Source: Ignavibacteria bacterium
GTDB taxonomy: Bacteria > Bacteroidota > Ignavibacteria > Kapaibacteriales > Kapaibacteriaceae
Assembly: GCA_016707005.1 (NCBI GenBank)
Contig: JADJIQ010000002.1
Coordinates: 741,527-805,526, forward strand
Reading direction: 5' to 3'
DNA length: 64,000 nucleotides
Shown: in pieces, positions 1 to 64,000 of the stretch
Position numbering within the stretch: position 1 is the first letter of the stretch
How the letters are laid out: every line of letters begins with the position of its first letter
The notes under the pieces: generated by a model
Database searches by the model: none
What the model was told of the DNA's origin: nothing
What the model saw: the letters and a program-made list of their open reading frames with translations, nothing else
Program-made: the position numbers and the translations under genes

Positions 1-360
1 ATGATCGAAGATCTGCTCAGACAAACTCCGCCTGCACTTTCTCATGTCGCTATTGCATTGAGAGCTCATCTCGAGCGATTCCCGAACAACAAGACCAAAC
101 TCGGAAGACCCCAAGAACTCGTTGAAGAACTTCTTGCAAGGGGGCTCACCGAACCCGAAGATCTTGTGCAGGCTTTCATCGCCCTCGACGCCAACGTCTA
201 TGGATGGGGCGACGCACAGATCCTACGAGAACGTCGAGCTCTTGAATCAAGGCAGAGCGGCAACATCGCCACCCACATTGGCGGTGTATCACAACGAACA
301 ACGGGCCCGCACTGGCAGTGGGACCCGTTGAAGAGACGACTTGTATGGTCGGAAGAATAG
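1..360 (+). CDS. hypothetical protein, 3' fragment of a gene starting upstream of the window
   Basis: Open frame from base 1 to stop at 358-360; no recognisable motif; convergent with next gene. Confidence 0.3.
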   Translation: MIEDLLRQTPPALSHVAIALRAHLERFPNNKTKLGRPQELVEELLARGLTEPEDLVQAFIALDANVYGWGDAQILRERRALESRQSGNIATHIGGVSQRTTGPHWQWDPLKRRLVWSEE

Positions 361-368
361 TCCGGCTA

Positions 369-2486
369 TCAGCGCGAGATCACAAGAGGGACAGTAAATG
401 CACCCCGTGCATCCATGATCACAACCTGATACATGCCAGCCGACAGTGATTCCAATTGCAAATTCACCATCGAACTCCCCGCAGGGATAGTGAAGCGAGA
501 AGATACATTTCCCTGCAGATCCACGATCGTACACGAAACGGCGCTTTGAAGCGGGCTTGGAAGAACTAGTTTCGCGATATCGGCCGATGGAGTTGGGATG
601 ATGGAGGCCGACGTGATCATCGGCAATTCCTGATCTTCATCCACATCGGAGATTAGTCCATCGCAACCCTCTATCTGAACGGACAACAATTCATGCGTCT
701 GCGCAGAGAAGCCGGTTGAAGAGGTGAATCCTAGATACGCCGCACCATCCTCGCGAAGCCGAAGGATCTGATTCATATCGATGCTATCAACGGTGAGCAC
801 CGGCGTTTCCAATACCGGCGTTGTCCCACAATACACATGCAGGAGCTTACCCTCGAGCTTCACACGTGCATGATACACCGTACCATCGGCAACAAATGGC
901 GGGAATCCCTCCGAGGTGATCCCCTTGAGATATGGCGCCACGTGCCACGGCCTGAGAATGTTTCCATCACCAACCTGCACCGCGATATGACTCGGTGTAG
1001 GATCTGAAAACGCAGCATTCCGATACGCATCGAATTCAATAGCAAGACCATGCGGGATCTCGTTGTATCCGATCCCATCTCCAGGAAGTCCGACTGCAGC
1101 GCGTGTTTCATTCTGAAGAACCATCACCACTCCATCAGCACCCTGAGGGCCATTATCTATCTGCCCATTGTCACTTCCATTGGAAAGTCTGAATGAGAAC
1201 CGTACATCAAAACCACTGGCAACAGGAACGCGATCGCGAACCCAAGCAGCCCCTGCCTGATATGGAATAGACTGCGTCATCTCAAGCCGAGGCGCTTTAT
1301 AGATTGTGCTCCCTATGCGTCGCATCGTTGAAAGCGCAATAGTCGAGCTACCGGCACAGCTATCTTCAAGAACTTCGATGGTAGGGGTGTTCCTGGTAGA
1401 ATAGTCGTTAACAGGAGACAAACCAGAAATGACGAAGGCTCTTGTGCGTCCACTAGCAACTCTAACAACAATCATTTGGGAAAATGCACGCGCATAATTG
1501 AGGGAAGGTGCTACAGACGAGGTATTTGTTGTGAGATCCAACCACTCACATGAGCTACCATACCTTACGTTGTCAAGTAGTCCAGAAGTCACCAACGCCC
1601 GAGAGTCACCCCATGCACCCAATGTGTGCCATTGGCGTCCTTCGATCAAGGTCGGTCCTTTCGCTACCTCTCCTAGGTAGTTAACGATCCAGGTTTTCCT
1701 CGATGTTGTAAAGGGATTTTCACCTGTTGCGCCACTGCAGACAAGCACAGATCCATCTGTTAGTACCGTCAACTTCGGAGCTACAGGTGCATCATCAAAC
1801 TCTAGATCCAATGGCCATGAATCTGTTTGCGAACTGTATCGAATAGACTGCCTTTGCCGGTCGGAATTGGGGCCATAAGCTCGGAACCCCCAGAACGAGG
1901 GTCCTCGCCCTTCTGGATTTATCGATACGGCGGAATTCGCCATTGACGGGAGGTTGGCAATCTTCCGCGATTGGCCGGTTGAAATCGTAAAGATCTCCGC
2001 GCTAGAAGAGCCAAATCCGCCGATGATAAGGACTTCGTCTTCGTTTAGGAAGTCTGCACTGTGTTGTCGTCTGCCATCTTCCATTTGACCTATCACTGAC
2101 CAAGTATTGGTTGCGACATCATAGCGCTCTACAACTTTCGACGGTCCCAAGTTTGAGTTTCCACCGAACACAAGGATATCTCCATCCGGAAGATCCAACG
2201 CGGGGAACTCTGTTCTATATGTGGCCATACTTGGCCCAGGAGTAACTTGACCCGTTTGTAGATCCACGATCTCAGTAGTGTTCGTCGGATTACCATCTAG
2301 GATGCCATAGGAGCCAACATATCCGCCTATGACCAATATTTTGTCGCCATTCAGATATCTTGCGACATGATGGTGCCTACCTTGTTCAAGGTTTGCGAAC
2401 ACCCTCCATTGATCCTGAGCGCTAACGGCTACTGCGAAGAAGCCCAATGCCAAAAGGATACCGATTTGCTTGAATTTCTTTTGCAC
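369..2486 (-). CDS. secreted Kelch-repeat / lectin-like (concanavalin-type) domain protein with T9SS C-terminal sorting domain
   Basis: N-terminal signal peptide MQKKFKQIGILLALGFFAVAVSAQ; Kelch-like repeats (DKILVIGGY..., DGDILVFGGN..., DEVLIIGGF...); central lectin/LamG-like block (GPQGADGVVMVLQNE...GLAIEFDAY...); C-terminal approx 80 aa beta-sandwich typical of type-9 secretion CTD (SAGMYQVVIMDARGAFTVPLVISR). Confidence 0.7.
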   Translation of the reverse strand: MQKKFKQIGILLALGFFAVAVSAQDQWRVFANLEQGRHHHVARYLNGDKILVIGGYVGSYGILDGNPTNTTEIVDLQTGQVTPGPSMATYRTEFPALDLPDGDILVFGGNSNLGPSKVVERYDVATNTWSVIGQMEDGRRQHSADFLNEDEVLIIGGFGSSSAEIFTISTGQSRKIANLPSMANSAVSINPEGRGPSFWGFRAYGPNSDRQRQSIRYSSQTDSWPLDLEFDDAPVAPKLTVLTDGSVLVCSGATGENPFTTSRKTWIVNYLGEVAKGPTLIEGRQWHTLGAWGDSRALVTSGLLDNVRYGSSCEWLDLTTNTSSVAPSLNYARAFSQMIVVRVASGRTRAFVISGLSPVNDYSTRNTPTIEVLEDSCAGSSTIALSTMRRIGSTIYKAPRLEMTQSIPYQAGAAWVRDRVPVASGFDVRFSFRLSNGSDNGQIDNGPQGADGVVMVLQNETRAAVGLPGDGIGYNEIPHGLAIEFDAYRNAAFSDPTPSHIAVQVGDGNILRPWHVAPYLKGITSEGFPPFVADGTVYHARVKLEGKLLHVYCGTTPVLETPVLTVDSIDMNQILRLREDGAAYLGFTSSTGFSAQTHELLSVQIEGCDGLISDVDEDQELPMITSASIIPTPSADIAKLVLPSPLQSAVSCTIVDLQGNVSSRFTIPAGSSMVNLQLESLSAGMYQVVIMDARGAFTVPLVISR

Positions 2487-2537
2487 GATGTCTACCCCTC
2501 GATTGTGCGATAATCTGAACTAAAGGACCTTTAATAC

Positions 2538-3419
2538 ATGCTTACCGGATTGCTCAGATCAATCACCAGATTGTTCCCGATCGAACGAGGGAAGTTTAGG
2601 ATTCTAACTGAGATCTATTTCCGATATGTAGCTCCGACTAGACAAACCTTTGTCTTGACGAAATTACGTTATGGAATTCAAATGCGACTGGATATCACTG
2701 AATTCCTACAAGCTCATCTCTATCTTTTTGGGAGTTACGAGCTACCTACCGTGCGATTTATTCGTTCGGTGCTCAGATCGGGCGATACCGCCTTCGACAT
2801 CGGAGCTCAGATAGGGTACCTAACCCTTGCAATGGGCACTACTCCAGTCAAACCATTGCAAATTGTTTCATTCGAACCCGAGTCACATAACATTGAGCGA
2901 CTCCGCGAGAACGTGGGCTTGAACCCGGGCGTGAAAGTCACCATCGTCGAAAAGGCCGCTTCGAACGTTAACGGAATGTTGCGCCTGTATCTAAGCCATG
3001 ATCACAACTCCGGCACTCATAGTACCATCCAGAATGGCATGAATGTATCATCAGAGTTCGTTGAGATTCCGTCTGTCACTCTTGACACCTACGTGTCCGA
3101 GAACAACATCTCGAGCCTGCGCCTCATGAAGATCGATGTTGAAGGGGGCGAGTTAGAGGTAGTGAAGGGTGCAGCACGAGTCCTGCGCGAGCTTCGACCG
3201 ATAATCGTAATGGAAATGAGTGATGCACTTCAGGCAGCCCGGGGGTTCAGTACACCTGAATTCAAGAAGCTTCTTGCGACTGACGGTTACCACTCATTCA
3301 CTATCAATGATTCCGGGACGTTAAGGCCCTCTGATGTCAATGCGACTCATGCAATGGAGAATGTTGTGTTTCTCCATGAAAGCCAACTTGTTGAAATGGA
3401 TAAGATCATTAGACCTTGA
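2538..3419 (+). CDS. FkbM-family SAM-dependent methyltransferase
   Basis: FkbM domain signature (FDIGAQIGYLTLAMG ... VSFEPESHNIERLRENV ... MKIDVEGGELEVVKGA). Confidence 0.7.
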   Translation: MLTGLLRSITRLFPIERGKFRILTEIYFRYVAPTRQTFVLTKLRYGIQMRLDITEFLQAHLYLFGSYELPTVRFIRSVLRSGDTAFDIGAQIGYLTLAMGTTPVKPLQIVSFEPESHNIERLRENVGLNPGVKVTIVEKAASNVNGMLRLYLSHDHNSGTHSTIQNGMNVSSEFVEIPSVTLDTYVSENNISSLRLMKIDVEGGELEVVKGAARVLRELRPIIVMEMSDALQAARGFSTPEFKKLLATDGYHSFTINDSGTLRPSDVNATHAMENVVFLHESQLVEMDKIIRP

Positions 3420-4456
3420 GCATGATCAACATCCGCCTCCTTTGTCCGTTTCCTCCTCCGTTTGGCGGTGTGGCGCTTCATTGCATTCGGCTCCTAGAGT
3501 CGTTGCGGGCTCATGGAACAGTGGCAACCGGACATTCTTTAGGGGGCGTTCCTGACAACGTTCAAGGCGTAACAAAGCTCGGACTTGGGTTCTTTCTCTC
3601 TCGCACCTTGGTTCATTATCACACCGATGAGGGGAATCATCGGTGGATGCGGTTGTTCTCACGGATCTGGCGGCTGACGCGCACGCCGTACGTTGTTACG
3701 GTACATTCATTCCGATATCGCGCTGAGTTTCAGGATCCTCGGGTGCTTCGCCAACTCTCCGTTGCATTTGCGCATGCCAAGGCTGTGATCGCAATCAGCT
3801 CGGAAGTTGCGGATGCCTTGGAGTCTACACTCGGCTTTCGACACAAACGCACTCGAGTTATTCCGTCGAATCTGCCCCTCAGTGCTTGGGAAGTAGCGTC
3901 GCCACTTCCGACTGATGTGGCAGAAGCTTGGCAACGTGCGCCGGTACGGATCCTTGCCAATGCCGGACGTGTTGTAGCGTATAACGGACGTGATCTGTAC
4001 GGGCTCGATGTACTTGTCTTAGCATTCAGTTCGATCCAAGATCCGGACTCTGCACTTTGCATTGCCGTTGGTGACGTGGTCGATACCGCTCTTTGGCAGA
4101 ACGTACTTGCCATGGCTTCGAATGATGCTCGCATCACCTTTGTGCGCAGCCTCAATGGTCCACTCGCCCCCTTCGTCCAGCACGCACACATTGTGGTTCG
4201 GCCTACACGTACGGAAGGCGGCCCTTCACTCACTCTCAGCGAAGCTCTCGAACTGGGCAGATGGGCTGTTGGGTCCGATGCCGTGCAGCGACCCGACGGT
4301 ACGGTGCTCTTCCGCAATGAAGACCCAGTCGATCTCTCGCGTGCTCTACATCAGTGCATCGCAGATGCACGGCGAGGCCATATGCCCCCGGCGATCACGC
4401 CGAATACCGACGCTGTAGAGAAAATCATGAATCTCTATCAGCGCGTATCAGTGTGA
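3416..4456 (+). CDS. glycosyltransferase family 4 (GT1-type fold)
   Basis: C-terminal GT4 motif IVVRPTRTEGGPSLTLSEALELGRWAVGSD; 4-nt overlap with upstream methyltransferase (operon). Confidence 0.7.
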   Translation: MSMINIRLLCPFPPPFGGVALHCIRLLESLRAHGTVATGHSLGGVPDNVQGVTKLGLGFFLSRTLVHYHTDEGNHRWMRLFSRIWRLTRTPYVVTVHSFRYRAEFQDPRVLRQLSVAFAHAKAVIAISSEVADALESTLGFRHKRTRVIPSNLPLSAWEVASPLPTDVAEAWQRAPVRILANAGRVVAYNGRDLYGLDVLVLAFSSIQDPDSALCIAVGDVVDTALWQNVLAMASNDARITFVRSLNGPLAPFVQHAHIVVRPTRTEGGPSLTLSEALELGRWAVGSDAVQRPDGTVLFRNEDPVDLSRALHQCIADARRGHMPPAITPNTDAVEKIMNLYQRVSV

Positions 4457-4458
4457 AG

Positions 4459-5292
4459 TCAGTTCTTCGTCAAAACCACACACACGCCGGCGGAGGTGTA
4501 GATCTTCATTCCGGACATGGAGATCGGCTTGTCGCTGTAGCTGCCGTGAGCCAGGGCATGTTTGACGGTATTCATTTGCAACAGCGTGCGTGAGATCTTG
4601 CCGAGTCCTGTCTTCCCAACAATGCGGTCGTTGAAGAATGGCTCTTCATAATCACCGAAGTAGACACGCTCCCGCTCAACAAGGCCGGAGGCTTTTACGA
4701 TGCGCTCATTGAATGATGCAACGTCGTAGTGACGTTGGAAGAAGACCGGCTTTGATGTGAACTTCTCGCCGTAGACATCCTGTTGAAGAAACCAATCGCG
4801 AGCGTGGCCTTCGTTCAAGGGAGTTGTAAGCAGATAGATGCCGCCTGGCTTGAGCAGTCGAGCGCTCTTCTCCATTGCGACGGAATCAAGAGCCCCTTCA
4901 AAATGTTCGATCACACTAATGTTGGTGATCACGTCGAATGATTCGGGCTCGAGTTCGGCTTCGAGGAAGTCGCGGACAACCACATGGAATCGCTTTGGGT
5001 CGAGGCCCAATTGCCGTGCGTATTCGTTCTGCTTCTCCACCCAATTGAACTTGTCGAGGCAGGTAACGTCCCAGTTGGTTTTACTGGCTACCCACGATGG
5101 AAAGATGGACGGGCCGGTGCCGATGTCGAGGTATCGAAGGGGCTTATCGAACAACGGCTGCAACTTTTCTGCCAGCAACGGCAGTTCAATGGCGCGCTCG
5201 TAGCCGAAACCTTTGATTCGATACAGAAATCGCAGTCGCTTTGCATGGGCATCGATGCTGCGAAGAAGTTCGGCATTGATAGTAGACATCAT
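4459..5292 (-). CDS. class I SAM-dependent methyltransferase
   Basis: Motif I LDIGTGPSIF and post-I LLKPGGIYLLTTP; 4-nt overlap with surE. Confidence 0.65.
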   Translation of the reverse strand: MMSTINAELLRSIDAHAKRLRFLYRIKGFGYERAIELPLLAEKLQPLFDKPLRYLDIGTGPSIFPSWVASKTNWDVTCLDKFNWVEKQNEYARQLGLDPKRFHVVVRDFLEAELEPESFDVITNISVIEHFEGALDSVAMEKSARLLKPGGIYLLTTPLNEGHARDWFLQQDVYGEKFTSKPVFFQRHYDVASFNERIVKASGLVERERVYFGDYEEPFFNDRIVGKTGLGKISRTLLQMNTVKHALAHGSYSDKPISMSGMKIYTSAGVCVVLTKN

Positions 5293-6044
5293 ACGAATTG
5301 CTCCCGGAGCGTCTCGAGTAGCGCGAAGTTTGTGAGTTCATAATGGATGGGTGTGATCGATGCCCATCCGTTGGCAACCACGATGTCGTCGGCATCCTCA
5401 AGCTCGGTGACGGTAACGAAGTCTCCTGTGAGCCAGTAGTAGGGCTTGCCATGTGGGTCTAAGCGAACGTCATATCGGTCCTTCCACTCACTGTGCCCTT
5501 GACGGGTTACACGTAAGCCTTTGAATTCTGCTTTGGGGATCGGCGGGACGTTTACATTCAACAACGTGCCGAGTGGTAGGTCGAGGCTGTGCAGTCGGGA
5601 CGCAACGTCATAGGCCACTTCTGCCGCCACCGACATATCGGCGGATTCATCGAACGTTGCAAGAGACACAGCCATCGATGGGATGCCCATGAGTGTGCCT
5701 TCTGTTGCCGCACTCACCGTACCTGAGTAGATGGCGTTGACGCTGGTATTCGATCCGTGGTTGATGCCGCTTACGATCATGTCTGGACGCTCGTTCAAGA
5801 GCGTACTCACGCCGAGCTTCACACAGTCTGCCGGTGTGCCGTTGATCGCCCATCCGATCACTTCGCCGTCCCTGCTAAATGGAGTAGCACGTAGGGGGCT
5901 TGCCACGGTCAACGCATGTCCAACGGCACTCTGTTGTCTGTCCGGTGCGATCACAACAACATCGCCGAGCCGACGCATTGCTTGCACCAGAGCGTGAATG
6001 CCGGCCGACTCGATACCATCATCGTTCGTGACAAGAATGCGCAT
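5289..6044 (-). CDS. surE: 5'/3'-nucleotidase SurE
   Basis: N-terminus MRILVTNDDGIESAGIHALVQAMRRLGDVVVIAPDRQQSAVGHALTV matches SurE family. Confidence 0.85.
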   Translation of the reverse strand: MRILVTNDDGIESAGIHALVQAMRRLGDVVVIAPDRQQSAVGHALTVASPLRATPFSRDGEVIGWAINGTPADCVKLGVSTLLNERPDMIVSGINHGSNTSVNAIYSGTVSAATEGTLMGIPSMAVSLATFDESADMSVAAEVAYDVASRLHSLDLPLGTLLNVNVPPIPKAEFKGLRVTRQGHSEWKDRYDVRLDPHGKPYYWLTGDFVTVTELEDADDIVVANGWASITPIHYELTNFALLETLREQFV

Positions 6045-6055
6045 GCAGGAGCCCC

Positions 6056-7423
6056 TTATCGGGTGAGATCGAGATAGAAAACAAAGGCCATGAGGATCAG
6101 CAAGAGTGCGATACCAACTTGCTGGAAGCGGATCTTCACGTTGGTAGAGATCTCTCTGCGGATCACGGCTTCGATACCAACAAAGACAAGGTGTCCGCCG
6201 TCAAGTCCCGGAAGCGGGAGGAGGTTCATCACACCAAGGGAGATCGAGATCAAGGCCATGAACCTGAGGAAGGCCTCGAGTCCAAGGTCAGAGCTGCGGG
6301 AGGCCATCTTTGCGATCTGGATCGGTCCGCCAAAACTCTGCTTCACAGATACAGTACCGCGGAAGACGTGTGTGACCGAGGTGCCGATCATCGCGATGGT
6401 GTTTCCCGTCTCACTCACGGCCATGGTCAATGATTCGAAGACGGCAAAAGTCTCGGTCTTGCGCGGACCAACGTAGGAACCTTCAAGCTGAACACCGATC
6501 GTCGAGTCCGATCCAACGGTAAGGTTCACCGGCATTGGCGTTCCGTTTCGCTCAACATGGAGCGTGATCGGCTTTGATGCATGGGCGCGTACATAGCGCT
6601 GGAACTGAGGGAGAGCACGCACGGGCATGGAGTCTACGGCCAGCACAACATCTCCGGCCTGCACTCCGGCACGTCCGGCAGGCGACAGAGTAACCACACC
6701 ACCGAACACGATCTTCATGTCCGAAGGGTACAGTCCCAAGCCCTGTCCGGCAGCCATCGAACGAACAAGGTCTGCACTTGCAAGCTCGATCGTCCGAGTA
6801 ACACCCTCGCGTTGTACAACCACCTTCCGCATACCGGTGTTGGTTGAGAGACCGAGTTGTTCGGCACAATCTTCCCAAGTAGACACTGCAACACCATCAA
6901 CGGATATCACCTTGTCGCCGGAAGCGAATCCAGATGCAGCAACGGTTGAGGTTGGGTCGACCCATGCGATCTTCGTTGTGGCCATTTCTTCGTGACCATA
7001 GAAGAGCGGCAAGAGCCAGAACACGACGATGGCCAACAAGAAATTCATGATCACGCCGGCACTGAGGACGATGGCCTTCTGCCAATTCTTCTTAGAACGG
7101 AACTCATAGGGTTCGGCCGGACGTCCCGCGAAGTCGGTATCCATGGACTCATCCACCATACCGAGGATCTTCACATATCCGCCGATCGGTAGGGCGCACA
7201 GTCGATAGTCCGTACCGCCGTCGAGCTCTAGGTCTGCGGGGAGTTTGCCAAACGAGAAGCCCGTCTTGGGATTCCATCCCATCACACGCGGACCCATCCC
7301 GATGGCGAAGACATCTGCGCGCATCCCCGTCCAACGAGCCGCAAGGAAGTGCCCAAGCTCGTGAATGAAGACGAGGACGCCGATGACGATGATAAAGGCA
7401 ATTGTTGGCTGTAGAAATTCCAT
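6056..7423 (-). CDS. rseP: RIP zinc metalloprotease RseP (site-2 protease)
   Basis: HELGHFLAARWTG zinc motif near N-terminus, PDZ region, C-terminal LDGG motif; start moved to internal ATG (MEFLQPTIAFIIV...) 6 nt downstream of dxr stop; longer ORF to 7549 would overlap dxr. Confidence 0.8.
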   Translation of the reverse strand: MEFLQPTIAFIIVIGVLVFIHELGHFLAARWTGMRADVFAIGMGPRVMGWNPKTGFSFGKLPADLELDGGTDYRLCALPIGGYVKILGMVDESMDTDFAGRPAEPYEFRSKKNWQKAIVLSAGVIMNFLLAIVVFWLLPLFYGHEEMATTKIAWVDPTSTVAASGFASGDKVISVDGVAVSTWEDCAEQLGLSTNTGMRKVVVQREGVTRTIELASADLVRSMAAGQGLGLYPSDMKIVFGGVVTLSPAGRAGVQAGDVVLAVDSMPVRALPQFQRYVRAHASKPITLHVERNGTPMPVNLTVGSDSTIGVQLEGSYVGPRKTETFAVFESLTMAVSETGNTIAMIGTSVTHVFRGTVSVKQSFGGPIQIAKMASRSSDLGLEAFLRFMALISISLGVMNLLPLPGLDGGHLVFVGIEAVIRREISTNVKIRFQQVGIALLLILMAFVFYLDLTR

Positions 7424-7428
7424 GTCGA

Positions 7429-8613
7429 TCAGCTTTTCCATTGAGTACCGATGATGTATTCTGATGCCCGCCGACGCGCTTCGGCATCGATGGCAACAAC
7501 GTCGTCCAATGACGGATGACCGACGTGTTCTATGTAATTGAGCGTCCACTCAATCGTTTTAGCGATCCCCAGATACGACAACTCCCCCACCAAGAAGGAC
7601 GCTACGGCCACTTCATTGGCAGCATTGATCACGGCACCTGCAGAGCCCCCTGCCGTCAATGCGTCATAGGCAATGCGGAGGCACGGGAATCGGTTCAGAT
7701 CTGGTGCTTCAAATGTGAGACTCCCGATCGTAGCCAGGTCCATTCGAGGTATGTCAAGGGGCATGCGGTACGGGTATGTCAGAGCGTATTGTATGGGAAG
7801 CAACATTGTCGGAAGCCCCATTTGCGCCTTCACGGAACCATCCACAAACTCCACCATGGAATGCACGATCGATTGAGGGTGAATCACTACTTCGATCTTT
7901 TCACCGGGCAGGTCAAAGAGCCAGCGCGCTTCGATCACCTCAAAGCCCTTGTTCATGAGCGTTGCGGAATCGATGGTGATCTTGGCACCCATCGTCCAAT
8001 TGGGGTGTTTCAGCGCCATCGCCGGAGTAACGGAGGCCATTTCCTTGAGACTCAGCGAACGGAATGGACCGCCCGATGCAGTGATAACAAGGCGTGCCAC
8101 GTCTGATGCGCGCTCACCTGCTAGACATTGAAGAATTGCACTATGTTCGGAGTCGACGGCGATCAAGGTTGCACTGTGTTCTGCAGCGGCAGGAACGAGG
8201 ACGGCACCGGCACTGACCAACGACTCTTTGTTGGCAAGTCCGATCACATGACCGGCGCGGATCGCCGCCATCGTTGGCAAGACACCGCTGAATCCGACCA
8301 TTGCGGAGAGGACCACATCATTCTCGGCGTCCGCTGCAGCATCACAGATCCCTTCGTCGCCGCAGAGGACAGGACCTGTGAAATCCGGGAGAGCATTGCG
8401 AAAGGACTGCCATGCCGACTCTTCGCGTATGGCTACGCCATACGGTTGATACCGACGTACCTGCTCAACGAGATCTTGCCATTTGGTATTGCACGTGATC
8501 CACCGAAGTGCGAAACGTTCAGGGTCGCGCGAAACGATATCGAGACCTTGCGTTCCAATGGAACCGGTTGAACCAAGGATCGTCACGTTACGACGTGCGG
8601 CAGTTGGCATCAC
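7429..8613 (-). CDS. dxr: 1-deoxy-D-xylulose 5-phosphate reductoisomerase
   Basis: VTILGSTGSIGTQGLDIV NADPH-binding N-terminus and DXR family body; 4-nt overlap with rng. Confidence 0.9.
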   Translation of the reverse strand: MMPTAARRNVTILGSTGSIGTQGLDIVSRDPERFALRWITCNTKWQDLVEQVRRYQPYGVAIREESAWQSFRNALPDFTGPVLCGDEGICDAAADAENDVVLSAMVGFSGVLPTMAAIRAGHVIGLANKESLVSAGAVLVPAAAEHSATLIAVDSEHSAILQCLAGERASDVARLVITASGGPFRSLSLKEMASVTPAMALKHPNWTMGAKITIDSATLMNKGFEVIEARWLFDLPGEKIEVVIHPQSIVHSMVEFVDGSVKAQMGLPTMLLPIQYALTYPYRMPLDIPRMDLATIGSLTFEAPDLNRFPCLRIAYDALTAGGSAGAVINAANEVAVASFLVGELSYLGIAKTIEWTLNYIEHVGHPSLDDVVAIDAEARRRASEYIIGTQWKS

Positions 8614-10205
8614 AGGTATTGACGTGTGATGTCCTTCGTGTTCGACCCTGCATAGCAGCGGAACTCCCCTGCTTCAATGGTGTCGTCTTCACGAAGTGAA
8701 ACGGACAGGAAATACGTGCGAAGCCACCGGCGCAATGTCGATGCCTTGTTGCGCTCGATGTAGTGGATGATGTACGGATGTGTTGCAACCGTTACACGCA
8801 GGCCCCACGTTTTTGCACGATAGTTCCGTAGCCAACGGTCGATGCCTGCAACAGTGCTGGCTGCTGAGAGAACCCTACCGGTACCCATGCAGAACGGACA
8901 TTCTTCGCTCGTTCGTTCGGCCATGCTCTGACGGATACGCTGCCGCGTGATCTGCATGATGCCGAGTTGGGTGATCGGGTAGACGATGGTCTTTGCCCGG
9001 TCTCGCGAGGTCTCCTTCTTCATTTCCGCATGCAGCTTGCGCCGATTCTCTTCTTGCTGCATATCGATGAAGTCTACCAGCACCATTCCTCCGATGTCAC
9101 GAAGACGAAGTTGTTTTGCAACCTCCTTCATCGCTTCGAAGTTCGACTTCACGGCATTGGCTTCTTGTGTTCGCTCGTTTGATGCGCGACCGGAGTTCAC
9201 GTCCACCACAACCATCGCTTCTGTATGGTCGATGATCAACGATCCTCCGCTCGGAAGCGGAACTCGGCGTGAGTGCGTAAGGTGTACATCTCGTTCGATG
9301 CCGTAGACATCGAACATCGGCTTTGTATCGGCGAAGAACTCGAGCTTCCCATCAAGATGTGGGGCTGTTCGCAACACATAGGTCTTGAGATCGCGGAACA
9401 ACTTCCTGTCGTCCACAACAACCTGTGCTACATCGTCCTTGAAGAGATCTCGGATCACACTATGAGCAACACTGGCTTCTTGATGCAGCAGCATTGGCCC
9501 CTTTGCATCGCGGATCTCTTTCTCCATCTCGCGCCAATCTTCGAGGAGCGAGGCAAAGTCTCTCCCAACGTCGTCGTTTGTTAGGCCCGAAGCAGCGGTA
9601 CGAATAATGCAGCCGATGCCTTCAGGAAGTATCTCGCGAGCGATTGCCCGAAGACGCTTGCGTTCTTTCACAGAGAAGATCTTGCGAGAGACACCAACAT
9701 TCTCTTCGAATGGGAGCAGCACAACGTTTCGTCCGGTGAGGCCGACCTTTGTGGTCACTCGCACACCCTTTTGGTGGTATGCTTCGCGTGTGACCTGCAC
9801 CACAACCATCTGCTTCGCCTGCAGATTGATCGTTACTTGGCCGCTTCGTTTTGTTGTAAACGTTGGGAGGCGTTTTGTGGAACCGGCCTTGGATGTGCGA
9901 AGTGCGACATCAGCGGTTTCAACTGCATGAGAGACCGGACGGTCATCATCATCATCGTCTGTGGACATGCCCTCCATCGTTGAGTCAACATCGCTGAAAT
10001 GCAAGAATGCGTCCTGCTCAAGACCGATGTCGACAAAGGCCGCATTCATTCCCTGGATGATCTTCGTGACCCGTCCGAGGTAGATGTTACCAACGTGGTG
10101 TTCTGTGTCGGGCGTCTCGGTAAAAAGCTCAACGAGTTTACCGTCCTCCGTGATCGCGATCCGGAGGTGTGATGCCGAGGCACTAATGAGAATTCGACGT
10201 ACCAT
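8610..10205 (-). CDS. rng: ribonuclease G / RNase E-G family endoribonuclease
   Basis: N-terminal S1 domain (HHVGNIYLGRVTKIIQGMNAAFVDIG) followed by RNase E/G catalytic core; size typical of Rng. Confidence 0.8.
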   Translation of the reverse strand: MVRRILISASASHLRIAITEDGKLVELFTETPDTEHHVGNIYLGRVTKIIQGMNAAFVDIGLEQDAFLHFSDVDSTMEGMSTDDDDDDRPVSHAVETADVALRTSKAGSTKRLPTFTTKRSGQVTINLQAKQMVVVQVTREAYHQKGVRVTTKVGLTGRNVVLLPFEENVGVSRKIFSVKERKRLRAIAREILPEGIGCIIRTAASGLTNDDVGRDFASLLEDWREMEKEIRDAKGPMLLHQEASVAHSVIRDLFKDDVAQVVVDDRKLFRDLKTYVLRTAPHLDGKLEFFADTKPMFDVYGIERDVHLTHSRRVPLPSGGSLIIDHTEAMVVVDVNSGRASNERTQEANAVKSNFEAMKEVAKQLRLRDIGGMVLVDFIDMQQEENRRKLHAEMKKETSRDRAKTIVYPITQLGIMQITRQRIRQSMAERTSEECPFCMGTGRVLSAASTVAGIDRWLRNYRAKTWGLRVTVATHPYIIHYIERNKASTLRRWLRTYFLSVSLREDDTIEAGEFRCYAGSNTKDITRQYL

Positions 10206-10343
10206 TAAAAAATACAGCCAAGTTGACCGTGGCGCCTTGTACGCATGCTGACCGTTGCTTCCTTCCGGACCTGGCGGGATTGGGCTTGGTACAATCGCAC
10301 GGGACTTGGCCGTGTTGTTCTCATTGCTTGAACCACAAATATA

Positions 10344-11627
10344 CTAGGGTTTTCTGAATTCCGGCACTAAACCTTGCCAGCATTCCCAATAATCGTTTTG
10401 CAGTTCACCGGTTGTCATGGCAAATGCTGTTGGTCTCGACACAAATCGTGTTTCGAACATGAAGGCCATTGTCTCTTCCAGTTTCACCGGCTTGAGTTCC
10501 ACTTCCGTCATGCGCTTGTAGGTATCTGCATCCGGACCATGTCCGCTCATACAATTGTGCAGCGACGATCCGCCCGGAACAAAGCCTCCGCCTTCCTTGG
10601 CATCATAGACGCCGTGGATAAGCCCCATAAACTCATTCATGAAGTTTCTGTGGAACCATGGCGGTCTGAAGGTGTTCTCTGCAACCATCCAGCGTGGCGG
10701 GAAGATCGCAAAATCAATATTGGCTGTTCCTGGCGTATCGCTTGGCGATGTGAGTACCGTATAGATCGATGGATCCGGGTGATCGAACGTGACAGTGTTG
10801 ATACACTGGAACTTGCGAAGATCATACTTGTACGGTGCATAGTTCCCGTGCCATGCCACCACATTCAACGGTGAGTGATCGTAGATGCCTTTCCAGAGAT
10901 TCCCCTGGAACTTCGTGATGACCTCAAACTCTCCCGTTCGCTCTTCATACCAAGCTTCCGGGATCAGGAAGTCGCGAGGATAGGCCAAACCATTCGCACC
11001 GATCGGACCAAGATCCGGGAGTCGGAAAGGGGCTCCATAGTTCTCGATCATATACCCGCGAACCGGACCGTTCACTTCAACACGGAACTTCACGCCGCGC
11101 GGAATAACGCAGATCTCCTGAGGCTCAACGTCAACAATACCCATCTCCGTCAGGATTCTGAGCGACCCCAGTTGCGGCACGATAAGCAGCTCACCATCCG
11201 CATTGTAGAAGAACGTATCCGTCATGGACGTGTTGGCCGCATACACATGGATCGCCGATCCCGAATGTGTAGTGAGGTCTCCCCCACCAGCCATCGTTGC
11301 GATACCCTGAAGCCACGTTGTTGGCGCTGTTGGGAGCGGTAAGGGGCTCCAACGCAACTGATTTGGCGTTGTCTCTACTTCATTGAAGGGCGTAGAGCGG
11401 ATAAGTCCGTTGTCGATACGCTCGTATGGGCGATGCACAACGCTCGGACGAATACGGTACATCCACGACCGCTTGTTTGCAGACCGCGGTGCGGTAAACG
11501 CCGTACCATTGATCTGCTCAACGTACAACCCCAATGGCGGTTTCTGCGGAGAATTCTGCCCTTCCGGCAGTGCCCCCTTTACCGCCTCCGTTGCTACGTC
11601 ATTGCCGAAGCCGCTCATGTAGCCCAT
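10344..11627 (-). CDS. hmgA: homogentisate 1,2-dioxygenase
   Basis: [45 protein letters not shown] matches HGD N-terminus; ORF-track start at 11639 is GTG, first ATG at 11627. Confidence 0.85.
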
Positions 11628-11660
11628 TCCAGACCTCACTGAAGAACAACAACTATTCTG

Positions 11661-11734
11661 CGCGCCCAGCAGGATTCGAACCTGCGGCCCGCAGCTTAGA
11701 AGGCTGCTGCTCTATCCAACTGAGCTATGGGCGC
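11661..11734 (-). tRNA. tRNA-Arg (anticodon TCT)
   Basis: Cloverleaf on minus strand: GCGCCCATAGCTCAGTTGGATAGAGCAGCAGCCTTCTAAGCTGCGGGCCGCAGGTTCGAATCCTGCTGGGCGCG; anticodon loop CTTCTAA; GTTCGAATC T-loop. Confidence 0.85.
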
Positions 11735-11744
11735 AACACACGAA

Positions 11745-11880
11745 GTTACGGAGTTACGGAGTTACGGAGTTACGCAGTTACAGAGTTACGGGGTTACAGG
11801 GTTACGGGGTTACTCTAGCACTCAAACACTCTAGCAATCTCATTAGCACATTAACACACTAGCACATTAGCACATTAACT
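11745..11880. repeat. composite tandem-repeat array: GTTACGGA x about 8 followed by degenerate TAGCACTC / ATTAGCAC units
   Basis: Direct reading: gttacggagttacggagttacggagttacgcagttacagagttacggggttacagggttacggggttact then ctagcactc...ctctagcaatctcattagcacattaacacactagcacattagcacattaact; begins 10 nt from tRNA 5' end. Confidence 0.75.
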
Positions 11881-12123
11881 CGGGACTATCTCAAACGAAC
11901 TCAGCGCTTCGTCGATCACCAGGCGGACGGGGCCGTGCGGGGTAGGGAGGAGGTCGGGGTCTCCGTTTTCACCGCCGGAGAGGAAATGGGACTCTCTACG
12001 TATGTCAGACAGCCAGGCATAGAGGTCCGCGGACACTGCAACCTCCCGGGGTGCCTGTCCGTGTTCATCTACGTACCGTTCGATGGAGGCCATCAGCTCC
12101 TCGAAAGCATCGAACCATTCCAT
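11875..12123 (-). CDS. hypothetical small protein (82 aa)
   Basis: ORF only; stop codon lies inside the repeat (attaact); divergent from rpsA. Confidence 0.35.
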   Translation of the reverse strand: MEWFDAFEELMASIERYVDEHGQAPREVAVSADLYAWLSDIRRESHFLSGGENGDPDLLPTPHGPVRLVIDEALSSFEIVPS

Positions 12124-12190
12124 TTGAGCCTCACTTTCCGTGATCTGTCCGTTCCCATTGATAACAGGAAAAGTCGTGCCAAAGTTACAC

Positions 12191-12218
12191 TTGGGGATAA
12201 AAAATATTCCGTATTTTG
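12191..12218 (+). promoter_or_regulatory. putative Bacteroidota-type sigma-A promoter of rpsA (TTG ... 18 nt ... TATTTTG)
   Basis: ttggggataaaaaatattccgTATTTTG about 98 nt upstream of rpsA ATG; matches -33 TTG / -7 TAnnTTTG consensus known for Bacteroidota. Confidence 0.3.
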
Positions 12219-12315
12219 GCTGTCTTCCCCGGGCCCCAACTTTGTTGCACTATCCCTAATAGGGTCAACACGATGGCGGAGGGCCGCGCCAGCGAGTTGA
12301 CAAGGAGTTTACAAT

Positions 12316-14166
12316 ATGTCGGAACAAAACACGGGCGCAACAGAAGACATCTCTATGGAGACGGTCGCTGCTGCCTCGGAACAACCAGCACAATCAGTCC
12401 TCGGAGAACGCTCAACCAAGCGGTCGGCAATCGCCGCACTGCTCGGCGGAGAACTCGACGGCTCAGCTATGAATGATGCAGCGTTCCTTCAGCTGTTCGA
12501 CACCAAGGTGTCTACGCTCAAGGCAGACGATCTCGTTCACGGTACAGTGGTTTCGGTCACCAAGGACGAGATCCTTGTTGATATCGGTTTCAAGTCTCTC
12601 GGCGTTGTCCCACGCGCTGAATTCGTAGGCGCCGAACTTCTTGCCCCAGGCGAGACAGTAGACGTCTTCGTTGAGAAGATCGAAGACGGCGAAGGCCGCC
12701 TGATGCTCAGCCGCCGTCGCGCTGACTTCATGAAGACATGGGAAGAGATCCTCAAGCTTGCAGAAACGCAAACAGTCACTCCGGTTCGCATCCTTCGCCG
12801 CATCAAGGGCGGTATGGTTGTAGATCTTCTCGGGATCGAAGCGTTTCTTCCTGGCTCGCAGATCGACGTTCGTCCGGTACGCGACTTCGATGCATGGGTA
12901 GGCCGCACGATCGACGTACGCGTCGTGAAGGTTAACCACCCAAGTGAGAACGTTGTTGTCTCCCACAAGGTCCTCCTCGAAGAGCAACTCACGGAACAAC
13001 GCGGCAAGATCCTCGAACTGCTCGAAAAGGGTCTCGTTCTCGAAGGTACCGTCAAGGCAATCTCGGACTTCGGTGTATTCGTCGACCTCGGCGGCGTGGA
13101 CGGCCTCGTTCACATCACAGACCTTTCGTGGGGCCGCGTAGCTCATCCGAGCGAGATCGTTCAACTCGACCAACAGGTCAAGGTTGTTGTTCTCGATTTC
13201 GACGAGAACCGCAAGCGCATTTCCCTTGGCATGAAGCAGCTCACGTCGCACCCATGGGACCAGATCGGCGAGAAGTACGAGCCGGGCACAAAGGTTCGCG
13301 GAAAGGTTGTCTCCCTTACGGACTACGGTGCATTCATCGAGATCGAAAAGGGCGTGGAAGGCCTCATCCACATCAGCGAAATGAGCTGGACGCAACACGT
13401 CAAGCACCCATCACAAGTGGTTTCGCTTGGTCAAATGGTTGACGCCGTTGTCCTCAACATCGATAAGGGCGATCGCAAGCTTGCCCTCGGCATGAAGCAA
13501 CTCGAGCCGGATCCATGGAACGATCTCATGGCCAAGTATCCTATCGGATCGGTCCATAAGGGTGAAGTTCGCAACCTGACGAACTTCGGCGTCTTCATCG
13601 AACTCGAACCAGGCGTTGATGGCCTCGTGCACATCAGTGACCTCTCGTGGACGAAGAAGATCCGTCACCCGGGTGAGTTCGTGAAGAAGGGCGACAGCAT
13701 TCAAGTTGTTGTTCTTGCCGTCGATAACGAGCATCGTCGTATCTCCCTTGGTCACAAGCAGATCAGCGAAAACCCATGGGATGTGTTTGAAGGTGAATTC
13801 GGCGTTGGTACTGAGACAGAAGGCAAGATCGTCCGTCTCATCGACAAGGGTGTCATCGTCGAAATGCCGCAAGGCGTAGATGGCTTCGTCCCTGTCTCCC
13901 AACTCTCCTTCGCTCCTGTCCGCGTCATCGCCGACTTCTTCAACGTTGGAGACAATCTCCCGTTGAAGGTTGTTGAGTTCGACAAGGAACAGAAGAAGAT
14001 CGTTCTCTCTGTAGTTGAATACCTCCGCGCACGCGGCGACGAAGAAGTGGCGAAGTATAACGCCAACCATCCCGTCCCGAATGCCGACAAGTACAACGCA
14101 GATGGATCGGCCAACGCAAACACAACGATCGAAGACCTGGAAGACAGCGAACCGATCGCAGAATAA
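12316..14166 (+). CDS. rpsA: 30S ribosomal protein S1
   Basis: Six consecutive S1 RNA-binding domains (e.g. GTVVSVTKDEILVDIGFK, GTVKAISDFGVFVDLGG, GKVVSLTDYGAFIEIEKG). Confidence 0.9.
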   Translation: MSEQNTGATEDISMETVAAASEQPAQSVLGERSTKRSAIAALLGGELDGSAMNDAAFLQLFDTKVSTLKADDLVHGTVVSVTKDEILVDIGFKSLGVVPRAEFVGAELLAPGETVDVFVEKIEDGEGRLMLSRRRADFMKTWEEILKLAETQTVTPVRILRRIKGGMVVDLLGIEAFLPGSQIDVRPVRDFDAWVGRTIDVRVVKVNHPSENVVVSHKVLLEEQLTEQRGKILELLEKGLVLEGTVKAISDFGVFVDLGGVDGLVHITDLSWGRVAHPSEIVQLDQQVKVVVLDFDENRKRISLGMKQLTSHPWDQIGEKYEPGTKVRGKVVSLTDYGAFIEIEKGVEGLIHISEMSWTQHVKHPSQVVSLGQMVDAVVLNIDKGDRKLALGMKQLEPDPWNDLMAKYPIGSVHKGEVRNLTNFGVFIELEPGVDGLVHISDLSWTKKIRHPGEFVKKGDSIQVVVLAVDNEHRRISLGHKQISENPWDVFEGEFGVGTETEGKIVRLIDKGVIVEMPQGVDGFVPVSQLSFAPVRVIADFFNVGDNLPLKVVEFDKEQKKIVLSVVEYLRARGDEEVAKYNANHPVPNADKYNADGSANANTTIEDLEDSEPIAE

Positions 14167-14202
14167 TTACCGCACTCCATGCACATCTGTGCAGTCAACG
14201 AA

Positions 14203-14228
14203 GGCCCGCCATTGGCGGGCCTTTTTTT
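14203..14228 (+). terminator. rho-independent terminator after rpsA
   Basis: GGCCCGCC att GGCGGGCC followed by TTTTTTT. Confidence 0.6.
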
Positions 14229-14239
14229 ATGTTCCCACT

Positions 14240-15538
14240 ATGGACCTGAAACCCATTCTTGATGAATTGTTCGCGATGACGTTCCATGCCGGCATCAGAC
14301 CCGGCTTGGAGCGCATCACGGAGCTGTGCTCGCACCTTGATGAACCACATCTGCGCTATCCCGTCATCCACGTTGCCGGCACAAATGGCAAGGGCTCTAC
14401 CTGCTCCATGTTAGCCTCGATCCTCACCCACGCCGGGTACAAGGTTGGCCTCTACACCTCGCCGCACATCAGGCAGTTCAACGAACGTATTCGCATCAAC
14501 GGTACAATGATCTCCGATGAGGACGTGGCTCGTCTGGCTCGCCCCTTAATGGACCAGGCAAAGTCGTTCGGTGGAACGTTCTTTGAGGTCACCACAGCAA
14601 TGGCATTCCAATACTTTGCCGAGCGCAGAGTTGAGGTTGCGATCATTGAGACGGGGCTTGGCGGACGTTTTGATGCAACGAACATCGTACAGCCATTCCT
14701 GAGCATCATCACGCAGATCGATATCGACCACACGGAATACCTCGGCACAACACTTCCGCAGATCGCCGGCGAAAAGGCCGGGATCATCAAACAGGGGGCT
14801 CCTGTCGTGATCGGACATCGTTCCGGCATTGTGGTAAATGGACGGCCCGTTCCCGACATCCGAGATGTCTTCGTTCGTAAGGCAGAGTCCGCCAATACTC
14901 CGATCTCGTTCGCAGAAGACACGATCTATGTGGAAATGGATGCGATCCACCCCGACCTTACGATGACGGTGAGTGTTACGAATGACGCGGATCGCAAGTA
15001 CTACACAACCGACCTCTGTGGTCAGCATCAAACGAGCAACATCGCCACAGTGATCGCTGCCCTGCCGGCCATCAGTGAACTGTACTTCGTCGAAGAGCCA
15101 CACATACGAGAAGGACTGCTTCGCGTGAAGTCAACCTCTGGACTTTACGGACGATGCGACCTCATCAATGTAGATCCTTTCACAGTGATCGATGTATCGC
15201 ACAATCCCGGAGGCATTGCTGCCCTGCGAGACACGCTCATCGCCTCCGGCAAAACGCCGAACAGCATGCAGGTGGTCTTTGGTGCGATGTCCGATAAGGA
15301 CGTGGCTGGTATGATCGACGCCATCGCCCCGCTTGCACACACCCTACACCTATGCTCTCCTGCTCTCCCGCGCGCCCTTGCTGTGGAAGAGCTCCTCAAC
15401 CTGGCCCTGTCACGAGGCATCATGAACGCCGTAGCCCATTCGAGCGTGGCTCACGCCTACAAGGCAGCAATAGCTCATGGCCCAACCGTTGTGTGCGGGA
15501 GTTTCCATGTGATCGATGAAGTCATGCTAATGTGCTAA
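14240..15538 (+). CDS. folC: folylpolyglutamate synthase / dihydrofolate synthase
   Basis: P-loop VIHVAGTNGKGST, Mur-ligase family body; start moved to ATG at 14240 (MDLKPILDELF) right after terminator; last 4 codons and TAA stop lie inside ATGTGCTA repeat. Confidence 0.8.
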   Translation: MDLKPILDELFAMTFHAGIRPGLERITELCSHLDEPHLRYPVIHVAGTNGKGSTCSMLASILTHAGYKVGLYTSPHIRQFNERIRINGTMISDEDVARLARPLMDQAKSFGGTFFEVTTAMAFQYFAERRVEVAIIETGLGGRFDATNIVQPFLSIITQIDIDHTEYLGTTLPQIAGEKAGIIKQGAPVVIGHRSGIVVNGRPVPDIRDVFVRKAESANTPISFAEDTIYVEMDAIHPDLTMTVSVTNDADRKYYTTDLCGQHQTSNIATVIAALPAISELYFVEEPHIREGLLRVKSTSGLYGRCDLINVDPFTVIDVSHNPGGIAALRDTLIASGKTPNSMQVVFGAMSDKDVAGMIDAIAPLAHTLHLCSPALPRALAVEELLNLALSRGIMNAVAHSSVAHAYKAAIAHGPTVVCGSFHVIDEVMLMC

Positions 15539-15880
15539 TGTGCTAATGTGCTAATGTGCTAATGTGCTAATGTGCTAATGTGCTAATGTGCTAATGTGCT
15601 AATGTGCTAATGTGCTAATGTGCTAATGTGCTAATGTGCTAATGTGCTAATGTGCTAATGTGCTAATGTGCTAATGTGCTAATGTGCTAATGTGCTAATG
15701 TGCTAATGTGCTAATGTGCTAATGTGCTAATGTGCTAATGTGCTAATGTGCTAATGTGCTAATGTGCTAATGTGCTAATGTGCTAATGTGCTAATGTGCT
15801 AATGTGCTAATTTCGTGTATTAGCTCGTTAGCTAATTAGCACATTAGCACATTAGCACATTAGCACATTAGCACATTAAC
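15524..15880. repeat. foldback tandem array: ATGTGCTA x about 36 (15524-15810), 22-bp spacer, inverted ACATTAGC x 5 (15833-15880)
   Basis: Direct reading; right arm is exact reverse complement unit of left arm; array ends on the base before purH ATG. Confidence 0.9.
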
Positions 15881-17404
15881 ATGACCGCCCTCCTCTCCGT
15901 CTCCGACAAAACCGGCATACTTGAACTGGCTCGTGAACTTCATGGTTTAGGGGTTCGAATCATTTCTACAGGAGGCACGGCGAAGGCCATTGCCGATGCC
16001 GGCATTCCGGTGACAAAGGTTGCAGATATCACGGGATTCCCGGAGATCATGGATGGCAGAGTGAAGACGTTGCATCCGAAGATCCATGGCGGACTCCTTG
16101 CTGTGATGGATAATGAGGAACATCTGCGCCAAATGCATGAGCACGGCATTGAGAAGATCGACCTTGTGTTTGTGAATCTCTATCCGTTCGAGCAGACCGT
16201 TGCTCGAGAGGGGGCTTCGTACGACGAGATCATTGAGAACATCGACATCGGCGGTCCGGCCATGGTGCGCGCTTCTGCGAAGAATCATCGATTCACAACG
16301 ATCGTTGTCAACCCGGCACACTACAACACAGTGATCGATCATCTGCGATCGAACAATGAAGTGCCCCTTTCATTCCGACAACAACTGGCAATGGAAGCGT
16401 ACTCCCACACAGCTCATTACGACGCCTGTATTTCAGAGTACTTTGCCAAACACTTGCACTCTGGCTTTTTGTCGGAGACCGCAGTGCCATTACGTGCCGA
16501 TCAGCACCTACGGTATGGAGAGAATCCGCATCAGACCGCAATGCTGTACGGATCGTTCACAACGATCTTCCGTCAGCTCCACGGCAAAGAACTTTCCTAC
16601 AACAACATTCTCGATATCGATGCCGCATCAAAGCTGTGCCTTGAATTCGATGAGCCCACGGTTGTGATCGTCAAGCACAACAATCCATGTGGTGTTGGTT
16701 CCGGCAACGACCTGGTAGATGCCTATCGCAAGGCCTTTGCAACAGATACAGTGAGCCCGTTTGGAGGGATCATCGCCGTGAATCGCACGGTGGATCTCGC
16801 CTATGCCAACGAGGTACACTCTCTCTTTGCCGAGGTGATCATCGCACCTTCCTTCGATGAAGATGCGCTTGCAGTACTTACCAAGAAGAAGGATCGCCGC
16901 CTGATGGTGGTGGACACAGCAAAGCTTCGATCATCACTTGCGATGGATCTTCGGTCTGTTGCAGGGGGCTATCTGGCACAACACACGGATTCGATCCTCT
17001 TCAATGAGGCAGACCTTCGTGTTGTTACAGCACAGACACCAACGGACGAACAACGTCAAGCAATGCTCTACGCATGGAAGATCGCAAAACACGTTAAGAG
17101 CAATGCCATAGTGTATGCATCGCATGACCGCTCACTGGCCATTGGTGCCGGACAGATGTCGCGCATCGATTCCGCACGCATCGCTGTTCGCAAGGCGCAG
17201 GATGCCAGCATCGACCTGACGGGTTGCGCTGTTGCCTCTGACGCATTCTTCCCGTTCGCCGACGGATTGCTGCAGGCGGCAGAAGCCGGCGCATCATGCG
17301 TGATCCAGCCCGGCGGTTCGGTTCGCGATGAAGAAGTGATCGCAGCCGCCAACGAGAAGGGGCTTTCTATGATGTTCACCGGGACACGTCACTTCCGACA
17401 TTAA
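15881..17404 (+). CDS. purH: bifunctional AICAR transformylase / IMP cyclohydrolase
   Basis: MGS-like N-domain ([30 protein letters not shown]) and AICARFT domain; 507 aa. Confidence 0.9.
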
Positions 17405-17411
17405 TACGTTA

Positions 17412-17440
17412 GCACACGCATGCGTTATCGCGTGCGTGAG
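17412..17440. terminator. hairpin between convergent purH and lon-like gene (possible bidirectional terminator)
   Basis: CACGCATGCG ttatcg CGTGCGTG; stop codon of minus-strand gene sits in the loop. Confidence 0.35.
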
Positions 17441-19848
17441 GCTTCGTGCAGAACGTCGAGGTTGGACTGCACCTTGGCAAACACCGTGTTGGCCGGGAAC
17501 TTGCCATCCTTGCCGATCTTTCCTGCAGGGAGTTCCATCATAAGCTCAACGGCTTCTTCGAGTCGAGAGACTGGATAGATGGAGAACTTGCCATTCTTTA
17601 CAGCATCGATCAGCTCGTCCGACAGCATAAGGTCATCCACGTTCTGGATCGGCATCACGATACCTTGTTTGCCGGTAAGCCCCCTATCCTTACAAACCTC
17701 AAAGAAGCCGGTGATCTTTTCATTCAATCCGCCCACCGCCTGAATGTCACCCTTTTGATTGATCGATCCGGTGATAGCTCTGTCCTGTCGGACAGGAACG
17801 TTGGAGATGGCACTTAGAAGGGCAATGATCTCAGCAGCCGATGCACTGTCTCCGTCCACACCTCCGTACGATTGCTCAAAAGCAATACTGGCCGAGAAGG
17901 AGATCGACTGTGCACGCGAGAATAATGATCGAAGCAGACCGGAAAGAATGAGAACACCCTTTGAGTGGATGGGTCCGCTCATTTGAACTTCGCGCTCAAT
18001 GTTGATGATGCCGGCATTGCCAGCGCTTACTGTGGCTGTGATACGCGCCGGCTTCCCGAAGGACACAATACCGCTGCTATACACGGTGAGACCATTGATC
18101 TGACCTACGCGCGAACCCTTTACGTCGATGAGGAGGGTTCCCTTTGCGATGGTCTCGCGGATGGCTTCGTCTGCACGATTACTCCTGCGATGACGCATCG
18201 AGATAGCATGTTTGACGTGTTCTGCGCGAATGATCCGCGCTTTCTTCTGCTGTGCAAAGTGCGAGGCCTCGCGCAGAAGATCAGCCGCATAGCTGAATTG
18301 AAGAGTGATCTTCTTCTTGGACTCGGTGAATGCAACGGCCCATTCGATGATGGCAGCGGCAGCACCGCGATCACAGTGCAGGAGTTTCTCTTCCGTTGAG
18401 ATCTGTGAGATGAAGGAGCAGTAGTGCCTGATCATCTCCGTGGATCGTTTCGTCTCCGCATCAAACTCAGCATGGACCTTGAACATCTTGTGGAAGTCTT
18501 CATCTGCAGCCCACATTGCCAGGTATACAGCAGGGTCTCCAAGAAGAATGATCTTCACATCAATGTTGATGTAGTCCGGCTTGAGGTTGTTGAGCTGGAA
18601 TTGCGAGTCGAGCGATTGGATGTCGAGTCGACCATACAGCATCACCTTCTTCAGAGACATCCATATGTTGGGGTCAACCAAGACGTCCATGGCATTGAGC
18701 ACGATGTAACCGCCATCGGCTCTGAGTAGGGCTCCGGCGCGGATATGCGTGAAGTCGCTCACAGCGAACCCACGCGCATCAACGCGACGTTCAATAGTGC
18801 CAAAGAGCGACGTATACGTTGGAACGGTTTCAACGATGATCGGGGCGACCTTGGCATCGTAGTTGTCTACGATGAGGTTCACAGATGTCATTCGCTCAAG
18901 TTGTCGGGCCAGCTCTTCTGTTGCTTCATCAACAACACCGGCCTGTTTTGCTTGGTATACACGAACGTAATCTTCAAGTCGCTCAAGAATGTGCGTTGTG
19001 ATACCGTTGAGGAACTCCGTTACGCGATCACGAGGGAAACTGCCACGGATATCTTCGAAGATCGATTTCAACAGTACACCAACAGCAGCTTGATCGTGCT
19101 TCGATAGCTCCTTGCGGAAGTCAACCATCACGCGCATCGATCGTCGTCCGATCTCTGTGAGCTCATCGCGATGGGTGGCATAAGCATCATTGAGAGCCTG
19201 AGCCTTCTCCACCGCCATCTTCCCCTCTTGCACAAGAGTATCCAGCTCTTCAATAGCCACCGGTTTCCCGTCGATCAGCGGAAAGATCTCTGTTCGCGAG
19301 GTTCCGTCTTCTTCCTGCAATTGACCAACAACAAATCCTGTTGGCCGGATCTTGGTATCGAATTCCGCCAACAGTTTCTTCTCTCGAGCTTGATATCGTT
19401 GGATGATCTCCTTCCGCTCAGATTGGAACTGCTCTTCTTCAAACAATTGCGGGATCCGACGTCGGACCACTGTGAGTGCCTCGTCGATCATGCGTGTGAA
19501 GACGCGTCCTTCACCGGCTGAGAATCGAAGCAGGACAGGAGCTTCAGGCTGACGGAAGTTGTTGACGTAGGCAAAGTCATGCAGCGTTACCTTCTGATGC
19601 TTGAGGTCATCCAGGATCTGCCGTACGGTTGTCATTCGCCCCGTACCTACAACGCCCGATGCCCAGATGTTATAGCCCTGACTTCTCAGGCGAGCGCCCA
19701 ACTCTAGTGCTTCAATGGCACGTTCTTGTCCTACGATCCTACCAAGGGGCTTGAGTTCCTTTGTCGACGTCTTAAATGGCAAGGACGACGGAGCACACTT
19801 CCAACGAAGGTCGGAAGGTAGTAGTTGTTTAGGCGTTTGACGTTTCAT
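17425..19848 (-). CDS. Lon-related ATP-dependent protease (AAA+ domain with large helical insert plus S16 peptidase domain)
   Basis: Walker A ASGVVGTGRMT, Lon C-terminal protease domain (PIHSKGVLILSGLL...DGDSASAAEIIALLSAISNVPVRQDRAITGSINQKGDIQAVGGLNEKI with catalytic Ser and Lys). Confidence 0.7.
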   Translation of the reverse strand: MKRQTPKQLLPSDLRWKCAPSSLPFKTSTKELKPLGRIVGQERAIEALELGARLRSQGYNIWASGVVGTGRMTTVRQILDDLKHQKVTLHDFAYVNNFRQPEAPVLLRFSAGEGRVFTRMIDEALTVVRRRIPQLFEEEQFQSERKEIIQRYQAREKKLLAEFDTKIRPTGFVVGQLQEEDGTSRTEIFPLIDGKPVAIEELDTLVQEGKMAVEKAQALNDAYATHRDELTEIGRRSMRVMVDFRKELSKHDQAAVGVLLKSIFEDIRGSFPRDRVTEFLNGITTHILERLEDYVRVYQAKQAGVVDEATEELARQLERMTSVNLIVDNYDAKVAPIIVETVPTYTSLFGTIERRVDARGFAVSDFTHIRAGALLRADGGYIVLNAMDVLVDPNIWMSLKKVMLYGRLDIQSLDSQFQLNNLKPDYINIDVKIILLGDPAVYLAMWAADEDFHKMFKVHAEFDAETKRSTEMIRHYCSFISQISTEEKLLHCDRGAAAAIIEWAVAFTESKKKITLQFSYAADLLREASHFAQQKKARIIRAEHVKHAISMRHRRSNRADEAIRETIAKGTLLIDVKGSRVGQINGLTVYSSGIVSFGKPARITATVSAGNAGIINIEREVQMSGPIHSKGVLILSGLLRSLFSRAQSISFSASIAFEQSYGGVDGDSASAAEIIALLSAISNVPVRQDRAITGSINQKGDIQAVGGLNEKITGFFEVCKDRGLTGKQGIVMPIQNVDDLMLSDELIDAVKNGKFSIYPVSRLEEAVELMMELPAGKIGKDGKFPANTVFAKVQSNLDVLHEASRTR

Positions 19849-22800
19849 TGTTCGGCGTTCTCTTGGTCAATAGGTTGTTCGATCACGCCCCAATGTTCAC
19901 GTCGGCACAAATCCGGATAGGAGCAGTAGGTACACGCCTCCTTCGAGGGACGCACGGGATATGCACCGCTACGAAGATCGATGAAAGCCGGGGATATCCG
20001 TTGAATGATGACCTCCACCTGTTCTGCAAGGGGCAAGGGGGGCGGGTCCTTCTTTGATCTGCGGATCGGGATCGGGAAACTCTCGTCGGCCAGCATCACT
20101 TGATACATCGACTTCTCCGGTGACCGCAGTGCCGTGCCGAACATTCGATACACAGCAGCAGCAGGACGAGCGTCGATCTCCTTCTCGCGGAAGAAGGCGG
20201 CCACCGCGGCGAGATACATCGGCATTTGTGTTGCCTTGCCGGCCTTGATCAATGGACGTGTTGCCGTTCCCGGAAGGTTTGCTTTGTAGTCGTTGACAAC
20301 AAACTCAAGCACGGAATCCACCATGGCAACATCCACTCTGTCGATGCGGGTCTTGACCTTCATCTTCTGCATCACATCGCCTACCGGAACGTCGATCTCC
20401 GTATCGATCTCGATCTCAAAGAGGACAGGCAAGAACCCTGTTGTTTGCTGATACGCGATCTCATTGGCAAGCCATCGACGCAGGAGACCAACGCGCATGC
20501 TTGTGCCAACGAGGGCTCGACGCTCAACTTCGGCATAGAGATGGTCCGGACGCATTTCGTGGAGAAGCTCATCAAGTAGATCGCAAAGTCTCTTCCAATG
20601 ATCTTCGAAAGGGGCTTTCCGGAGATCGACGCAATAAGCGGATAGTTCTTCGGCACTCGCGAATTGTAGTTCTTCATTGGGTTGGTAAGATCGATAGAAC
20701 CGCTGGACGAGTTCGTGCAACAAGATGCCGCGTTCGATCGACGTCATCTGCGTGTCGTTCTCACCACCATCGTCCTCCAGACGGAGAGTCTTGCTCGCAT
20801 GATACTTGAACGGACACTGGATCACCACGTCGAGGCGTGAAGGACTCATGGGTCTGTTCACGTCCTCATCAAATAGAGCAGCAGTTTCTTCATCAAGTCC
20901 GACTCGAACTTCACCTTCCTGCGAATCGTCGATAAAGGGCGAGAATTCACTTCGAATTCGCAGATCGCGTTGATCGAGCAGGATCGTTCGTTGCGGATCA
21001 AGCGACTCCCAGTGTTCGTTTGGTTCCGAGACCGTTGATACGCGATCAAGAAGTGATGACGAGAGAACCATCGACCCATCCAACGATTCAGGATAGGTAC
21101 AAAGAAGCATACCATCCGATGCAACCGATGCCACAATGTCTGCCATTGACTCAATGGCCATAGCCTCGCGAAGTCCGGGCACAAGATCTTCATCGAGCAT
21201 GTCCTGCGATGTCCGTGGAAACTCTCCCTCGATACAACCCACGACAACAACAAGTTTGCGCTTACGTCCGCGAAGTTCAGCCGGACGAACGATGCTGAGT
21301 CCGGTCGAAAATCCACTCTCTGACGATACGCTCACACTTTGAACAAGCATCCACCACACCCGGGTATGCTCCGCGAATGGTACGGGTGGCAGCCGGTGAT
21401 CCTTTGCTACAGCACAATACGAGGAAAGTGACTCTTCCAATGCCGCAACTGCCACACGTTCATACGTCGCAGCAGCGTCGAAGATCCCTAGACCGTTCCC
21501 GATATTCTGCCGAATGATCGACGAGAATCGTTCCGCATCCATGGCGTGTTCTGCTTGCACTTCGAGTCTGCTACGCAGAGACGAGATCGCACGTATCGCG
21601 CGCTCATATCGCGTGCGCTTTGCCTCCCACTCTTCGGCATTATCCGGATCTGCGCGCGCGAACGAGATCGCGTCGGAACGTTTGCGCTCACATCGTTGAT
21701 GCCAAGCGTTCGGCCCCTCGCCCCCTACGATACGATCCTCCCTCGCAACACGAAGAAGATGCGCCACATCGGGCACGGCATCACGAACGAACGGATCGCG
21801 CAACAGTCTTTCAACATCACTGCGAAGCCATCCACCACCGATGACTGTGCATGCCGAAAGCACAGCCGATGCTGCGCGTGTTGATGCAAGTGAGATGTCG
21901 GCATCAAGATCGATCGGGATACCGCTCGATGTGGCGAGTTCCCGAATGATTCGCATATAGTCAGATGAGCCCGGGACACATATCGCCATTTCAGAAAGAG
22001 GAGTCCCACGTCCTAGTGCTTCCTTGATAAGAGCCAGTGCACGACGGACCTCTTCACTGCGGGTCGAGAACGAGCGTTGAAGAAGTGTTGAATCGGAGTT
22101 CACATTGATTATGGATGCCGTTGGAGTACTACTGATCCATCCATGGGAAACGAACCACATGTGGTCTGTGCGGGACCTCCGAGAAGCCCCTTCTTCTACT
22201 CCGGGCAATTCAGGAGAGAATGCGATTGCAACATCCCAGTCACATCTACAAAGCGCATGAAGCAACATCCTGTCCACAAAGGTCACACCATGCGTATCGA
22301 GCACGAGCAAACGATCAACAACGGCACCGGATGGACGGAGGAGTTTGAAAGAGCTGCGACGGGAGATCTCGTCTGCTACAAAACCGCTATAGGTTCCTCT
22401 GTCGCATGCACGTCGTCCGACCAGATCGAGGAGTTCGAACCACACGTTTGCTACTGTCTGAAGGTGTTTCCTTCGTCGTTGTCCTTCTACTCGCCCCGAC
22501 AACTGTCGAACGAGTCCGGGCGAGAGTCCCTCTTGCGCCCAGCGTGCAAGACGCGATGCTTGCATTCTAACAGCGCCCGGACGTGTCTTTGCCGCATAAG
22601 CAGCATAACGAAGAAGAACATCGACCGACGCATCGGGCATGATCCGCGGACCATCCGGCAACACTTGCTGTCCAACCGCTCTGATGAATCCTGCCATTGT
22701 GAGGATCTCAGGGGGCTCCCCTCTGCCATGAGCTTGAGCCCAAGCAACCAGCACCTCGCTCCGTTGCCTCGCCGTTGGCACAACGATCACAAGCGGCCCC

Positions 22801-22892
22801 TCCGGCAACGCCGCTATCCGCGATGTCAACGTTTGTGCCTGTACAACGGGCTGCAGTACAGAGTTGGGGATCGAAGTGGTCCAAAGCGGCAT
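19845..22892 (-). CDS. PD-(D/E)XK nuclease superfamily protein, AddB/RexB-like (inactive-helicase N-region plus C-terminal RecB-type nuclease with Cys cluster)
   Basis: 1015 aa; C-terminus ...CTYCSYPDLCRREHW (Fe-S Cys motif typical of AddB nuclease domain); 4-nt overlap with Lon-related gene. Confidence 0.55.
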   Translation of the reverse strand: MPLWTTSIPNSVLQPVVQAQTLTSRIAALPEGPLVIVVPTARQRSEVLVAWAQAHGRGEPPEILTMAGFIRAVGQQVLPDGPRIMPDASVDVLLRYAAYAAKTRPGAVRMQASRLARWAQEGLSPGLVRQLSGRVEGQRRRKHLQTVANVWFELLDLVGRRACDRGTYSGFVADEISRRSSFKLLRPSGAVVDRLLVLDTHGVTFVDRMLLHALCRCDWDVAIAFSPELPGVEEGASRRSRTDHMWFVSHGWISSTPTASIINVNSDSTLLQRSFSTRSEEVRRALALIKEALGRGTPLSEMAICVPGSSDYMRIIRELATSSGIPIDLDADISLASTRAASAVLSACTVIGGGWLRSDVERLLRDPFVRDAVPDVAHLLRVAREDRIVGGEGPNAWHQRCERKRSDAISFARADPDNAEEWEAKRTRYERAIRAISSLRSRLEVQAEHAMDAERFSSIIRQNIGNGLGIFDAAATYERVAVAALEESLSSYCAVAKDHRLPPVPFAEHTRVWWMLVQSVSVSSESGFSTGLSIVRPAELRGRKRKLVVVVGCIEGEFPRTSQDMLDEDLVPGLREAMAIESMADIVASVASDGMLLCTYPESLDGSMVLSSSLLDRVSTVSEPNEHWESLDPQRTILLDQRDLRIRSEFSPFIDDSQEGEVRVGLDEETAALFDEDVNRPMSPSRLDVVIQCPFKYHASKTLRLEDDGGENDTQMTSIERGILLHELVQRFYRSYQPNEELQFASAEELSAYCVDLRKAPFEDHWKRLCDLLDELLHEMRPDHLYAEVERRALVGTSMRVGLLRRWLANEIAYQQTTGFLPVLFEIEIDTEIDVPVGDVMQKMKVKTRIDRVDVAMVDSVLEFVVNDYKANLPGTATRPLIKAGKATQMPMYLAAVAAFFREKEIDARPAAAVYRMFGTALRSPEKSMYQVMLADESFPIPIRRSKKDPPPLPLAEQVEVIIQRISPAFIDLRSGAYPVRPSKEACTYCSYPDLCRREHWGVIEQPIDQENAEQ

Positions 22893-22951
22893 CGTGATGG
22901 CTGTGCGGTGAGGGGTCGGTATCTTCGTGCACTTCTGTGCACGGACTCAAT

Positions 22952-23623
22952 ATGACCGCCCCTTTCCACCTGTGCAAATCATACATTCTCAGCGCACCTG
23001 CTGCACTGCTCATCATGGCTCTGGCCGGCTGCGGTTCCGGTCAGCCCGTGCGCGTACTCTCCGAAGGAGAGACAACGATCAATGCCTCCCTTGGCGGACC
23101 GATCGTTCCGTCAAGCTCACCGGTGGGCTTTGTTCCGTACATCACCGCCGGTGCTACTCACGGCCTCAACAATGACATCTCTGTCCACGGGAACCTACAC
23201 CTGTTGATGTCGGCATTTGCCGTGGGTGGACTCGACCTTGGTGCCAGCGCCCGTCTGATCCGTCAAGACAACGTTATCCCGGAGCTCACTCTGGGCGCGC
23301 GACTCATCGGCTTCATGAAGTTCGGCGACCCTGTTGCCCCTCGATTGTATCCGGACGTCTCTCTCAATGGCAGCTGGGAGATCGCTGATCGAACACTTGT
23401 CTATGCCGGTGCGCACGGCACATTTCAATGGAAGCCTGGCGCATTCTACCTCAGTCCGTTCGTTGGCCTACAGTTTCCTCTTTCTACCTCCTTCAGCCTT
23501 CAAACAGAACTCATCTGGCAGGCATCGAATCATGATACACGCGTAGGGATCTTTGAAGGGGAATCATCCATTGGCGGCATGGGCTCATTCGGCGCCTTTG
23601 TAGCAGGAGTGATCACGCTATGA
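22952..23623 (+). CDS. hypothetical lipoprotein
   Basis: Lipobox LIMALAG-C after ATG at 22952; no other motif. Confidence 0.4.
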   Translation: MTAPFHLCKSYILSAPAALLIMALAGCGSGQPVRVLSEGETTINASLGGPIVPSSSPVGFVPYITAGATHGLNNDISVHGNLHLLMSAFAVGGLDLGASARLIRQDNVIPELTLGARLIGFMKFGDPVAPRLYPDVSLNGSWEIADRTLVYAGAHGTFQWKPGAFYLSPFVGLQFPLSTSFSLQTELIWQASNHDTRVGIFEGESSIGGMGSFGAFVAGVITL

Positions 23624-24444
23624 GAACTCTACTGCTGTCTCTTGCTACATGCTTCATCGCAACGTCCTGCACGATGGACAGTTTTCTGTTCAATGCAGAG
23701 CCCCTTACCGAATACGTTCTCCGCACCACAGTCATCCCCGACACCAGTAGAGTAGAAGTAGCACTCCTATCCGATGGTGAAACGATCTACGGATATTTTG
23801 TGCGTCAGACAGATTCGTTGCGGGTGAAGCCCCATCCCACGATCATCTACCATCATGGCAACCGCGATCACCTGCAGTACTATTGGGACCGTGTTGAACT
23901 TCTGTATCAGGCAGGATTCGATGTCTTCATCTACGACTATCGTGGCTTTGGTAAGAGCACCGGAACCAGCTCCGAACAAGGCTTGAGGGCCGATGCACGT
24001 GCCGCACTCTCCTACGTGATGAGCAGAGCCGATGTAGATACAACGCAGATCGTCCACTACGGATTTTCGCTAGGGGGCTTCCCTGCGCTCTATTCTGCAA
24101 CTGAACTTCACAGTCCAAAGACGTTGATCACAGAGAGCATTTTTGCCTCCGGCGAAACACTCGTTCAAAGCGGCACACTCCTCAATGTTCCCGGTTCCTA
24201 CCTTTTGGAGGGGGCGTTTGACAATATGGTCCCGATGCAGAAAAGAACATGTCCGGTTCTGATCATCCATGGAACAAACGACACCTTTATCGGTGTTGAC
24301 GCCAATGGTCAACGACTGTACGATGTGGCACGTCAGCCACGGAGCTTCGTGCGCATCGAAGGTGCAGACCATAACAACGTTCCGTACGTCTATGGGACGC
24401 AGAACTATATCGACCTCATCACCACATTCATCCGAGGCAACTGA
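23620..24444 (+). CDS. alpha/beta hydrolase (dienelactone hydrolase / S9-like)
   Basis: HGNRDH...YDYRGFGKSTG, nucleophile elbow GFSLGG, C-terminal HG...D...H triad elements. Confidence 0.7.
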   Translation: MRTLLLSLATCFIATSCTMDSFLFNAEPLTEYVLRTTVIPDTSRVEVALLSDGETIYGYFVRQTDSLRVKPHPTIIYHHGNRDHLQYYWDRVELLYQAGFDVFIYDYRGFGKSTGTSSEQGLRADARAALSYVMSRADVDTTQIVHYGFSLGGFPALYSATELHSPKTLITESIFASGETLVQSGTLLNVPGSYLLEGAFDNMVPMQKRTCPVLIIHGTNDTFIGVDANGQRLYDVARQPRSFVRIEGADHNNVPYVYGTQNYIDLITTFIRGN

Positions 24445-24446
24445 GC

Positions 24447-25043
24447 GTGTTCACAGGATTGATCGAAGAGACAGGCGTGGTCACGTCAACGGTTGACCAA
24501 GCAGATGGCAAGCGCATCACGATCGCCGCTTCGCTAACGTTGGAAGATCTTGAGATCGACAACAGTATCGCCGTCAACGGAGTCTGCCTTACAGTGGTGG
24601 AGCGAACACCGAACACCTTTGATGTTGACGTGGTTGCTGAGACGCTGCGAAAGACAACCATCGGAATGCTTCGTCCGGATTCCGCTGTGAACCTCGAACG
24701 CGCCGTACGACTCAGCGATCGCCTTGGTGGTCACATCGTGCAAGGGCATGTAGATGCAACCGGCATCGTTGACACCATCCGCACCGGCGACGCAGGCTGG
24801 GAGATGTGGATCAGATTCCCTGCCGAGTATCGCAAGTGGCTTATTCCCGTTGGATCCGTCTGTATCAACGGCATTTCGTTGACCGTGGCAGAACTCGAGC
24901 CAGAACGATTCAAGGTGGCCATCATTCCACACACACTTTCCGTTACAACGCTCTCAACGTTGAACGAGAAGGACTCCGTCAATCTCGAATTCGACGTCCT
25001 CGCCAAATACATCGAAAACATCGCCACCTACAGAACATCATGA
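24447..25043 (+). CDS. ribE: riboflavin synthase (alpha subunit)
   Basis: MFTGLIEETGVV... duplicated lumazine-binding halves (SIAVNGVCLTVV / SVCINGISLTVA); GTG start. Confidence 0.85.
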   Translation: MFTGLIEETGVVTSTVDQADGKRITIAASLTLEDLEIDNSIAVNGVCLTVVERTPNTFDVDVVAETLRKTTIGMLRPDSAVNLERAVRLSDRLGGHIVQGHVDATGIVDTIRTGDAGWEMWIRFPAEYRKWLIPVGSVCINGISLTVAELEPERFKVAIIPHTLSVTTLSTLNEKDSVNLEFDVLAKYIENIATYRTS

Positions 25044-26536
25044 GCCTCCCAACAACGATCGGCGAGCTGAAGGCAGCAGGATATCAATACGAGTCTGTGA
25101 AGGACGAGCTACGTCGCAACGTGATCGAACGACTGCGAACCAACACGCCCATCTTCTCCGGCATCATCGGATTCGATGACACCGTGATACCGCAGATCGT
25201 GAACGCCATTCTTGCAAAGCACGATATTCTCTTGCTCGGTCTACGCGGTCAGGCAAAGACGCGCATCGCACGTCAACTCACCACGCTACTCGACGAATTC
25301 ATCCCTGTTGTCAAGGGCTCCGAGATCAACGATCATCCGTTGCGCCCCGTGTCCTACCAGGCCGTGCAGCTCGTTGCCGAACACGGAGATGCTACACCGA
25401 TCGAATGGCGTCCGCGCGAGGAACGCTATGGCGAGAAGCTTGCAACTCCAGACGTTAGTGTGGCCGACCTCATCGGAGACATCGATCCGATCAAGGCTGC
25501 CTCGCAACGTCTGCATTATGCACATGAGGGCGCCATCCACTTTGGGATCATTCCGCGCTCCAACCGAGGCATCTTTGTCATCAACGAAGTACCCGATCTT
25601 CAGCCTCGCATTCAAGTAGCGTTGTTCAACATTCTACAAGAGCGCGATATTCAGATAAGGGGCTTTAATGTTCGCCTCCCGATGGACATCGTGATGGTGT
25701 TCACGGCCAACCCTGAAGACTACACCAATCGTGGATCCATCGTTACGCCACTTAAGGACCGCATTCAGTCGCAGATCCTCACGCACTATCCGCGCAGCAT
25801 CGAAGACGGCATGGCCATCACTGCACAAGAATCATGGGTTGAGCGCTCGGGAATGCCCCTTATCATCCCTACGTATCTCAGCCAGGTTGTTGAGTCCGTT
25901 GCCATGATCGCTCGCACGAGCGAATACATCGATCAAACCAGCGGCGTTAGTGCGCGACTCACCATCTCCACGATGGAGAACATGGTCTCCAATGCCGAAC
26001 GTCGCGCCTACATCACCGGCGAGATGATCGTAGCCCCCCGACTCTGCGACCTTGGTCAGGCACTTGCAGGCATCACCGGCAAGGTGGAACTCGTCTTTGA
26101 GGGCGAAGAAGAAGGACCGCAGAAGGTTGCACGAGCACTCATCGGCAAGGCCGTGCGCGAGGTCTTCCGTCTTTCCATGCCTGATCCGAATGTGCGCAGA
26201 GCTCGTAAGGGAACTGCTGAAGAGAAACCCGATCCCTATCAGGCCATCGTCCGGTGGTTCGAACAAGGTCACGTTGTGAACATCGATGACCGAATGACAA
26301 ACGAGGAATTCTACAACGCCCTCATCGCCGTCCCCACACTCGCTCAGCTCGCATCCGTCTCGTTCCATGTAGAGACGTCAGACACTATTCGTCTAGCAAC
26401 CGCTATGGAATTCATTCTGGATGCACTGCATCAACATTCCAAGCTTGCAAAAGACGACAACAGCATGCAGACCACGTACAGAGATCTGGTGGGAAGCATT
26501 TTTACGCCGCCTTTGTCGATGACAGAGGACGAATAG
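25040..26536 (+). CDS. AAA+ ATPase, Mg-chelatase/Lon-related N-domain-like (no protease domain)
   Basis: ATG overlaps ribE stop (ATGA); Walker A LLLGLRGQAKTRIARQL, Walker B GIFVINEVPDL, sensor region; architecture resembles N-terminal ATPase part of the Lon-related protein at 17425; stop TAG is first triplet of the TAGTTAC array. Confidence 0.5.
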   Translation: MSLPTTIGELKAAGYQYESVKDELRRNVIERLRTNTPIFSGIIGFDDTVIPQIVNAILAKHDILLLGLRGQAKTRIARQLTTLLDEFIPVVKGSEINDHPLRPVSYQAVQLVAEHGDATPIEWRPREERYGEKLATPDVSVADLIGDIDPIKAASQRLHYAHEGAIHFGIIPRSNRGIFVINEVPDLQPRIQVALFNILQERDIQIRGFNVRLPMDIVMVFTANPEDYTNRGSIVTPLKDRIQSQILTHYPRSIEDGMAITAQESWVERSGMPLIIPTYLSQVVESVAMIARTSEYIDQTSGVSARLTISTMENMVSNAERRAYITGEMIVAPRLCDLGQALAGITGKVELVFEGEEEGPQKVARALIGKAVREVFRLSMPDPNVRRARKGTAEEKPDPYQAIVRWFEQGHVVNIDDRMTNEEFYNALIAVPTLAQLASVSFHVETSDTIRLATAMEFILDALHQHSKLAKDDNSMQTTYRDLVGSIFTPPLSMTEDE

Positions 26537-26627
26537 TTACTAGTTACTGGTTACTAGTTACTAGTTACTGGTTACTGGTTACTAGTTACTAGTTACTGGT
26601 TACTAGTTACTGGTTACTATTTACTAG
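26534..26627. repeat. tandem array TAGTTAC / TGGTTAC x about 13 (left arm of 4HB cassette 1)
   Basis: Direct reading tagttactagttactggttactagttac... Confidence 0.85.
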
Positions 26628-26691
26628 GTCTGGCGAAGGAGAAGTTTATTGAGGCGTGTCACGTACTGACGTGTTGAGAGCACGTAGCAGG

Positions 26692-27090
26692 ATGGGTCAT
26701 GAACGAGATATCATAAAAGAGCGACTTGTCGCTAGTCCACTGCACATCCTTTCAATCGAGTTTTCTCGAGAGGTGCGCAGTCTTGTACGGAAGGCATTCC
26801 AACATCAGGTTGTTGAGCGAATGCCACTTGATCAACTGTATCGTTCGGGGTCCTCGGTTGGAGCGAATATCCGTGAGAGCAGATATGCAGAATCTCCAAA
26901 GGACTTTGTACATAAGCTCAAGATCGCGGAGAAAGAGCTGGGTGAATTCTTCTATTGGATTGGATTGCTGTCGTCGAAACACGACATTTTTGATGAAGAC
27001 GCTGCCGCTGCCTGCGTCAACAAAGGCACACAAGTCCAAAAGCTACTTTCTTCGATCATTGTAACAACGAAACGCAACAACAGTTTGTAA
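26692..27090 (+). CDS. four-helix-bundle protein (TIGR02436 / 23S rRNA intervening-sequence protein family)
   Basis: Family core ...VVERMPLDQLYRSGSSVGANIRESRYAESPKDFVHKLKIAEKELGEFFYWIGLL; first ATG at 26692 (ORF-track start 26656 is GTG). Confidence 0.65.
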   Translation: MGHERDIIKERLVASPLHILSIEFSREVRSLVRKAFQHQVVERMPLDQLYRSGSSVGANIRESRYAESPKDFVHKLKIAEKELGEFFYWIGLLSSKHDIFDEDAAAACVNKGTQVQKLLSSIIVTTKRNNSL

Positions 27091-27123
27091 TCTCTTACGA
27101 ATTGCAATTCAACGAGGTATGGT

Positions 27124-27152
27124 GTAACTAGTAACTAGAAACTAGTAACTAG
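27124..27152. repeat. inverted array GTAACTA x 4 (right arm of 4HB cassette 1)
   Basis: gtaactagtaactagaaactagtaactag = reverse complement of left-arm unit; ends 2 nt before stop codon of convergent peptidase gene. Confidence 0.85.
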
Positions 27153-27154
27153 AC

Positions 27155-28705
27155 TTACTCTTCAAATCCCGCCGGAACATACGTTCCTCTTGGCATCTGA
27201 GTGGCAGTCCACATAACGTGGGTTGCGAGGCGTGTGATGCCAACGAGATCTGCCATGTTGATCTTCGATATCTCGTCGCCGGGCTTATGATAGTCTTTGT
27301 GTTCGCCGGTGAAGTAGAAGATCACGGGGATGCGTTTCATTGCAAAGGATGCTTGATCGCTGCGGAAGAAGTACTGCTCGATGTCGTAGGCAAGGTTGAA
27401 GGGTTTGGCGAGTGATGTGTTTGCTTCTTCATTGAGCTTCATGAGATCCGGACAGCGTTCGTTGCCGCCGATGGAGAGTTTGTTCGTTTCGCATCTGCCG
27501 ATCATGTCCATGTTGGACATCGCAACACACTTCGAGAGTGGAAGGGGCGAAGCACGCACATAGGCTTTGGAGCCGAGGAGCCCCTTTTCTTCGCCGGAGA
27601 AGGCAACGTAGACAATACTTCGTGACGGACGCTGAGTGCTTGCTGCGAGTGCTTGTGCCGAAAGCAGGAGTCCGGTAGTGCCGGAGCCGTTATCATCCGC
27701 TCCGTTATAGATAGAGTCACCTTCTGCATTGGCCTTCCCTACACCAACGTGATCATAATGCGCACCGATCACGGCATATTCGTCCGGTGTTTCGGAGCCG
27801 CGTAGGAGACCAACAACATTGCGGACCTTTACGATCTCGTGGTCAAGGGCAACAGAACATGAGAAACGAACTCCGGCGATCTCTCGTGAGCGCGGGATGA
27901 GGGTTGAGTCGATCGCACGTGTTATCGATACTACACCGGCGAGGGAGTCAAACAACAGAATAGCCGGGCGTTCTCCGATGTGGATGGACGGGATACGTTT
28001 TGTGCTATCCGGCAATTGTAGGGGGCGGGATGCACGCGAGAGGTTTGGGAAGACCGATGGCCATGGATATCCGGAAACGAATGGTTTGCGGAGCGTGCGA
28101 AGGGCATCGATGACGAGCAGTCCTACTGCGCCTTTGGAACGTGCGAGTTTTAGCTTCTCACTGTTTGAGCCGTGGCGGGTGAATTGTTTGCCACGGAAAC
28201 GGGTGGTGTCTGCATTGTCGGGCTCGCCTCGCAAGACAACGACCACTGCCCCCTTTACATCGATACCGGCGTAGTCATCGTATGAATACTCCGGTGCAGT
28301 GATCCCATATCCGGCAAATACAACACGTGCGTTGGTGATGACTCCTTCGCCCGTCTGTTCAAAGGGCATAAAATCGGTCTTGACGGAGAACGCAAAAGTG
28401 TCTGTGCCTCTTGTGAAATACATCGATGTTGGGAGACGAAGATCGAGGCGTTCGAGATCGTAGACCTGATCATAGGAACCATTGATCGGCTCAAGACCGA
28501 TACGTTTGAATTCCGATACGATGTAATCGGCGGCCTGCTCGAGTTCTCGTGAAGGTGTGTCTCTGCCGCGCATTTCGTCTGAGGACAGAAATGCAAGGTG
28601 ACGTCTTGCAGCAACCGTATCGAAATACAGCTCTGCATCCGGTGGGAATGGTCGGGGCTCTGATGCGCCACCGATGGCCAATGCGAGGAGAAGAGAGAGG
28701 ATCAT
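27155..28705 (-). CDS. M28-family peptidase with PA domain (aminopeptidase)
   Basis: Zn ligand motifs IGAHYDHVG, NGADDNGSGTTGLL, VAFSGEEKGLLGS; signal peptide. Confidence 0.8.
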   Translation of the reverse strand: MILSLLLALAIGGASEPRPFPPDAELYFDTVAARRHLAFLSSDEMRGRDTPSRELEQAADYIVSEFKRIGLEPINGSYDQVYDLERLDLRLPTSMYFTRGTDTFAFSVKTDFMPFEQTGEGVITNARVVFAGYGITAPEYSYDDYAGIDVKGAVVVVLRGEPDNADTTRFRGKQFTRHGSNSEKLKLARSKGAVGLLVIDALRTLRKPFVSGYPWPSVFPNLSRASRPLQLPDSTKRIPSIHIGERPAILLFDSLAGVVSITRAIDSTLIPRSREIAGVRFSCSVALDHEIVKVRNVVGLLRGSETPDEYAVIGAHYDHVGVGKANAEGDSIYNGADDNGSGTTGLLLSAQALAASTQRPSRSIVYVAFSGEEKGLLGSKAYVRASPLPLSKCVAMSNMDMIGRCETNKLSIGGNERCPDLMKLNEEANTSLAKPFNLAYDIEQYFFRSDQASFAMKRIPVIFYFTGEHKDYHKPGDEISKINMADLVGITRLATHVMWTATQMPRGTYVPAGFEE

Positions 28706-29118
28706 CAGCGGAAGTATTTGATCATGACCGTCGTGCCCGGATCGGCGCGACGGAATTCGACCACATCAGCGAGGTGGCGAATGAGAAAAACCCCTCTGCC
28801 CCCTTCACGAAGGAGATTTTCGGGGAGTCGAGGGTCGGGTACGGCGTCAGCATCAAAACCACTACCGAAATCGCGGACCAACACGATGATCTCGTGAGCG
28901 GAGATCTGAATGTCCACGTGTACAGCGATCTCAGCGATGCAGTGGTGTGCGTGGATGATGGCATTATTCACCGCTTCCGTAACGGCAACATGCATATCGT
29001 GGAAGCGGCTGGGTCCAAGCGATTGCAGTTCGTTGACGGAACGCAGGAATGGCTCCACCATCGTGATACAGGAGCGTTCACTTGGCACACGAAGGGAATA
29101 TGTGTTGACCTGGCTCAT
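28705..29118 (-). CDS. anti-sigma regulatory factor, RsbW-type Ser/Thr kinase (GHKL ATPase)
   Basis: EAVNNAIIHA (N-box), VRDFGSGF, GGRGVFLI (G-boxes); start at ATG 29118 rather than ORF-track 29181. Confidence 0.65.
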   Translation of the reverse strand: MSQVNTYSLRVPSERSCITMVEPFLRSVNELQSLGPSRFHDMHVAVTEAVNNAIIHAHHCIAEIAVHVDIQISAHEIIVLVRDFGSGFDADAVPDPRLPENLLREGGRGVFLIRHLADVVEFRRADPGTTVMIKYFR

Positions 29119-29122
29119 GGTA

Positions 29123-31033
29123 TCAGAGTCGAACGACAGCTCGCAATAAAAGGTTCGGCAATTCCCGTCGCCCCGTGACATTTATGCGTTGAAATTCGTA
29201 CCACCCCGTGAGTGAAAGCAGCGATCCATCGTTGGCAATGAACCGAAGAACCACTTCCGGACCAACAGATTCCACGGAACCGATGCTGACCGGTGGTGCT
29301 CCGGCAAGAATGGACCGTTGGTTCATGGTATAGAGTCGAACTCCGGCTCCAATGCTCCATTGCCTGCTGGGCTGGGAGAAGATAAGCAGTTTGGCAAGGT
29401 ACTCAAGGCTTCCGGTCTCGGGAGTTTCTGCGAATTCCGACCATTGCAAGGTAGCGCGTTCATAGTAGCGAAGCAGGATCTGGGATTCGGCGTGCAAAAC
29501 AGGCGTGAGTTGAACGCGGATGGAGTCGCGGTACGACAGCTGCCTGAAGCTGAACGACCGCACCGACGAGGCGGTGCCCTCGTAGTCATAGACCGTGTAG
29601 TTGGCAAGGATCTCGAACTGTGGCTGCATCCGAACCACGCTGCCGGTCACATGGAACGATGGGGAAAACCGTAATACGCGGTTCTCGTTGTTCAAGGCGC
29701 TGCGTGTTGCTTTCAGGAAGACAAGGTGCAGGTATTGCCCTGACAAGCCAAGGCTCATAGAGAGGATGTCCGATAGTCTGCGTGCATAGGTGATCGTTGC
29801 CACCGTGGCCAGTTCGTCGCGATCATCGTCATTGGATTGGCTCGGAGTATCATACCGAAGCAGCCAGCCGGTCACGTCAAGCCGGACCGTATCGATATCT
29901 GAGGGATACCACTCGCCCCTTCCAAACATCCTACTCCTGAACGTCTCATTATCGCGTTGAAACTCTTGGGATCGGATCGCTTCCAGATCGTCCTCCGAAA
30001 GTCCGTGAAGATTGGACACACCATTCTGTTCGCTTCGCTGATAGACAGCTCCACCCGCCATAAACGTCAGCCTCGGCAGATGGATCTGAGCATAGGCTTC
30101 TACATCGAACAGCAGCTCTCGAAGCTGACGTTCAACGGCTGTGAGGGAGATAGTTGACACCGCCTCTTCGTACGAGCGATTCACACCAGCCGAGGAAAGG
30201 GACGTGATCAGACCTAGCGTTAAAGAGGAAGTAACGGCATAGGACACGTCGCCACCGAAGACCAACCGGCGTTCTGATCGTTGCTCTACGTCGAGTGGCT
30301 GTGTGGGGTCGATCACCGTGTAGAACTCACGTCCAAGATTCACCGACTCTATGGAAAGTCGGAGCGTAGACCCTTCGGCAAGAGACCGCACCACTTGGGC
30401 ACGCAGGTCGAGATCGGTATTGGTGCGTTGGGCATCCAGGAGTTGCCAATCCGCCAGCCCCGTACCGCTGATCATCCAATCTTCCGCGTCAAAGTTGGAG
30501 AGTCGACCCGATATCCCGGCTAGGGGGCCTGTGGCTCGCACACCCAGCTGGGAAGAGGCCTCTACGCCGGCGATCGCCTCCACCATTGCCACCGGACTAG
30601 GCTCATAGTGCAGTCCGGCGGCGATATTCAGTCGCTCCAGCGAGTTCAGCCCCACGCTGCGGGAATCTCGGGAGAGGATCCAGCCTTGTCGGGCCACTGC
30701 CTGCAGACCATCCCCTATCGGATGCATCCACGAGAGCTGCATTTGCTGGTCGTCTCGGGTGGCCAAGGTACTTGTCCGAAAGGCCGAGGAACGGTAGACA
30801 TTGTACAATCGGAACTGGCCCAGATCCGTGCTGACATCGACATCCGCATTGCCGATCCACACAAACGTGTTGGTGATCTTGTCCACGCCGAACTCAATCC
30901 CCTTGCCAAAACGGGTCTCTGGGGCATGTAACAAAGGGGCGATTTGTTGAGCATATCCGGATAGGGGGCTGAATAGGTAAAAACCCAGTAAGACAGCCAA
31001 TAGAGGCCAAATTCGACTGTTTCGGCCACTCAC
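29123..31033 (-). CDS. hypothetical outer-membrane beta-barrel protein
   Basis: Signal peptide only if translation starts at GTG 31033 (SGRNSRIWPLLAVLLGFYLFSPLSGYAQQ); alternating amphipathic beta-strand pattern; upstream 450 nt of track ORF rejected. Confidence 0.5.
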   Translation of the reverse strand: MSGRNSRIWPLLAVLLGFYLFSPLSGYAQQIAPLLHAPETRFGKGIEFGVDKITNTFVWIGNADVDVSTDLGQFRLYNVYRSSAFRTSTLATRDDQQMQLSWMHPIGDGLQAVARQGWILSRDSRSVGLNSLERLNIAAGLHYEPSPVAMVEAIAGVEASSQLGVRATGPLAGISGRLSNFDAEDWMISGTGLADWQLLDAQRTNTDLDLRAQVVRSLAEGSTLRLSIESVNLGREFYTVIDPTQPLDVEQRSERRLVFGGDVSYAVTSSLTLGLITSLSSAGVNRSYEEAVSTISLTAVERQLRELLFDVEAYAQIHLPRLTFMAGGAVYQRSEQNGVSNLHGLSEDDLEAIRSQEFQRDNETFRSRMFGRGEWYPSDIDTVRLDVTGWLLRYDTPSQSNDDDRDELATVATITYARRLSDILSMSLGLSGQYLHLVFLKATRSALNNENRVLRFSPSFHVTGSVVRMQPQFEILANYTVYDYEGTASSVRSFSFRQLSYRDSIRVQLTPVLHAESQILLRYYERATLQWSEFAETPETGSLEYLAKLLIFSQPSRQWSIGAGVRLYTMNQRSILAGAPPVSIGSVESVGPEVVLRFIANDGSLLSLTGWYEFQRINVTGRRELPNLLLRAVVRL

Positions 31034-31160
31034 CAAATTCGCACAACCACGCCAGTTTGCAGCTTGTAACAAAACGGAGCAATTCGTAGCGGTGTTGGAG
31101 AATAGGCCCGGTAAATTGCATTCAGAATTACAGCCCAATCCGTTCGAGTCCGAGAAGCAC

Positions 31161-32255
31161 ATGTCACAGTCACCCCGCACAATCCTGCTGATCGATGCTG
31201 ATGCATCGCGTCGCACTGAGACCGCCCGCCAGATCATGGTGCACGACGTTTCTGTCCTGCTGGCTTCAGACATGGTAACGGCACAATCCCTCGTACGCCA
31301 CCACCGGCCGTCAGCCGTGGTCGTCGATGCTGCCTTCATCCGGCAACCGGACCTGCGTGAAAAACTGTACATCCATGGCCTTAACATTGACACACCCTTC
31401 ATCGTCTTGGCAGACGAACGCGAGCCCCTTGCAGAGACATCAGCCCCGTATGGAGTGATCTCTCGTCCGCTCACCGACGCCGGCATTCAGTCTCTGCTCA
31501 CCATTCAAGGCCTGCCGGTATACGGCGAAACGCCTCCCTTGGTGAATCAGAATCAGTCCACACAGCCTTCCTTGTTGTATGCGCTGCCACACGAATATCG
31601 CACGCCACTGACGGACATCATCGGTCAGGCATCATTTCTTCACGGTCATGCCACAGAAGTTCCGGTAGAAGACATCCGCGACGTGAGTGCTGAGATCCTC
31701 TCCGCCGCCCGCAGATTGCTCCGCACAACAGACAACTTCCTCATGTATGCCCAGATCGAGACACTTGCCGAGAGTCCGCTCCATGTTGAGCGGATGCGTC
31801 AATGTACATCGCGCGAGCCAGCCATGATCGTCTACGACGCTGCGATCCAGCGTGCGTTGGCACATCAGCGTCAGGGCGACATGTCGGTTGCTCTTGATAT
31901 TGAGGGAGTGCCCCTTGCTATGATGGAGCAGCATCTCGACAAGATCATGACCGAACTCGTCGACAACGCCTTGTACTACAGTCGCCTTGGCACCCCGGTC
32001 AGCGTAAACGCCACCGCCACCACCCGCGACGTAGTCTTCACCATCCGCGACCACGGTGTTGGGATGCAAGAACAAGAACTCATGCAGATCGGCGCCTACC
32101 GTCAGTTCCGCCGTCAGTCACAGGAACAACAAGGCATCGGCCTTGGCCTCATCATAGCCAAGCGCCTCGTTGAACTCCACGGCGGAACGTTCACGGTAAG
32201 CAGCGCCTTGGGTATGGGGACGAGTGTGACGTTCTCGATACCTAGAGCCGCTTAG
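31161..32255 (+). CDS. hybrid response-regulator receiver / histidine kinase
   Basis: REC domain (ILLIDADASRR ... AVVVDAAF), H-box LPHEYRTPLTDI, HATPase_c (LVDNALYYS, IRDHGVGM, GIGLGLIIAKRLV); stop TAG at 32253. Confidence 0.7.
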   Translation: MSQSPRTILLIDADASRRTETARQIMVHDVSVLLASDMVTAQSLVRHHRPSAVVVDAAFIRQPDLREKLYIHGLNIDTPFIVLADEREPLAETSAPYGVISRPLTDAGIQSLLTIQGLPVYGETPPLVNQNQSTQPSLLYALPHEYRTPLTDIIGQASFLHGHATEVPVEDIRDVSAEILSAARRLLRTTDNFLMYAQIETLAESPLHVERMRQCTSREPAMIVYDAAIQRALAHQRQGDMSVALDIEGVPLAMMEQHLDKIMTELVDNALYYSRLGTPVSVNATATTRDVVFTIRDHGVGMQEQELMQIGAYRQFRRQSQEQQGIGLGLIIAKRLVELHGGTFTVSSALGMGTSVTFSIPRAA

Positions 32256-32389
32256 GCTTTTTAAGCGCCTTTGTAAGCGCCTTCTTCAAGCGCCTTTGTA
32301 AGCGCCTTTGTAAGCGCCTTCTTCAAGCGCCTTTGTAAGCGCCTTTGTAAGCGCCTTTGTAAGCGCCTTCTTCAAGCGCCTTTGTAAGC
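32256..32389. repeat. tandem array of 12/13-bp units AAGCGCCTTTGT / AAGCGCCTTCTTC x about 10 (left arm of 4HB cassette 2)
   Basis: Direct reading. Confidence 0.85.
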
Positions 32390-32440
32390 TGAGTCACGTT
32401 TAAGGGTTGTGAGAGTACGAAGAGGTTTTAGGGGAACCCT

Positions 32441-32899
32441 ATGTCTCTTCTTCAACTCCGCATGTATAAACGGGCCGGCGAGATCTCTGATGAGGTTGCT
32501 CTGTTTGCAAGTGCATGGCCGCACATCCATCGGAACACGATCGGAGATCAGATCATTAGAGCGGCGGATTCGATCTCAAACAACATTGCTGAAGGGTATG
32601 GCAGAACAGCAACAGGAGAACGCATCCAGTTTCTGATGTATGCCGATGGCTCGATCTCAGAAACAAGAAACTGTCTACATAGAGCATTCGGCCGGAACCT
32701 CATCGACGCAGACACCAACGCTCGACTTCAACAGCGCCTCGTATCATTGTCGATTAGTATCGTAGAGTTCGCACATGCTATAATTGAAAGAGACCCATCA
32801 TACAAGGGTCCATTCCGCGAACGAATCGCAAAACGCCGCGCCTGGCTTGTGAAGAAGCTCGCCAAGAACGGCGCAGCTCCCCCAAACGAACAATCTTAA
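32441..32899 (+). CDS. four-helix-bundle protein (TIGR02436 / 23S rRNA intervening-sequence protein family)
   Basis: Canonical family motif ...IIRAADSISNNIAEGYGRTATGERIQFLMYADGSISETRNCLHRAF...; ATG start; 152 aa. Confidence 0.8.
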   Translation: MSLLQLRMYKRAGEISDEVALFASAWPHIHRNTIGDQIIRAADSISNNIAEGYGRTATGERIQFLMYADGSISETRNCLHRAFGRNLIDADTNARLQQRLVSLSISIVEFAHAIIERDPSYKGPFRERIAKRRAWLVKKLAKNGAAPPNEQS

Positions 32900-33160
32900 A
32901 GAAGGCGCTTGCAGAAGGCGCTTGCAGAAGGCGCTTGAATAAGGCGCTTGAATAAGGCGCTTGAACAATGCGCTTGAACAAGGCGCTTGAACAAGGCGCT
33001 TGAACAAGGCGCTTGAACAAGGCGCTTGAACAAGGCGCTTGAACAAGGCGCTTAACGAAGGCGCTTAGAGAAGGCGCTTGAACAAGGCGCTTAGAGAAGG
33101 CGCTTGAACAAGGCGCTTGAACAAGGCGCTTAACGAAGGCGCTTGCAGAAGGCGCTTACA
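32900..33160. repeat. inverted tandem array of 13-bp units (A/G)AAGGCGCTTGAAC and variants x about 20 (right arm of 4HB cassette 2)
   Basis: Reverse complement GTTCAAGCGCCTT matches left-arm unit family; last unit overlaps the pcrA stop codon (cttaca). Confidence 0.85.
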
Positions 33161-35468
33161 AAGCCTCCAGCCTAGCAAACGCAACCATCAACTGCTTCCT
33201 TTGACCGTTATCAAACAGCACGGTGGCCTTTTCACTCTGACCTGTGCCGCTTACGGAGCTGATGGTGCCGGCGCCGAACATGGGGTGTTTGACGCGCTGA
33301 CCTACCTTGACGGATGAAGGGCCTTCTGGGGCCGGACCTTGCACGCCACGGGCCTTGGGTTGGCTGACGCTGGTATAGCGCTTTGGCATTGGCAGCTGTG
33401 AATACGACTCACCCTGCGCCACCTGAGAATACGAGGATTGTTTTGGTGATGAGGGGGCTGTTCGTGGCGCTGCTTCCCGTGCATTGTTGCCGGTCATACT
33501 GCGTGCAGATGGTGCAAGGGTGTCCTTGTCGATCTCACCTAAGAACATGGATGGACGGGAGAAGACGAGTTCGCCAAAACGGTACCGACGTTCTGCGTAG
33601 GAAAGAACGAGCTGCTCACGTGCGCGTGTGATGCCCACATAAAGGAGTCTGCGTTCTTCCTCCTGCTCCATCATGTCGGTCTCTGCCTTTGCCAACGGGA
33701 ACAAACCTTGTTCGAGTCCGGCAATAACAACGAGGGGAAACTCAAGCCCCTTAGCAGCATGCATGGTCATCATGGCGATACGTTCTGTTCCAAGCTTTGG
33801 ATCATCAGCATCACTGAGCAAGGCGATCTGCTCGAGGTAGTTGATGAGGGTCATGTTCTCATCAAGCTCTTGCTGCTCGGCGATGTGATCGAGGAGACGT
33901 TCAATGTTGTTCCATCGATCGAGTGCTTCTTCCGACTGTTGAAGCTTGTACATCTGGGGGAGCCCCGTTGCCTCGATATAGGCCTGGGCAAGTGATGCAG
34001 GAGCAAGCTCGGGCATCATCTCCTGGTAACGAGCGATGATCCCAACGAAGTCCTTGACGGCCTTTGCCGTGCGGGCCTGCATCATGGGGACGGTTTCGAT
34101 GTTTGATAGGACTTCGAAGACCGGACTGTTGGTTCGGACAGCAAACTCTTGAACGCGTTCAAGGGTTGTAGCGCCAATACCACGCGCAGGCTCATTGATG
34201 ACGCGGAGGATGCTCTCGGTGTCGTTGGGGTTGACGAGGAGTCGCAGATAGGCGAGGACGTCTTTCACTTCCTTACGCTTATAGAAACTCACTCCGCTCA
34301 CGATATGGTATGGAGTGTTCCCTCTACGCAGTGCATCTTCCAATGCTTGCGATTGAGCGTTGGTGCGATACAGAATGGCCACGTCCTTGTACGAGTATCC
34401 GTACTTCTCAACGCGTGAACGTATCGTCCGTGCGATCATGTCGGCTTCTTCGCGGTCATCTCTGCACGCAAGAACAGTGATCTTTTCGCCTTCGATGTTG
34501 TCGGTGAAGAGCGACTTCTTCAGCTGCTTGGTGTTGCGCTTGATCACGCTATCTGCCGCCGCAAGAATGGTCTTGGTTGACCGGTAGTTTTGCTCGAGAC
34601 GGACAACCTTTGATTCGGGATAGTCGCGCTCAAAGTCGAGGATGTTGCGGATATCCGCACCACGCCACCGGTAGATACTCTGCGCGTCATCGCCCACAAC
34701 ACAAAGGTTGCGGTACTTCCGCGCCAACATCGTCACCACTTGATACTGTGCACGGTTGGTGTCTTGATACTCATCCACCAGCAGATATCGGAATCTATCC
34801 TGCAACGACTCGAGCACGTCGGGATGATGTTCAAGAAGTCTGATGGTATTGAGCAACAGATCATCAAAGTCCATCGCATTACTCTGCGCCAGACGTTTCT
34901 CGTACTCCTCAAAGATCTGTCCGGTCTGCTTCTCAAGAACAGAGTCTGCACTTCGCACATACTCCTGCCACGAGATCATGGAGTTCTTCGCACTCGAGAT
35001 CCGTCCACGTACACCATTCACCGGCACAACCTGCTGCGAAACACCAAGCTGATTCATCACAGCCTTGATCGCTGCGGCTTGATCGTCGGTATCGTAGATC
35101 GTGAACGATGATGTGTAGCCGATCCTATCAGCGAACTGACGAAGGATCCTTGCGAACACCGAGTGGAATGTACCGGCCATCATTGATCGTGCTATGCCCC
35201 CTCCCACAAGATGAGAGATGCGTTCCTTCATCTCCTGGGCGGCCTTGTTGGTAAAGGTCAGCGCAAGAACGTGAGATGGGTTCACACCCAAACGCAAAAG
35301 GTAGGCGATGCGGAAGGTGAGAACGCGTGTTTTACCGGAGCCCGCACCGGCAATGATGAGGACCGGACCTTCTGTGGTGCTCACGGCTTCTGCTTGAGCG
35401 GCGTTGAGTCCGTTGAGAAGATCACCGGCCGGCGTGCCATCACCCATTGGCGTTAGAGTAAGGGTCAT
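33156..35468 (-). CDS. pcrA: ATP-dependent DNA helicase PcrA/UvrD
   Basis: LNAAQAEAVSTTEGPVLIIAGAGSGKTRVLTFRIAYLL and all UvrD helicase motifs; 770 aa. Confidence 0.85.
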   Translation of the reverse strand: MTLTLTPMGDGTPAGDLLNGLNAAQAEAVSTTEGPVLIIAGAGSGKTRVLTFRIAYLLRLGVNPSHVLALTFTNKAAQEMKERISHLVGGGIARSMMAGTFHSVFARILRQFADRIGYTSSFTIYDTDDQAAAIKAVMNQLGVSQQVVPVNGVRGRISSAKNSMISWQEYVRSADSVLEKQTGQIFEEYEKRLAQSNAMDFDDLLLNTIRLLEHHPDVLESLQDRFRYLLVDEYQDTNRAQYQVVTMLARKYRNLCVVGDDAQSIYRWRGADIRNILDFERDYPESKVVRLEQNYRSTKTILAAADSVIKRNTKQLKKSLFTDNIEGEKITVLACRDDREEADMIARTIRSRVEKYGYSYKDVAILYRTNAQSQALEDALRRGNTPYHIVSGVSFYKRKEVKDVLAYLRLLVNPNDTESILRVINEPARGIGATTLERVQEFAVRTNSPVFEVLSNIETVPMMQARTAKAVKDFVGIIARYQEMMPELAPASLAQAYIEATGLPQMYKLQQSEEALDRWNNIERLLDHIAEQQELDENMTLINYLEQIALLSDADDPKLGTERIAMMTMHAAKGLEFPLVVIAGLEQGLFPLAKAETDMMEQEEERRLLYVGITRAREQLVLSYAERRYRFGELVFSRPSMFLGEIDKDTLAPSARSMTGNNAREAAPRTAPSSPKQSSYSQVAQGESYSQLPMPKRYTSVSQPKARGVQGPAPEGPSSVKVGQRVKHPMFGAGTISSVSGTGQSEKATVLFDNGQRKQLMVAFARLEAL

Positions 35469-35701
35469 TCACCTTCTCCGGAACCCGAGCCGGACTTCTT
35501 CACGTAGTCGGTATGGTAGAATCCGCCGCCCTTGTAAATGATGCCGCTTCCGCCGGTGATGCGACGTTCCACATGCCCCTTCCCTTTTTCCGGTTGATCG
35601 CAGATCTCTGCCGGACAGGTAGTAAGGGGCTCCTCCTTCATCGCTTGCATGTACTCAAAGTTCTTGCCGCACGTTGTGCAGACGTAGTCATAGGTTGGCA
35701 T
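35465..35701 (-). CDS. FmdB-family zinc-ribbon protein
   Basis: MPTYDYVCTTCG...CPAEIC double CxxC ribbon; Gly/Ser-rich tail; 4-nt overlap with pcrA. Confidence 0.65.
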   Translation of the reverse strand: MPTYDYVCTTCGKNFEYMQAMKEEPLTTCPAEICDQPEKGKGHVERRITGGSGIIYKGGGFYHTDYVKKSGSGSGEGE

Positions 35702-35713
35702 TGTGATGTGTCC

Positions 35714-36724
35714 TTACAATTCAACGAAACCGGTCTTCTTGTAGACCTTGCGAAGGACCTTACGTGCACGATCGCGTGCATGCTCGGCACCTGCCTTGAG
35801 CGTTGCCTTGAGCGACTCTTCGTCCGAGCGAAGCGCAGTGTAGCGCTCTCTCACCGGACGAATGAACGCAACCAACGCTTCGCCTACAGCTTCCTTGAAT
35901 TCCGCATAACCGAGTCCGGCAAAGTCTGCTTGAATCTCGGCGATGCTTTTTCCTGTTGTGATATGATGAATGGTCATGAGGTTGGCCACGCCCGGACGCT
36001 TTTCGGCATCGTAGACGATATCTGTTCCGCTATCGGTAACGGCGCGTTTGATCTTTGACATGATCACGTCATCGGAATCGATGAGGAAGACCGTTGCCTT
36101 GTCGTTGGCGTCCGACTTGGACATCTTCTTTTCCGGCTCCTGCAGCGACATGATCTTGGCCCCAACCTTCGGGATGAACGGTTCGGGCACGGTGAACGTA
36201 GGCGAGTAGTGGAAGTTGAATCGTTCGGCAAGATTGCGTGTGAGTTCAAGATGCTGACGTTGGTCTTCCCCTACCGGCACAAGGTCGGCGTTATAGAGCA
36301 AGATGTCAGCGGCCATCAGCACAGGATAGGTGAAGAGTCCAACATTCACATTGTCCGCATGCTGCGCACTCTTGTCCTTGAACTGCGTCATCCGAGACAC
36401 CTCACCAAACCCAGCCAGACAATTCAGGACCCATGCAAGCTGGGCGTGTTCAGGGACGTGACTCTGGATGAACAACGTAGAGACGTTCGGGTCGATCCCG
36501 GCCGCCATATACATCGCCGCCACATCCAGCGAACGCTTCCGCAGTTTGGCCGGTTCCTGGCGCACCGTGATGGCGTGTAGGTCCACCACACAGAACAGAG
36601 AATCATACTCGTGCTGCAATTCCACCCAGTTCTTGAGCGCACCGGCGTATTGGCCAAAGGTGAGGTCGTTGGTGGGCTGCATCCCCGAAAGGATCGTCTT
36701 TTTTTGTGGTGTGGTTGTTTCCAT
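35714..36724 (-). CDS. trpS: tryptophan--tRNA ligase
   Basis: SGMQPTNDLTFGQY class I motif and KMSKS; start at ATG 36724 (METTTPQKKTILSG). Confidence 0.9.
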   Translation of the reverse strand: METTTPQKKTILSGMQPTNDLTFGQYAGALKNWVELQHEYDSLFCVVDLHAITVRQEPAKLRKRSLDVAAMYMAAGIDPNVSTLFIQSHVPEHAQLAWVLNCLAGFGEVSRMTQFKDKSAQHADNVNVGLFTYPVLMAADILLYNADLVPVGEDQRQHLELTRNLAERFNFHYSPTFTVPEPFIPKVGAKIMSLQEPEKKMSKSDANDKATVFLIDSDDVIMSKIKRAVTDSGTDIVYDAEKRPGVANLMTIHHITTGKSIAEIQADFAGLGYAEFKEAVGEALVAFIRPVRERYTALRSDEESLKATLKAGAEHARDRARKVLRKVYKKTGFVEL

Positions 36725-36772
36725 AGCTCGCGAAAATACCGACCTCTTGAGTGAATGACGCATTTTTGCAGG

Positions 36773-37330
36773 ATGTTCACTCAAATGCGCCTTGCCGCCG
36801 CCCTTCTGATGACGTTGATAAGCGTCGGAATGTCCACCGCCCAGGAAGAAATGGGTGATGAACCCCAACCGTCAGGTTCGTGGACGATGCTCTCTGTTCA
36901 TCGTACCTGGTCACCCCAAGAACGTGACTTTCCGAACGGAGGTTTTGGGATCCAGTCCTTTGTGGATCTAGATAAGCCCCGTAGATGGTGGCTCGGTTTT
37001 GCCCTTCGCGGGACAGGCGTCTCAAAACGCGACGTGCTCTCGCTCATGATCGGTCCGGGCGTCTATCTGGCGGGTGACTCGCGCCTCGGACTCTTTGCAT
37101 ACGTGCATACCGGCCTAGCAATGGGCTCTTCGCAAGGTCTTGGTGGGTTCGACGTCTTTTCCGACCCTTCCACCACGTACGGACTTTCAACCGTGGGTGG
37201 CATTGGCGGCAACATCGAGGTCAGCAAATGGCTTCGTCTGCATGCGGCCTTGGTTGGCTCCTGGTTCACAGCCGAGCGCGGACAAACTCCCTACGGCGTT
37301 CAGATCGGCATAACCTTTGGCGGCAGATGA
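36773..37330 (+). CDS. hypothetical secreted / outer-membrane small protein
   Basis: Signal peptide MFTQMRLAAALLMTLISVGMSTAQ; Gly/aromatic-rich beta pattern. Confidence 0.45.
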   Translation: MFTQMRLAAALLMTLISVGMSTAQEEMGDEPQPSGSWTMLSVHRTWSPQERDFPNGGFGIQSFVDLDKPRRWWLGFALRGTGVSKRDVLSLMIGPGVYLAGDSRLGLFAYVHTGLAMGSSQGLGGFDVFSDPSTTYGLSTVGGIGGNIEVSKWLRLHAALVGSWFTAERGQTPYGVQIGITFGGR

Positions 37331-38772
37331 TCGACTCTCTTTCACCTACACGAACAGGATCAGATATGGCAGGGGGCTTGGGTTTCGGGTGTTATCGCGT
37401 GAGTCAGAGTGATCCCGTCCACGACGAGGCAATGCGTCAAGCACTTGCCCACGGCGTTGATATGGTGGACACCTCGTCCAACTACAGCAACGGCAAGAGC
37501 GAGATGTTGGTTGGCACGGTACTGGCCTCCATCCCGGAAGCGAAGCGTCCGACGGTAGTGACAAAACTCGGCTACATCCAAGGAGACATGCTGGATCTGG
37601 CCAAGGCACGCGCTTCCATGGGCGACGAACTCGCAGACGTTGTGAAACTCTCCGATTCTGCCTGGCACTGCATTCATCCGGACTTTCTCGAAGAAGCACT
37701 TTCCACTTCTTTTGAACGCATCGGCATCACGCCTATCGATGTAGTTCTGCTGCACAACCCCGAGTATTATCTGCAGATCGCTCATCAGAGCGGAACGTCA
37801 CTTGATGAGGCACGCACAGAATTCTACCGTCGCATAGAACTCGCCTTCGCGTGGCTGGAACGTGCTGTTACCGATGGTCGCATCAAATCCTATGGCATCT
37901 CCTCCAACACCTTTGCTAATGCAACAGACGCACCCGATGCCGTTTCTCTAGAACTCTGTTTTGCGTGTGCGGAACGAGTCGGTAATAGTGGGCATCATTT
38001 CACTACCGCCCAGATGCCAATGAATGTTGTTGAACATGGCGCTGCAACAACAACGAACCAAGCCGGAGGTACGTCCACCACGTTGGAACGAGCCGTTCAG
38101 CTGGGGGTGAAGGTCATCGTCAACCGACCGTTGAATGCGATCGTCGACAGCGACCTCATCCGACTCGTCTCCCACCCCATGCCATCGCATATCGTCCACC
38201 CCGACGATGTAGAACAACGCATACATGCCCTTGAGACCATCGAGCACGACCTCGTGAATTCCATCATGGCAGGGGGCTCCTTGTCTGAACGGGAGACGCA
38301 AGTAGCGCAGGAAGCGTTCCGCATCGCCGGCGCGTTATGTTCTGCATGGACAAAGTTCCAGGGTCTACCGCACTGGCGAGACGTGCGTGCCACCTATCTC
38401 GATCCACGGCTCGAAGCGGCAGCGATGTTCGCAGACCGCGCACCTGACCCTGCAGCTGTACACTCGTATTTGCATGACGTAGAACACGTGCTGATCGACA
38501 TCGACGTGGTGTATGCCGCGGAAGAGAATGCTTCGCTAGAAGAGCTCCGTCAGATCCTTGCTGACGAATTCGGCATGCCGATCGACACTCCCCTTCAGCA
38601 TATTGCCGTACAGTCACTACGGTGCACTCCCGGCGTGGACCATGTTCTTGTGGGAATGCGACGTCCCGAATACGTAGAAGACATTCTCTCCGTCTTTGAG
38701 TTGCCCGAACCAACCTATCATCGAGCAACATGGCAACGCGTTGCAGAACACTTGGCACGACTTTCGCAGTGA
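37327..38772 (+). CDS. aldo/keto reductase with approx 150-aa C-terminal extension
   Basis: GFGCYRV...VDMVDTSSNYSNGKSEMLVG AKR N-terminus; ATGA overlap with upstream gene. Confidence 0.7.
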   Translation: MIDSLSPTRTGSDMAGGLGFGCYRVSQSDPVHDEAMRQALAHGVDMVDTSSNYSNGKSEMLVGTVLASIPEAKRPTVVTKLGYIQGDMLDLAKARASMGDELADVVKLSDSAWHCIHPDFLEEALSTSFERIGITPIDVVLLHNPEYYLQIAHQSGTSLDEARTEFYRRIELAFAWLERAVTDGRIKSYGISSNTFANATDAPDAVSLELCFACAERVGNSGHHFTTAQMPMNVVEHGAATTTNQAGGTSTTLERAVQLGVKVIVNRPLNAIVDSDLIRLVSHPMPSHIVHPDDVEQRIHALETIEHDLVNSIMAGGSLSERETQVAQEAFRIAGALCSAWTKFQGLPHWRDVRATYLDPRLEAAAMFADRAPDPAAVHSYLHDVEHVLIDIDVVYAAEENASLEELRQILADEFGMPIDTPLQHIAVQSLRCTPGVDHVLVGMRRPEYVEDILSVFELPEPTYHRATWQRVAEHLARLSQ

Positions 38773-38794
38773 CAACAATCATAAAGCACACATC

Positions 38795-39448
38795 ATGATC
38801 CAGATCGCCCCTTCCCTCCTCGCTTCAGACCTCCTGCGCATTGGAGACGATGTGCGTGCTTGCGAACGTGCAGGTGCAGACGTGTTGCATGTGGATGTGA
38901 TGGATGGGCACTTTGTTCCTCCCATCACCTTTGGGCCTGCATTTGTTCAGCAGCTCAAGCGCATCACCTCCATGCCGCTTGATGTCCATCTGATGGTGAC
39001 GAACCCCGACCATCAGGTAGAGCAGTTTGCCGAGGCCGGTGCAGATTGGATCAGTGTTCATGCAGAGGTGGCACCACACCTCCATCGCACACTTGCACGG
39101 ATCAAGAGTCACGGCTGCAAAGCCGGCGTTGTGCTCAACCCCGCAACTCCCCTTGAGTATGCCTTTGAGGCAGCCGGAGAATCGGACTTCATCCTCCTCA
39201 TGAGCGTCAACCCCGGATATGGCGGTCAGTCATTCATCCCAAGTTTCCTTACGCGTTGCGAGCGACTCCGCGCATGGCTCGATGCCAATGGTCACAGCAA
39301 CGTTCAGATCGAAGTGGACGGCGGCATCAAGATCGACAATGCACGTCAGGCCGTTGACGCCGGCGCATCGATCCTTGTATCAGGCAGTGGCCTTTTTGCC
39401 GGAGATCTTGGGGCGAATATTGGTGAGATGAAGAAGGTTGTCGCTTAG
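38795..39448 (+). CDS. rpe: ribulose-phosphate 3-epimerase
   Basis: MIQIAPSLLASDLLRIGDDVRACERAGADVLHVDVMDGHFVP matches Rpe. Confidence 0.85.
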   Translation: MIQIAPSLLASDLLRIGDDVRACERAGADVLHVDVMDGHFVPPITFGPAFVQQLKRITSMPLDVHLMVTNPDHQVEQFAEAGADWISVHAEVAPHLHRTLARIKSHGCKAGVVLNPATPLEYAFEAAGESDFILLMSVNPGYGGQSFIPSFLTRCERLRAWLDANGHSNVQIEVDGGIKIDNARQAVDAGASILVSGSGLFAGDLGANIGEMKKVVA

Positions 39449-39515
39449 CTAAGTTGACTTCTCCTTAGCCCTTTTGCATGTTGCATGTCACGTTTCCCTT
39501 CAACGGAGGCACTAC

Positions 39516-39782
39516 ATGATCATGGTCAATATGCACACAGCAAAGTCAACCCTCTCACAGCTCGTAGAGGAAGCTCTCATGGGAGAGGATGTGGTTATTG
39601 CCCGCAACGGCAAGCCCGTCGCAAGGCTTGTGGCTTTCATTCCGGTTGACACATCGAAGCTTCGTCCCATTGGACTTGGGTGCACAGGAGTGCCGTTAAT
39701 CGACAATTCTGAGTTTGAGCTTTTGTCAGCCACAAACCCAGATGTCTACGAAGAGAACCCCAACGATCCGTTGAACGAATGA
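39516..39782 (+). CDS. type II antitoxin, Phd/YefM family
   Basis: MVNMHTAKSTLSQLVEEALMGEDVVIARNGKPVARLV; 4-nt overlap with downstream PIN gene. Confidence 0.7.
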   Translation: MIMVNMHTAKSTLSQLVEEALMGEDVVIARNGKPVARLVAFIPVDTSKLRPIGLGCTGVPLIDNSEFELLSATNPDVYEENPNDPLNE

Positions 39783-40174
39783 ACAAGTCACTTCTCGTTG
39801 ACACTCATACTCTTCTCTGGTACGACGATGAACCAGACAAGCTATCGGGTGCGGTTCGCAAGGTGCTTCGCAACCCCAATGCGACAATATTTGTTTCTCC
39901 TATAAGCCTCTACGAGATCGCTCAGAAGGTGCGTCGCCAATCATTGCCATCGGCAACGCATCTCGTCAACGAGATCCACGTTCGCCTTCGTTTGTATGGG
40001 TTTACTATTCTACCGGTCAATGATCACCATGCACTCCGAGCCGCTAACCTCGATTGGGATCACCGTGATCCATTTGATCGAATGATCGCAGCTCAAGCAC
40101 TCGAAGAACATTGCGTCCTCGTTACAAAGGATGTTGCCTTCGCGGGCGTGAGCGGGCTGAAGACACTTTGGTGA
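39779..40174 (+). CDS. vapC: type II toxin VapC (PIN-domain RNase)
   Basis: LLVDTHTLLWY (Asp1), ...SLYEI..., FDRMIAAQALEEHCVLVTKD (distal acidic residues). Confidence 0.8.
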   Translation: MNKSLLVDTHTLLWYDDEPDKLSGAVRKVLRNPNATIFVSPISLYEIAQKVRRQSLPSATHLVNEIHVRLRLYGFTILPVNDHHALRAANLDWDHRDPFDRMIAAQALEEHCVLVTKDVAFAGVSGLKTLW

Positions 40175-40198
40175 CGGAGCGCTTTACCCCCATGACTA

Positions 40199-40291
40199 CG
40201 TCATGGGCTAGCGAACTTTCGCCCCTACGGGGCTGATCGAATGTTCGCTATTCGCTATTCGCTGCCTCGACTTCGCTCGGCATGACGTTCG
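40199..40291. repeat. perfect 8-bp-stem palindrome (CCCATGAC tac GTCATGGG) followed by TAGCGAAC / hairpin GCCCCtacGGGGC / degenerate TTCGCTA x 5
   Basis: Direct reading between convergent vapC and the 40292 gene. Confidence 0.5.
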
Positions 40292-41107
40292 CTAACGCAG
40301 CATCAGCTCCATCTCATCCCTCGTTGCACTATCCAATCCGCCCCCTACCACTTGGAGGAGGGCGAGAGAGAGGTTGCGGTAGAGATCTCGTTCTTCCGGT
40401 GGGATACTCTCGAACTGACGTCGCACGCCGTCTACATCGCCGCGCATGAGGGGGCCGGTAATGGCAAAGGGGAGATTCTTCTCCAGTGCTTCGGATGCAT
40501 TCTTCAACGTGCGCTGCATGATGGGAATGAGAAAGACATCTGCGGGGATGTCTGCATCATCGGCAAGTCGGCGCGCTAACTCATACGCTGCATAGGTAAA
40601 GTTCGATGCAGCAACTGCAGCTGCATGATATCGGCGCTTCCGCTCATGAGACATGTCGGTCATCAACCACGGGATACCGCCGAGGAGCTCAACGAACTCG
40701 CGCGTACGATGCCACGCCGCATCATCACACTGCACGCCCCATCCTATCGCATCGAGGGCTGACGGATCGTCATTGCCAAATGTTTGGAACGGATGTGCGG
40801 CTGCAGCAAGTGCACCAACATCATGAACGGGGCTTAGCAATTCGGTGCCGAGTGAACCATTGACGTGGAGCACGAGAACGTTCTGAAGGTCGTTGCCGCG
40901 CTTCTCTACGATGCGATCTACCACTGCGCGGAGCACGTCGTCCTTGGTGGCAACGATGATGATGTTGCCGATGGGATCCGTGCTATTGCACCAAGCATCA
41001 AAACCATCCCGACGTACAACAGTAACCGCAACACCACGCTCGTTGAGTCGATGATGGATTGCACCACCAACTCGACCTCGACCAACGATGGTAACGTGCG
41101 TGATCAT
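40292..41107 (-). CDS. Rossmann-fold NAD(P)-binding protein (DUF2520-like putative oxidoreductase)
   Basis: N-terminal VTIVGRGRVGGAI dinucleotide-binding motif; 4-nt overlap with cysS. Confidence 0.5.
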   Translation of the reverse strand: MITHVTIVGRGRVGGAIHHRLNERGVAVTVVRRDGFDAWCNSTDPIGNIIIVATKDDVLRAVVDRIVEKRGNDLQNVLVLHVNGSLGTELLSPVHDVGALAAAAHPFQTFGNDDPSALDAIGWGVQCDDAAWHRTREFVELLGGIPWLMTDMSHERKRRYHAAAVAASNFTYAAYELARRLADDADIPADVFLIPIMQRTLKNASEALEKNLPFAITGPLMRGDVDGVRRQFESIPPEERDLYRNLSLALLQVVGGGLDSATRDEMELMLR

Positions 41108-42564
41108 GCCATTGGTTCGAGTGTGTAGGAGTCCTTCCCATCATTCATCGTCCAGCCAAGAGCAGTTAGCTGCGCACGCAGTCTGTCGCTCTCCGCCCAA
41201 TCCTTGGCCGAACGTGCAGTCCAACGCTGCTCTGCGATAGATGCTACATCATCAGGGATTACGATCACCGGACGATCAGCGATCTCGAAGACTGCAAGGA
41301 CGTCGTTGATCTCCGCGAGGACACCGAGAACAGACGACGCTTCGTCTGGAGTAAGACTTGATGCTGCGTGCTGACCGATGAACGAGAACAACGCCGCAAG
41401 TGCTTTTGGTGTGTGGAGATCGTCAGCAAGTTCGGTGAAGACAGAGGTGCGGAGCTCACTCGCAAGGGCGCTACTCCCGGAACTCGCAGTGGAGCGTTCC
41501 TTCACATCATAGATGTAGTCTTGGATCTTGGTGCGGGCAGCAGAAGCCCCTTTCACTCCATCGAACGTGAAGTTATAGACCGTGCGGTAATGTGCCTGGA
41601 GCATTGCGAAACGTACGTCGAGTGGGTCGATGCCCTTTGCTACAAGGTCTCGCATGGTGTAGAAGTTGCCAAGCGACTTCGACATCTTCTTGCCTTCTAC
41701 TTCGAGGAATTCGTTGTGCACCCAGAACGTTGCTTGGTCGTGCTCGTGATATCCAGCCGTGCACTGCGCAAGTTCATCTTCGTGATGCGGGAAACGCAGG
41801 TCTACACCGCCCGTATGGATATCGAACGGCAATCCAAGAATGTCCTTTGACATCGCAGAGCATTCGATGTGCCATCCCGGACGTCCGGGAAGGTTTGTGC
41901 CGTTAACGTCGTAGTCCCAATACGGTTCGCCTTCCTTGCGCGCCTTCCAAAGAACGAAGTCGCTCACCGACTCACGATCATATTCATCTGCATCAATGCG
42001 CACACCTTCTCGGAAGTGTTCCGTGTCGATGGCAAAGAGTCTGCCATACGCATGATCCTTAGCATAGGCGGCAACATTGAAGTACACGGAGCCATCACTT
42101 GCATACGCATACCCAGCCGCCAGGATATCGTTGATCAGCGCCTGCATCTGCGGGATGTAGTCTGTGGCAAGGGGCTGAGCAGCAAAGTGATCTTTGACGA
42201 TGTTGAACGACGCAAGATCGCGATGAAACTCCTCTGCATAGAACGCCGTGAGCATCTTCAGATTTGCGAGTGCATCTGTGGTTTGTGTGCCCATTTCTGG
42301 TCGCCACTTCTCAGAACCAACTGCGCTATCACGGATCGTTTTGTCATCGATATCTGTGATGTTCATCACCCACGAAACATCAAAGCCCCCTACCACTCGC
42401 AGTGTCCGTTGCAGCAGGTCGGGCAAAAGAAACGCCCGCATGTTTCCAATGTGTGCCACATCATAGACCGTTGGTCCGCACGAGTACATTCGCACACGAG
42501 TAGGGTCTAACGGGCTGAACGCATCAATGCGTTTGGTGAGCGTGTTGAAGAGTCGGATGTTCAT
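41104..42564 (-). CDS. cysS: cysteine--tRNA ligase
   Basis: HIGNMRAF (HIGH), KMSKSLGN, Zn-binding Cys; 486 aa. Confidence 0.9.
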   Translation of the reverse strand: MNIRLFNTLTKRIDAFSPLDPTRVRMYSCGPTVYDVAHIGNMRAFLLPDLLQRTLRVVGGFDVSWVMNITDIDDKTIRDSAVGSEKWRPEMGTQTTDALANLKMLTAFYAEEFHRDLASFNIVKDHFAAQPLATDYIPQMQALINDILAAGYAYASDGSVYFNVAAYAKDHAYGRLFAIDTEHFREGVRIDADEYDRESVSDFVLWKARKEGEPYWDYDVNGTNLPGRPGWHIECSAMSKDILGLPFDIHTGGVDLRFPHHEDELAQCTAGYHEHDQATFWVHNEFLEVEGKKMSKSLGNFYTMRDLVAKGIDPLDVRFAMLQAHYRTVYNFTFDGVKGASAARTKIQDYIYDVKERSTASSGSSALASELRTSVFTELADDLHTPKALAALFSFIGQHAASSLTPDEASSVLGVLAEINDVLAVFEIADRPVIVIPDDVASIAEQRWTARSAKDWAESDRLRAQLTALGWTMNDGKDSYTLEPMA

Positions 42565-42573
42565 GCTGCAAAG

Positions 42574-43440
42574 TTACCCCACCACAAACGATCTCATACT
42601 CACACTGCCAAGATCGATCTGTTCATTGAAGAATGTGAGGCTTTCGTTCTTCTCTGCCATCGATAGGGCGTAGATCATGGGAAGATAGTGTTCATCGGTT
42701 GGGATGGCCATCTGGGCGGCGGTGCCGAGCGAACGATAGTTGGCGAGAGAGGCGATGTCTCGTGATTCAATGAGGCGTTTGGATGTGGCGTCGAACTCCA
42801 GGGCCCAGTCGAAAGGAGCCCCTTCCATCTTCATCCGACGGAGGTTGTGGACGATGTTTCCGCTACCGATAACAAGGACACCCTTGGTTCGCAAGAGTGC
42901 GAGGTCCTTGGCAAGGTCACTGTGCTGCTGGGGTGTGAGATTCACATCGAGACTGAGCTGGAGGACGGGGATGGTGGCCTTGGGATACATGCGCACAAGA
43001 ACCGACCACGTGCCGTGATCCAAACCCCATTCGTGATCGAGCTCGATGGTCTTCTTTGTAAGCTTGGCTATCTCATCAGCAAATGCGGGTGAGCCGGGTG
43101 CAGGATATTGCACGGCGAAGAGTTCATCGGGGAAACCACCGAAGTCGTGGATGGTCTTGGGGTGCTCCATCGCCGTCACCTTGGTCCCGCGCGACTGCCA
43201 ATGTGCACTCACACAGAGAATGGCCTTGGGCATTGGAAGCTCCCTGCCAAACTTCTCCCAGACACGAGCAAACGTGTTGTCGGTGATGGCATTCATCGGA
43301 TTGCCATGTCCCACAAACATCACCGGCATGCGAGGTGTGGAAGGGGCTCCAGCAAACGTCTTAGCAAAGGTTGGGAGATCGAGCATGGATCCTGCTCCAA
43401 TGGTAACGAGTGACGTGATGATGGTGCGACGGTCGATCAC
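42574..43440 (-). CDS. class III extradiol dioxygenase, 4,5-DOPA-dioxygenase (YgiD/LigB) family, with Tat-like N-terminal extension
   Basis: MPVMFVGHGNPMNAI...LCVSAHW family signature; N-terminal MIDRRTIITSLVTIGAGSM resembles twin-arginine signal. Confidence 0.7.
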   Translation of the reverse strand: MIDRRTIITSLVTIGAGSMLDLPTFAKTFAGAPSTPRMPVMFVGHGNPMNAITDNTFARVWEKFGRELPMPKAILCVSAHWQSRGTKVTAMEHPKTIHDFGGFPDELFAVQYPAPGSPAFADEIAKLTKKTIELDHEWGLDHGTWSVLVRMYPKATIPVLQLSLDVNLTPQQHSDLAKDLALLRTKGVLVIGSGNIVHNLRRMKMEGAPFDWALEFDATSKRLIESRDIASLANYRSLGTAAQMAIPTDEHYLPMIYALSMAEKNESLTFFNEQIDLGSVSMRSFVVG

Positions 43441-44675
43441 GAGACCTCAGTGCCTCCGACCCATACACCCCAGACGTGATTGACGCCGAAGTGGTAGACG
43501 ATGTCCTTATACGATGGCACGTCATAGACCACAACATCTGCGAACTTTCCTACTTCGAGCGAACCAAGATCATTGGCAAGTCCGAGCGCAGCCGCACCAT
43601 GCAGCGTTGACGCAACAATGGCTTCCTCAATACTCATTCCCATGTTGATGCAGGAGAGTGAGAGAATGGTCTGCATGTTCTCGGTAAAACACGACCCGGG
43701 ATTACAGTCTGTAGCGAGGGCAACAACTGCCCCCTCATCGATCATCGTCCTTGCATCGGGATATGGGAGTCGGAGCGTATAGGCTGTCCCCGGCAGAAGC
43801 GTACACACAACACCGGCATCACGCAGAGCTTGTATCTCTGTGATGGTACTGTGCTCAAGATGATCGGCACTGATACATCCAACACGTGCAGCCATGGTGG
43901 ATGCACCAACAAGAGCGATTTCATCGGCGTGGATCTTGAGTCGCAACCCATGCTCCCGTGCGGCATTGAGGATGCGCTCTCCTTGAGCTTCGGCAAAGAA
44001 CCCTGCATCAACAAACACATCACAGAACGATGCTGTGCCCTGCTCACGTACACGTGGCAACATTTCGTTGACCACAAGATTCACATAGGCTTCAGGGTCG
44101 TGCTTGTATTCAGGGGGCACAGCATGGGCGCCGAGGAACGTTCCCACAACACGTGCTTCGTGACCCAATTGTAGCTGACCTATGGCGTCGAGGAGTCGGA
44201 GCTCACTCTCAACATCCAACCCATACCCACTCTTGATCTCTGCTGTGGTTGTGCCATGCTGCAGGGCCGACGTGAGGAGTGCATCCCCTACGTCGATGAG
44301 TGATTCAACATCTGCTTCGCGCACGGCACGCATGGTGGTGAGAATACCGCCGCCCTCAGCTGCGATCTCGGCGTACGAAGCACCTGCAAGCCGACGGGCA
44401 AACTCACCGGAACGTGAGCCGGCAAAGACCATGTGTGTATGCGAGTCTACAAACCCAGGCATCACGGTCTTACCCGAACAGTCAACAACCTCGACATCTG
44501 CTGATAGATGCTGTTTTGCTTCCGACGTTGGACCGATCCAAAGGATCCGCTCATCAAAGAGCATGGCGGCATTGGTGAGTTCACCCACATCTCGCATGGA
44601 TGAACCGGTCTTCGACAACGATCCATCAGCACTCACGGTCACCAGCGAGTCGATATTCATCAGAAGGGTCTTCAT
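43437..44675 (-). CDS. hutI: imidazolonepropionase
   Basis: PGFVDSHTHMVFAGSRSGEFARRLAGASYAEIAAEGGGIL matches HutI; 4-nt overlaps both sides. Confidence 0.8.
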   Translation of the reverse strand: MKTLLMNIDSLVTVSADGSLSKTGSSMRDVGELTNAAMLFDERILWIGPTSEAKQHLSADVEVVDCSGKTVMPGFVDSHTHMVFAGSRSGEFARRLAGASYAEIAAEGGGILTTMRAVREADVESLIDVGDALLTSALQHGTTTAEIKSGYGLDVESELRLLDAIGQLQLGHEARVVGTFLGAHAVPPEYKHDPEAYVNLVVNEMLPRVREQGTASFCDVFVDAGFFAEAQGERILNAAREHGLRLKIHADEIALVGASTMAARVGCISADHLEHSTITEIQALRDAGVVCTLLPGTAYTLRLPYPDARTMIDEGAVVALATDCNPGSCFTENMQTILSLSCINMGMSIEEAIVASTLHGAAALGLANDLGSLEVGKFADVVVYDVPSYKDIVYHFGVNHVWGVWVGGTEVS

Positions 44676-45007
44676 GCGTCGTCTCCTTCTGAGCGTTGGT
44701 GTTCTGCGCGAGTACGCGCCTTGGCGAGTTGACGTTCAATGATGAGCTCAGCGATCAGCTCTGGTACGTCCGGCGGGATCGCTGTTGCGAAAATCTCATT
44801 CACCACTGCTTCTTGAACATCGATGCGATAGAGAATGGCCATGAGCTTTTCAGGATTGGCATTCAACAGATGAATGATCCGACTCACAAGTTCTTCGCGG
44901 ATCTGCTGCAGGATGTCGTGCTCCGTGAGCCCATGACCTTCATCGATATCAAAGGCAATGGCGATGCGGTCTGCCGCACTGCGCGCGAGGGCATCAGAGG
45001 ACGTCAC
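44672..45007 (-). CDS. hypothetical protein (111 aa), operon-embedded
   Basis: Overlaps hutI start by 4 nt and the upstream gene stop by 14 nt; no motif. Confidence 0.4.
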   Translation of the reverse strand: MTSSDALARSAADRIAIAFDIDEGHGLTEHDILQQIREELVSRIIHLLNANPEKLMAILYRIDVQEAVVNEIFATAIPPDVPELIAELIIERQLAKARTRAEHQRSEGDDA

Positions 45008-46073
45008 GTCTGCCCTCCGCTCGTAGTGTGGTGACGATCTTCTTCACATCCTGCGCACGGTCCTTGGGACAGATCAACGTTGCATCATTCGTTACCACCA
45101 CGACCAAGTCTTCGATACCAATGGTCGTTACGACATGCGAGCCGCTATGAGCATTGACGATCACCGAACCTTCCGAATCGATCACCACCGACTCACCTTG
45201 CACAACATTGCGATGGTCATCAAGGGGTTGCATACGCTCCAAAGCATCCCACGACCCAACATCATCCCACGGGAAGGAGGCCGGCACAACGAACACGTTC
45301 TTTGCACGCTCCATGATTCCGTAGTCGATGGAGATGTCCGGCATCTCTGCAAAGGTTGCAGCCAAGGAACCTCTGTCTCCCGCAGCGATCGATGCAGCCA
45401 TCACCTCGATCTTTTTTCCTACGTCGGGAAGCAGTGCGAACATTGCTTCACGCAACGTGTTGGTGCGCCAGAAGAACATCCCGCTGTTCCACACATACCG
45501 TCCGCTCAGTACATACTCACGAGCTGTTTCGAAATTTGGTTTCTCTTTGAACGCCGCCACACGCGACACTTCACCTTCAGCGATACGTTCCGCAACGTTG
45601 ATATAGCCATAGCCCGTCTCTGGCCTTGTTGGCGGAATACCCATCGTCACCAACGCATTATGCGTCTCTGCATAGGTCAACGCCGTTGACACATCATTAC
45701 GGAATGCACTAGCATTTCCGATGAAATGATCCGCCGTGAGAACGGCCATTAGTGCATCGCCCCCTTCACGCTGATCGATCACACTGCAGGCCAATGCCAA
45801 ACACGGCGCGGTGTTGCGTTTTGATGGTTCGGCAATGACGTTGTTCGGCGGGAGTTTCGGCAGCGCGTCAATGATCGGCTGTCTCAACACCTCACTCGTG
45901 ATGATCAAGATCCTCTCAAGCGGGATAAGGGGCTCCACACGCGCGATGGCCTCTTCCAACATTGTGATGTCGGGCGAAGTAAGCTTGAGAAGTTGCTTTG
46001 GCCTCTTCATGCGTGAGAGCGGCCAGAAACGTTCGCCGGATCCGCCGGCCATGATGACAACGTAGGAGTTCAT
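44994..46073 (-). CDS. mannose-1-phosphate guanylyltransferase (nucleotidyltransferase domain only)
   Basis: VVIMAGGSGERFWPLSRMKRPKQLL. Confidence 0.8.
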   Translation of the reverse strand: MNSYVVIMAGGSGERFWPLSRMKRPKQLLKLTSPDITMLEEAIARVEPLIPLERILIITSEVLRQPIIDALPKLPPNNVIAEPSKRNTAPCLALACSVIDQREGGDALMAVLTADHFIGNASAFRNDVSTALTYAETHNALVTMGIPPTRPETGYGYINVAERIAEGEVSRVAAFKEKPNFETAREYVLSGRYVWNSGMFFWRTNTLREAMFALLPDVGKKIEVMAASIAAGDRGSLAATFAEMPDISIDYGIMERAKNVFVVPASFPWDDVGSWDALERMQPLDDHRNVVQGESVVIDSEGSVIVNAHSGSHVVTTIGIEDLVVVVTNDATLICPKDRAQDVKKIVTTLRAEGRRDVL

Positions 46074-47053
46074 TGGCGCTCTGCTAGTGTTTCAAGGATC
46101 TGAACCGCGTTTGTTGCAGCCCCTTTTCGAAGATTGTCGGCCACGATCCACATCAAGACGCCGTTCTCAACGGATTCGTCCTTGCGGATACGTCCAACAT
46201 AGACCGGATCCGTATCGTTGGAGACCTTTGGCGTTGGGTAGACGGCATGGACGGGATTGTCCATCACAACGATGCCGGGAGTGGACGAGAGAAGAGCGCG
46301 CACATCAACATCGGTGCATGGACGCAACGTCTCAACCGCTACAGATTCTCCGTGACCGCCCAAGACCGGCACTCGAACACACGTTACGGCAAGGGGCAGA
46401 TCCGGCAGGTGCATGATGCGTCGTGTCTCGCGGATCATCTTTGTTTCTTCTTCCGACGATTCTCCAACACCACCGATGGTGTGGAAGACCGTATTCCCGG
46501 CCAGCGTATGACCGGTGATGCGAACTGTTGGCTCGTTACCGGCAAGTTCTGCATTGAGCTGGTCAAGCCCCTTCTGTCCAGCACCGCTTGGTGTTTGATA
46601 CGTACTCACAACAACACGCTTGAGTCCAAAAGCATCGCTGATCGGTTTCAGAGCAACAACCATCTGGATCGTACTGCAGTTCGGATTGGCGATGATGCCC
46701 TTGTGGAGGAAGGCATCTGAGGCATTCACCTCCGGGACAACCAACGGAACATCTGGGTCCATCCGCCAAGCGCTTGAGTTGTCGATCACCGTGCACCCTG
46801 CGGCCGCAGCTATCGGCGCATATTCCTTGCTAAGAGCACCACCGGCACTGAACAGCGCAACGTCGAGGCCGTTGAAGCTCTCAGGTTTGAGCTCCTTCAC
46901 AACCAGGTCCTGACCACGGAACGGTATCACCGTGCCGGCACTTCTGCCCGAGGCGAGCAAGGTGAGGGAGGAAAGTGGCGTTTCTCGCTCTTCGAGAACG
47001 CGGATCATGGTTCGGCCAACAAGTCCTGTTGCGCCTACGATAGCGATGTTCAT
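46070..47053 (-). CDS. asd: aspartate-semialdehyde dehydrogenase
   Basis: MNIAIVGATGLVGRTMIRVLEER and the catalytic Cys region; start at ATG 47053. Confidence 0.85.
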   Translation of the reverse strand: MNIAIVGATGLVGRTMIRVLEERETPLSSLTLLASGRSAGTVIPFRGQDLVVKELKPESFNGLDVALFSAGGALSKEYAPIAAAAGCTVIDNSSAWRMDPDVPLVVPEVNASDAFLHKGIIANPNCSTIQMVVALKPISDAFGLKRVVVSTYQTPSGAGQKGLDQLNAELAGNEPTVRITGHTLAGNTVFHTIGGVGESSEEETKMIRETRRIMHLPDLPLAVTCVRVPVLGGHGESVAVETLRPCTDVDVRALLSSTPGIVVMDNPVHAVYPTPKVSNDTDPVYVGRIRKDESVENGVLMWIVADNLRKGAATNAVQILETLAERQ

Positions 47054-47082
47054 AGCTGACGAAGATACGGTCACCACTACAT

Positions 47083-47808
47083 TTGCACATGCACCGACTC
47101 TTGCTCGTCGTCCTCTTCGCTACAACCTGCTCCCTCTCGGCACAAGACTGCGGCAACCTCCCATGGGAGGCCAACCTCACGTATCGAGCGAACAGCATCG
47201 AAAGCGCCTTTCTACGGGACATGTCCAAGGTAACCTCCGATGCTCTGCTGCCCCTTGCCATTGGTGTACCGGTTGGACTCTATGTGTACGGCATGATCGC
47301 ACCGGAAGGGAGCAACCTTGCAGACAAACGGTATGCTGCGGAATCCGGACTCCAGACGTTTGTGACCATGGGCCTCACGTATGGCGTTGTGATCGTTCTG
47401 AAGAACGTGATCGACAGACCAAGGCCGTATGAAGCGTATCCCGGATGCATTCAGAACTACCGTAATGATTCCGACGGATCCATGCCTTCCGGACACTCTG
47501 CCGGCTCGGCGGCCCTTGCCACCTCGCTCATTCTCAGATATCCGCAGTGGTATGTGGTAGCCCCTTCCGTTGCCTATGCCCTCTATACCGGTTTTGCCCG
47601 ACTCAATCTTGGCATGCATTATCTCACCGATGTGCTCGTGGGCTACGCAATCGGCATAGGAATCGCGCTTGGTGTGAACGCCCTCAACAATGAGTTGTTT
47701 GACCTGGCCGATCCAATTCTGCCCAATGCCGCTAACTCACAAACGATATTGTTGAACTTCACGCCAACACAGTCCATTCCTGTCTTCTCGATGAGCATCC
47801 CGCTATGA
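47083..47808 (+). CDS. PAP2-family phosphatase
   Basis: KxxxxxxRP (KNVIDRPRP), PSGHS, SRxxxxxHxxxD (ARLNLGMHYLTD). Confidence 0.7.
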   Translation: MHMHRLLLVVLFATTCSLSAQDCGNLPWEANLTYRANSIESAFLRDMSKVTSDALLPLAIGVPVGLYVYGMIAPEGSNLADKRYAAESGLQTFVTMGLTYGVVIVLKNVIDRPRPYEAYPGCIQNYRNDSDGSMPSGHSAGSAALATSLILRYPQWYVVAPSVAYALYTGFARLNLGMHYLTDVLVGYAIGIGIALGVNALNNELFDLADPILPNAANSQTILLNFTPTQSIPVFSMSIPL

Positions 47809-48593
47809 TGCGCCTCGCTACCGTACAGTTCTGTCCCGCGTACAGAGATCCGGATGCCAATACCGACTTCATTGTGGAGACCATTGCCAGTACTGAAGCG
47901 GACGTCATCGTCTTTCCCGAACTCGCCACCAGCGGATATTTCTTTGTCACCCGCGAAGAAGTAGGGGGCATTGCAGAGCCCCTTACCGGACCTCATATCA
48001 CCCGCATCATCAACGCTGCAAAAACTCACGGTCGCATAGTGATCTGCGGTTTTGCTGAGCGTGATGGAGACCGTCTCTTCAACTCAGCGGTGATTGCCGG
48101 ACCGAACATCGAAACACAGGTCTATCGCAAAACGCATCTGTTCTACAAGGAGACGCTGTGTTTTGACGAGGGCGATAGCGGTTTCTCCGTTGTTCATCTA
48201 CCCCATCTCGATTGCAATCTCGGCGTGATGATCTGCTACGACTGGCGTTTTCCTGAAAGTGCCCGGACCCTTGCACTCAAGGGAGCTGACGTGATCGCCT
48301 GCCCATCAAACCTCGTCACCCACATCTGGCGCATGGCCATGCCCGTACGCGCCCTCGAGAACAAGGTCTACCTGGCAGTGGCCAACCGCTACGGCACAGA
48401 ATCCAACACCGAAGAAGACGTCACCTTCAACGGCCAAAGCGTGATCTACTCCTACAACGGAGACGTACTGGCAAGCGCCGATGCAGTTGGCACAACCACA
48501 CTCATCACCGAGATCGACCCCACCGCCACCCGCAACAAGACATTCAATTCTGTTAATGACATCCTTGCCGATCGCCGCCCAGAGAGATACTAG
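47805..48593 (+). CDS. carbon-nitrogen hydrolase (nitrilase superfamily)
   Basis: Glu in FPELATSGY, Lys, Cys in ICYDWRFPE; ATGA overlap with PAP2 gene; stop TAG is first triplet of the downstream repeat. Confidence 0.8.
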   Translation: MMRLATVQFCPAYRDPDANTDFIVETIASTEADVIVFPELATSGYFFVTREEVGGIAEPLTGPHITRIINAAKTHGRIVICGFAERDGDRLFNSAVIAGPNIETQVYRKTHLFYKETLCFDEGDSGFSVVHLPHLDCNLGVMICYDWRFPESARTLALKGADVIACPSNLVTHIWRMAMPVRALENKVYLAVANRYGTESNTEEDVTFNGQSVIYSYNGDVLASADAVGTTTLITEIDPTATRNKTFNSVNDILADRRPERY

Positions 48594-48717
48594 TTACTGG
48601 TTACTAGTTACTGGTTACTAGTTACTTGTAACTGGTAACTGGTAACTACTAACTAGTAACTAGTAACTAGTAACTGGCAACTAGTAACTAGTACTTAGTA
48701 ACTAGTAACTTGCAACT
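48591..48717. repeat. foldback tandem array: TAGTTAC/TGGTTAC x 5 then inverted TNGTAAC x about 13, no cargo
   Basis: Direct reading; centre at about 48626; ends on base before murC ATG; same unit family as array at 26534. Confidence 0.9.
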
Positions 48718-50085
48718 ATGACGTTTTCCTCCGTTCGACACATCCACTTCGTTGGCATTGGTGGCATTGGCATGAGCGGGATCGCCGAGATCCTTCTTTC
48801 GCAGGGGTTTGTTGTCAGTGGCTCAGACCTTAACCGAAGTGAAGTAACGGACCACCTTGCAACTCTTGGGGCGCGCATCTGCATTGGGCATGATGCACAA
48901 CACGTAGATAACGCCGAGGTAGTGGTCTACTCCAGTGCCGTTCGTCCACAGGAGAACCCCGAGACGTTGTTCGCCTTGGAGCGCAAGATCCCGATCATCC
49001 GTCGGGCAGAGATGCTCAGCGAGGTCTCCCGACTGAAGTATTGTCTGGCCATTGCCGGCACTCACGGCAAGACAACCACCACGTCCATGTGTGGCATCGT
49101 GATGATGAAGGCTGGCATGGACCCAACGGTCATTGTTGGCGGACGTCTCAAGGGACTTGGTGGCACGAATGCCCGGCTTGGACAGGGCGACTGGATCGTA
49201 CTCGAGGCCGATGAATACGACCGTTCCTTCCTCCAGCTCTTGCCCACCATTGCTGTGATCACGAATGTAGAGGCGGATCACCTTGACATCTATAGTGACC
49301 TCGACGATATAAAGGGGGCGTTCATCGAGTTCTCAAACAAGGTGCCGTTCTATGGCACTGCAGTGGTCTGCTTAGATGATCCGGGCGTGCGCGCCATCCT
49401 GCCGTCCATCAAACGGGTGGTTGTCACCTACGGCATGTCTGCGCAGTGTGATGTGCGCGCTGCAGACATCAGCTACAACGAACGCTCCTCCACCTATACA
49501 CTCGTACACAAGGGGAGCCCCCTTGGAGAGATCGAGCTTCACGTACCGGGTGACCACAACGTCCGCAATTCCCTTGCTGCTTGCGCAACTGCTCTTTTGT
49601 GCGGTGTTCCGTTCGATGTGATCAGGGATGGTCTTGCAGAGTTCGGAGGCGTGTTCCGTCGGTTCGAAGTCAAGGGAGAGGTAGGGGGCATCCTGGTCGT
49701 AGACGACTATGCCCACCACCCTACCGAGATCCGCTCAACGCTCACCGCGGCCCGACGTGGTTGGAAGCGTCGGATCGTTGCCGTGTTCCAGCCGCACACC
49801 TATACCCGAACCAGGGATTTCTACGCCGAGTTCGCCACTTCCTTTGACGAGGCCGATGTTTTGATCCTCACAGACGTTTATCCGGCACGCGAAGAGCCAA
49901 TTCCGGGGGTCAATGGGAAGCTTATCGCGGACGCTGCCAGGGATGCCGGACACCGCAACGTGCACTATGTAGAAGCGCCTGCAGACATCCCGGCACTGCT
50001 CAAGACCCTGGTTTTGGAGGGCGATATGGTGCTCACAATGGGTGCCGGAGATATATGGAAAGTAGGGTCGGCACTGCTCGCCTGA
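48718..50085 (+). CDS. murC: UDP-N-acetylmuramate--L-alanine ligase
   Basis: HFVGIGGIGMSGIAEIL and Mur ligase motifs. Confidence 0.9.
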   Translation: MTFSSVRHIHFVGIGGIGMSGIAEILLSQGFVVSGSDLNRSEVTDHLATLGARICIGHDAQHVDNAEVVVYSSAVRPQENPETLFALERKIPIIRRAEMLSEVSRLKYCLAIAGTHGKTTTTSMCGIVMMKAGMDPTVIVGGRLKGLGGTNARLGQGDWIVLEADEYDRSFLQLLPTIAVITNVEADHLDIYSDLDDIKGAFIEFSNKVPFYGTAVVCLDDPGVRAILPSIKRVVVTYGMSAQCDVRAADISYNERSSTYTLVHKGSPLGEIELHVPGDHNVRNSLAACATALLCGVPFDVIRDGLAEFGGVFRRFEVKGEVGGILVVDDYAHHPTEIRSTLTAARRGWKRRIVAVFQPHTYTRTRDFYAEFATSFDEADVLILTDVYPAREEPIPGVNGKLIADAARDAGHRNVHYVEAPADIPALLKTLVLEGDMVLTMGAGDIWKVGSALLA

Positions 50086-50149
50086 CTATTTTTGTGGTTC
50101 GGGCGTCTGTGACCCCCGTATCCACTCACAATCCCAGTGTACCCATTTC

Positions 50150-52288
50150 ATGACGATCTCCGCCATGACGACGAATTCTCGTGTTCTCTCGATCGCTCTC
50201 GGTCTTGTGTGCATCGCTTCTATCGCGTCAGCCCAGAAAAGCAAAAAGTCGGCAACACCGGCAAAAACGTCAACCCCTTCCACCGTGATCGCCACGGTTG
50301 GAACAGAGAAGATCCTTCTCTCCGACGTTGAGCGCGCATTTCAAAAAAACTTGTCGCGTCGGGATACGAAGCTTACTTCAGTGCCACGAGACACCGCCCT
50401 TGAATTCCTGCGCCTCTACACGAACTATCGATTGAAGGTGCAGGACGCACACGATCGTGGTCTCGACAAGGACTCCGCAGTGAAGGTAGACCTTGCGAAC
50501 AATCGCAAGCTCCTTTCAGAGACGTTCTTCTATGACAAGGCAGTAGCTGACTCGCGAGTGGATCAGCTGTCACGTCGTAGAATGAAGGAGCTCCAGATCG
50601 GCATCATCTTGTGCGCGATCGCCGATCCGCAGACCAAACAATGGGATACGGTTGGAAGCAAGCTCAAGGCAGAACGTCTTATCGCACAACTCAACGCCGG
50701 TGCTGACTTCGAGAAGATCGCTCGTGATTCATCGGACGATAAGGAGACCGCTGCGAACGGAGGGATCCTTCCGTGGATCTCCGGCGGTTCGATCATCAAG
50801 GCCGTAGAAGACGAAGCATATTCTTTGAAGGCTGGGCAAGTGAGCCCGAAGCCCGTGAACTCGCGTTTCGGATACTTCGTGGTGAAGGTCTTCCGTGAGG
50901 AGCCCCGTGACCAAGTGAAGTTCCGTCACATCCTTCTTTCCGCAAAAGATGGCAGAGACTCAGCCGCAACAGATCGTTTTGCAGACACGCTCATCACCAT
51001 CCTCAAGATGAAGCCGGCTCAACAAGCAGCTGCATTGCGTGCGATGAAGATCGAGCCAACGGGCGATGCCTTTTCTGACCTGGCAAAGGCCGTGTCGGAC
51101 GACAAGACGTCCGCTGCCAAGGGCGGCTTCCTCGGCTCATCATATTCCCGCTCCGGCGGAATGGATGCCAATGGTTCCCGTCTTGTACCGGCCTTTGAGA
51201 ACGCGGTGTTTGCACTCAAGGATGGCGAGCTCTCCGGCAAGGTCAAGACGATCTACGGAACACACATCATGATCCGTGATTCCACCAAGAAGCCTGATGC
51301 TGTGGCGGAGCGCGACGCGGCAAAGCGCACCTATCGCAGACTTTACTTCGAAGAAGACAAGAGGATCGTTCTCGATTCTGTGAAGAAGCACCTTGGATAT
51401 CAGTGGATGGATCAAACATTGATCATGTTTATGAGTGCGATCGATACCACGAAGAACACACAAGACACAACGTGGTCACGCTCACTCACACCGTATCAAT
51501 CAGAACAGATCATCTACAAGATGCCACGCGGCCCGATCACAGTAGGCCAATTCCGCGACTCACTTCGCCTGCGCATCGATATGCGAGGATACTCGCTCAA
51601 CCGTGCCGGGCTTGAGCGTGCAATGAATCGCATCGCAGACCCACTTGCCCTAGAGCAGGCCACTGCAGACCTCGAAACGAAGTATCCGGAGTTTGCCTCG
51701 TTGATGCAAGAATTCAATGACGGCATCTTGCTCTTCAAGGTAGAAGAGAAGGAAGTCTGGAGCAAGCTACGATTTGACACTACCGATGCGCGGGTCTTCT
51801 ATGACTCAACCAAGTCGCGTTGGATGACCGAGCAGAAGTACGACCTCACCGAGCTCTACGTACTCAGCGACTCCCTTGCAAAGGCCTTGAGCGATAGAAT
51901 CAAGAAGGGCGAGAACATTGCCACACTTGCCGCACAACACACGCAACGCGAAGGTGGCAGGGATAAGAACGGCGCTGTGAAGTCGGCATCACCTAAGACC
52001 TCAAAGGTTGCAGCGAAGATCACTGCCACAACAAAGGTTGGGGACATCATCGGTCCGTTTGCAGCCGACGCCGGTTGGGCGGTCATCCGCCTTGATGCCG
52101 TTGTTCCGCCACAACAGAAGTCCTTTGAAGCAGCACTCAGTGAGCTCGCTCCGGCCTATCAGGATGCGCTGCAGAAGCGTCTCACCGAGAACTGGCTCTC
52201 CGGTGTGCGCAAGCTTCACCCTGTTGTGTATGACACCGCTGTTATCGACAAGATATGGGGCAAGGCCTCGTCAGTGAAAACGAAATGA
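50150..52288 (+). CDS. periplasmic peptidyl-prolyl isomerase, SurA/PpiD-like with several parvulin domains
   Basis: Signal peptide; repeated parvulin cores (FGYFVVKV, YGTHIMIRD, ...). Confidence 0.7.
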   Translation: MTISAMTTNSRVLSIALGLVCIASIASAQKSKKSATPAKTSTPSTVIATVGTEKILLSDVERAFQKNLSRRDTKLTSVPRDTALEFLRLYTNYRLKVQDAHDRGLDKDSAVKVDLANNRKLLSETFFYDKAVADSRVDQLSRRRMKELQIGIILCAIADPQTKQWDTVGSKLKAERLIAQLNAGADFEKIARDSSDDKETAANGGILPWISGGSIIKAVEDEAYSLKAGQVSPKPVNSRFGYFVVKVFREEPRDQVKFRHILLSAKDGRDSAATDRFADTLITILKMKPAQQAAALRAMKIEPTGDAFSDLAKAVSDDKTSAAKGGFLGSSYSRSGGMDANGSRLVPAFENAVFALKDGELSGKVKTIYGTHIMIRDSTKKPDAVAERDAAKRTYRRLYFEEDKRIVLDSVKKHLGYQWMDQTLIMFMSAIDTTKNTQDTTWSRSLTPYQSEQIIYKMPRGPITVGQFRDSLRLRIDMRGYSLNRAGLERAMNRIADPLALEQATADLETKYPEFASLMQEFNDGILLFKVEEKEVWSKLRFDTTDARVFYDSTKSRWMTEQKYDLTELYVLSDSLAKALSDRIKKGENIATLAAQHTQREGGRDKNGAVKSASPKTSKVAAKITATTKVGDIIGPFAADAGWAVIRLDAVVPPQQKSFEAALSELAPAYQDALQKRLTENWLSGVRKLHPVVYDTAVIDKIWGKASSVKTK

Positions 52289-53577
52289 AAAGCCCCATGC
52301 GCACACTCAACATCTTCTTCATGTGCCTCCTTGTACTTGGCATCCCTACCTCTGTTTGGGCCCAAGACTCCATGGAAGGTATCATTGCCATCGTTGGTCG
52401 TGAGATCGTTCTCAAGTCCGATGTAGACGGTCAGATGGAGATGTTGGCCCAGCGTGATCCGCGCGTAGACCGCAAGGACGTCAAACTGCGTCAAGCAATC
52501 CTCGATCAGCTCATCAACGAGCGCCTCATCATGACCAAGGCCATAGAGGACAGCATTGAGGTAACAGATGAAGAGATCACGCAGCGCATGGAATATCAGA
52601 TCCAAACACTGATCCAGCAATTCGGCTCAGAGAAGCGTATCGAAGACATGTACGGCATGAGCATGATGCGCATCCGACGTGAATTCCGCGATGAGATCCG
52701 CAAACGTCTTCTCGTGGAGAAGATGCAACAGAAGCAATTCGGTCAGGTCAAGGCCTCCCGTGCAGATGTGGAAGCGTTCTACGCCAAATACCGCGACTCC
52801 TTGCCTAAGGTACCGGAACGTGTAGACCTCTTCCACATCGTGAAGTACGTGAAGGCCTCCGACGAAAAGAACAAGGAAGCATACACCCTTGCCATGCGTA
52901 TCAGAGACTCCATCGTAAAAGGGGGCTCCTTCAGCGACTTCGCACGCAGGTATTCCGGAGATCCGATCTCTGCATCGAACGGTGGCGACCTCGGAACCGT
53001 TGATCGCGGCAAATTTGTCCCGGCTTTCGAAACCGCTGCATTCAACCTGTCCCCTGATGAGATCTCTCAACCAGTCGAGACGCCGTTCGGATGGCACGTT
53101 ATTCAGCTCATCAGCAAGACAGCAACCTCGATGACTGCGCGACACATCCTCATTCGCGTAGGTCAGAGCGACGAAGACCGAGAACGCGTTAAGACCGAAC
53201 TCGTTGCACTCAAACAACGTGTTGAAAAGGGCGAGAACTTTGAGACACTCGCTCGTGAATTCAGTGATGAAAAAGAGACCCAAGGCTTCGGTGGATCAAT
53301 GGGTCAGATCGAACTCGCCCGTCTTCCGGAAGAGATGCAAACATCTCTCAATGCCATGAAGGACGGTGCTGTCTCCGACCCTTCACCGTATGCCGCAGAC
53401 CCAACTAAGCCCGGCTTCCACATCCTCTACCGCAAGCGCATCATCCCTGCTCACACCCCGTCCGTCGACGAAGACTACAAACAACTCGAACAAATGGCAT
53501 CCTTCGAAAAGAAGCAACGCCTCGAACAAGAGTGGGTGCAGAAGCTGCGGAAAGAGTTGTATTGGGAAACGCGTTAG
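52285..53577 (+). CDS. surA: SurA-type chaperone / peptidyl-prolyl isomerase
   Basis: Signal peptide MKSPMRTLNIFFMCLLVLGIPTSVWAQ; SurA N-domain plus two parvulin domains (FGWHVIQLI, GFHILYRK); ATGA overlap; stop TAG is in the repeat. Confidence 0.75.
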   Translation: MKSPMRTLNIFFMCLLVLGIPTSVWAQDSMEGIIAIVGREIVLKSDVDGQMEMLAQRDPRVDRKDVKLRQAILDQLINERLIMTKAIEDSIEVTDEEITQRMEYQIQTLIQQFGSEKRIEDMYGMSMMRIRREFRDEIRKRLLVEKMQQKQFGQVKASRADVEAFYAKYRDSLPKVPERVDLFHIVKYVKASDEKNKEAYTLAMRIRDSIVKGGSFSDFARRYSGDPISASNGGDLGTVDRGKFVPAFETAAFNLSPDEISQPVETPFGWHVIQLISKTATSMTARHILIRVGQSDEDRERVKTELVALKQRVEKGENFETLAREFSDEKETQGFGGSMGQIELARLPEEMQTSLNAMKDGAVSDPSPYAADPTKPGFHILYRKRIIPAHTPSVDEDYKQLEQMASFEKKQRLEQEWVQKLRKELYWETR

Positions 53578-53618
53578 AGTGCTAGAGTGCTAGATTGTTA
53601 GAGTGCTAGATTGTTAGA
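53573..53618. repeat. tandem array of units TAGAGTGCTAGATTGT x about 3 (arm of 4HB cassette 3)
   Basis: gttagagtgctagagtgctagattgttagagtgctagattgttag. Confidence 0.85.
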
Positions 53619-53621
53619 CCC

Positions 53622-53990
53622 TCATCTGGTTTTTGGGGGTCGTTGTTGATTGCGAACTGCGGTAGATATAGACGAACTCATCAGCCGTCCAAGCTCATCA
53701 AGAAGACCATCGATCGTTTGTTTCCATGAGCTTGGCACTCCATTTCTTTCGGTGAAATGGATAGAGAGAGATTCGGCTTCTCGTAACTCCTTATGAGCAA
53801 GCTTCAGTTTGTGTATGAGGTCTCGCCGACTTTGGCAGCTCTGCGCTTCAGAGATGTTATTCATGACAGCTAGGGCGACACCCTCCGTCTGATTTCCAAG
53901 ACGAAACAGATGTTGACTGTTTACGATCCTCACAACTTCTAACAGATAGATCGATAACAGACGCGATTTTATCATTGATGGGGACGTCAT
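53622..53990 (-). CDS. four-helix-bundle protein (TIGR02436-like, divergent)
   Basis: ...NSQHLFRLGNQTEGVALAVMNNISEAQSCQSRRDLIHKLKLAHKELREAESL aligns with the NIAEG...F..L.IA.GS..E motif region of the other two copies; track start 54032 is a GTG inside the repeat, first ATG at 53990. Confidence 0.55.
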   Translation of the reverse strand: MTSPSMIKSRLLSIYLLEVVRIVNSQHLFRLGNQTEGVALAVMNNISEAQSCQSRRDLIHKLKLAHKELREAESLSIHFTERNGVPSSWKQTIDGLLDELGRLMSSSISTAVRNQQRPPKTR

Positions 53991-54024
53991 CCTTCTATGT
54001 GCTACTAACACCACAGAACGTGAC

Positions 54025-54068
54025 TCTAGCACTCTAACAATCTAGCACTCTAACAATCTAGCACTCTA
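54025..54068. repeat. inverted array CTCTAGCACTCTAACAAT x about 2.5 (other arm of 4HB cassette 3)
   Basis: Exact reverse complement of 53573 array unit; ends 6 nt before stop of OMP gene. Confidence 0.85.
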
Positions 54069-54074
54069 TCGAGA

Positions 54075-56042
54075 TTACCAACTTCGAGAAACAGTGAGAC
54101 GCACAATGCTCTCCTGATACCCTCCACCCAACACCGGTGGTGTGAGGCGTTCGTTGAAGAGGGTGCGTTCTGCACGGAGGTCTACGTCTGCGAAGTTGCC
54201 GAGGCGGGCGGTAACGCCGAGGAAGAAGCCGGTGCGGTCTCCGTAGGTGTCATCAAGTGCAAGGGTGAGTCCACCACTGGCGGTGAGGATGTCGGAGAGG
54301 ATGTACGAAGCGGAGCCATCGATGGTGATGATAGTTGTGCTTGGAGATGCCACTGCTTCTTGATGGATCCATCCGATGCCGGCTGTGAGCGAGAGAGGGA
54401 TGAGCAACGTGACGGATTGACTGGCGATCACGGATGTGACGGCATAATCATAGAGGTTGTTCTTTGTTGCCGCGTCCTGTCGAGCAAAGGTAACGTTGGT
54501 GCTAGCACTGAGATCGCCGATGCGATATGCATAGCCCCCTGACGCATTCCACATGGTCGTACGATTCACGTATTGGAGAAGAGTGTCGGTTGCGTCACTT
54601 TGTTGAACGTACGGTGAGTACGAAACGCGGAGATATGGCAGTCCGCGGAAGTTGAGACCAAGTGTTGCGCCGATAGAGAGCAAGGTAGAAGTAGAACGCT
54701 TGATCGGAATGAGATTGTCGCGATCCTGCCGGGCAAAGAGTCCGATCGACATTTGGCGTTTCAGAAGTGCCTGATCCACTTTTACATCAAAACGCAGTAC
54801 GTCCACACGGAGGTTTGGGACTCCCAGCGCTCGATATCCGGCACCGATGCGGCGGATACTGCCACTAAACCGTGTGCCACTGCTTCGAATGTTCACGGCA
54901 GTACTTGCAGTTGCAGACCAATCAACATACGATGAAGCATTGGAGTCTGCTACATTCAAGAGGAAGTCAGGAACACTCGTTGTTCCAAACTGAGGTGCAT
55001 TAAGATCTCCGATGGTAAGGGAGCCCCCTACTTCACCTTCAAATGACCATATACCCGGGATGAGTTCTACACGGAAATCGATCGTTGAGAGGATGTTTTT
55101 TTGAGGCGTAAGAGCTGAGAGAGTATCAACCACGGTAAGGCTGGCCTTATCATCAATGGTATAGACTCCAGTGATTGTTACGTGGTCTGCCGTGATGGAA
55201 CCAAGGCCAATACGACCACCATAGAGTTTGCGTCCAAAGTCAGAGTTGTCAGAGGTGCGATAGATGGTTGTATCTGTGCGTGTAGAATCAATGCGCGAGA
55301 GGGGGCGTTGTGTTGTTCCATACACTGCATGCAGATAGAACGCACCGCCGGGGTTCCATTCGAGATTCCCACCAACAATACGCGCTCCGCTGAGGGTAAG
55401 TGGCGTGAACGTTGGGAAGACCGTGCCCACACCGATCTTTGGGAGCGAGGCCATCACACTCTCAACATCACTCATAACACCGATCTTGGTGAGCACATCT
55501 TCGTAGTTGGTGATGTTGCCGTTCGAGACATCGCGCAACTGTTCTACTTGTCGCATGGCCTCAAGTTGTTCGAGCTGTTCAGGATCATATTGCTTAAGAG
55601 AGTCTTTCACACTCTCGTACTCTCCCAGCATCCATCCGGCCTCAGACATCGCATAGGACTCGAGTTCGCGATACGCACGCTGCGTAACAATGCGCTTTAC
55701 GGCATCAGGATCAAGTGAAACAGAAAAGGCATTGATGTTCTGACGAATATCTTGCTGTTCAGAACTCATCAAGAGATTTGCCGTGATGGGCACGCCGTAG
55801 ATGATGGCCGATGGTGTGAATTCAACACGCCAGAAGTCAGGGGGCTTCTCCTGAAACGATCCCGACCTATTCGACGTTTGACCAAGCACACGATACCCGC
55901 CGGTGAAGATCACGGGCGCATCACCTTGGTCGGAACCAAAGACAACAAATGGTGATCCTGTTTGTGGTGCAGGCTGTGCTGTTGCGATCACCGATGCAAC
56001 TGCTAGTGTCACCAACACGATCAGGTTACTCGCACGTATCAT
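54075..56042 (-). CDS. hypothetical outer-membrane beta-barrel protein (655 aa)
   Basis: Signal peptide MIRASNLIVLVTLAVASVIATAQ; long amphipathic beta-strand rich body; 4-nt overlap with RCC1 gene. Confidence 0.5.
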   Translation of the reverse strand: MIRASNLIVLVTLAVASVIATAQPAPQTGSPFVVFGSDQGDAPVIFTGGYRVLGQTSNRSGSFQEKPPDFWRVEFTPSAIIYGVPITANLLMSSEQQDIRQNINAFSVSLDPDAVKRIVTQRAYRELESYAMSEAGWMLGEYESVKDSLKQYDPEQLEQLEAMRQVEQLRDVSNGNITNYEDVLTKIGVMSDVESVMASLPKIGVGTVFPTFTPLTLSGARIVGGNLEWNPGGAFYLHAVYGTTQRPLSRIDSTRTDTTIYRTSDNSDFGRKLYGGRIGLGSITADHVTITGVYTIDDKASLTVVDTLSALTPQKNILSTIDFRVELIPGIWSFEGEVGGSLTIGDLNAPQFGTTSVPDFLLNVADSNASSYVDWSATASTAVNIRSSGTRFSGSIRRIGAGYRALGVPNLRVDVLRFDVKVDQALLKRQMSIGLFARQDRDNLIPIKRSTSTLLSIGATLGLNFRGLPYLRVSYSPYVQQSDATDTLLQYVNRTTMWNASGGYAYRIGDLSASTNVTFARQDAATKNNLYDYAVTSVIASQSVTLLIPLSLTAGIGWIHQEAVASPSTTIITIDGSASYILSDILTASGGLTLALDDTYGDRTGFFLGVTARLGNFADVDLRAERTLFNERLTPPVLGGGYQESIVRLTVSRSW

Positions 56043-58864
56043 GGCATTGCGAGACGTTCAACACGCAGTGGTCCGATCGGTGGATCTGCAGGCACCGGTA
56101 CGAGATTGATCACGGGTCCTTCACCCATTTGTCCAAGTCCGTTCTGGCCCCACGTCCACAATGATCCGTCGGCCCGTACTGCCATGGCATGTGCACCTCC
56201 GGCAACGATGCCTTGTACGGCATCAACGCGCGACACCTTCACGGGCGTAAGTCTGCCAAGCCTTGTACCGTCACCACATTGACCGAGGATGTTGTTGCCC
56301 CACGCCCACACTACTCCTGATGAGTCGAGTGCGAGGCAGAAGGAGCCCCCTGCCGCAATGGCACGGATATTCTTGAGTGCCTCAACCTTCTTCGGAACGT
56401 GTCTGTCGGTAGTTGTTCCATCACCAAGCTGTCCACTCGCATTACTCCCCCACACGAACACTTCACCGGTGTTTGTCAATGCCATTGAGTGAGCATCACC
56501 GGCTGCGATGTCGATAACAGCCTTTACACGCTTGATGCCCGGGCTTCCGCCGAGGTCCATGGCGATCGGAAGTGGGATGGGAACGAACGGGAAGTCATCA
56601 TCGAATCCAGCCTGACCGTTGCCGTTCACTCCCCAACCGGCAACTACACCCGACATCGTTAGTGCAAGAGAATGTGAGTGGCCACAGGCAATGGCGCGGA
56701 TGCCTTTGAGCATCGGATGTTTGCGAGGTGTTGGAGGGTTATCGATCCCGTCGAGCTGTCCGGTAGTTACGTTGATCTTTCCGCCAAAGAATCCATTCTC
56801 AAACGTTCTGTTGTAGCCCCACACATAGACGTCGCCCTTACTCGTCAACGCCATTGCATGACGTGAACCGGCTGCAACATCGATCACACCCGTAAGTCCG
56901 GGGAGTGACGTTGGTTCACCCTTCGTGATCCGGTCGTTCACGCCCAGTTGCCAATAGTCGTTGAAGCCCCATCCTTTTACAACGCCGCCTTTTTCAACAG
57001 CGAATGACATGTCCATCCCTGCTGCAAGCGCCAGGACGTTGCTCACCTTGGCCAGCTTCTTCGGCTCGGATACTACGCTCGGATAGGCTTTTGTGATGGC
57101 GTAACGGAGATTATCGCCCCAGCCCCACACGATGTTCTTTGGATCGAGTGCCGCAAGTGGGAAGCCCTTCATGTAGGTGCCGGCGCCGCCTGACTGCTTC
57201 ATGTCCGTCACGTCGTAATCAACCTGACCGCCTTCTGTCTGTCCTTCTTGTTTCTGTGCCACGTAGGAACTTGCCCAACTTTTCTTTGCCTTGATGCCAG
57301 TTGCTACCTGGTTGATCGTTGCATCGGTGAAGAGGCCATTACTACCTGCTTTTAGATCGGCTGCGCTGATACTGAGTTCTTTTACGAGTTTCAGGGGGCT
57401 TTTCTCTTCCGGAGTAGCAACGAGAGAGTGTCGTTCTCCGGCGGCCATCACAAGCACGGGGAGCTTGATCGAGTCGAGCTTCTCGCGGTCAAAGAACCGG
57501 AAGTTGTCAACGTTCACATGCGCCATCTTCGAGCTGTCCTTTACTACGAGGTACGAAGCTCGATTGATGTACCGCACCACATCCCACTCCACCGGAACAA
57601 GGCGTTCGCTCGCAGCGGCGCGCGCAGATGGAAGGCCTGTAGAATATGCCAAGTAGAATTCACCGGGGAGCCCAGGCAGTTTCCGAACCGGAAGTTTGAA
57701 CGTATCCTTTGCTGTGCGCTCAACATAGAGCTCAACAGCTGCGTCGGGTGATAGAGAGCCCCCTACCACAAAACCGATCATACTTGTTTGAATGCGGAAT
57801 TCCTGCGATTGCATTCTGCCGAGTGCTTCATCGCCGATGAGCACTCCGTATGAGGTGACCCAATACCGACCGTTCTGACCTAGACTTCCAAGAACCGGGT
57901 GATCGTCCTTCACCGGATCATTCTTGAATGCTTCACCTTCTACCGTCCAACAGGCAAGCGATCCGATCTCAAAGTCCCAGTTCTCTCCGGGGCAGACATC
58001 CGTGAGTTCGGCAGCAACGGTAGGTGGCTTTGGCCTGTCTGGGGGCGTTGTATCACCGCGGAACGGACGGAAGACAAACGTCCACACCTCGCTAACGCCA
58101 AGGTTGATGATGCTCGAACCGCTTTCTTCATAGGCAGAGACCACCCATGCATACTTCTGTCCGACTGTGAACTTCCGCGCTGAAACAGGATACTGCAGGA
58201 TCGTTCGGGAGAGATCGCGTACATCCAAGAACGCCGGGTTGCGAGATACAGCGTCTTGGGGCGTCTGTGTAGCGAACATCTCATGGATGCGCACCTGATA
58301 CAGGATGCGCTGTCCGGGACCGGGAGGAACCGATGACATCCACGTGAACACCGGATAATCCATCGGCACTTCAGATTCATCGGGTGGCGCGATCAGGATC
58401 GGCTGCGAGAGCCTGTTCACAGTTGTGAACTTGCAATCTTTACCGAGGATCTGGTCTGTCTCTGCGCTGATCACTTCGCAGCAGATCTGGTAGTCGCCCG
58501 TGGGTACGGTTCCGGTACGCAGAAGGGCGTCGCGATATTTTGGGTTGTACTCCCCAATCTTCACCGGTTGAACCATGGTACCAGTTACCACAGTCTGGCC
58601 ATTCGGGATCTCGATGACCTTCGTTGTGGCGTCGGCAATGATGCCGTCAGGGATCGATGACTCCTCGGCAGTGCCATGTAAATAAACCTTAACAGGTCTG
58701 CCCGAGGTATTTGTGAGGTAGACCTTCCACAGGTCTGCAACTCGCAATTGATTGGGAGGGGGCTGAGAAAGACGGATGCTCACCATTTCGGGTGATTGTC
58801 CGAAGAGGCTACCGGCACTGCAGATGAGCACCAAGGCAATTACGAACGTCAACGTGCGAGTCAT
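56039..58864 (-). CDS. secreted RCC1-repeat (beta-propeller) domain protein, 941 aa
   Basis: Signal peptide; seven RCC1-type repeats (VWGWGDN, GWGFNDYWQLG, VYVWGYN, GWGVNGNGQAG, VFVWGSNASGQLG, WAWGNNILGQCG, WTWGQNGLGQMG). Confidence 0.7.
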   Translation of the reverse strand: MTRTLTFVIALVLICSAGSLFGQSPEMVSIRLSQPPPNQLRVADLWKVYLTNTSGRPVKVYLHGTAEESSIPDGIIADATTKVIEIPNGQTVVTGTMVQPVKIGEYNPKYRDALLRTGTVPTGDYQICCEVISAETDQILGKDCKFTTVNRLSQPILIAPPDESEVPMDYPVFTWMSSVPPGPGQRILYQVRIHEMFATQTPQDAVSRNPAFLDVRDLSRTILQYPVSARKFTVGQKYAWVVSAYEESGSSIINLGVSEVWTFVFRPFRGDTTPPDRPKPPTVAAELTDVCPGENWDFEIGSLACWTVEGEAFKNDPVKDDHPVLGSLGQNGRYWVTSYGVLIGDEALGRMQSQEFRIQTSMIGFVVGGSLSPDAAVELYVERTAKDTFKLPVRKLPGLPGEFYLAYSTGLPSARAAASERLVPVEWDVVRYINRASYLVVKDSSKMAHVNVDNFRFFDREKLDSIKLPVLVMAAGERHSLVATPEEKSPLKLVKELSISAADLKAGSNGLFTDATINQVATGIKAKKSWASSYVAQKQEGQTEGGQVDYDVTDMKQSGGAGTYMKGFPLAALDPKNIVWGWGDNLRYAITKAYPSVVSEPKKLAKVSNVLALAAGMDMSFAVEKGGVVKGWGFNDYWQLGVNDRITKGEPTSLPGLTGVIDVAAGSRHAMALTSKGDVYVWGYNRTFENGFFGGKINVTTGQLDGIDNPPTPRKHPMLKGIRAIACGHSHSLALTMSGVVAGWGVNGNGQAGFDDDFPFVPIPLPIAMDLGGSPGIKRVKAVIDIAAGDAHSMALTNTGEVFVWGSNASGQLGDGTTTDRHVPKKVEALKNIRAIAAGGSFCLALDSSGVVWAWGNNILGQCGDGTRLGRLTPVKVSRVDAVQGIVAGGAHAMAVRADGSLWTWGQNGLGQMGEGPVINLVPVPADPPIGPLRVERLAMP

Positions 58865-59023
58865 CGGGCTACCTCCCCGAAAATGAAATTGTGCGACTCA
58901 AGTTCACACACCCCTGCGAGGCTCCAAACATACAACTACCAATGAAATACGAAAAAATACTTTCAACATCTCTTTGCATTGTCCTTCGGTTGACGTTGTT
59001 TTGCCGTCTGGTTATACGGCGTC

Positions 59024-62000
59024 ATGTACCAAGGAAGGGGTGGGACAATGAACCGACAACGGCTTTCGCTCTCATCATTGAAGCGCTCGCTCGTCCCGCG
59101 GATTCCAACAGAGCAACGCTCGGTTGCCACCGTCGTGGAGCGACCAGAAGCCTTTGGGCTTTCGCGCAGACATGCGATCAAACTCGCCGGCGCACTTACT
59201 CTTGCAGCCGCACCTCTTGCCGGGATCGTCCAGGCCGCGGTCAGCACTTCGTATGTCATGGTCCGTCGCGGACGGCGCATCGTCTTCCTCGTTGCCGGCG
59301 TGGAACGCTGGTCTGTGGATCCTGACCTCTTCGATGGAACGCCAAGCGTTCACGCATCAGAGACCGATGCCGGGATCGTCGTCACGCTGCGTGATGCTCT
59401 CTTCCCCGGCACCCAGATCAGAGCCGACGTTGAAGCCCATATCTCACGAGGGATCAGCGCTCAGGCCACATTCCGCTTTGCAGCACTTGGGGCCACAGAG
59501 AGCGTTGACTTCGTTCAGTGGCTTCTCGACACGTCAGCAGCACACCTGCTGCGCACGTCTGCCATTCATTCGCACATCGGCGCAGATGCATCCGTTGCGA
59601 TCGCTTCTGGAGTGGCATCGTTCCGACCATCATGGGTTTTGACATTTGCCTCAGCATCAATGCTCACGGCAGACAAACGCACGCTCCTTGGTTCACGCTG
59701 CTCAGTAATGGCTCTGGCAAAGGATGCCCCCTCTCTCACAACCGGTGCCAATGGGAAACGGTCCTTGGTTCGCGTTGAGCGCGGAGATCAACCGTGGGAG
59801 GTAAAGATCGATCCAACCGGTCTTGCAGACTGGCAGCTCGTGTCGAACAGCACCTCGTTCGATGCGTGCTCCTTGGAGATACGATCGGACGGTCAAGCAA
59901 CTGGGATGATGGAGGCAGCACGTGAGGGGGCAACATTTCTCAACGTAGCAGAAGCCGGGATCACACTTCCTCTCCGTGACCTTCGTTACGCATGGGCTAT
60001 GACGGAGAAGGGGCGCCATGACGGCCTTGTAGCACGATATGCGAAGGGTGCCGAGTGGACACATATCGAAGGTGTCTCCGTTGAATTGGGTGACCGAGAA
60101 GGTATTCCACCGCTCGAGATCGAGCGCAGGGGCCAGGAGATCACGAGGCTTATTGTTGCGCCGGGTCTGAAGAGATATGTGATCCCCGTATCCGGGGCCG
60201 TCACGGAACCCACAACAACACATCCTCTCTACCAGCTTGCCTTGTTAACGAAGTCCGTAAAGCCCTCGGCGTTGCCTAAACCGCACATGCATCTGGCATC
60301 GCTGCAGGTGGACCTCAAACAGACGATGTCTGTGCAGTCGCAGGTAAAGGATCCAACCGTCACCGGCACGGTGAAGAAATCACTCGGAAAACTTGGCAAG
60401 GCCAAGTTCACCATGCCGAACAATCCTCGTGTTACGGTGATCCGTCCTGACGACTTGCTGGTGTTGACCTTTGAGTTTCAGAATATCACACTCAACAAAT
60501 CCGGCGGAACATTCTCCGGCGGCGGCAGCGGGTCTCGACTCATCGTTCATTTCCAACCGCAGCACATCGCCGAACGCGCATTCTTCTATACGGGTGACAA
60601 ACCCGCCGATCAATCGGCCTATCCTCCCGGAGATCAATCGAAGAAGACGAGCAGCGACGAACCATTGCTCGATCCGCCGATCGATGCAGCGATGGCTCAT
60701 CCGTCGCGGCTTTCGTTCCAGCTTCCTTCCGGGTATTCCGGCAAGTACAGTATTGAAGGTTTGCTCGACTGGAAGAAGTTCACTCTTGCTGTTTCACCGA
60801 GTGCCAAACCCCCTGCTGTTGAATCGATCTACTCTTCATTGGCATCAAGCACCTTCTTGAAGTATGCGTCTGTTGGCGACTCAGAAGTAAAGGATGCGAA
60901 GAGTTCGATGCTCTATGTAAAGAAGAAGGGCATCAGCACGGGCAAGAAGTACACGGTGAATGCCGGTGCATCAAGCAGGTTAACGTCGAAGAAACAGTCA
61001 CGCGTGAAGTCGGCGTTCGAATCACAGGCAGACCTTGCAACATCACTTGCCGACTCAACGATCAGCGACATCCTTGCTGCTGCACTCGTAAAGCCCCCTA
61101 TCAAATGGCCGGAGCTCGACGAAACAGCGATCGAATATCCGTACCGTTTGTTCCTTTCGCCGAACAAATACGCCGGATTCGCCCACCGCACGTCAAGCGG
61201 GCTTACGCCTGACCAACGCAAGGTAGAGCTGTGGCACACCCGTCTTGGTGTTCGCCACACGGACGGATCGGTGAATGAGAACGCAGAGTACTTCCGCACG
61301 GTTCGTGCTATTTGGTCGCCCGATTACGGCACAGCACGCACGATGCAGCCCATCTTCAAAGAACGTCCGTTCCGCACCTCACTCAATCGCAGAGACCGCA
61401 GTGAGATCGTAGACCTTACATCCAATTACGGGCTGAAGTTCACCGAAACCGAACCCGTCAAGGTGAAACGACTGATGCTCACGTCGCTTGGCGCATGGAT
61501 GGATGGCACCGGTTCGTGGGATCCGCATCCGGATGATGATCTCGAGGTAGAAGGTTGGGTACAACGCGGCGCACAGGGAAGAGACACGTTTGTTCGCGTT
61601 GCCTACAAAGGATACCTCTATCCGTTCGGGAACAGAGCAACGCTGATCAAGGAGACCGAACGCAAGTTCGTGCGGACACCACGCGGAGACATGGCGGCAT
61701 ATCTCATGCAGCGCATGTTCATCATTCTCAAGGAGCCCGTTCGCGAGTTTCCGGCTGACGGACTCGACGGCATGGAGTATGAAGGCAGAGAGTTCCCGTT
61801 CCGTCGCGTAACCATCACAACGAAGATGACGCCGAACTTGGAGCTCCCAAAGCCCCTTATTGAATCAGATGACACACTGTTCTCCAGCAACAGCTTCTGG
61901 CCGATGTTCAGCATTGGCGGCGGAGCGCCGCAAGATGTGCGATGGAACTGCATCGCAACGGACTGGGACAACAACACCGTTCAGTTCAGTGTGCCCCTAG

Positions 62001-64000
62001 CCTTCCTCACTTCGCCAGACTGCGCGGGTTCGGGCAGCGTGAGCAAGTTGCAAACGTTCAGTGGCAACAAGAATGGCTCTGGCGATGCAAGTTCGTATGT
62101 AAAGCAGATGTCACGCAGAACCGTAGAGATCAACGGTCAGAAGGTTGCCTTTGCTCCGTCGATCAAACGTGGCGACACCTCCTTCCCCACGGCGAAGTTC
62201 TACCTTCACGGATATGCGAACAACGAGATCCCGGTGAACACACCGCGGTTCTTCCCGCGCATGGAGAAGTCGACGGTTGCCATCGAGAAGGTCCAAGAAC
62301 TCCTCGGCACCAGCGGCACAAACACCGTCAAGTTCTACGAGAAATACCTCGCCCATGCCTTCGAGGCCGGGGCCGCCGTTGCCAAGGGCGCAAGCGTCAA
62401 CGTCAACGACATCAAGAATCCAACACAGATGTTCCTTGCGCTTCAAGACGCATTGAACATGGACTTCGGAGCTCAGTCGGATAAGGGAGGGGGCTTGGCA
62501 GCACCAAGCATTGGTGTTGATGCACTCTCTCGTTTGATGGGGCCGATCCAAGGCAAGGTGAATGACCTTGCGAACTCTGCTGCCGCAGTGGGGAACTTCG
62601 ATCCGATGGAGTATTTCGCCGGCTTGCTGAACAGCAAGATCTTGGGCGACATCACTCTCAAGGACGTCCTTGATTTTGTTCAGGGCATTCTGAACAACAT
62701 GGACAAGATGCCTGGCCTTGATAAGAAGGACGACTTCGGGATCAAGGACGACATTGATGATATCAAGGCCAAGGCAGATGAAGTAAAGGCAGAGGCGGAG
62801 AAACTCGTTGCTGATGTCGCGGCAGAAGTCAACGCCGCAAAGGCTGCACTCAAGGCCGAAGTTGATGCCGTGAAGAGCGAGATCCAAGGCTACATCAATG
62901 CAGGAAAGAAGGCCGCTGAAGATCGCATCAAGGAATGGAAAAAACGGATCGACGATAAGATCAATGAACTCAAGTCCGAGATCGATAAAGCCCTGGAGCC
63001 CCTTATCGAGGCCGGTAACGAGGCAGCAGAGAAATACAAAGAAGTTGCAGGTGCACTCGAAGGGTTGAAGAAGGGTCTTCAACTTGTGTACGAATGGCAG
63101 ACGGAGATCAAGGGTTCCCCTGGCAACATTCTGATGCCACGTGATCCGGGAGCAACCGATAAGGACGACAAAGCTATTCTGTATCTCAAGGCTGAGTTCA
63201 TCAAGAAGCTCAACCTCGATCCGCCGGAAGTGAAACTCTACGGATCGCTGTCGAACTTTATCATCAACCTCATCGGTGATGGTGCTGCACAGTTCCTCAT
63301 CATCACGTTCAACAAGCTGTCGTTCTCGGCGAAGATCGGTGAGAAACCATCGATCAACCCCGACATTGCAAGTGTGGAGTTTGCAGGCCCCCTCTCCTTT
63401 GTCAACAAGCTCAAGGATCTCATTCCAAAGGGCGGCGGCGGCGGTGGGGTTGGCTTCTCATTCGACTTCAACGTATTGCCATCAGGCATCACGGCCTCCC
63501 TTACGATCGGTCTGCCCAATGTGACCGTTGGCGTGTTCTCTCTGCAGAACATGGCCTTCATCATGAGCATCACCATTCCGTTCGATGGACGTCCGTTCTC
63601 CGCCTACTTCGCATTCTGCACCAAGGACAATCCGTTCCGCCTGACGATCATGATGTTTGCAGGGGGCGGATTCTTCGGCATCGAGATCACACCGTCCGGC
63701 GTGCGTATGCTCGAAGCTGCATTTGAATTCGGTGGCAACTTCGGATTCGACTGCGGCGTGGCCTCCGGCGGTGCAAGTGTGATGGCCGGCGTCTATTACA
63801 AACTCGAATCGAAAGAGATCGAAGGCAAGATGGTAGAACAGTCCGAACTCACGGGCTACTTCCGTCTCACGGGAAATCTTTCCATACTTGGTTTGATTCG
63901 CATAAGCCTTCTCTTTGAATTGAAGCTCACGTGGCAAAGCAACGGCAAGGTCTTTGGTGTTGCCACGATCGAAGTGGAGATCGAGATCCTCTTCATCAGC
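59024..64000 (+). CDS. giant Tat-signal protein of unknown function (more than 1658 aa, continues past window end)
   Basis: Frame-2 ORF uninterrupted from stop at 58991 to 64000, verified codon by codon; not in supplied track because no stop in window; ATG at 59024 or 59048; twin-arginine-like motif GLSRRHAIKLAGALTLAAAPLAG; long Ala/Lys/Glu coiled-coil block (aa approx 1240-1340) and Gly-rich hydrophobic C-terminal region (KGGGGGGVGFSFDF...MFAGGGFFGIEI...). Confidence 0.6.
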   Translation, partial: MYQGRGGTMNRQRLSLSSLKRSLVPRIPTEQRSVATVVERPEAFGLSRRHAIKLAGALTLAAAPLAGIVQAAVSTSYVMVRRGRRIVFLVAGVERWSVDPDLFDGTPSVHASETDAGIVVTLRDALFPGTQIRADVEAHISRGISAQATFRFAALGATESVDFVQWLLDTSAAHLLRTSAIHSHIGADASVAIASGVASFRPSWVLTFASASMLTADKRTLLGSRCSVMALAKDAPSLTTGANGKRSLVRVERGDQPWEVKIDPTGLADWQLVSNSTSFDACSLEIRSDGQATGMMEAAREGATFLNVAEAGITLPLRDLRYAWAMTEKGRHDGLVARYAKGAEWTHIEGVSVELGDREGIPPLEIERRGQEITRLIVAPGLKRYVIPVSGAVTEPTTTHPLYQLALLTKSVKPSALPKPHMHLASLQVDLKQTMSVQSQVKDPTVTGTVKKSLGKLGKAKFTMPNNPRVTVIRPDDLLVLTFEFQNITLNKSGGTFSGGGSGSRLIVHFQPQHIAERAFFYTGDKPADQSAYPPGDQSKKTSSDEPLLDPPIDAAMAHPSRLSFQLPSGYSGKYSIEGLLDWKKFTLAVSPSAKPPAVESIYSSLASSTFLKYASVGDSEVKDAKSSMLYVKKKGISTGKKYTVNAGASSRLTSKKQSRVKSAFESQADLATSLADSTISDILAAALVKPPIKWPELDETAIEYPYRLFLSPNKYAGFAHRTSSGLTPDQRKVELWHTRLGVRHTDGSVNENAEYFRTVRAIWSPDYGTARTMQPIFKERPFRTSLNRRDRSEIVDLTSNYGLKFTETEPVKVKRLMLTSLGAWMDGTGSWDPHPDDDLEVEGWVQRGAQGRDTFVRVAYKGYLYPFGNRATLIKETERKFVRTPRGDMAAYLMQRMFIILKEPVREFPADGLDGMEYEGREFPFRRVTITTKMTPNLELPKPLIESDDTLFSSNSFWPMFSIGGGAPQDVRWNCIATDWDNNTVQFSVPLAFLTSPDCAGSGSVSKLQTFSGNKNGSGDASSYVKQMSRRTVEINGQKVAFAPSIKRGDTSFPTAKFYLHGYANNEIPVNTPRFFPRMEKSTVAIEKVQELLGTSGTNTVKFYEKYLAHAFEAGAAVAKGASVNVNDIKNPTQMFLALQDALNMDFGAQSDKGGGLAAPSIGVDALSRLMGPIQGKVNDLANSAAAVGNFDPMEYFAGLLNSKILGDITLKDVLDFVQGILNNMDKMPGLDKKDDFGIKDDIDDIKAKADEVKAEAEKLVADVAAEVNAAKAALKAEVDAVKSEIQGYINAGKKAAEDRIKEWKKRIDDKINELKSEIDKALEPLIEAGNEAAEKYKEVAGALEGLKKGLQLVYEWQTEIKGSPGNILMPRDPGATDKDDKAILYLKAEFIKKLNLDPPEVKLYGSLSNFIINLIGDGAAQFLIITFNKLSFSAKIGEKPSINPDIASVEFAGPLSFVNKLKDLIPKGGGGGGVGFSFDFNVLPSGITASLTIGLPNVTVGVFSLQNMAFIMSITIPFDGRPFSAYFAFCTKDNPFRLTIMMFAGGGFFGIEITPSGVRMLEAAFEFGGNFGFDCGVASGGASVMAGVYYKLESKEIEGKMVEQSELTGYFRLTGNLSILGLIRISLLFELKLTWQSNGKVFGVATIEVEIEILFIS

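Follow-up and report, generated by a model that had tools for sequence, protein, structure and literature searches.

A four-helix-bundle protein gene between inverted arrays of stop-rich tandem repeats: a candidate movable, IVS-like cassette outside ribosomal RNA in an Ignavibacteria bacterium

We describe a 0.5-kb insert of 496 nt (positions 53573-54068 of the window, by which we mean the whole 64-kb stretch of DNA that was analysed) that fills the gap between the stop codons of two convergent genes. It carries a four-helix-bundle (4HB) protein gene, its cargo, between two inverted arrays of short repeats. With a confidence only modestly above even, we read this cassette as a movable gene element outside ribosomal RNA that resembles the intervening sequences (IVS) of rRNA genes, its gene lying in the loop of a long hairpin whose stem is made of tandem repeats rich in stops. 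From one end to the other it comprises 46 nt of stop-rich 8-nt repeats in an array, the conserved leader of 34 nt, the gene for a small basic protein of the S23p/Avd family and the reverse complement of the first array. The locus contains the following features.

52255-53577, plus strand: SurA-like periplasmic chaperone/PPIase gene (Pfam Rotamase, Rotamase_3, SurA_N_3)
53573-53618: left arm, tandem array of 8-nt sub-units TAGAGTGC/TAGATTGT, 16-nt unit, 2.8 copies
53622-53990, minus strand: cargo 4HB gene (PF05635/TIGR02436), 122 aa from the first ATG
53991-54024, minus strand: conserved leader from the right arm to the start codon, candidate promoter or operator
54024-54018, minus strand: Box 1 of the leader, GTCACGT, 34 nt before the ATG
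54002-53995, minus strand: Box 2 of the leader, GCACATAG
54023-54068: right arm, reverse complement of the left, ACTCTAGC/ACAATCTA units, 2.8 copies of 16 nt
54069-54074: 6 nt (TCGAGA) that separate the right arm from the convergent gene's stop codon
54075-56042, minus strand: gene for an uncharacterised 655-aa protein, convergent with the SurA-like gene, stop TAA

TRF resolved the left and right arrays (53573-53618 and 54023-54068) into 5.5 and 5.8 copies, respectively, at period 8, and into 2.8 copies each at period 16 (matches 92% and 100%); the unit can also be written (TAGAGTGCTAGATTGT)n. Segments 53583-53618 and 54033-54068 are 100% complementary over 36 nt at a separation of 414 nt, and the arms pair more loosely over 57 nt (79% complementary). 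A previous sequence-only reading had described the locus as a third 4HB cassette with inverted arrays, and every sequence statement in that description was borne out. Its estimate of about three units per side agrees with the copy number; as to its unit length of 16-19 bp, 16 nt (two 8-nt sub-units) is correct and 19 found no support. The 526-nt transcript was predicted to fold with -182 kcal/mol, as compared with -138 +/- 6 for shuffled sequences (z = -7.05), and a count of stops per frame located stop codons in all six frames of the left arm (53573-53618).

Since four independent assemblies of the same species carry an identical copy, the cassette is not an assembly artefact; they also agree in its orientation and copy number, indicating that flipping and slippage are slow at this locus. 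The cassette does not lie in an rRNA gene: its neighbours are protein-coding, and an Rfam search of the 64-kb window returned only a tRNA and SRP RNA, with no known RNA family at the cassette and no rRNA in the window. The search for intrinsic terminators in and near the cassette gave a single terminator-like site, at chance level.

Both arms reach into or close to the ends of the host genes. The SurA-like gene draws its TAG stop (53575-53577) from the repeat, of which it is the first triplet of the first unit, as had been noticed before. The protein ends at the same residue in relatives, in which the stop is TAA where the site is empty. The downstream arm ends at 54068, 6 nt before the TAA of the convergent gene, again as noticed before. 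The 655-aa product of the latter gave no Pfam, NCBIfam or PDB match; it has a signal-peptide-like N-terminus and a C-terminal W, and its orthologues end in the same W-stop. Solely this N-terminus and the conserved C-terminal W suggest that it may be an outer-membrane protein, as it had been labelled before. The genes in the surrounding DNA (~3.4 kb in one direction, 4.8 kb in the other) encode two PPIases, an RCC1-repeat protein and this uncharacterised secreted protein.

The minus-strand ORF proved to be as described earlier: its longest version (53622-54032) opens at a GTG inside the right array and its first ATG is at 53990. The NCBI call starts at the next ATG (53975; 117 aa), and the stop codon, TGA, lies 3 nt from the left arm. 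The family assignment withstood the HMM check, as the protein scored above the curated thresholds of both Pfam PF05635 (E=3.8e-11; 43.6 bits vs a gathering score of 33.8) and TIGR02436 (E=3.8e-12; 46.4 bits vs a cut-off of 24), and the AlphaFold2 model is a confident up-down four-helix bundle (pLDDT 96.3; helices 4-25, 29-50, 55-76 and 87-115). PDB 2RLD was matched with E=3.2e-5 by the single sequence and 6e-22 with a profile. In Foldseek, the TM-scores by query and target length were 0.77 and 0.86 for 2RLD and 0.79 and 0.82 for 2GSC, each of which holds five chains; a homopentameric toroid is the form ascribed to this family. The best structural matches after these two were Avd proteins of diversity-generating retroelements (DGR; 4DWL and 8UB7), which have the same four-helix fold (TM-scores 0.72 by query and 0.79 by target) at a sequence identity of only 14-18%. 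Pfam, NCBIfam and PADLOC revealed no other domain in the cargo protein, and the structure search no nuclease or transposase fold; PADLOC also gave no defence-system match for any of the three 4HB proteins of the window.

The cargo protein is basic (pI 10.1), and its gene is under purifying selection, with a dN/dS of 0.18 against the copy in the relative L001. The signature motif reported for the family, GxxRxxxSxxxNxxE, is a conservation pattern and not a formal criterion (PMC3936711); in an HMMER alignment to 2RLD, the cargo protein has G in place of R and A in place of S but keeps N and E, whereas the proteins of the two other cassettes in the window, A and B, have the full R...S...N..E. According to PMC3936711, cas loci can contain 23S_rRNA_IVP genes. 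When the cargo protein was used in a word-index homology search, only its own 90% cluster was recovered, and an exhaustive HMMER search yielded no more than 55 representatives at E<=1e-3, of which the closest was 50% identical.

The leader, which runs from the right arm to the start codon, is conserved in its placement. In all nine of the Ignavibacteria-type cassettes examined, which differ in their arms and proteins, its motif is found 34-48 nt upstream of the start. GTCACGT is not enriched as a word across the window (15 found vs 12 expected), so that the signal lies in placement only. No sigma-70 consensus promoter was found in or near the cassette. We rejected a structured RNA in the leader, as RNAalifold predicted no pairs in 10 leaders and the conservation is at the sequence level only. 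The position and conservation of the two boxes (GTCACGT at -34 and GCACRTAG near -15) point to the leader as the cassette's own candidate promoter or operator. As it travels with the gene, it would allow the cassette to work in either orientation; the 4HB gene of L008, like that of L012, runs antisense to the genes on both sides.

Relatives differ in what they carry at this site. Empty sites, suggested previously as a check, were found in three of them (L009, L017 and L023), where only 0-13 nt separate the SurA stop from that of the convergent gene and no array is present. L018 retains only a relic of 2.9 (~3) units, with the full cassette present in its close relative L167, and L012 has a different cargo, an A-type 4HB gene with arms of TGATTAC heptamers. 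L001, with 93% SurA identity, has the present cassette with its interior inverted exactly at the arm boundaries and its arms unchanged. Conservation of the arms as inverted copies, the other check that had been put forward, was seen in L001 and L166.

Between the window and L001, the 4HB gene gave a dS of 0.26 and the two flanking genes five to six times as much (1.53 for the SurA-like gene, 1.42 for the convergent gene). The cassette interiors are 90-93% identical vs about 80% in the flanks, where identity climbs to 0.87-0.93 in the ~150 nt beside each arm; the GC content is 45-47% in the cassette vs 52-59% in the flanks. The coalescence of the cassette is thus much younger than that of its flanks. 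At the same SurA 3' end in other lineages, C-type 4HB proteins (C being the present cassette) occur with 37-50% identity, and for these, long vertical residence would fit as well as mobility. The arms go together with the cargo lineage, the unit being TAGAGTGC here, TAGTGTGC in L166 and L167, and TAGTGTGGCR in L168 (at another site). Comparison of empty and filled sites revealed no target-site duplication. The possibility that the arms are amplified target sequence found no support here, the spacers of empty sites being unlike the unit. Our searches for a recombinase, a transposase, a target-site duplication and a conserved terminal sequence gave none.

The window contains two sister cassettes and several cargo-less arrays, as listed below.

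11740-11877: composite single-orientation array beside tRNA-Arg, ACGGAGTT x9, ACTCTAGC x3.6 and CATTAGCA x4.6
15525-15878: cargo-less hairpin array, TGCTAATG x36 (perfect), 7 nt, CATTAGCA x7.5, extending from within the folC-like stop up to 2 nt ahead of the purH ATG
26534-27152, plus strand: cassette A, heptamer arms TAGTTAC/TGGTTAC x13 and GTAACTA x4, 4HB ORF 26692-27090, between convergent genes
32257-33157, plus strand: cassette B, 12/13-nt arms (CTTTGTAAGCGC... / AAGGCGCTTGAAC x20), 4HB ORF 32441-32899, between convergent genes, with the stop of a UvrD-like gene inside the last arm unit
48589-48718: cargo-less palindromic heptamer array of the unit family of cassette A, from the stop of a nitrilase-like gene to the murC ATG

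The orthologous site of the last array in L002 has a 49-nt loop between the arms. Such arrays also break assemblies; L002 ends inside one.

The three cassettes have nothing in common in the unit sequence or the period of their arms. Their 4HB proteins had been called mutually very divergent, and this was confirmed: the C and A proteins were 48% identical over only 31 aa by BLASTP, the C/B and A/B pairs were not significant, and in a MAFFT alignment the other two proteins were 33% and 21% identical to C. Recent local duplication is excluded, as previously argued, since both the proteins and the arm units (8-mers, 7-mers and 12/13-mers) are too unrelated. The further conclusion that the cassettes are independent holds in this sense, but independent does not mean recent, given the 37-50% identical genes at the same SurA 3' end elsewhere. 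The 'opposite orientation' ascribed to cassette C is real in that its gene is on the minus strand. Nothing special follows from it, since each of the three cassettes is located between convergent genes and a close relative has the interior of C flipped.

To survey the layout beyond the window, we scanned metagenomes with the pair of 4HB proteins from cassette A and L012, a six-sequence 4HB alignment being too divergent as a seed. In this survey, which is biased to the A-like subfamily by its seed, inverted arms were found around 38 of 62 distinct metagenomic 4HB genes, as compared with none of 146 mock sites of the same geometry at a crude inverted-repeat score of >=14. The remaining 24 metagenomic cassettes, as well as a copy on a Pseudanabaena plasmid, had no clear arms. 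The metagenomic arms abut the stop or start codons of the neighbours. The same layout is present in flavobacterial isolates (Zunongwangia and Halpernia) and on plasmid pNPUN01 of Nostoc punctiforme, where the 4HB gene is flanked by GGGTGTR heptamers. Among culturable carriers, Zunongwangia endophytica has the cassette between the CoA-transferase subunit genes and Flavobacterium columnare between gmk and nadD. These results show that the layout is general across Ignavibacteria, Flavobacteriia and a Nostoc plasmid. We also looked for selection on the stem at the RNA level, with no signal either way: among 123 arm mismatches in 38 cassettes, 32 were G-U on the sense strand, 32 were G-U on the antisense strand and 59 were others, so that sense-strand G-U was not favoured over A-C. 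The notion that complementarity is kept at the RNA rather than the DNA level is thus unsupported.

The closest known counterparts of the cassette are the ORF-bearing IVS of 23S rRNA genes (Leptospira, Coxiella burnetii and Brucella), with which it has the S23p/PF05635 protein in common, a family that was discovered in rRNA IVS. In Coxiella, the IVS measures 428-444 nt; it carries an S23p ORF, its ends pair in a 28-bp stem, and RNase III excises it (PMC4990558). The cassette is of the same size class (496 nt), and it likewise has a terminal complementary stem, of 36 bp, with the ORF in the loop. Patchy distribution, GC below that of the host and signs of lateral transfer are further features in common (PMC4990558 for the IVS). 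It differs in lying between the stop codons of two protein-coding genes and not in an rRNA gene, in having a stem of tandem 8-nt repeats with variable copy number, and in having an ORF under purifying selection, whereas the Coxiella ORF is reported as decaying. RNase III excision is known for Coxiella and is putative here.

For RNA processing, the role of the arms and protein function, we infer the following. In a read-through transcript from either host gene, the arms would fold into a duplex of at least 36 bp, which RNase III would cut as it does the 28-bp stem of the Coxiella IVS. This would split the cassette RNA from the host mRNA and limit convergent read-through. Stops in all frames would make insertion harmless to the host reading frames. 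The arms would be the recombinogenic part: slippage would change their copy number, recombination between the inverted arms would flip the cargo, and recombination via arms or flanks after DNA uptake would replace, delete or spread it. More speculatively, the basic and probably pentameric protein might bind its own arm repeats, as DNA or RNA. It would then represent a new family of repeat-specific nucleic-acid binders akin to the accessory protein of DGRs.

Three loose ends may be one phenomenon: the function of the ORF in some 23S rRNA IVS, said to have 'no known function' (PMC4990558), the many 'four helix bundle protein' paralogues that annotation pipelines call between housekeeping genes, and the tandem repeats of 7-8 nt that occupy intergenic DNA in Cyanobacteria, Bacteroidota and sulfur bacteria. 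The link is visible as a gene in the loop of a repeat hairpin, gained, lost, flipped and exchanged as a unit while the host genes stay fixed. Full-text searching of the literature, with most subscription journals outside its reach, found no link of PF05635/S23p genes to flanking tandem-repeat arms.

A comparison can also be made with the Correia elements of Neisseria, which have a conserved terminal sequence, a TA duplication and no gene, and whose mRNA hairpin is cut by RNase III. The cassette resembles them as a short intergenic insert with terminal inverted repeats, no transposase and presence or absence that differs by strain. It differs from them in that it encloses a gene, has arms that vary from cassette to cassette and shows no evident duplication. 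The hallmarks of MITEs and TIR transposons are also missing, in that the arms of the window share neither unit nor period and no duplication was found.

Among the alternatives, we examined a REP/RAYT-like system, which we consider unlikely. REP/REPIN elements and RAYT genes were reportedly described by Nunvar in 2010 and by Bertels and Rainey in 2011. A RAYT gene lies between inverted copies of its cognate REP repeats, which are also scattered as cargo-less, hairpin-forming copies at gene 3' ends and between convergent genes, and RAYTs are relatives of HUH/Y1 transposases. By this account, each 4HB paralogue would act in trans to create, maintain or spread its own cognate repeat hairpins in the genome, the gene would be the 'master copy' and the cargo-less arrays would be its non-autonomous products. 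The cassette gene is indeed flanked by its own inverted repeats, and its genome has the same unit families without cargo too: the TAGTTAC family of cassette A at 48589-48718, and ACTCTAGC, the right-arm unit of the present cassette, at 11812-11840. Cargo-less arrays outnumber loaded ones in L012 and elsewhere, and a hairpin array apparently inserted within a Nostoc 4HB gene, so arrays can insert alone. Related 4HB proteins go with related units even at a different site, and 8-mer arms on unrelated contigs have the common consensus TRATGWGN; co-inheritance, however, explains the correlation of unit and protein equally well. The protein is basic and Avd-like, but it is a 120-aa helical bundle with neither known catalytic residues nor a nuclease or transposase fold, and thus not an HUH/Y1 transposase-like enzyme. 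The repeats here are tandem arrays and not single palindromes, and the TGCTAATG arrays have no cognate 4HB gene within the window, to which this survey was confined. A bolder version, which we put forward as quite doubtful, is that PF05635 4HB proteins, among them the ORF product of rRNA IVS and relatives of DGR Avd, bind short tandem repeats in a sequence-specific way and thereby generate, maintain or mobilise palindromic arrays. The heptamer and octamer arrays (STRR, TAACTGA and the like) known from intergenic DNA of Cyanobacteria, Bacteroidota, Ignavibacteria and Beggiatoaceae would in that case be dispersed products of such cassettes. If so, they would form a repeat-plus-master-gene system like REP/RAYT, on a non-enzymatic fold.

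Improbable as well, in our estimation, is that the cassette is a passive resident: generic 3'-end or intergenic repeats of these lineages, arising by STRR-like slippage from stop codons onwards, would be acquired by each of two convergent genes and so resemble an inverted pair, with an old, immobile and functionally unlinked 4HB gene lying between them by chance. STRR are heptamer repeats of Cyanobacteria. Intergenic TAACTGA arrays have been described in Beggiatoaceae, Cyanobacteria and Bacteroidetes (MacGregor 2015, PMC4679880) as direct arrays and possible translational regulators; that repeat literature has no paired inverted arrays or enclosed 4HB gene (PMC4679880). The arrays here resemble these repeats in that they consist of intergenic 7-8-nt units with stop codons in as many as tens of copies; they lie directly against start or stop codons, shift in whole-unit steps between strains and are missing from the corresponding spacer in close relatives. 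In the window, each array begins at a stop codon or inside one and reads in the sense direction of the gene concerned, and arrays without a 4HB gene are common. C-type genes occupy the same SurA site across deep divergence, and the locus is stable within the species. Chance residence, however, does not account for the two arms of a cassette always having the same unit, out of many possible ones, or for arms that also surround 4HB genes between co-directional genes. The count of 38 of 62 cassettes against no mock site at the same score, the five- to sixfold lower dS, the other cargo in L012 and the clean empty sites in three relatives likewise count against it.

We regard as very unlikely an inverton, in which site-specific inversion between the arms would toggle 4HB expression or read-through into the neighbours. 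The precise inversion of the interior between the window and L001, with unchanged arms long enough to serve as recombination sites, is what it would produce. All four same-species assemblies, however, have one orientation, and the inversion is seen only against a relative with a flanking dS of about 1.5. No invertase is encoded within 3-5 kb, the arms differ in sequence and period between cassettes and thus offer no shared recombinase site, and the promoter-like leader flips with the gene, so that expression should not hinge on orientation. The least probable reading, to which we give hardly any weight, is that the 4HB protein is an orphan or remnant Avd component of a DGR: both are basic proteins of one superfamily and fold (PMC10053308), but the cassette gene is solitary, the ~3.4 kb and 4.8 kb on its two sides encode no reverse transcriptase, a search near it found no long direct repeats that could pair as template and variable repeat, and the same layout occurs dozens of times between housekeeping genes.

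The focal cassette lies between a SurA-like gene (52255-53577, plus strand) and a convergent gene encoding a 655-residue protein (54075-56042, minus strand), with mirror-image tandem-repeat arrays (hereafter referred to as arms) bracketing a gene for a four-helix-bundle (4HB) protein:

53573-53618: left array, 8-nt sub-units TAGAGTGC and TAGATTGT (plus strand)
53575-53577, plus strand: TAG stop of the SurA-like ORF, the first triplet of the first repeat unit
53622-54032, minus strand: longest 4HB ORF, starting with a GTG within the right arm; first ATG at 53990
54023-54068: right array, 8-nt sub-units

Tandem Repeats Finder assigned periods of 8 and 16 to the arms, with 2.8 copies of the 16-nt unit per side, in agreement with the roughly three units that the sequence-only reading had placed at these positions. 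ORF calls bore out the other features that it had described, namely the minus-strand 4HB gene with its GTG start inside the repeat, the SurA stop codon taken from the first unit, and the stop codon of the convergent ORF 6 nt past the downstream arm. In the core of the arms (53583-53618 and 54033-54068), 36 nt are perfectly complementary at a distance of 414 nt, and a transcript spanning the cassette is predicted to fold at -182 kcal/mol (z = -7). The arrays in the window contain stop codons in all six frames. The focal protein scored 43.6 bits against PF05635 (gathering score 33.8) and 46.4 bits against TIGR02436 (cut-off 24), which confirms its proposed membership in the 4HB family. Four independently assembled genomes of this species share the identical focal cassette, which rules out an assembly artefact.

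For 25 Ignavibacteria/Kapaibacterium-type genomes, we retrieved the locus orthologous to the SurA region and mapped on each the convergent gene and, where present, a 4HB gene. Empty sites, for which a comparison with other genomes had been proposed, were found in three relatives (L009, L017 and L023). Here the SurA stop is a TAA at the same codon, repeats are absent, and 13, 0 and 5 nt, respectively, separate it from the stop of the convergent gene. Another locus, L018, carries a relic of 2.9 units of TAGTGTGC without cargo; in L167, whose SurA has an identical C-terminus, the cassette is complete, with arms made of TAGTGTGC. At L012 the cassette is replaced: a different 4HB gene, on the minus strand and encoding a protein 48% identical to that of cassette A (see below), is flanked by TGATTAC/GTCATCA heptamer arms. 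The closely related locus L001 (SurA 93%, 4HB protein 92.5% identical) has the focal cassette with its inverted arms in place, as the earlier reading had expected of relatives, and its interior, from a GTCACGT motif through the stop codon, is precisely inverted relative to the window.

An exhaustive protein search returned 55 representative relatives of the focal 4HB protein, the nearest at 50% identity. The two nearest with an upstream gene on their contig (P0067, 50%; P0068, 37%) both directly follow the end of a SurA gene; a third (P0069, 42%) has 10-nt arms, TAGTGTGGCR, and adjoins a different gene. The focal query matched 12, 5 and 6 separate stretches of P0071, P0101 and P0104 (2663, 523 and 1230 residues), which may be tandem 4HB-domain proteins or mis-called repeat regions.

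Between the window and L001, the 4HB gene had a dS (Nei-Gojobori) of 0.26, compared with 1.53 in SurA and 1.42 in the convergent gene; the cassette therefore goes back to a far younger common ancestor than the flanking host genes. Judging from its dN/dS of 0.18, the 4HB protein is under purifying selection. The interior was 90-93% identical at the nucleotide level; in the flanks, identity was about 80% but climbed to 0.87-0.93 in the ~150 nt adjoining each arm. This slight rise toward the arms suggests that the cassette was replaced via homologous recombination rather than by precise transposition. The GC content of the cassette is 6-12 points below that of its flanks.

The GTCACGT motif lies in the leader, the stretch that separates the start codon from the upstream arm, 34-48 nt upstream of the ATG in 9/9 Ignavibacteria-type cassettes examined; in a tenth (L166) it reads GTCACAT. 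A second box, GCACRTAG, is found about 22 nt downstream of the first in several cassettes, despite their differing arms and proteins. GTCACGT is not over-represented across the whole window, and the leader has neither a predicted RNA structure nor a sigma-70 consensus. In L008 and L012, both neighbours are encoded on the strand opposite to the 4HB gene, and in L001 the gene is flipped. Given these orientations, the cassette presumably must be able to express itself, and its leader is the most evident candidate for a promoter or operator.

Two sister cassettes and several arrays without cargo occur elsewhere in the window:

26534-27152: cassette A, heptamer arms, between convergent genes
32257-33157: cassette B, 12/13-nt arms, between convergent genes
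15525-15878: cargo-less array between folC and purH, a perfect 36 copies of TGCTAATG, 7 nt, then 7.5 inverted copies
48589-48718: cargo-less palindromic heptamer array between a nitrilase-like gene and murC, units as in cassette A
11740-11877: one-sided composite array between a small minus-strand ORF and tRNA-Arg(TCT), three different 8-mer arrays in series in one orientation

The proteins of cassettes A and B both pass the Pfam and TIGRFAM models. The three 4HB proteins are barely alignable (focal/A, 48% over 31 residues; focal/B and A/B, not significant), so the marked divergence estimated by eye holds. The unit families of these cassettes are also found without cargo, and each array begins in or at the stop codon of some gene. 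The composite array includes the unit of the focal cassette; two of its three unit types reappear elsewhere in the window, a pattern that suggests shuffling of units between loci. The folC-like ORF extends 13 nt into the 15525-15878 array and takes the array's TAA as its stop, and the purH ATG follows 2 nt after its end; so long a cargo-less near-palindrome suggests very recent expansion. In a 93%-identical relative (L002 2290-2466), a 49-nt loop, with a small palindrome of its own around GTGCAC, separates the arms of the orthologue of the 48589-48718 array. In cassette B, a single copy of the arm unit CTTTGTAAGCGC forms the final codons and the TAA stop of the UvrD-like gene (GCTTTGTAA); either the end of the gene has been overwritten by the arm or it is the source of the unit. 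The L002 contig ends within an array after SurA (7325-7364), where TAGAGTGC units give way to TAATGTGC, the unit also seen in the 15525-15878 array of the window. Such arrays interrupt short-read assemblies, and units appear to pass from one array to another. The 13.3-kb L012 locus has ten separate short-period arrays against one 4HB gene; among them, 11 copies of GAGTTACG and 37 copies of TCCGTACC form an inverted pair around a loop of ~66 nt. Relatives L004-L006, L009, L020 and L022-L024 have no such arrays; how many arrays are present depends strongly on the lineage.

A metagenome scan seeded with A-type 4HB proteins returned 80 loci (L080-L159). An inverted-repeat score, comparing 300 nt upstream with 300 nt downstream, was at least 14 for 38/62 distinct cassettes with enough flank and for 0/146 mock sites of the same geometry; the direct-repeat score reached this threshold in only 11/62. 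The arms were visibly periodic (7, 8, 9, 14 or 16 nt) and adjoined stop or start codons of the neighbours, and the 4HB gene was mostly co-oriented with the upstream gene (stop and start, 15; stop and stop, 14; start and stop, 1). The 8-mer arms had the consensus TRATGWGN (A3 97%, T4 94%, G7 90%, values somewhat inflated by fitting the register to a reference). In this unit, a stop and a start codon overlap (TAATG or TGATG), followed by one codon and, in many cases, by a further stop (ATG-TGA, ATG-TGC-TAA). Arrays of 8-nt units thus string together overlapping mini-ORFs in the direction from the host stop codon to the 4HB start; this may hint at translational coupling, but the heptamer arms have no ATG. 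Among cultured isolates, the layout recurs in Zunongwangia endophytica, where the cassette separates the genes for the two CoA-transferase subunits, and in a Halpernia sp., where it lies between der and upp. In Nostoc punctiforme, inverted GGGTGTR heptamers flank a 4HB gene of plasmid pNPUN01; a Pseudanabaena plasmid copy had no obvious arms. The annotated pNPUN01 gene is seemingly split by a second, cargo-less hairpin array (L171 1466-1640) of GGGTGTR units, a loop of ~90 nt and inverted units, with a plausible original C-terminal helix in frame beyond. If this interruption holds, arrays can insert alone, even into a 4HB gene.

The AlphaFold2 model of the focal protein (39-sequence alignment) was a confident four-helix bundle (pLDDT 96.3). 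Foldseek ranked 2RLD (BT_0352, 'S23 ribosomal protein family') and 2GSC (Xcc0516) first, followed by Avd (4DWL, 8UB7), an accessory protein of diversity-generating retroelements. The three window proteins are basic (pI 9.1-10.1), and none of the three matched a defence system in PADLOC. In the focal protein, R and S are missing from GxxRxxxSxxxNxxE, the motif reported for the family.

The closest described system is the ORF-bearing intervening sequence (IVS) of 23S rRNA. That of Coxiella measures 428-444 nt, contains an S23p ORF and is closed by a terminal stem of 28 bp; it is excised by RNase III and thought to be laterally acquired (PMC4990558). Because ORF family, size and stem-loop plan are shared, we read the focal cassette as a probable IVS-like selfish or commensal cassette; unlike an IVS, it lies between protein-coding genes and its stem consists of tandem repeats. 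With their many stop codons, the arms would allow the cassette to abut two reading frames directly without harming either. In any transcript crossing them, the arms would pair and would be an RNase III substrate; the mismatches in the arms carried no signal for or against maintenance of the pairing in RNA. The arms would also be where slippage, inversion, and the loss or exchange of cargo take place, a process that we infer from the outcomes observed. A full-text literature search of incomplete coverage found no paper tying the PF05635/S23p family to flanking tandem-repeat arrays: a report on intergenic TAACTGA arrays (PMC4679880) does not mention the 4HB family, and one on 4HB-family genes in cas loci (PMC3936711) does not mention flanking repeats. 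We found no prior description of an IVS-like element outside rRNA with tandem-repeat arms, and do not claim that it has never been described.

A relationship like that of REP and RAYT would make the 4HB protein act in trans on its own dispersed repeats. Several observations agree with it: loaded and empty arrays have units in common, units match 4HB protein lineages and empty arrays are in excess; the 4HB protein, however, has no catalytic fold. A purely passive origin of the arrays and the gene fails against the same unit on both sides of the cassette, the dS gap to the flanks, the exchange of cargo at one site in L012 and the contrast with the mock sites. An inverton fails as well, with no variation among the four same-species assemblies and no invertase within 3-5 kb. 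A diversity-generating retroelement fails for want of a reverse transcriptase among the nearby genes.

In the surroundings of the focal cassette, two PPIC-type PPIase genes (50150-52288, 712 residues; 52255-53577, the 440-residue SurA-like protein) overlap by 34 nt, and a 941-residue RCC1-repeat protein is encoded directly downstream of the convergent gene. The window also contains an SRP RNA at 10213-10311.
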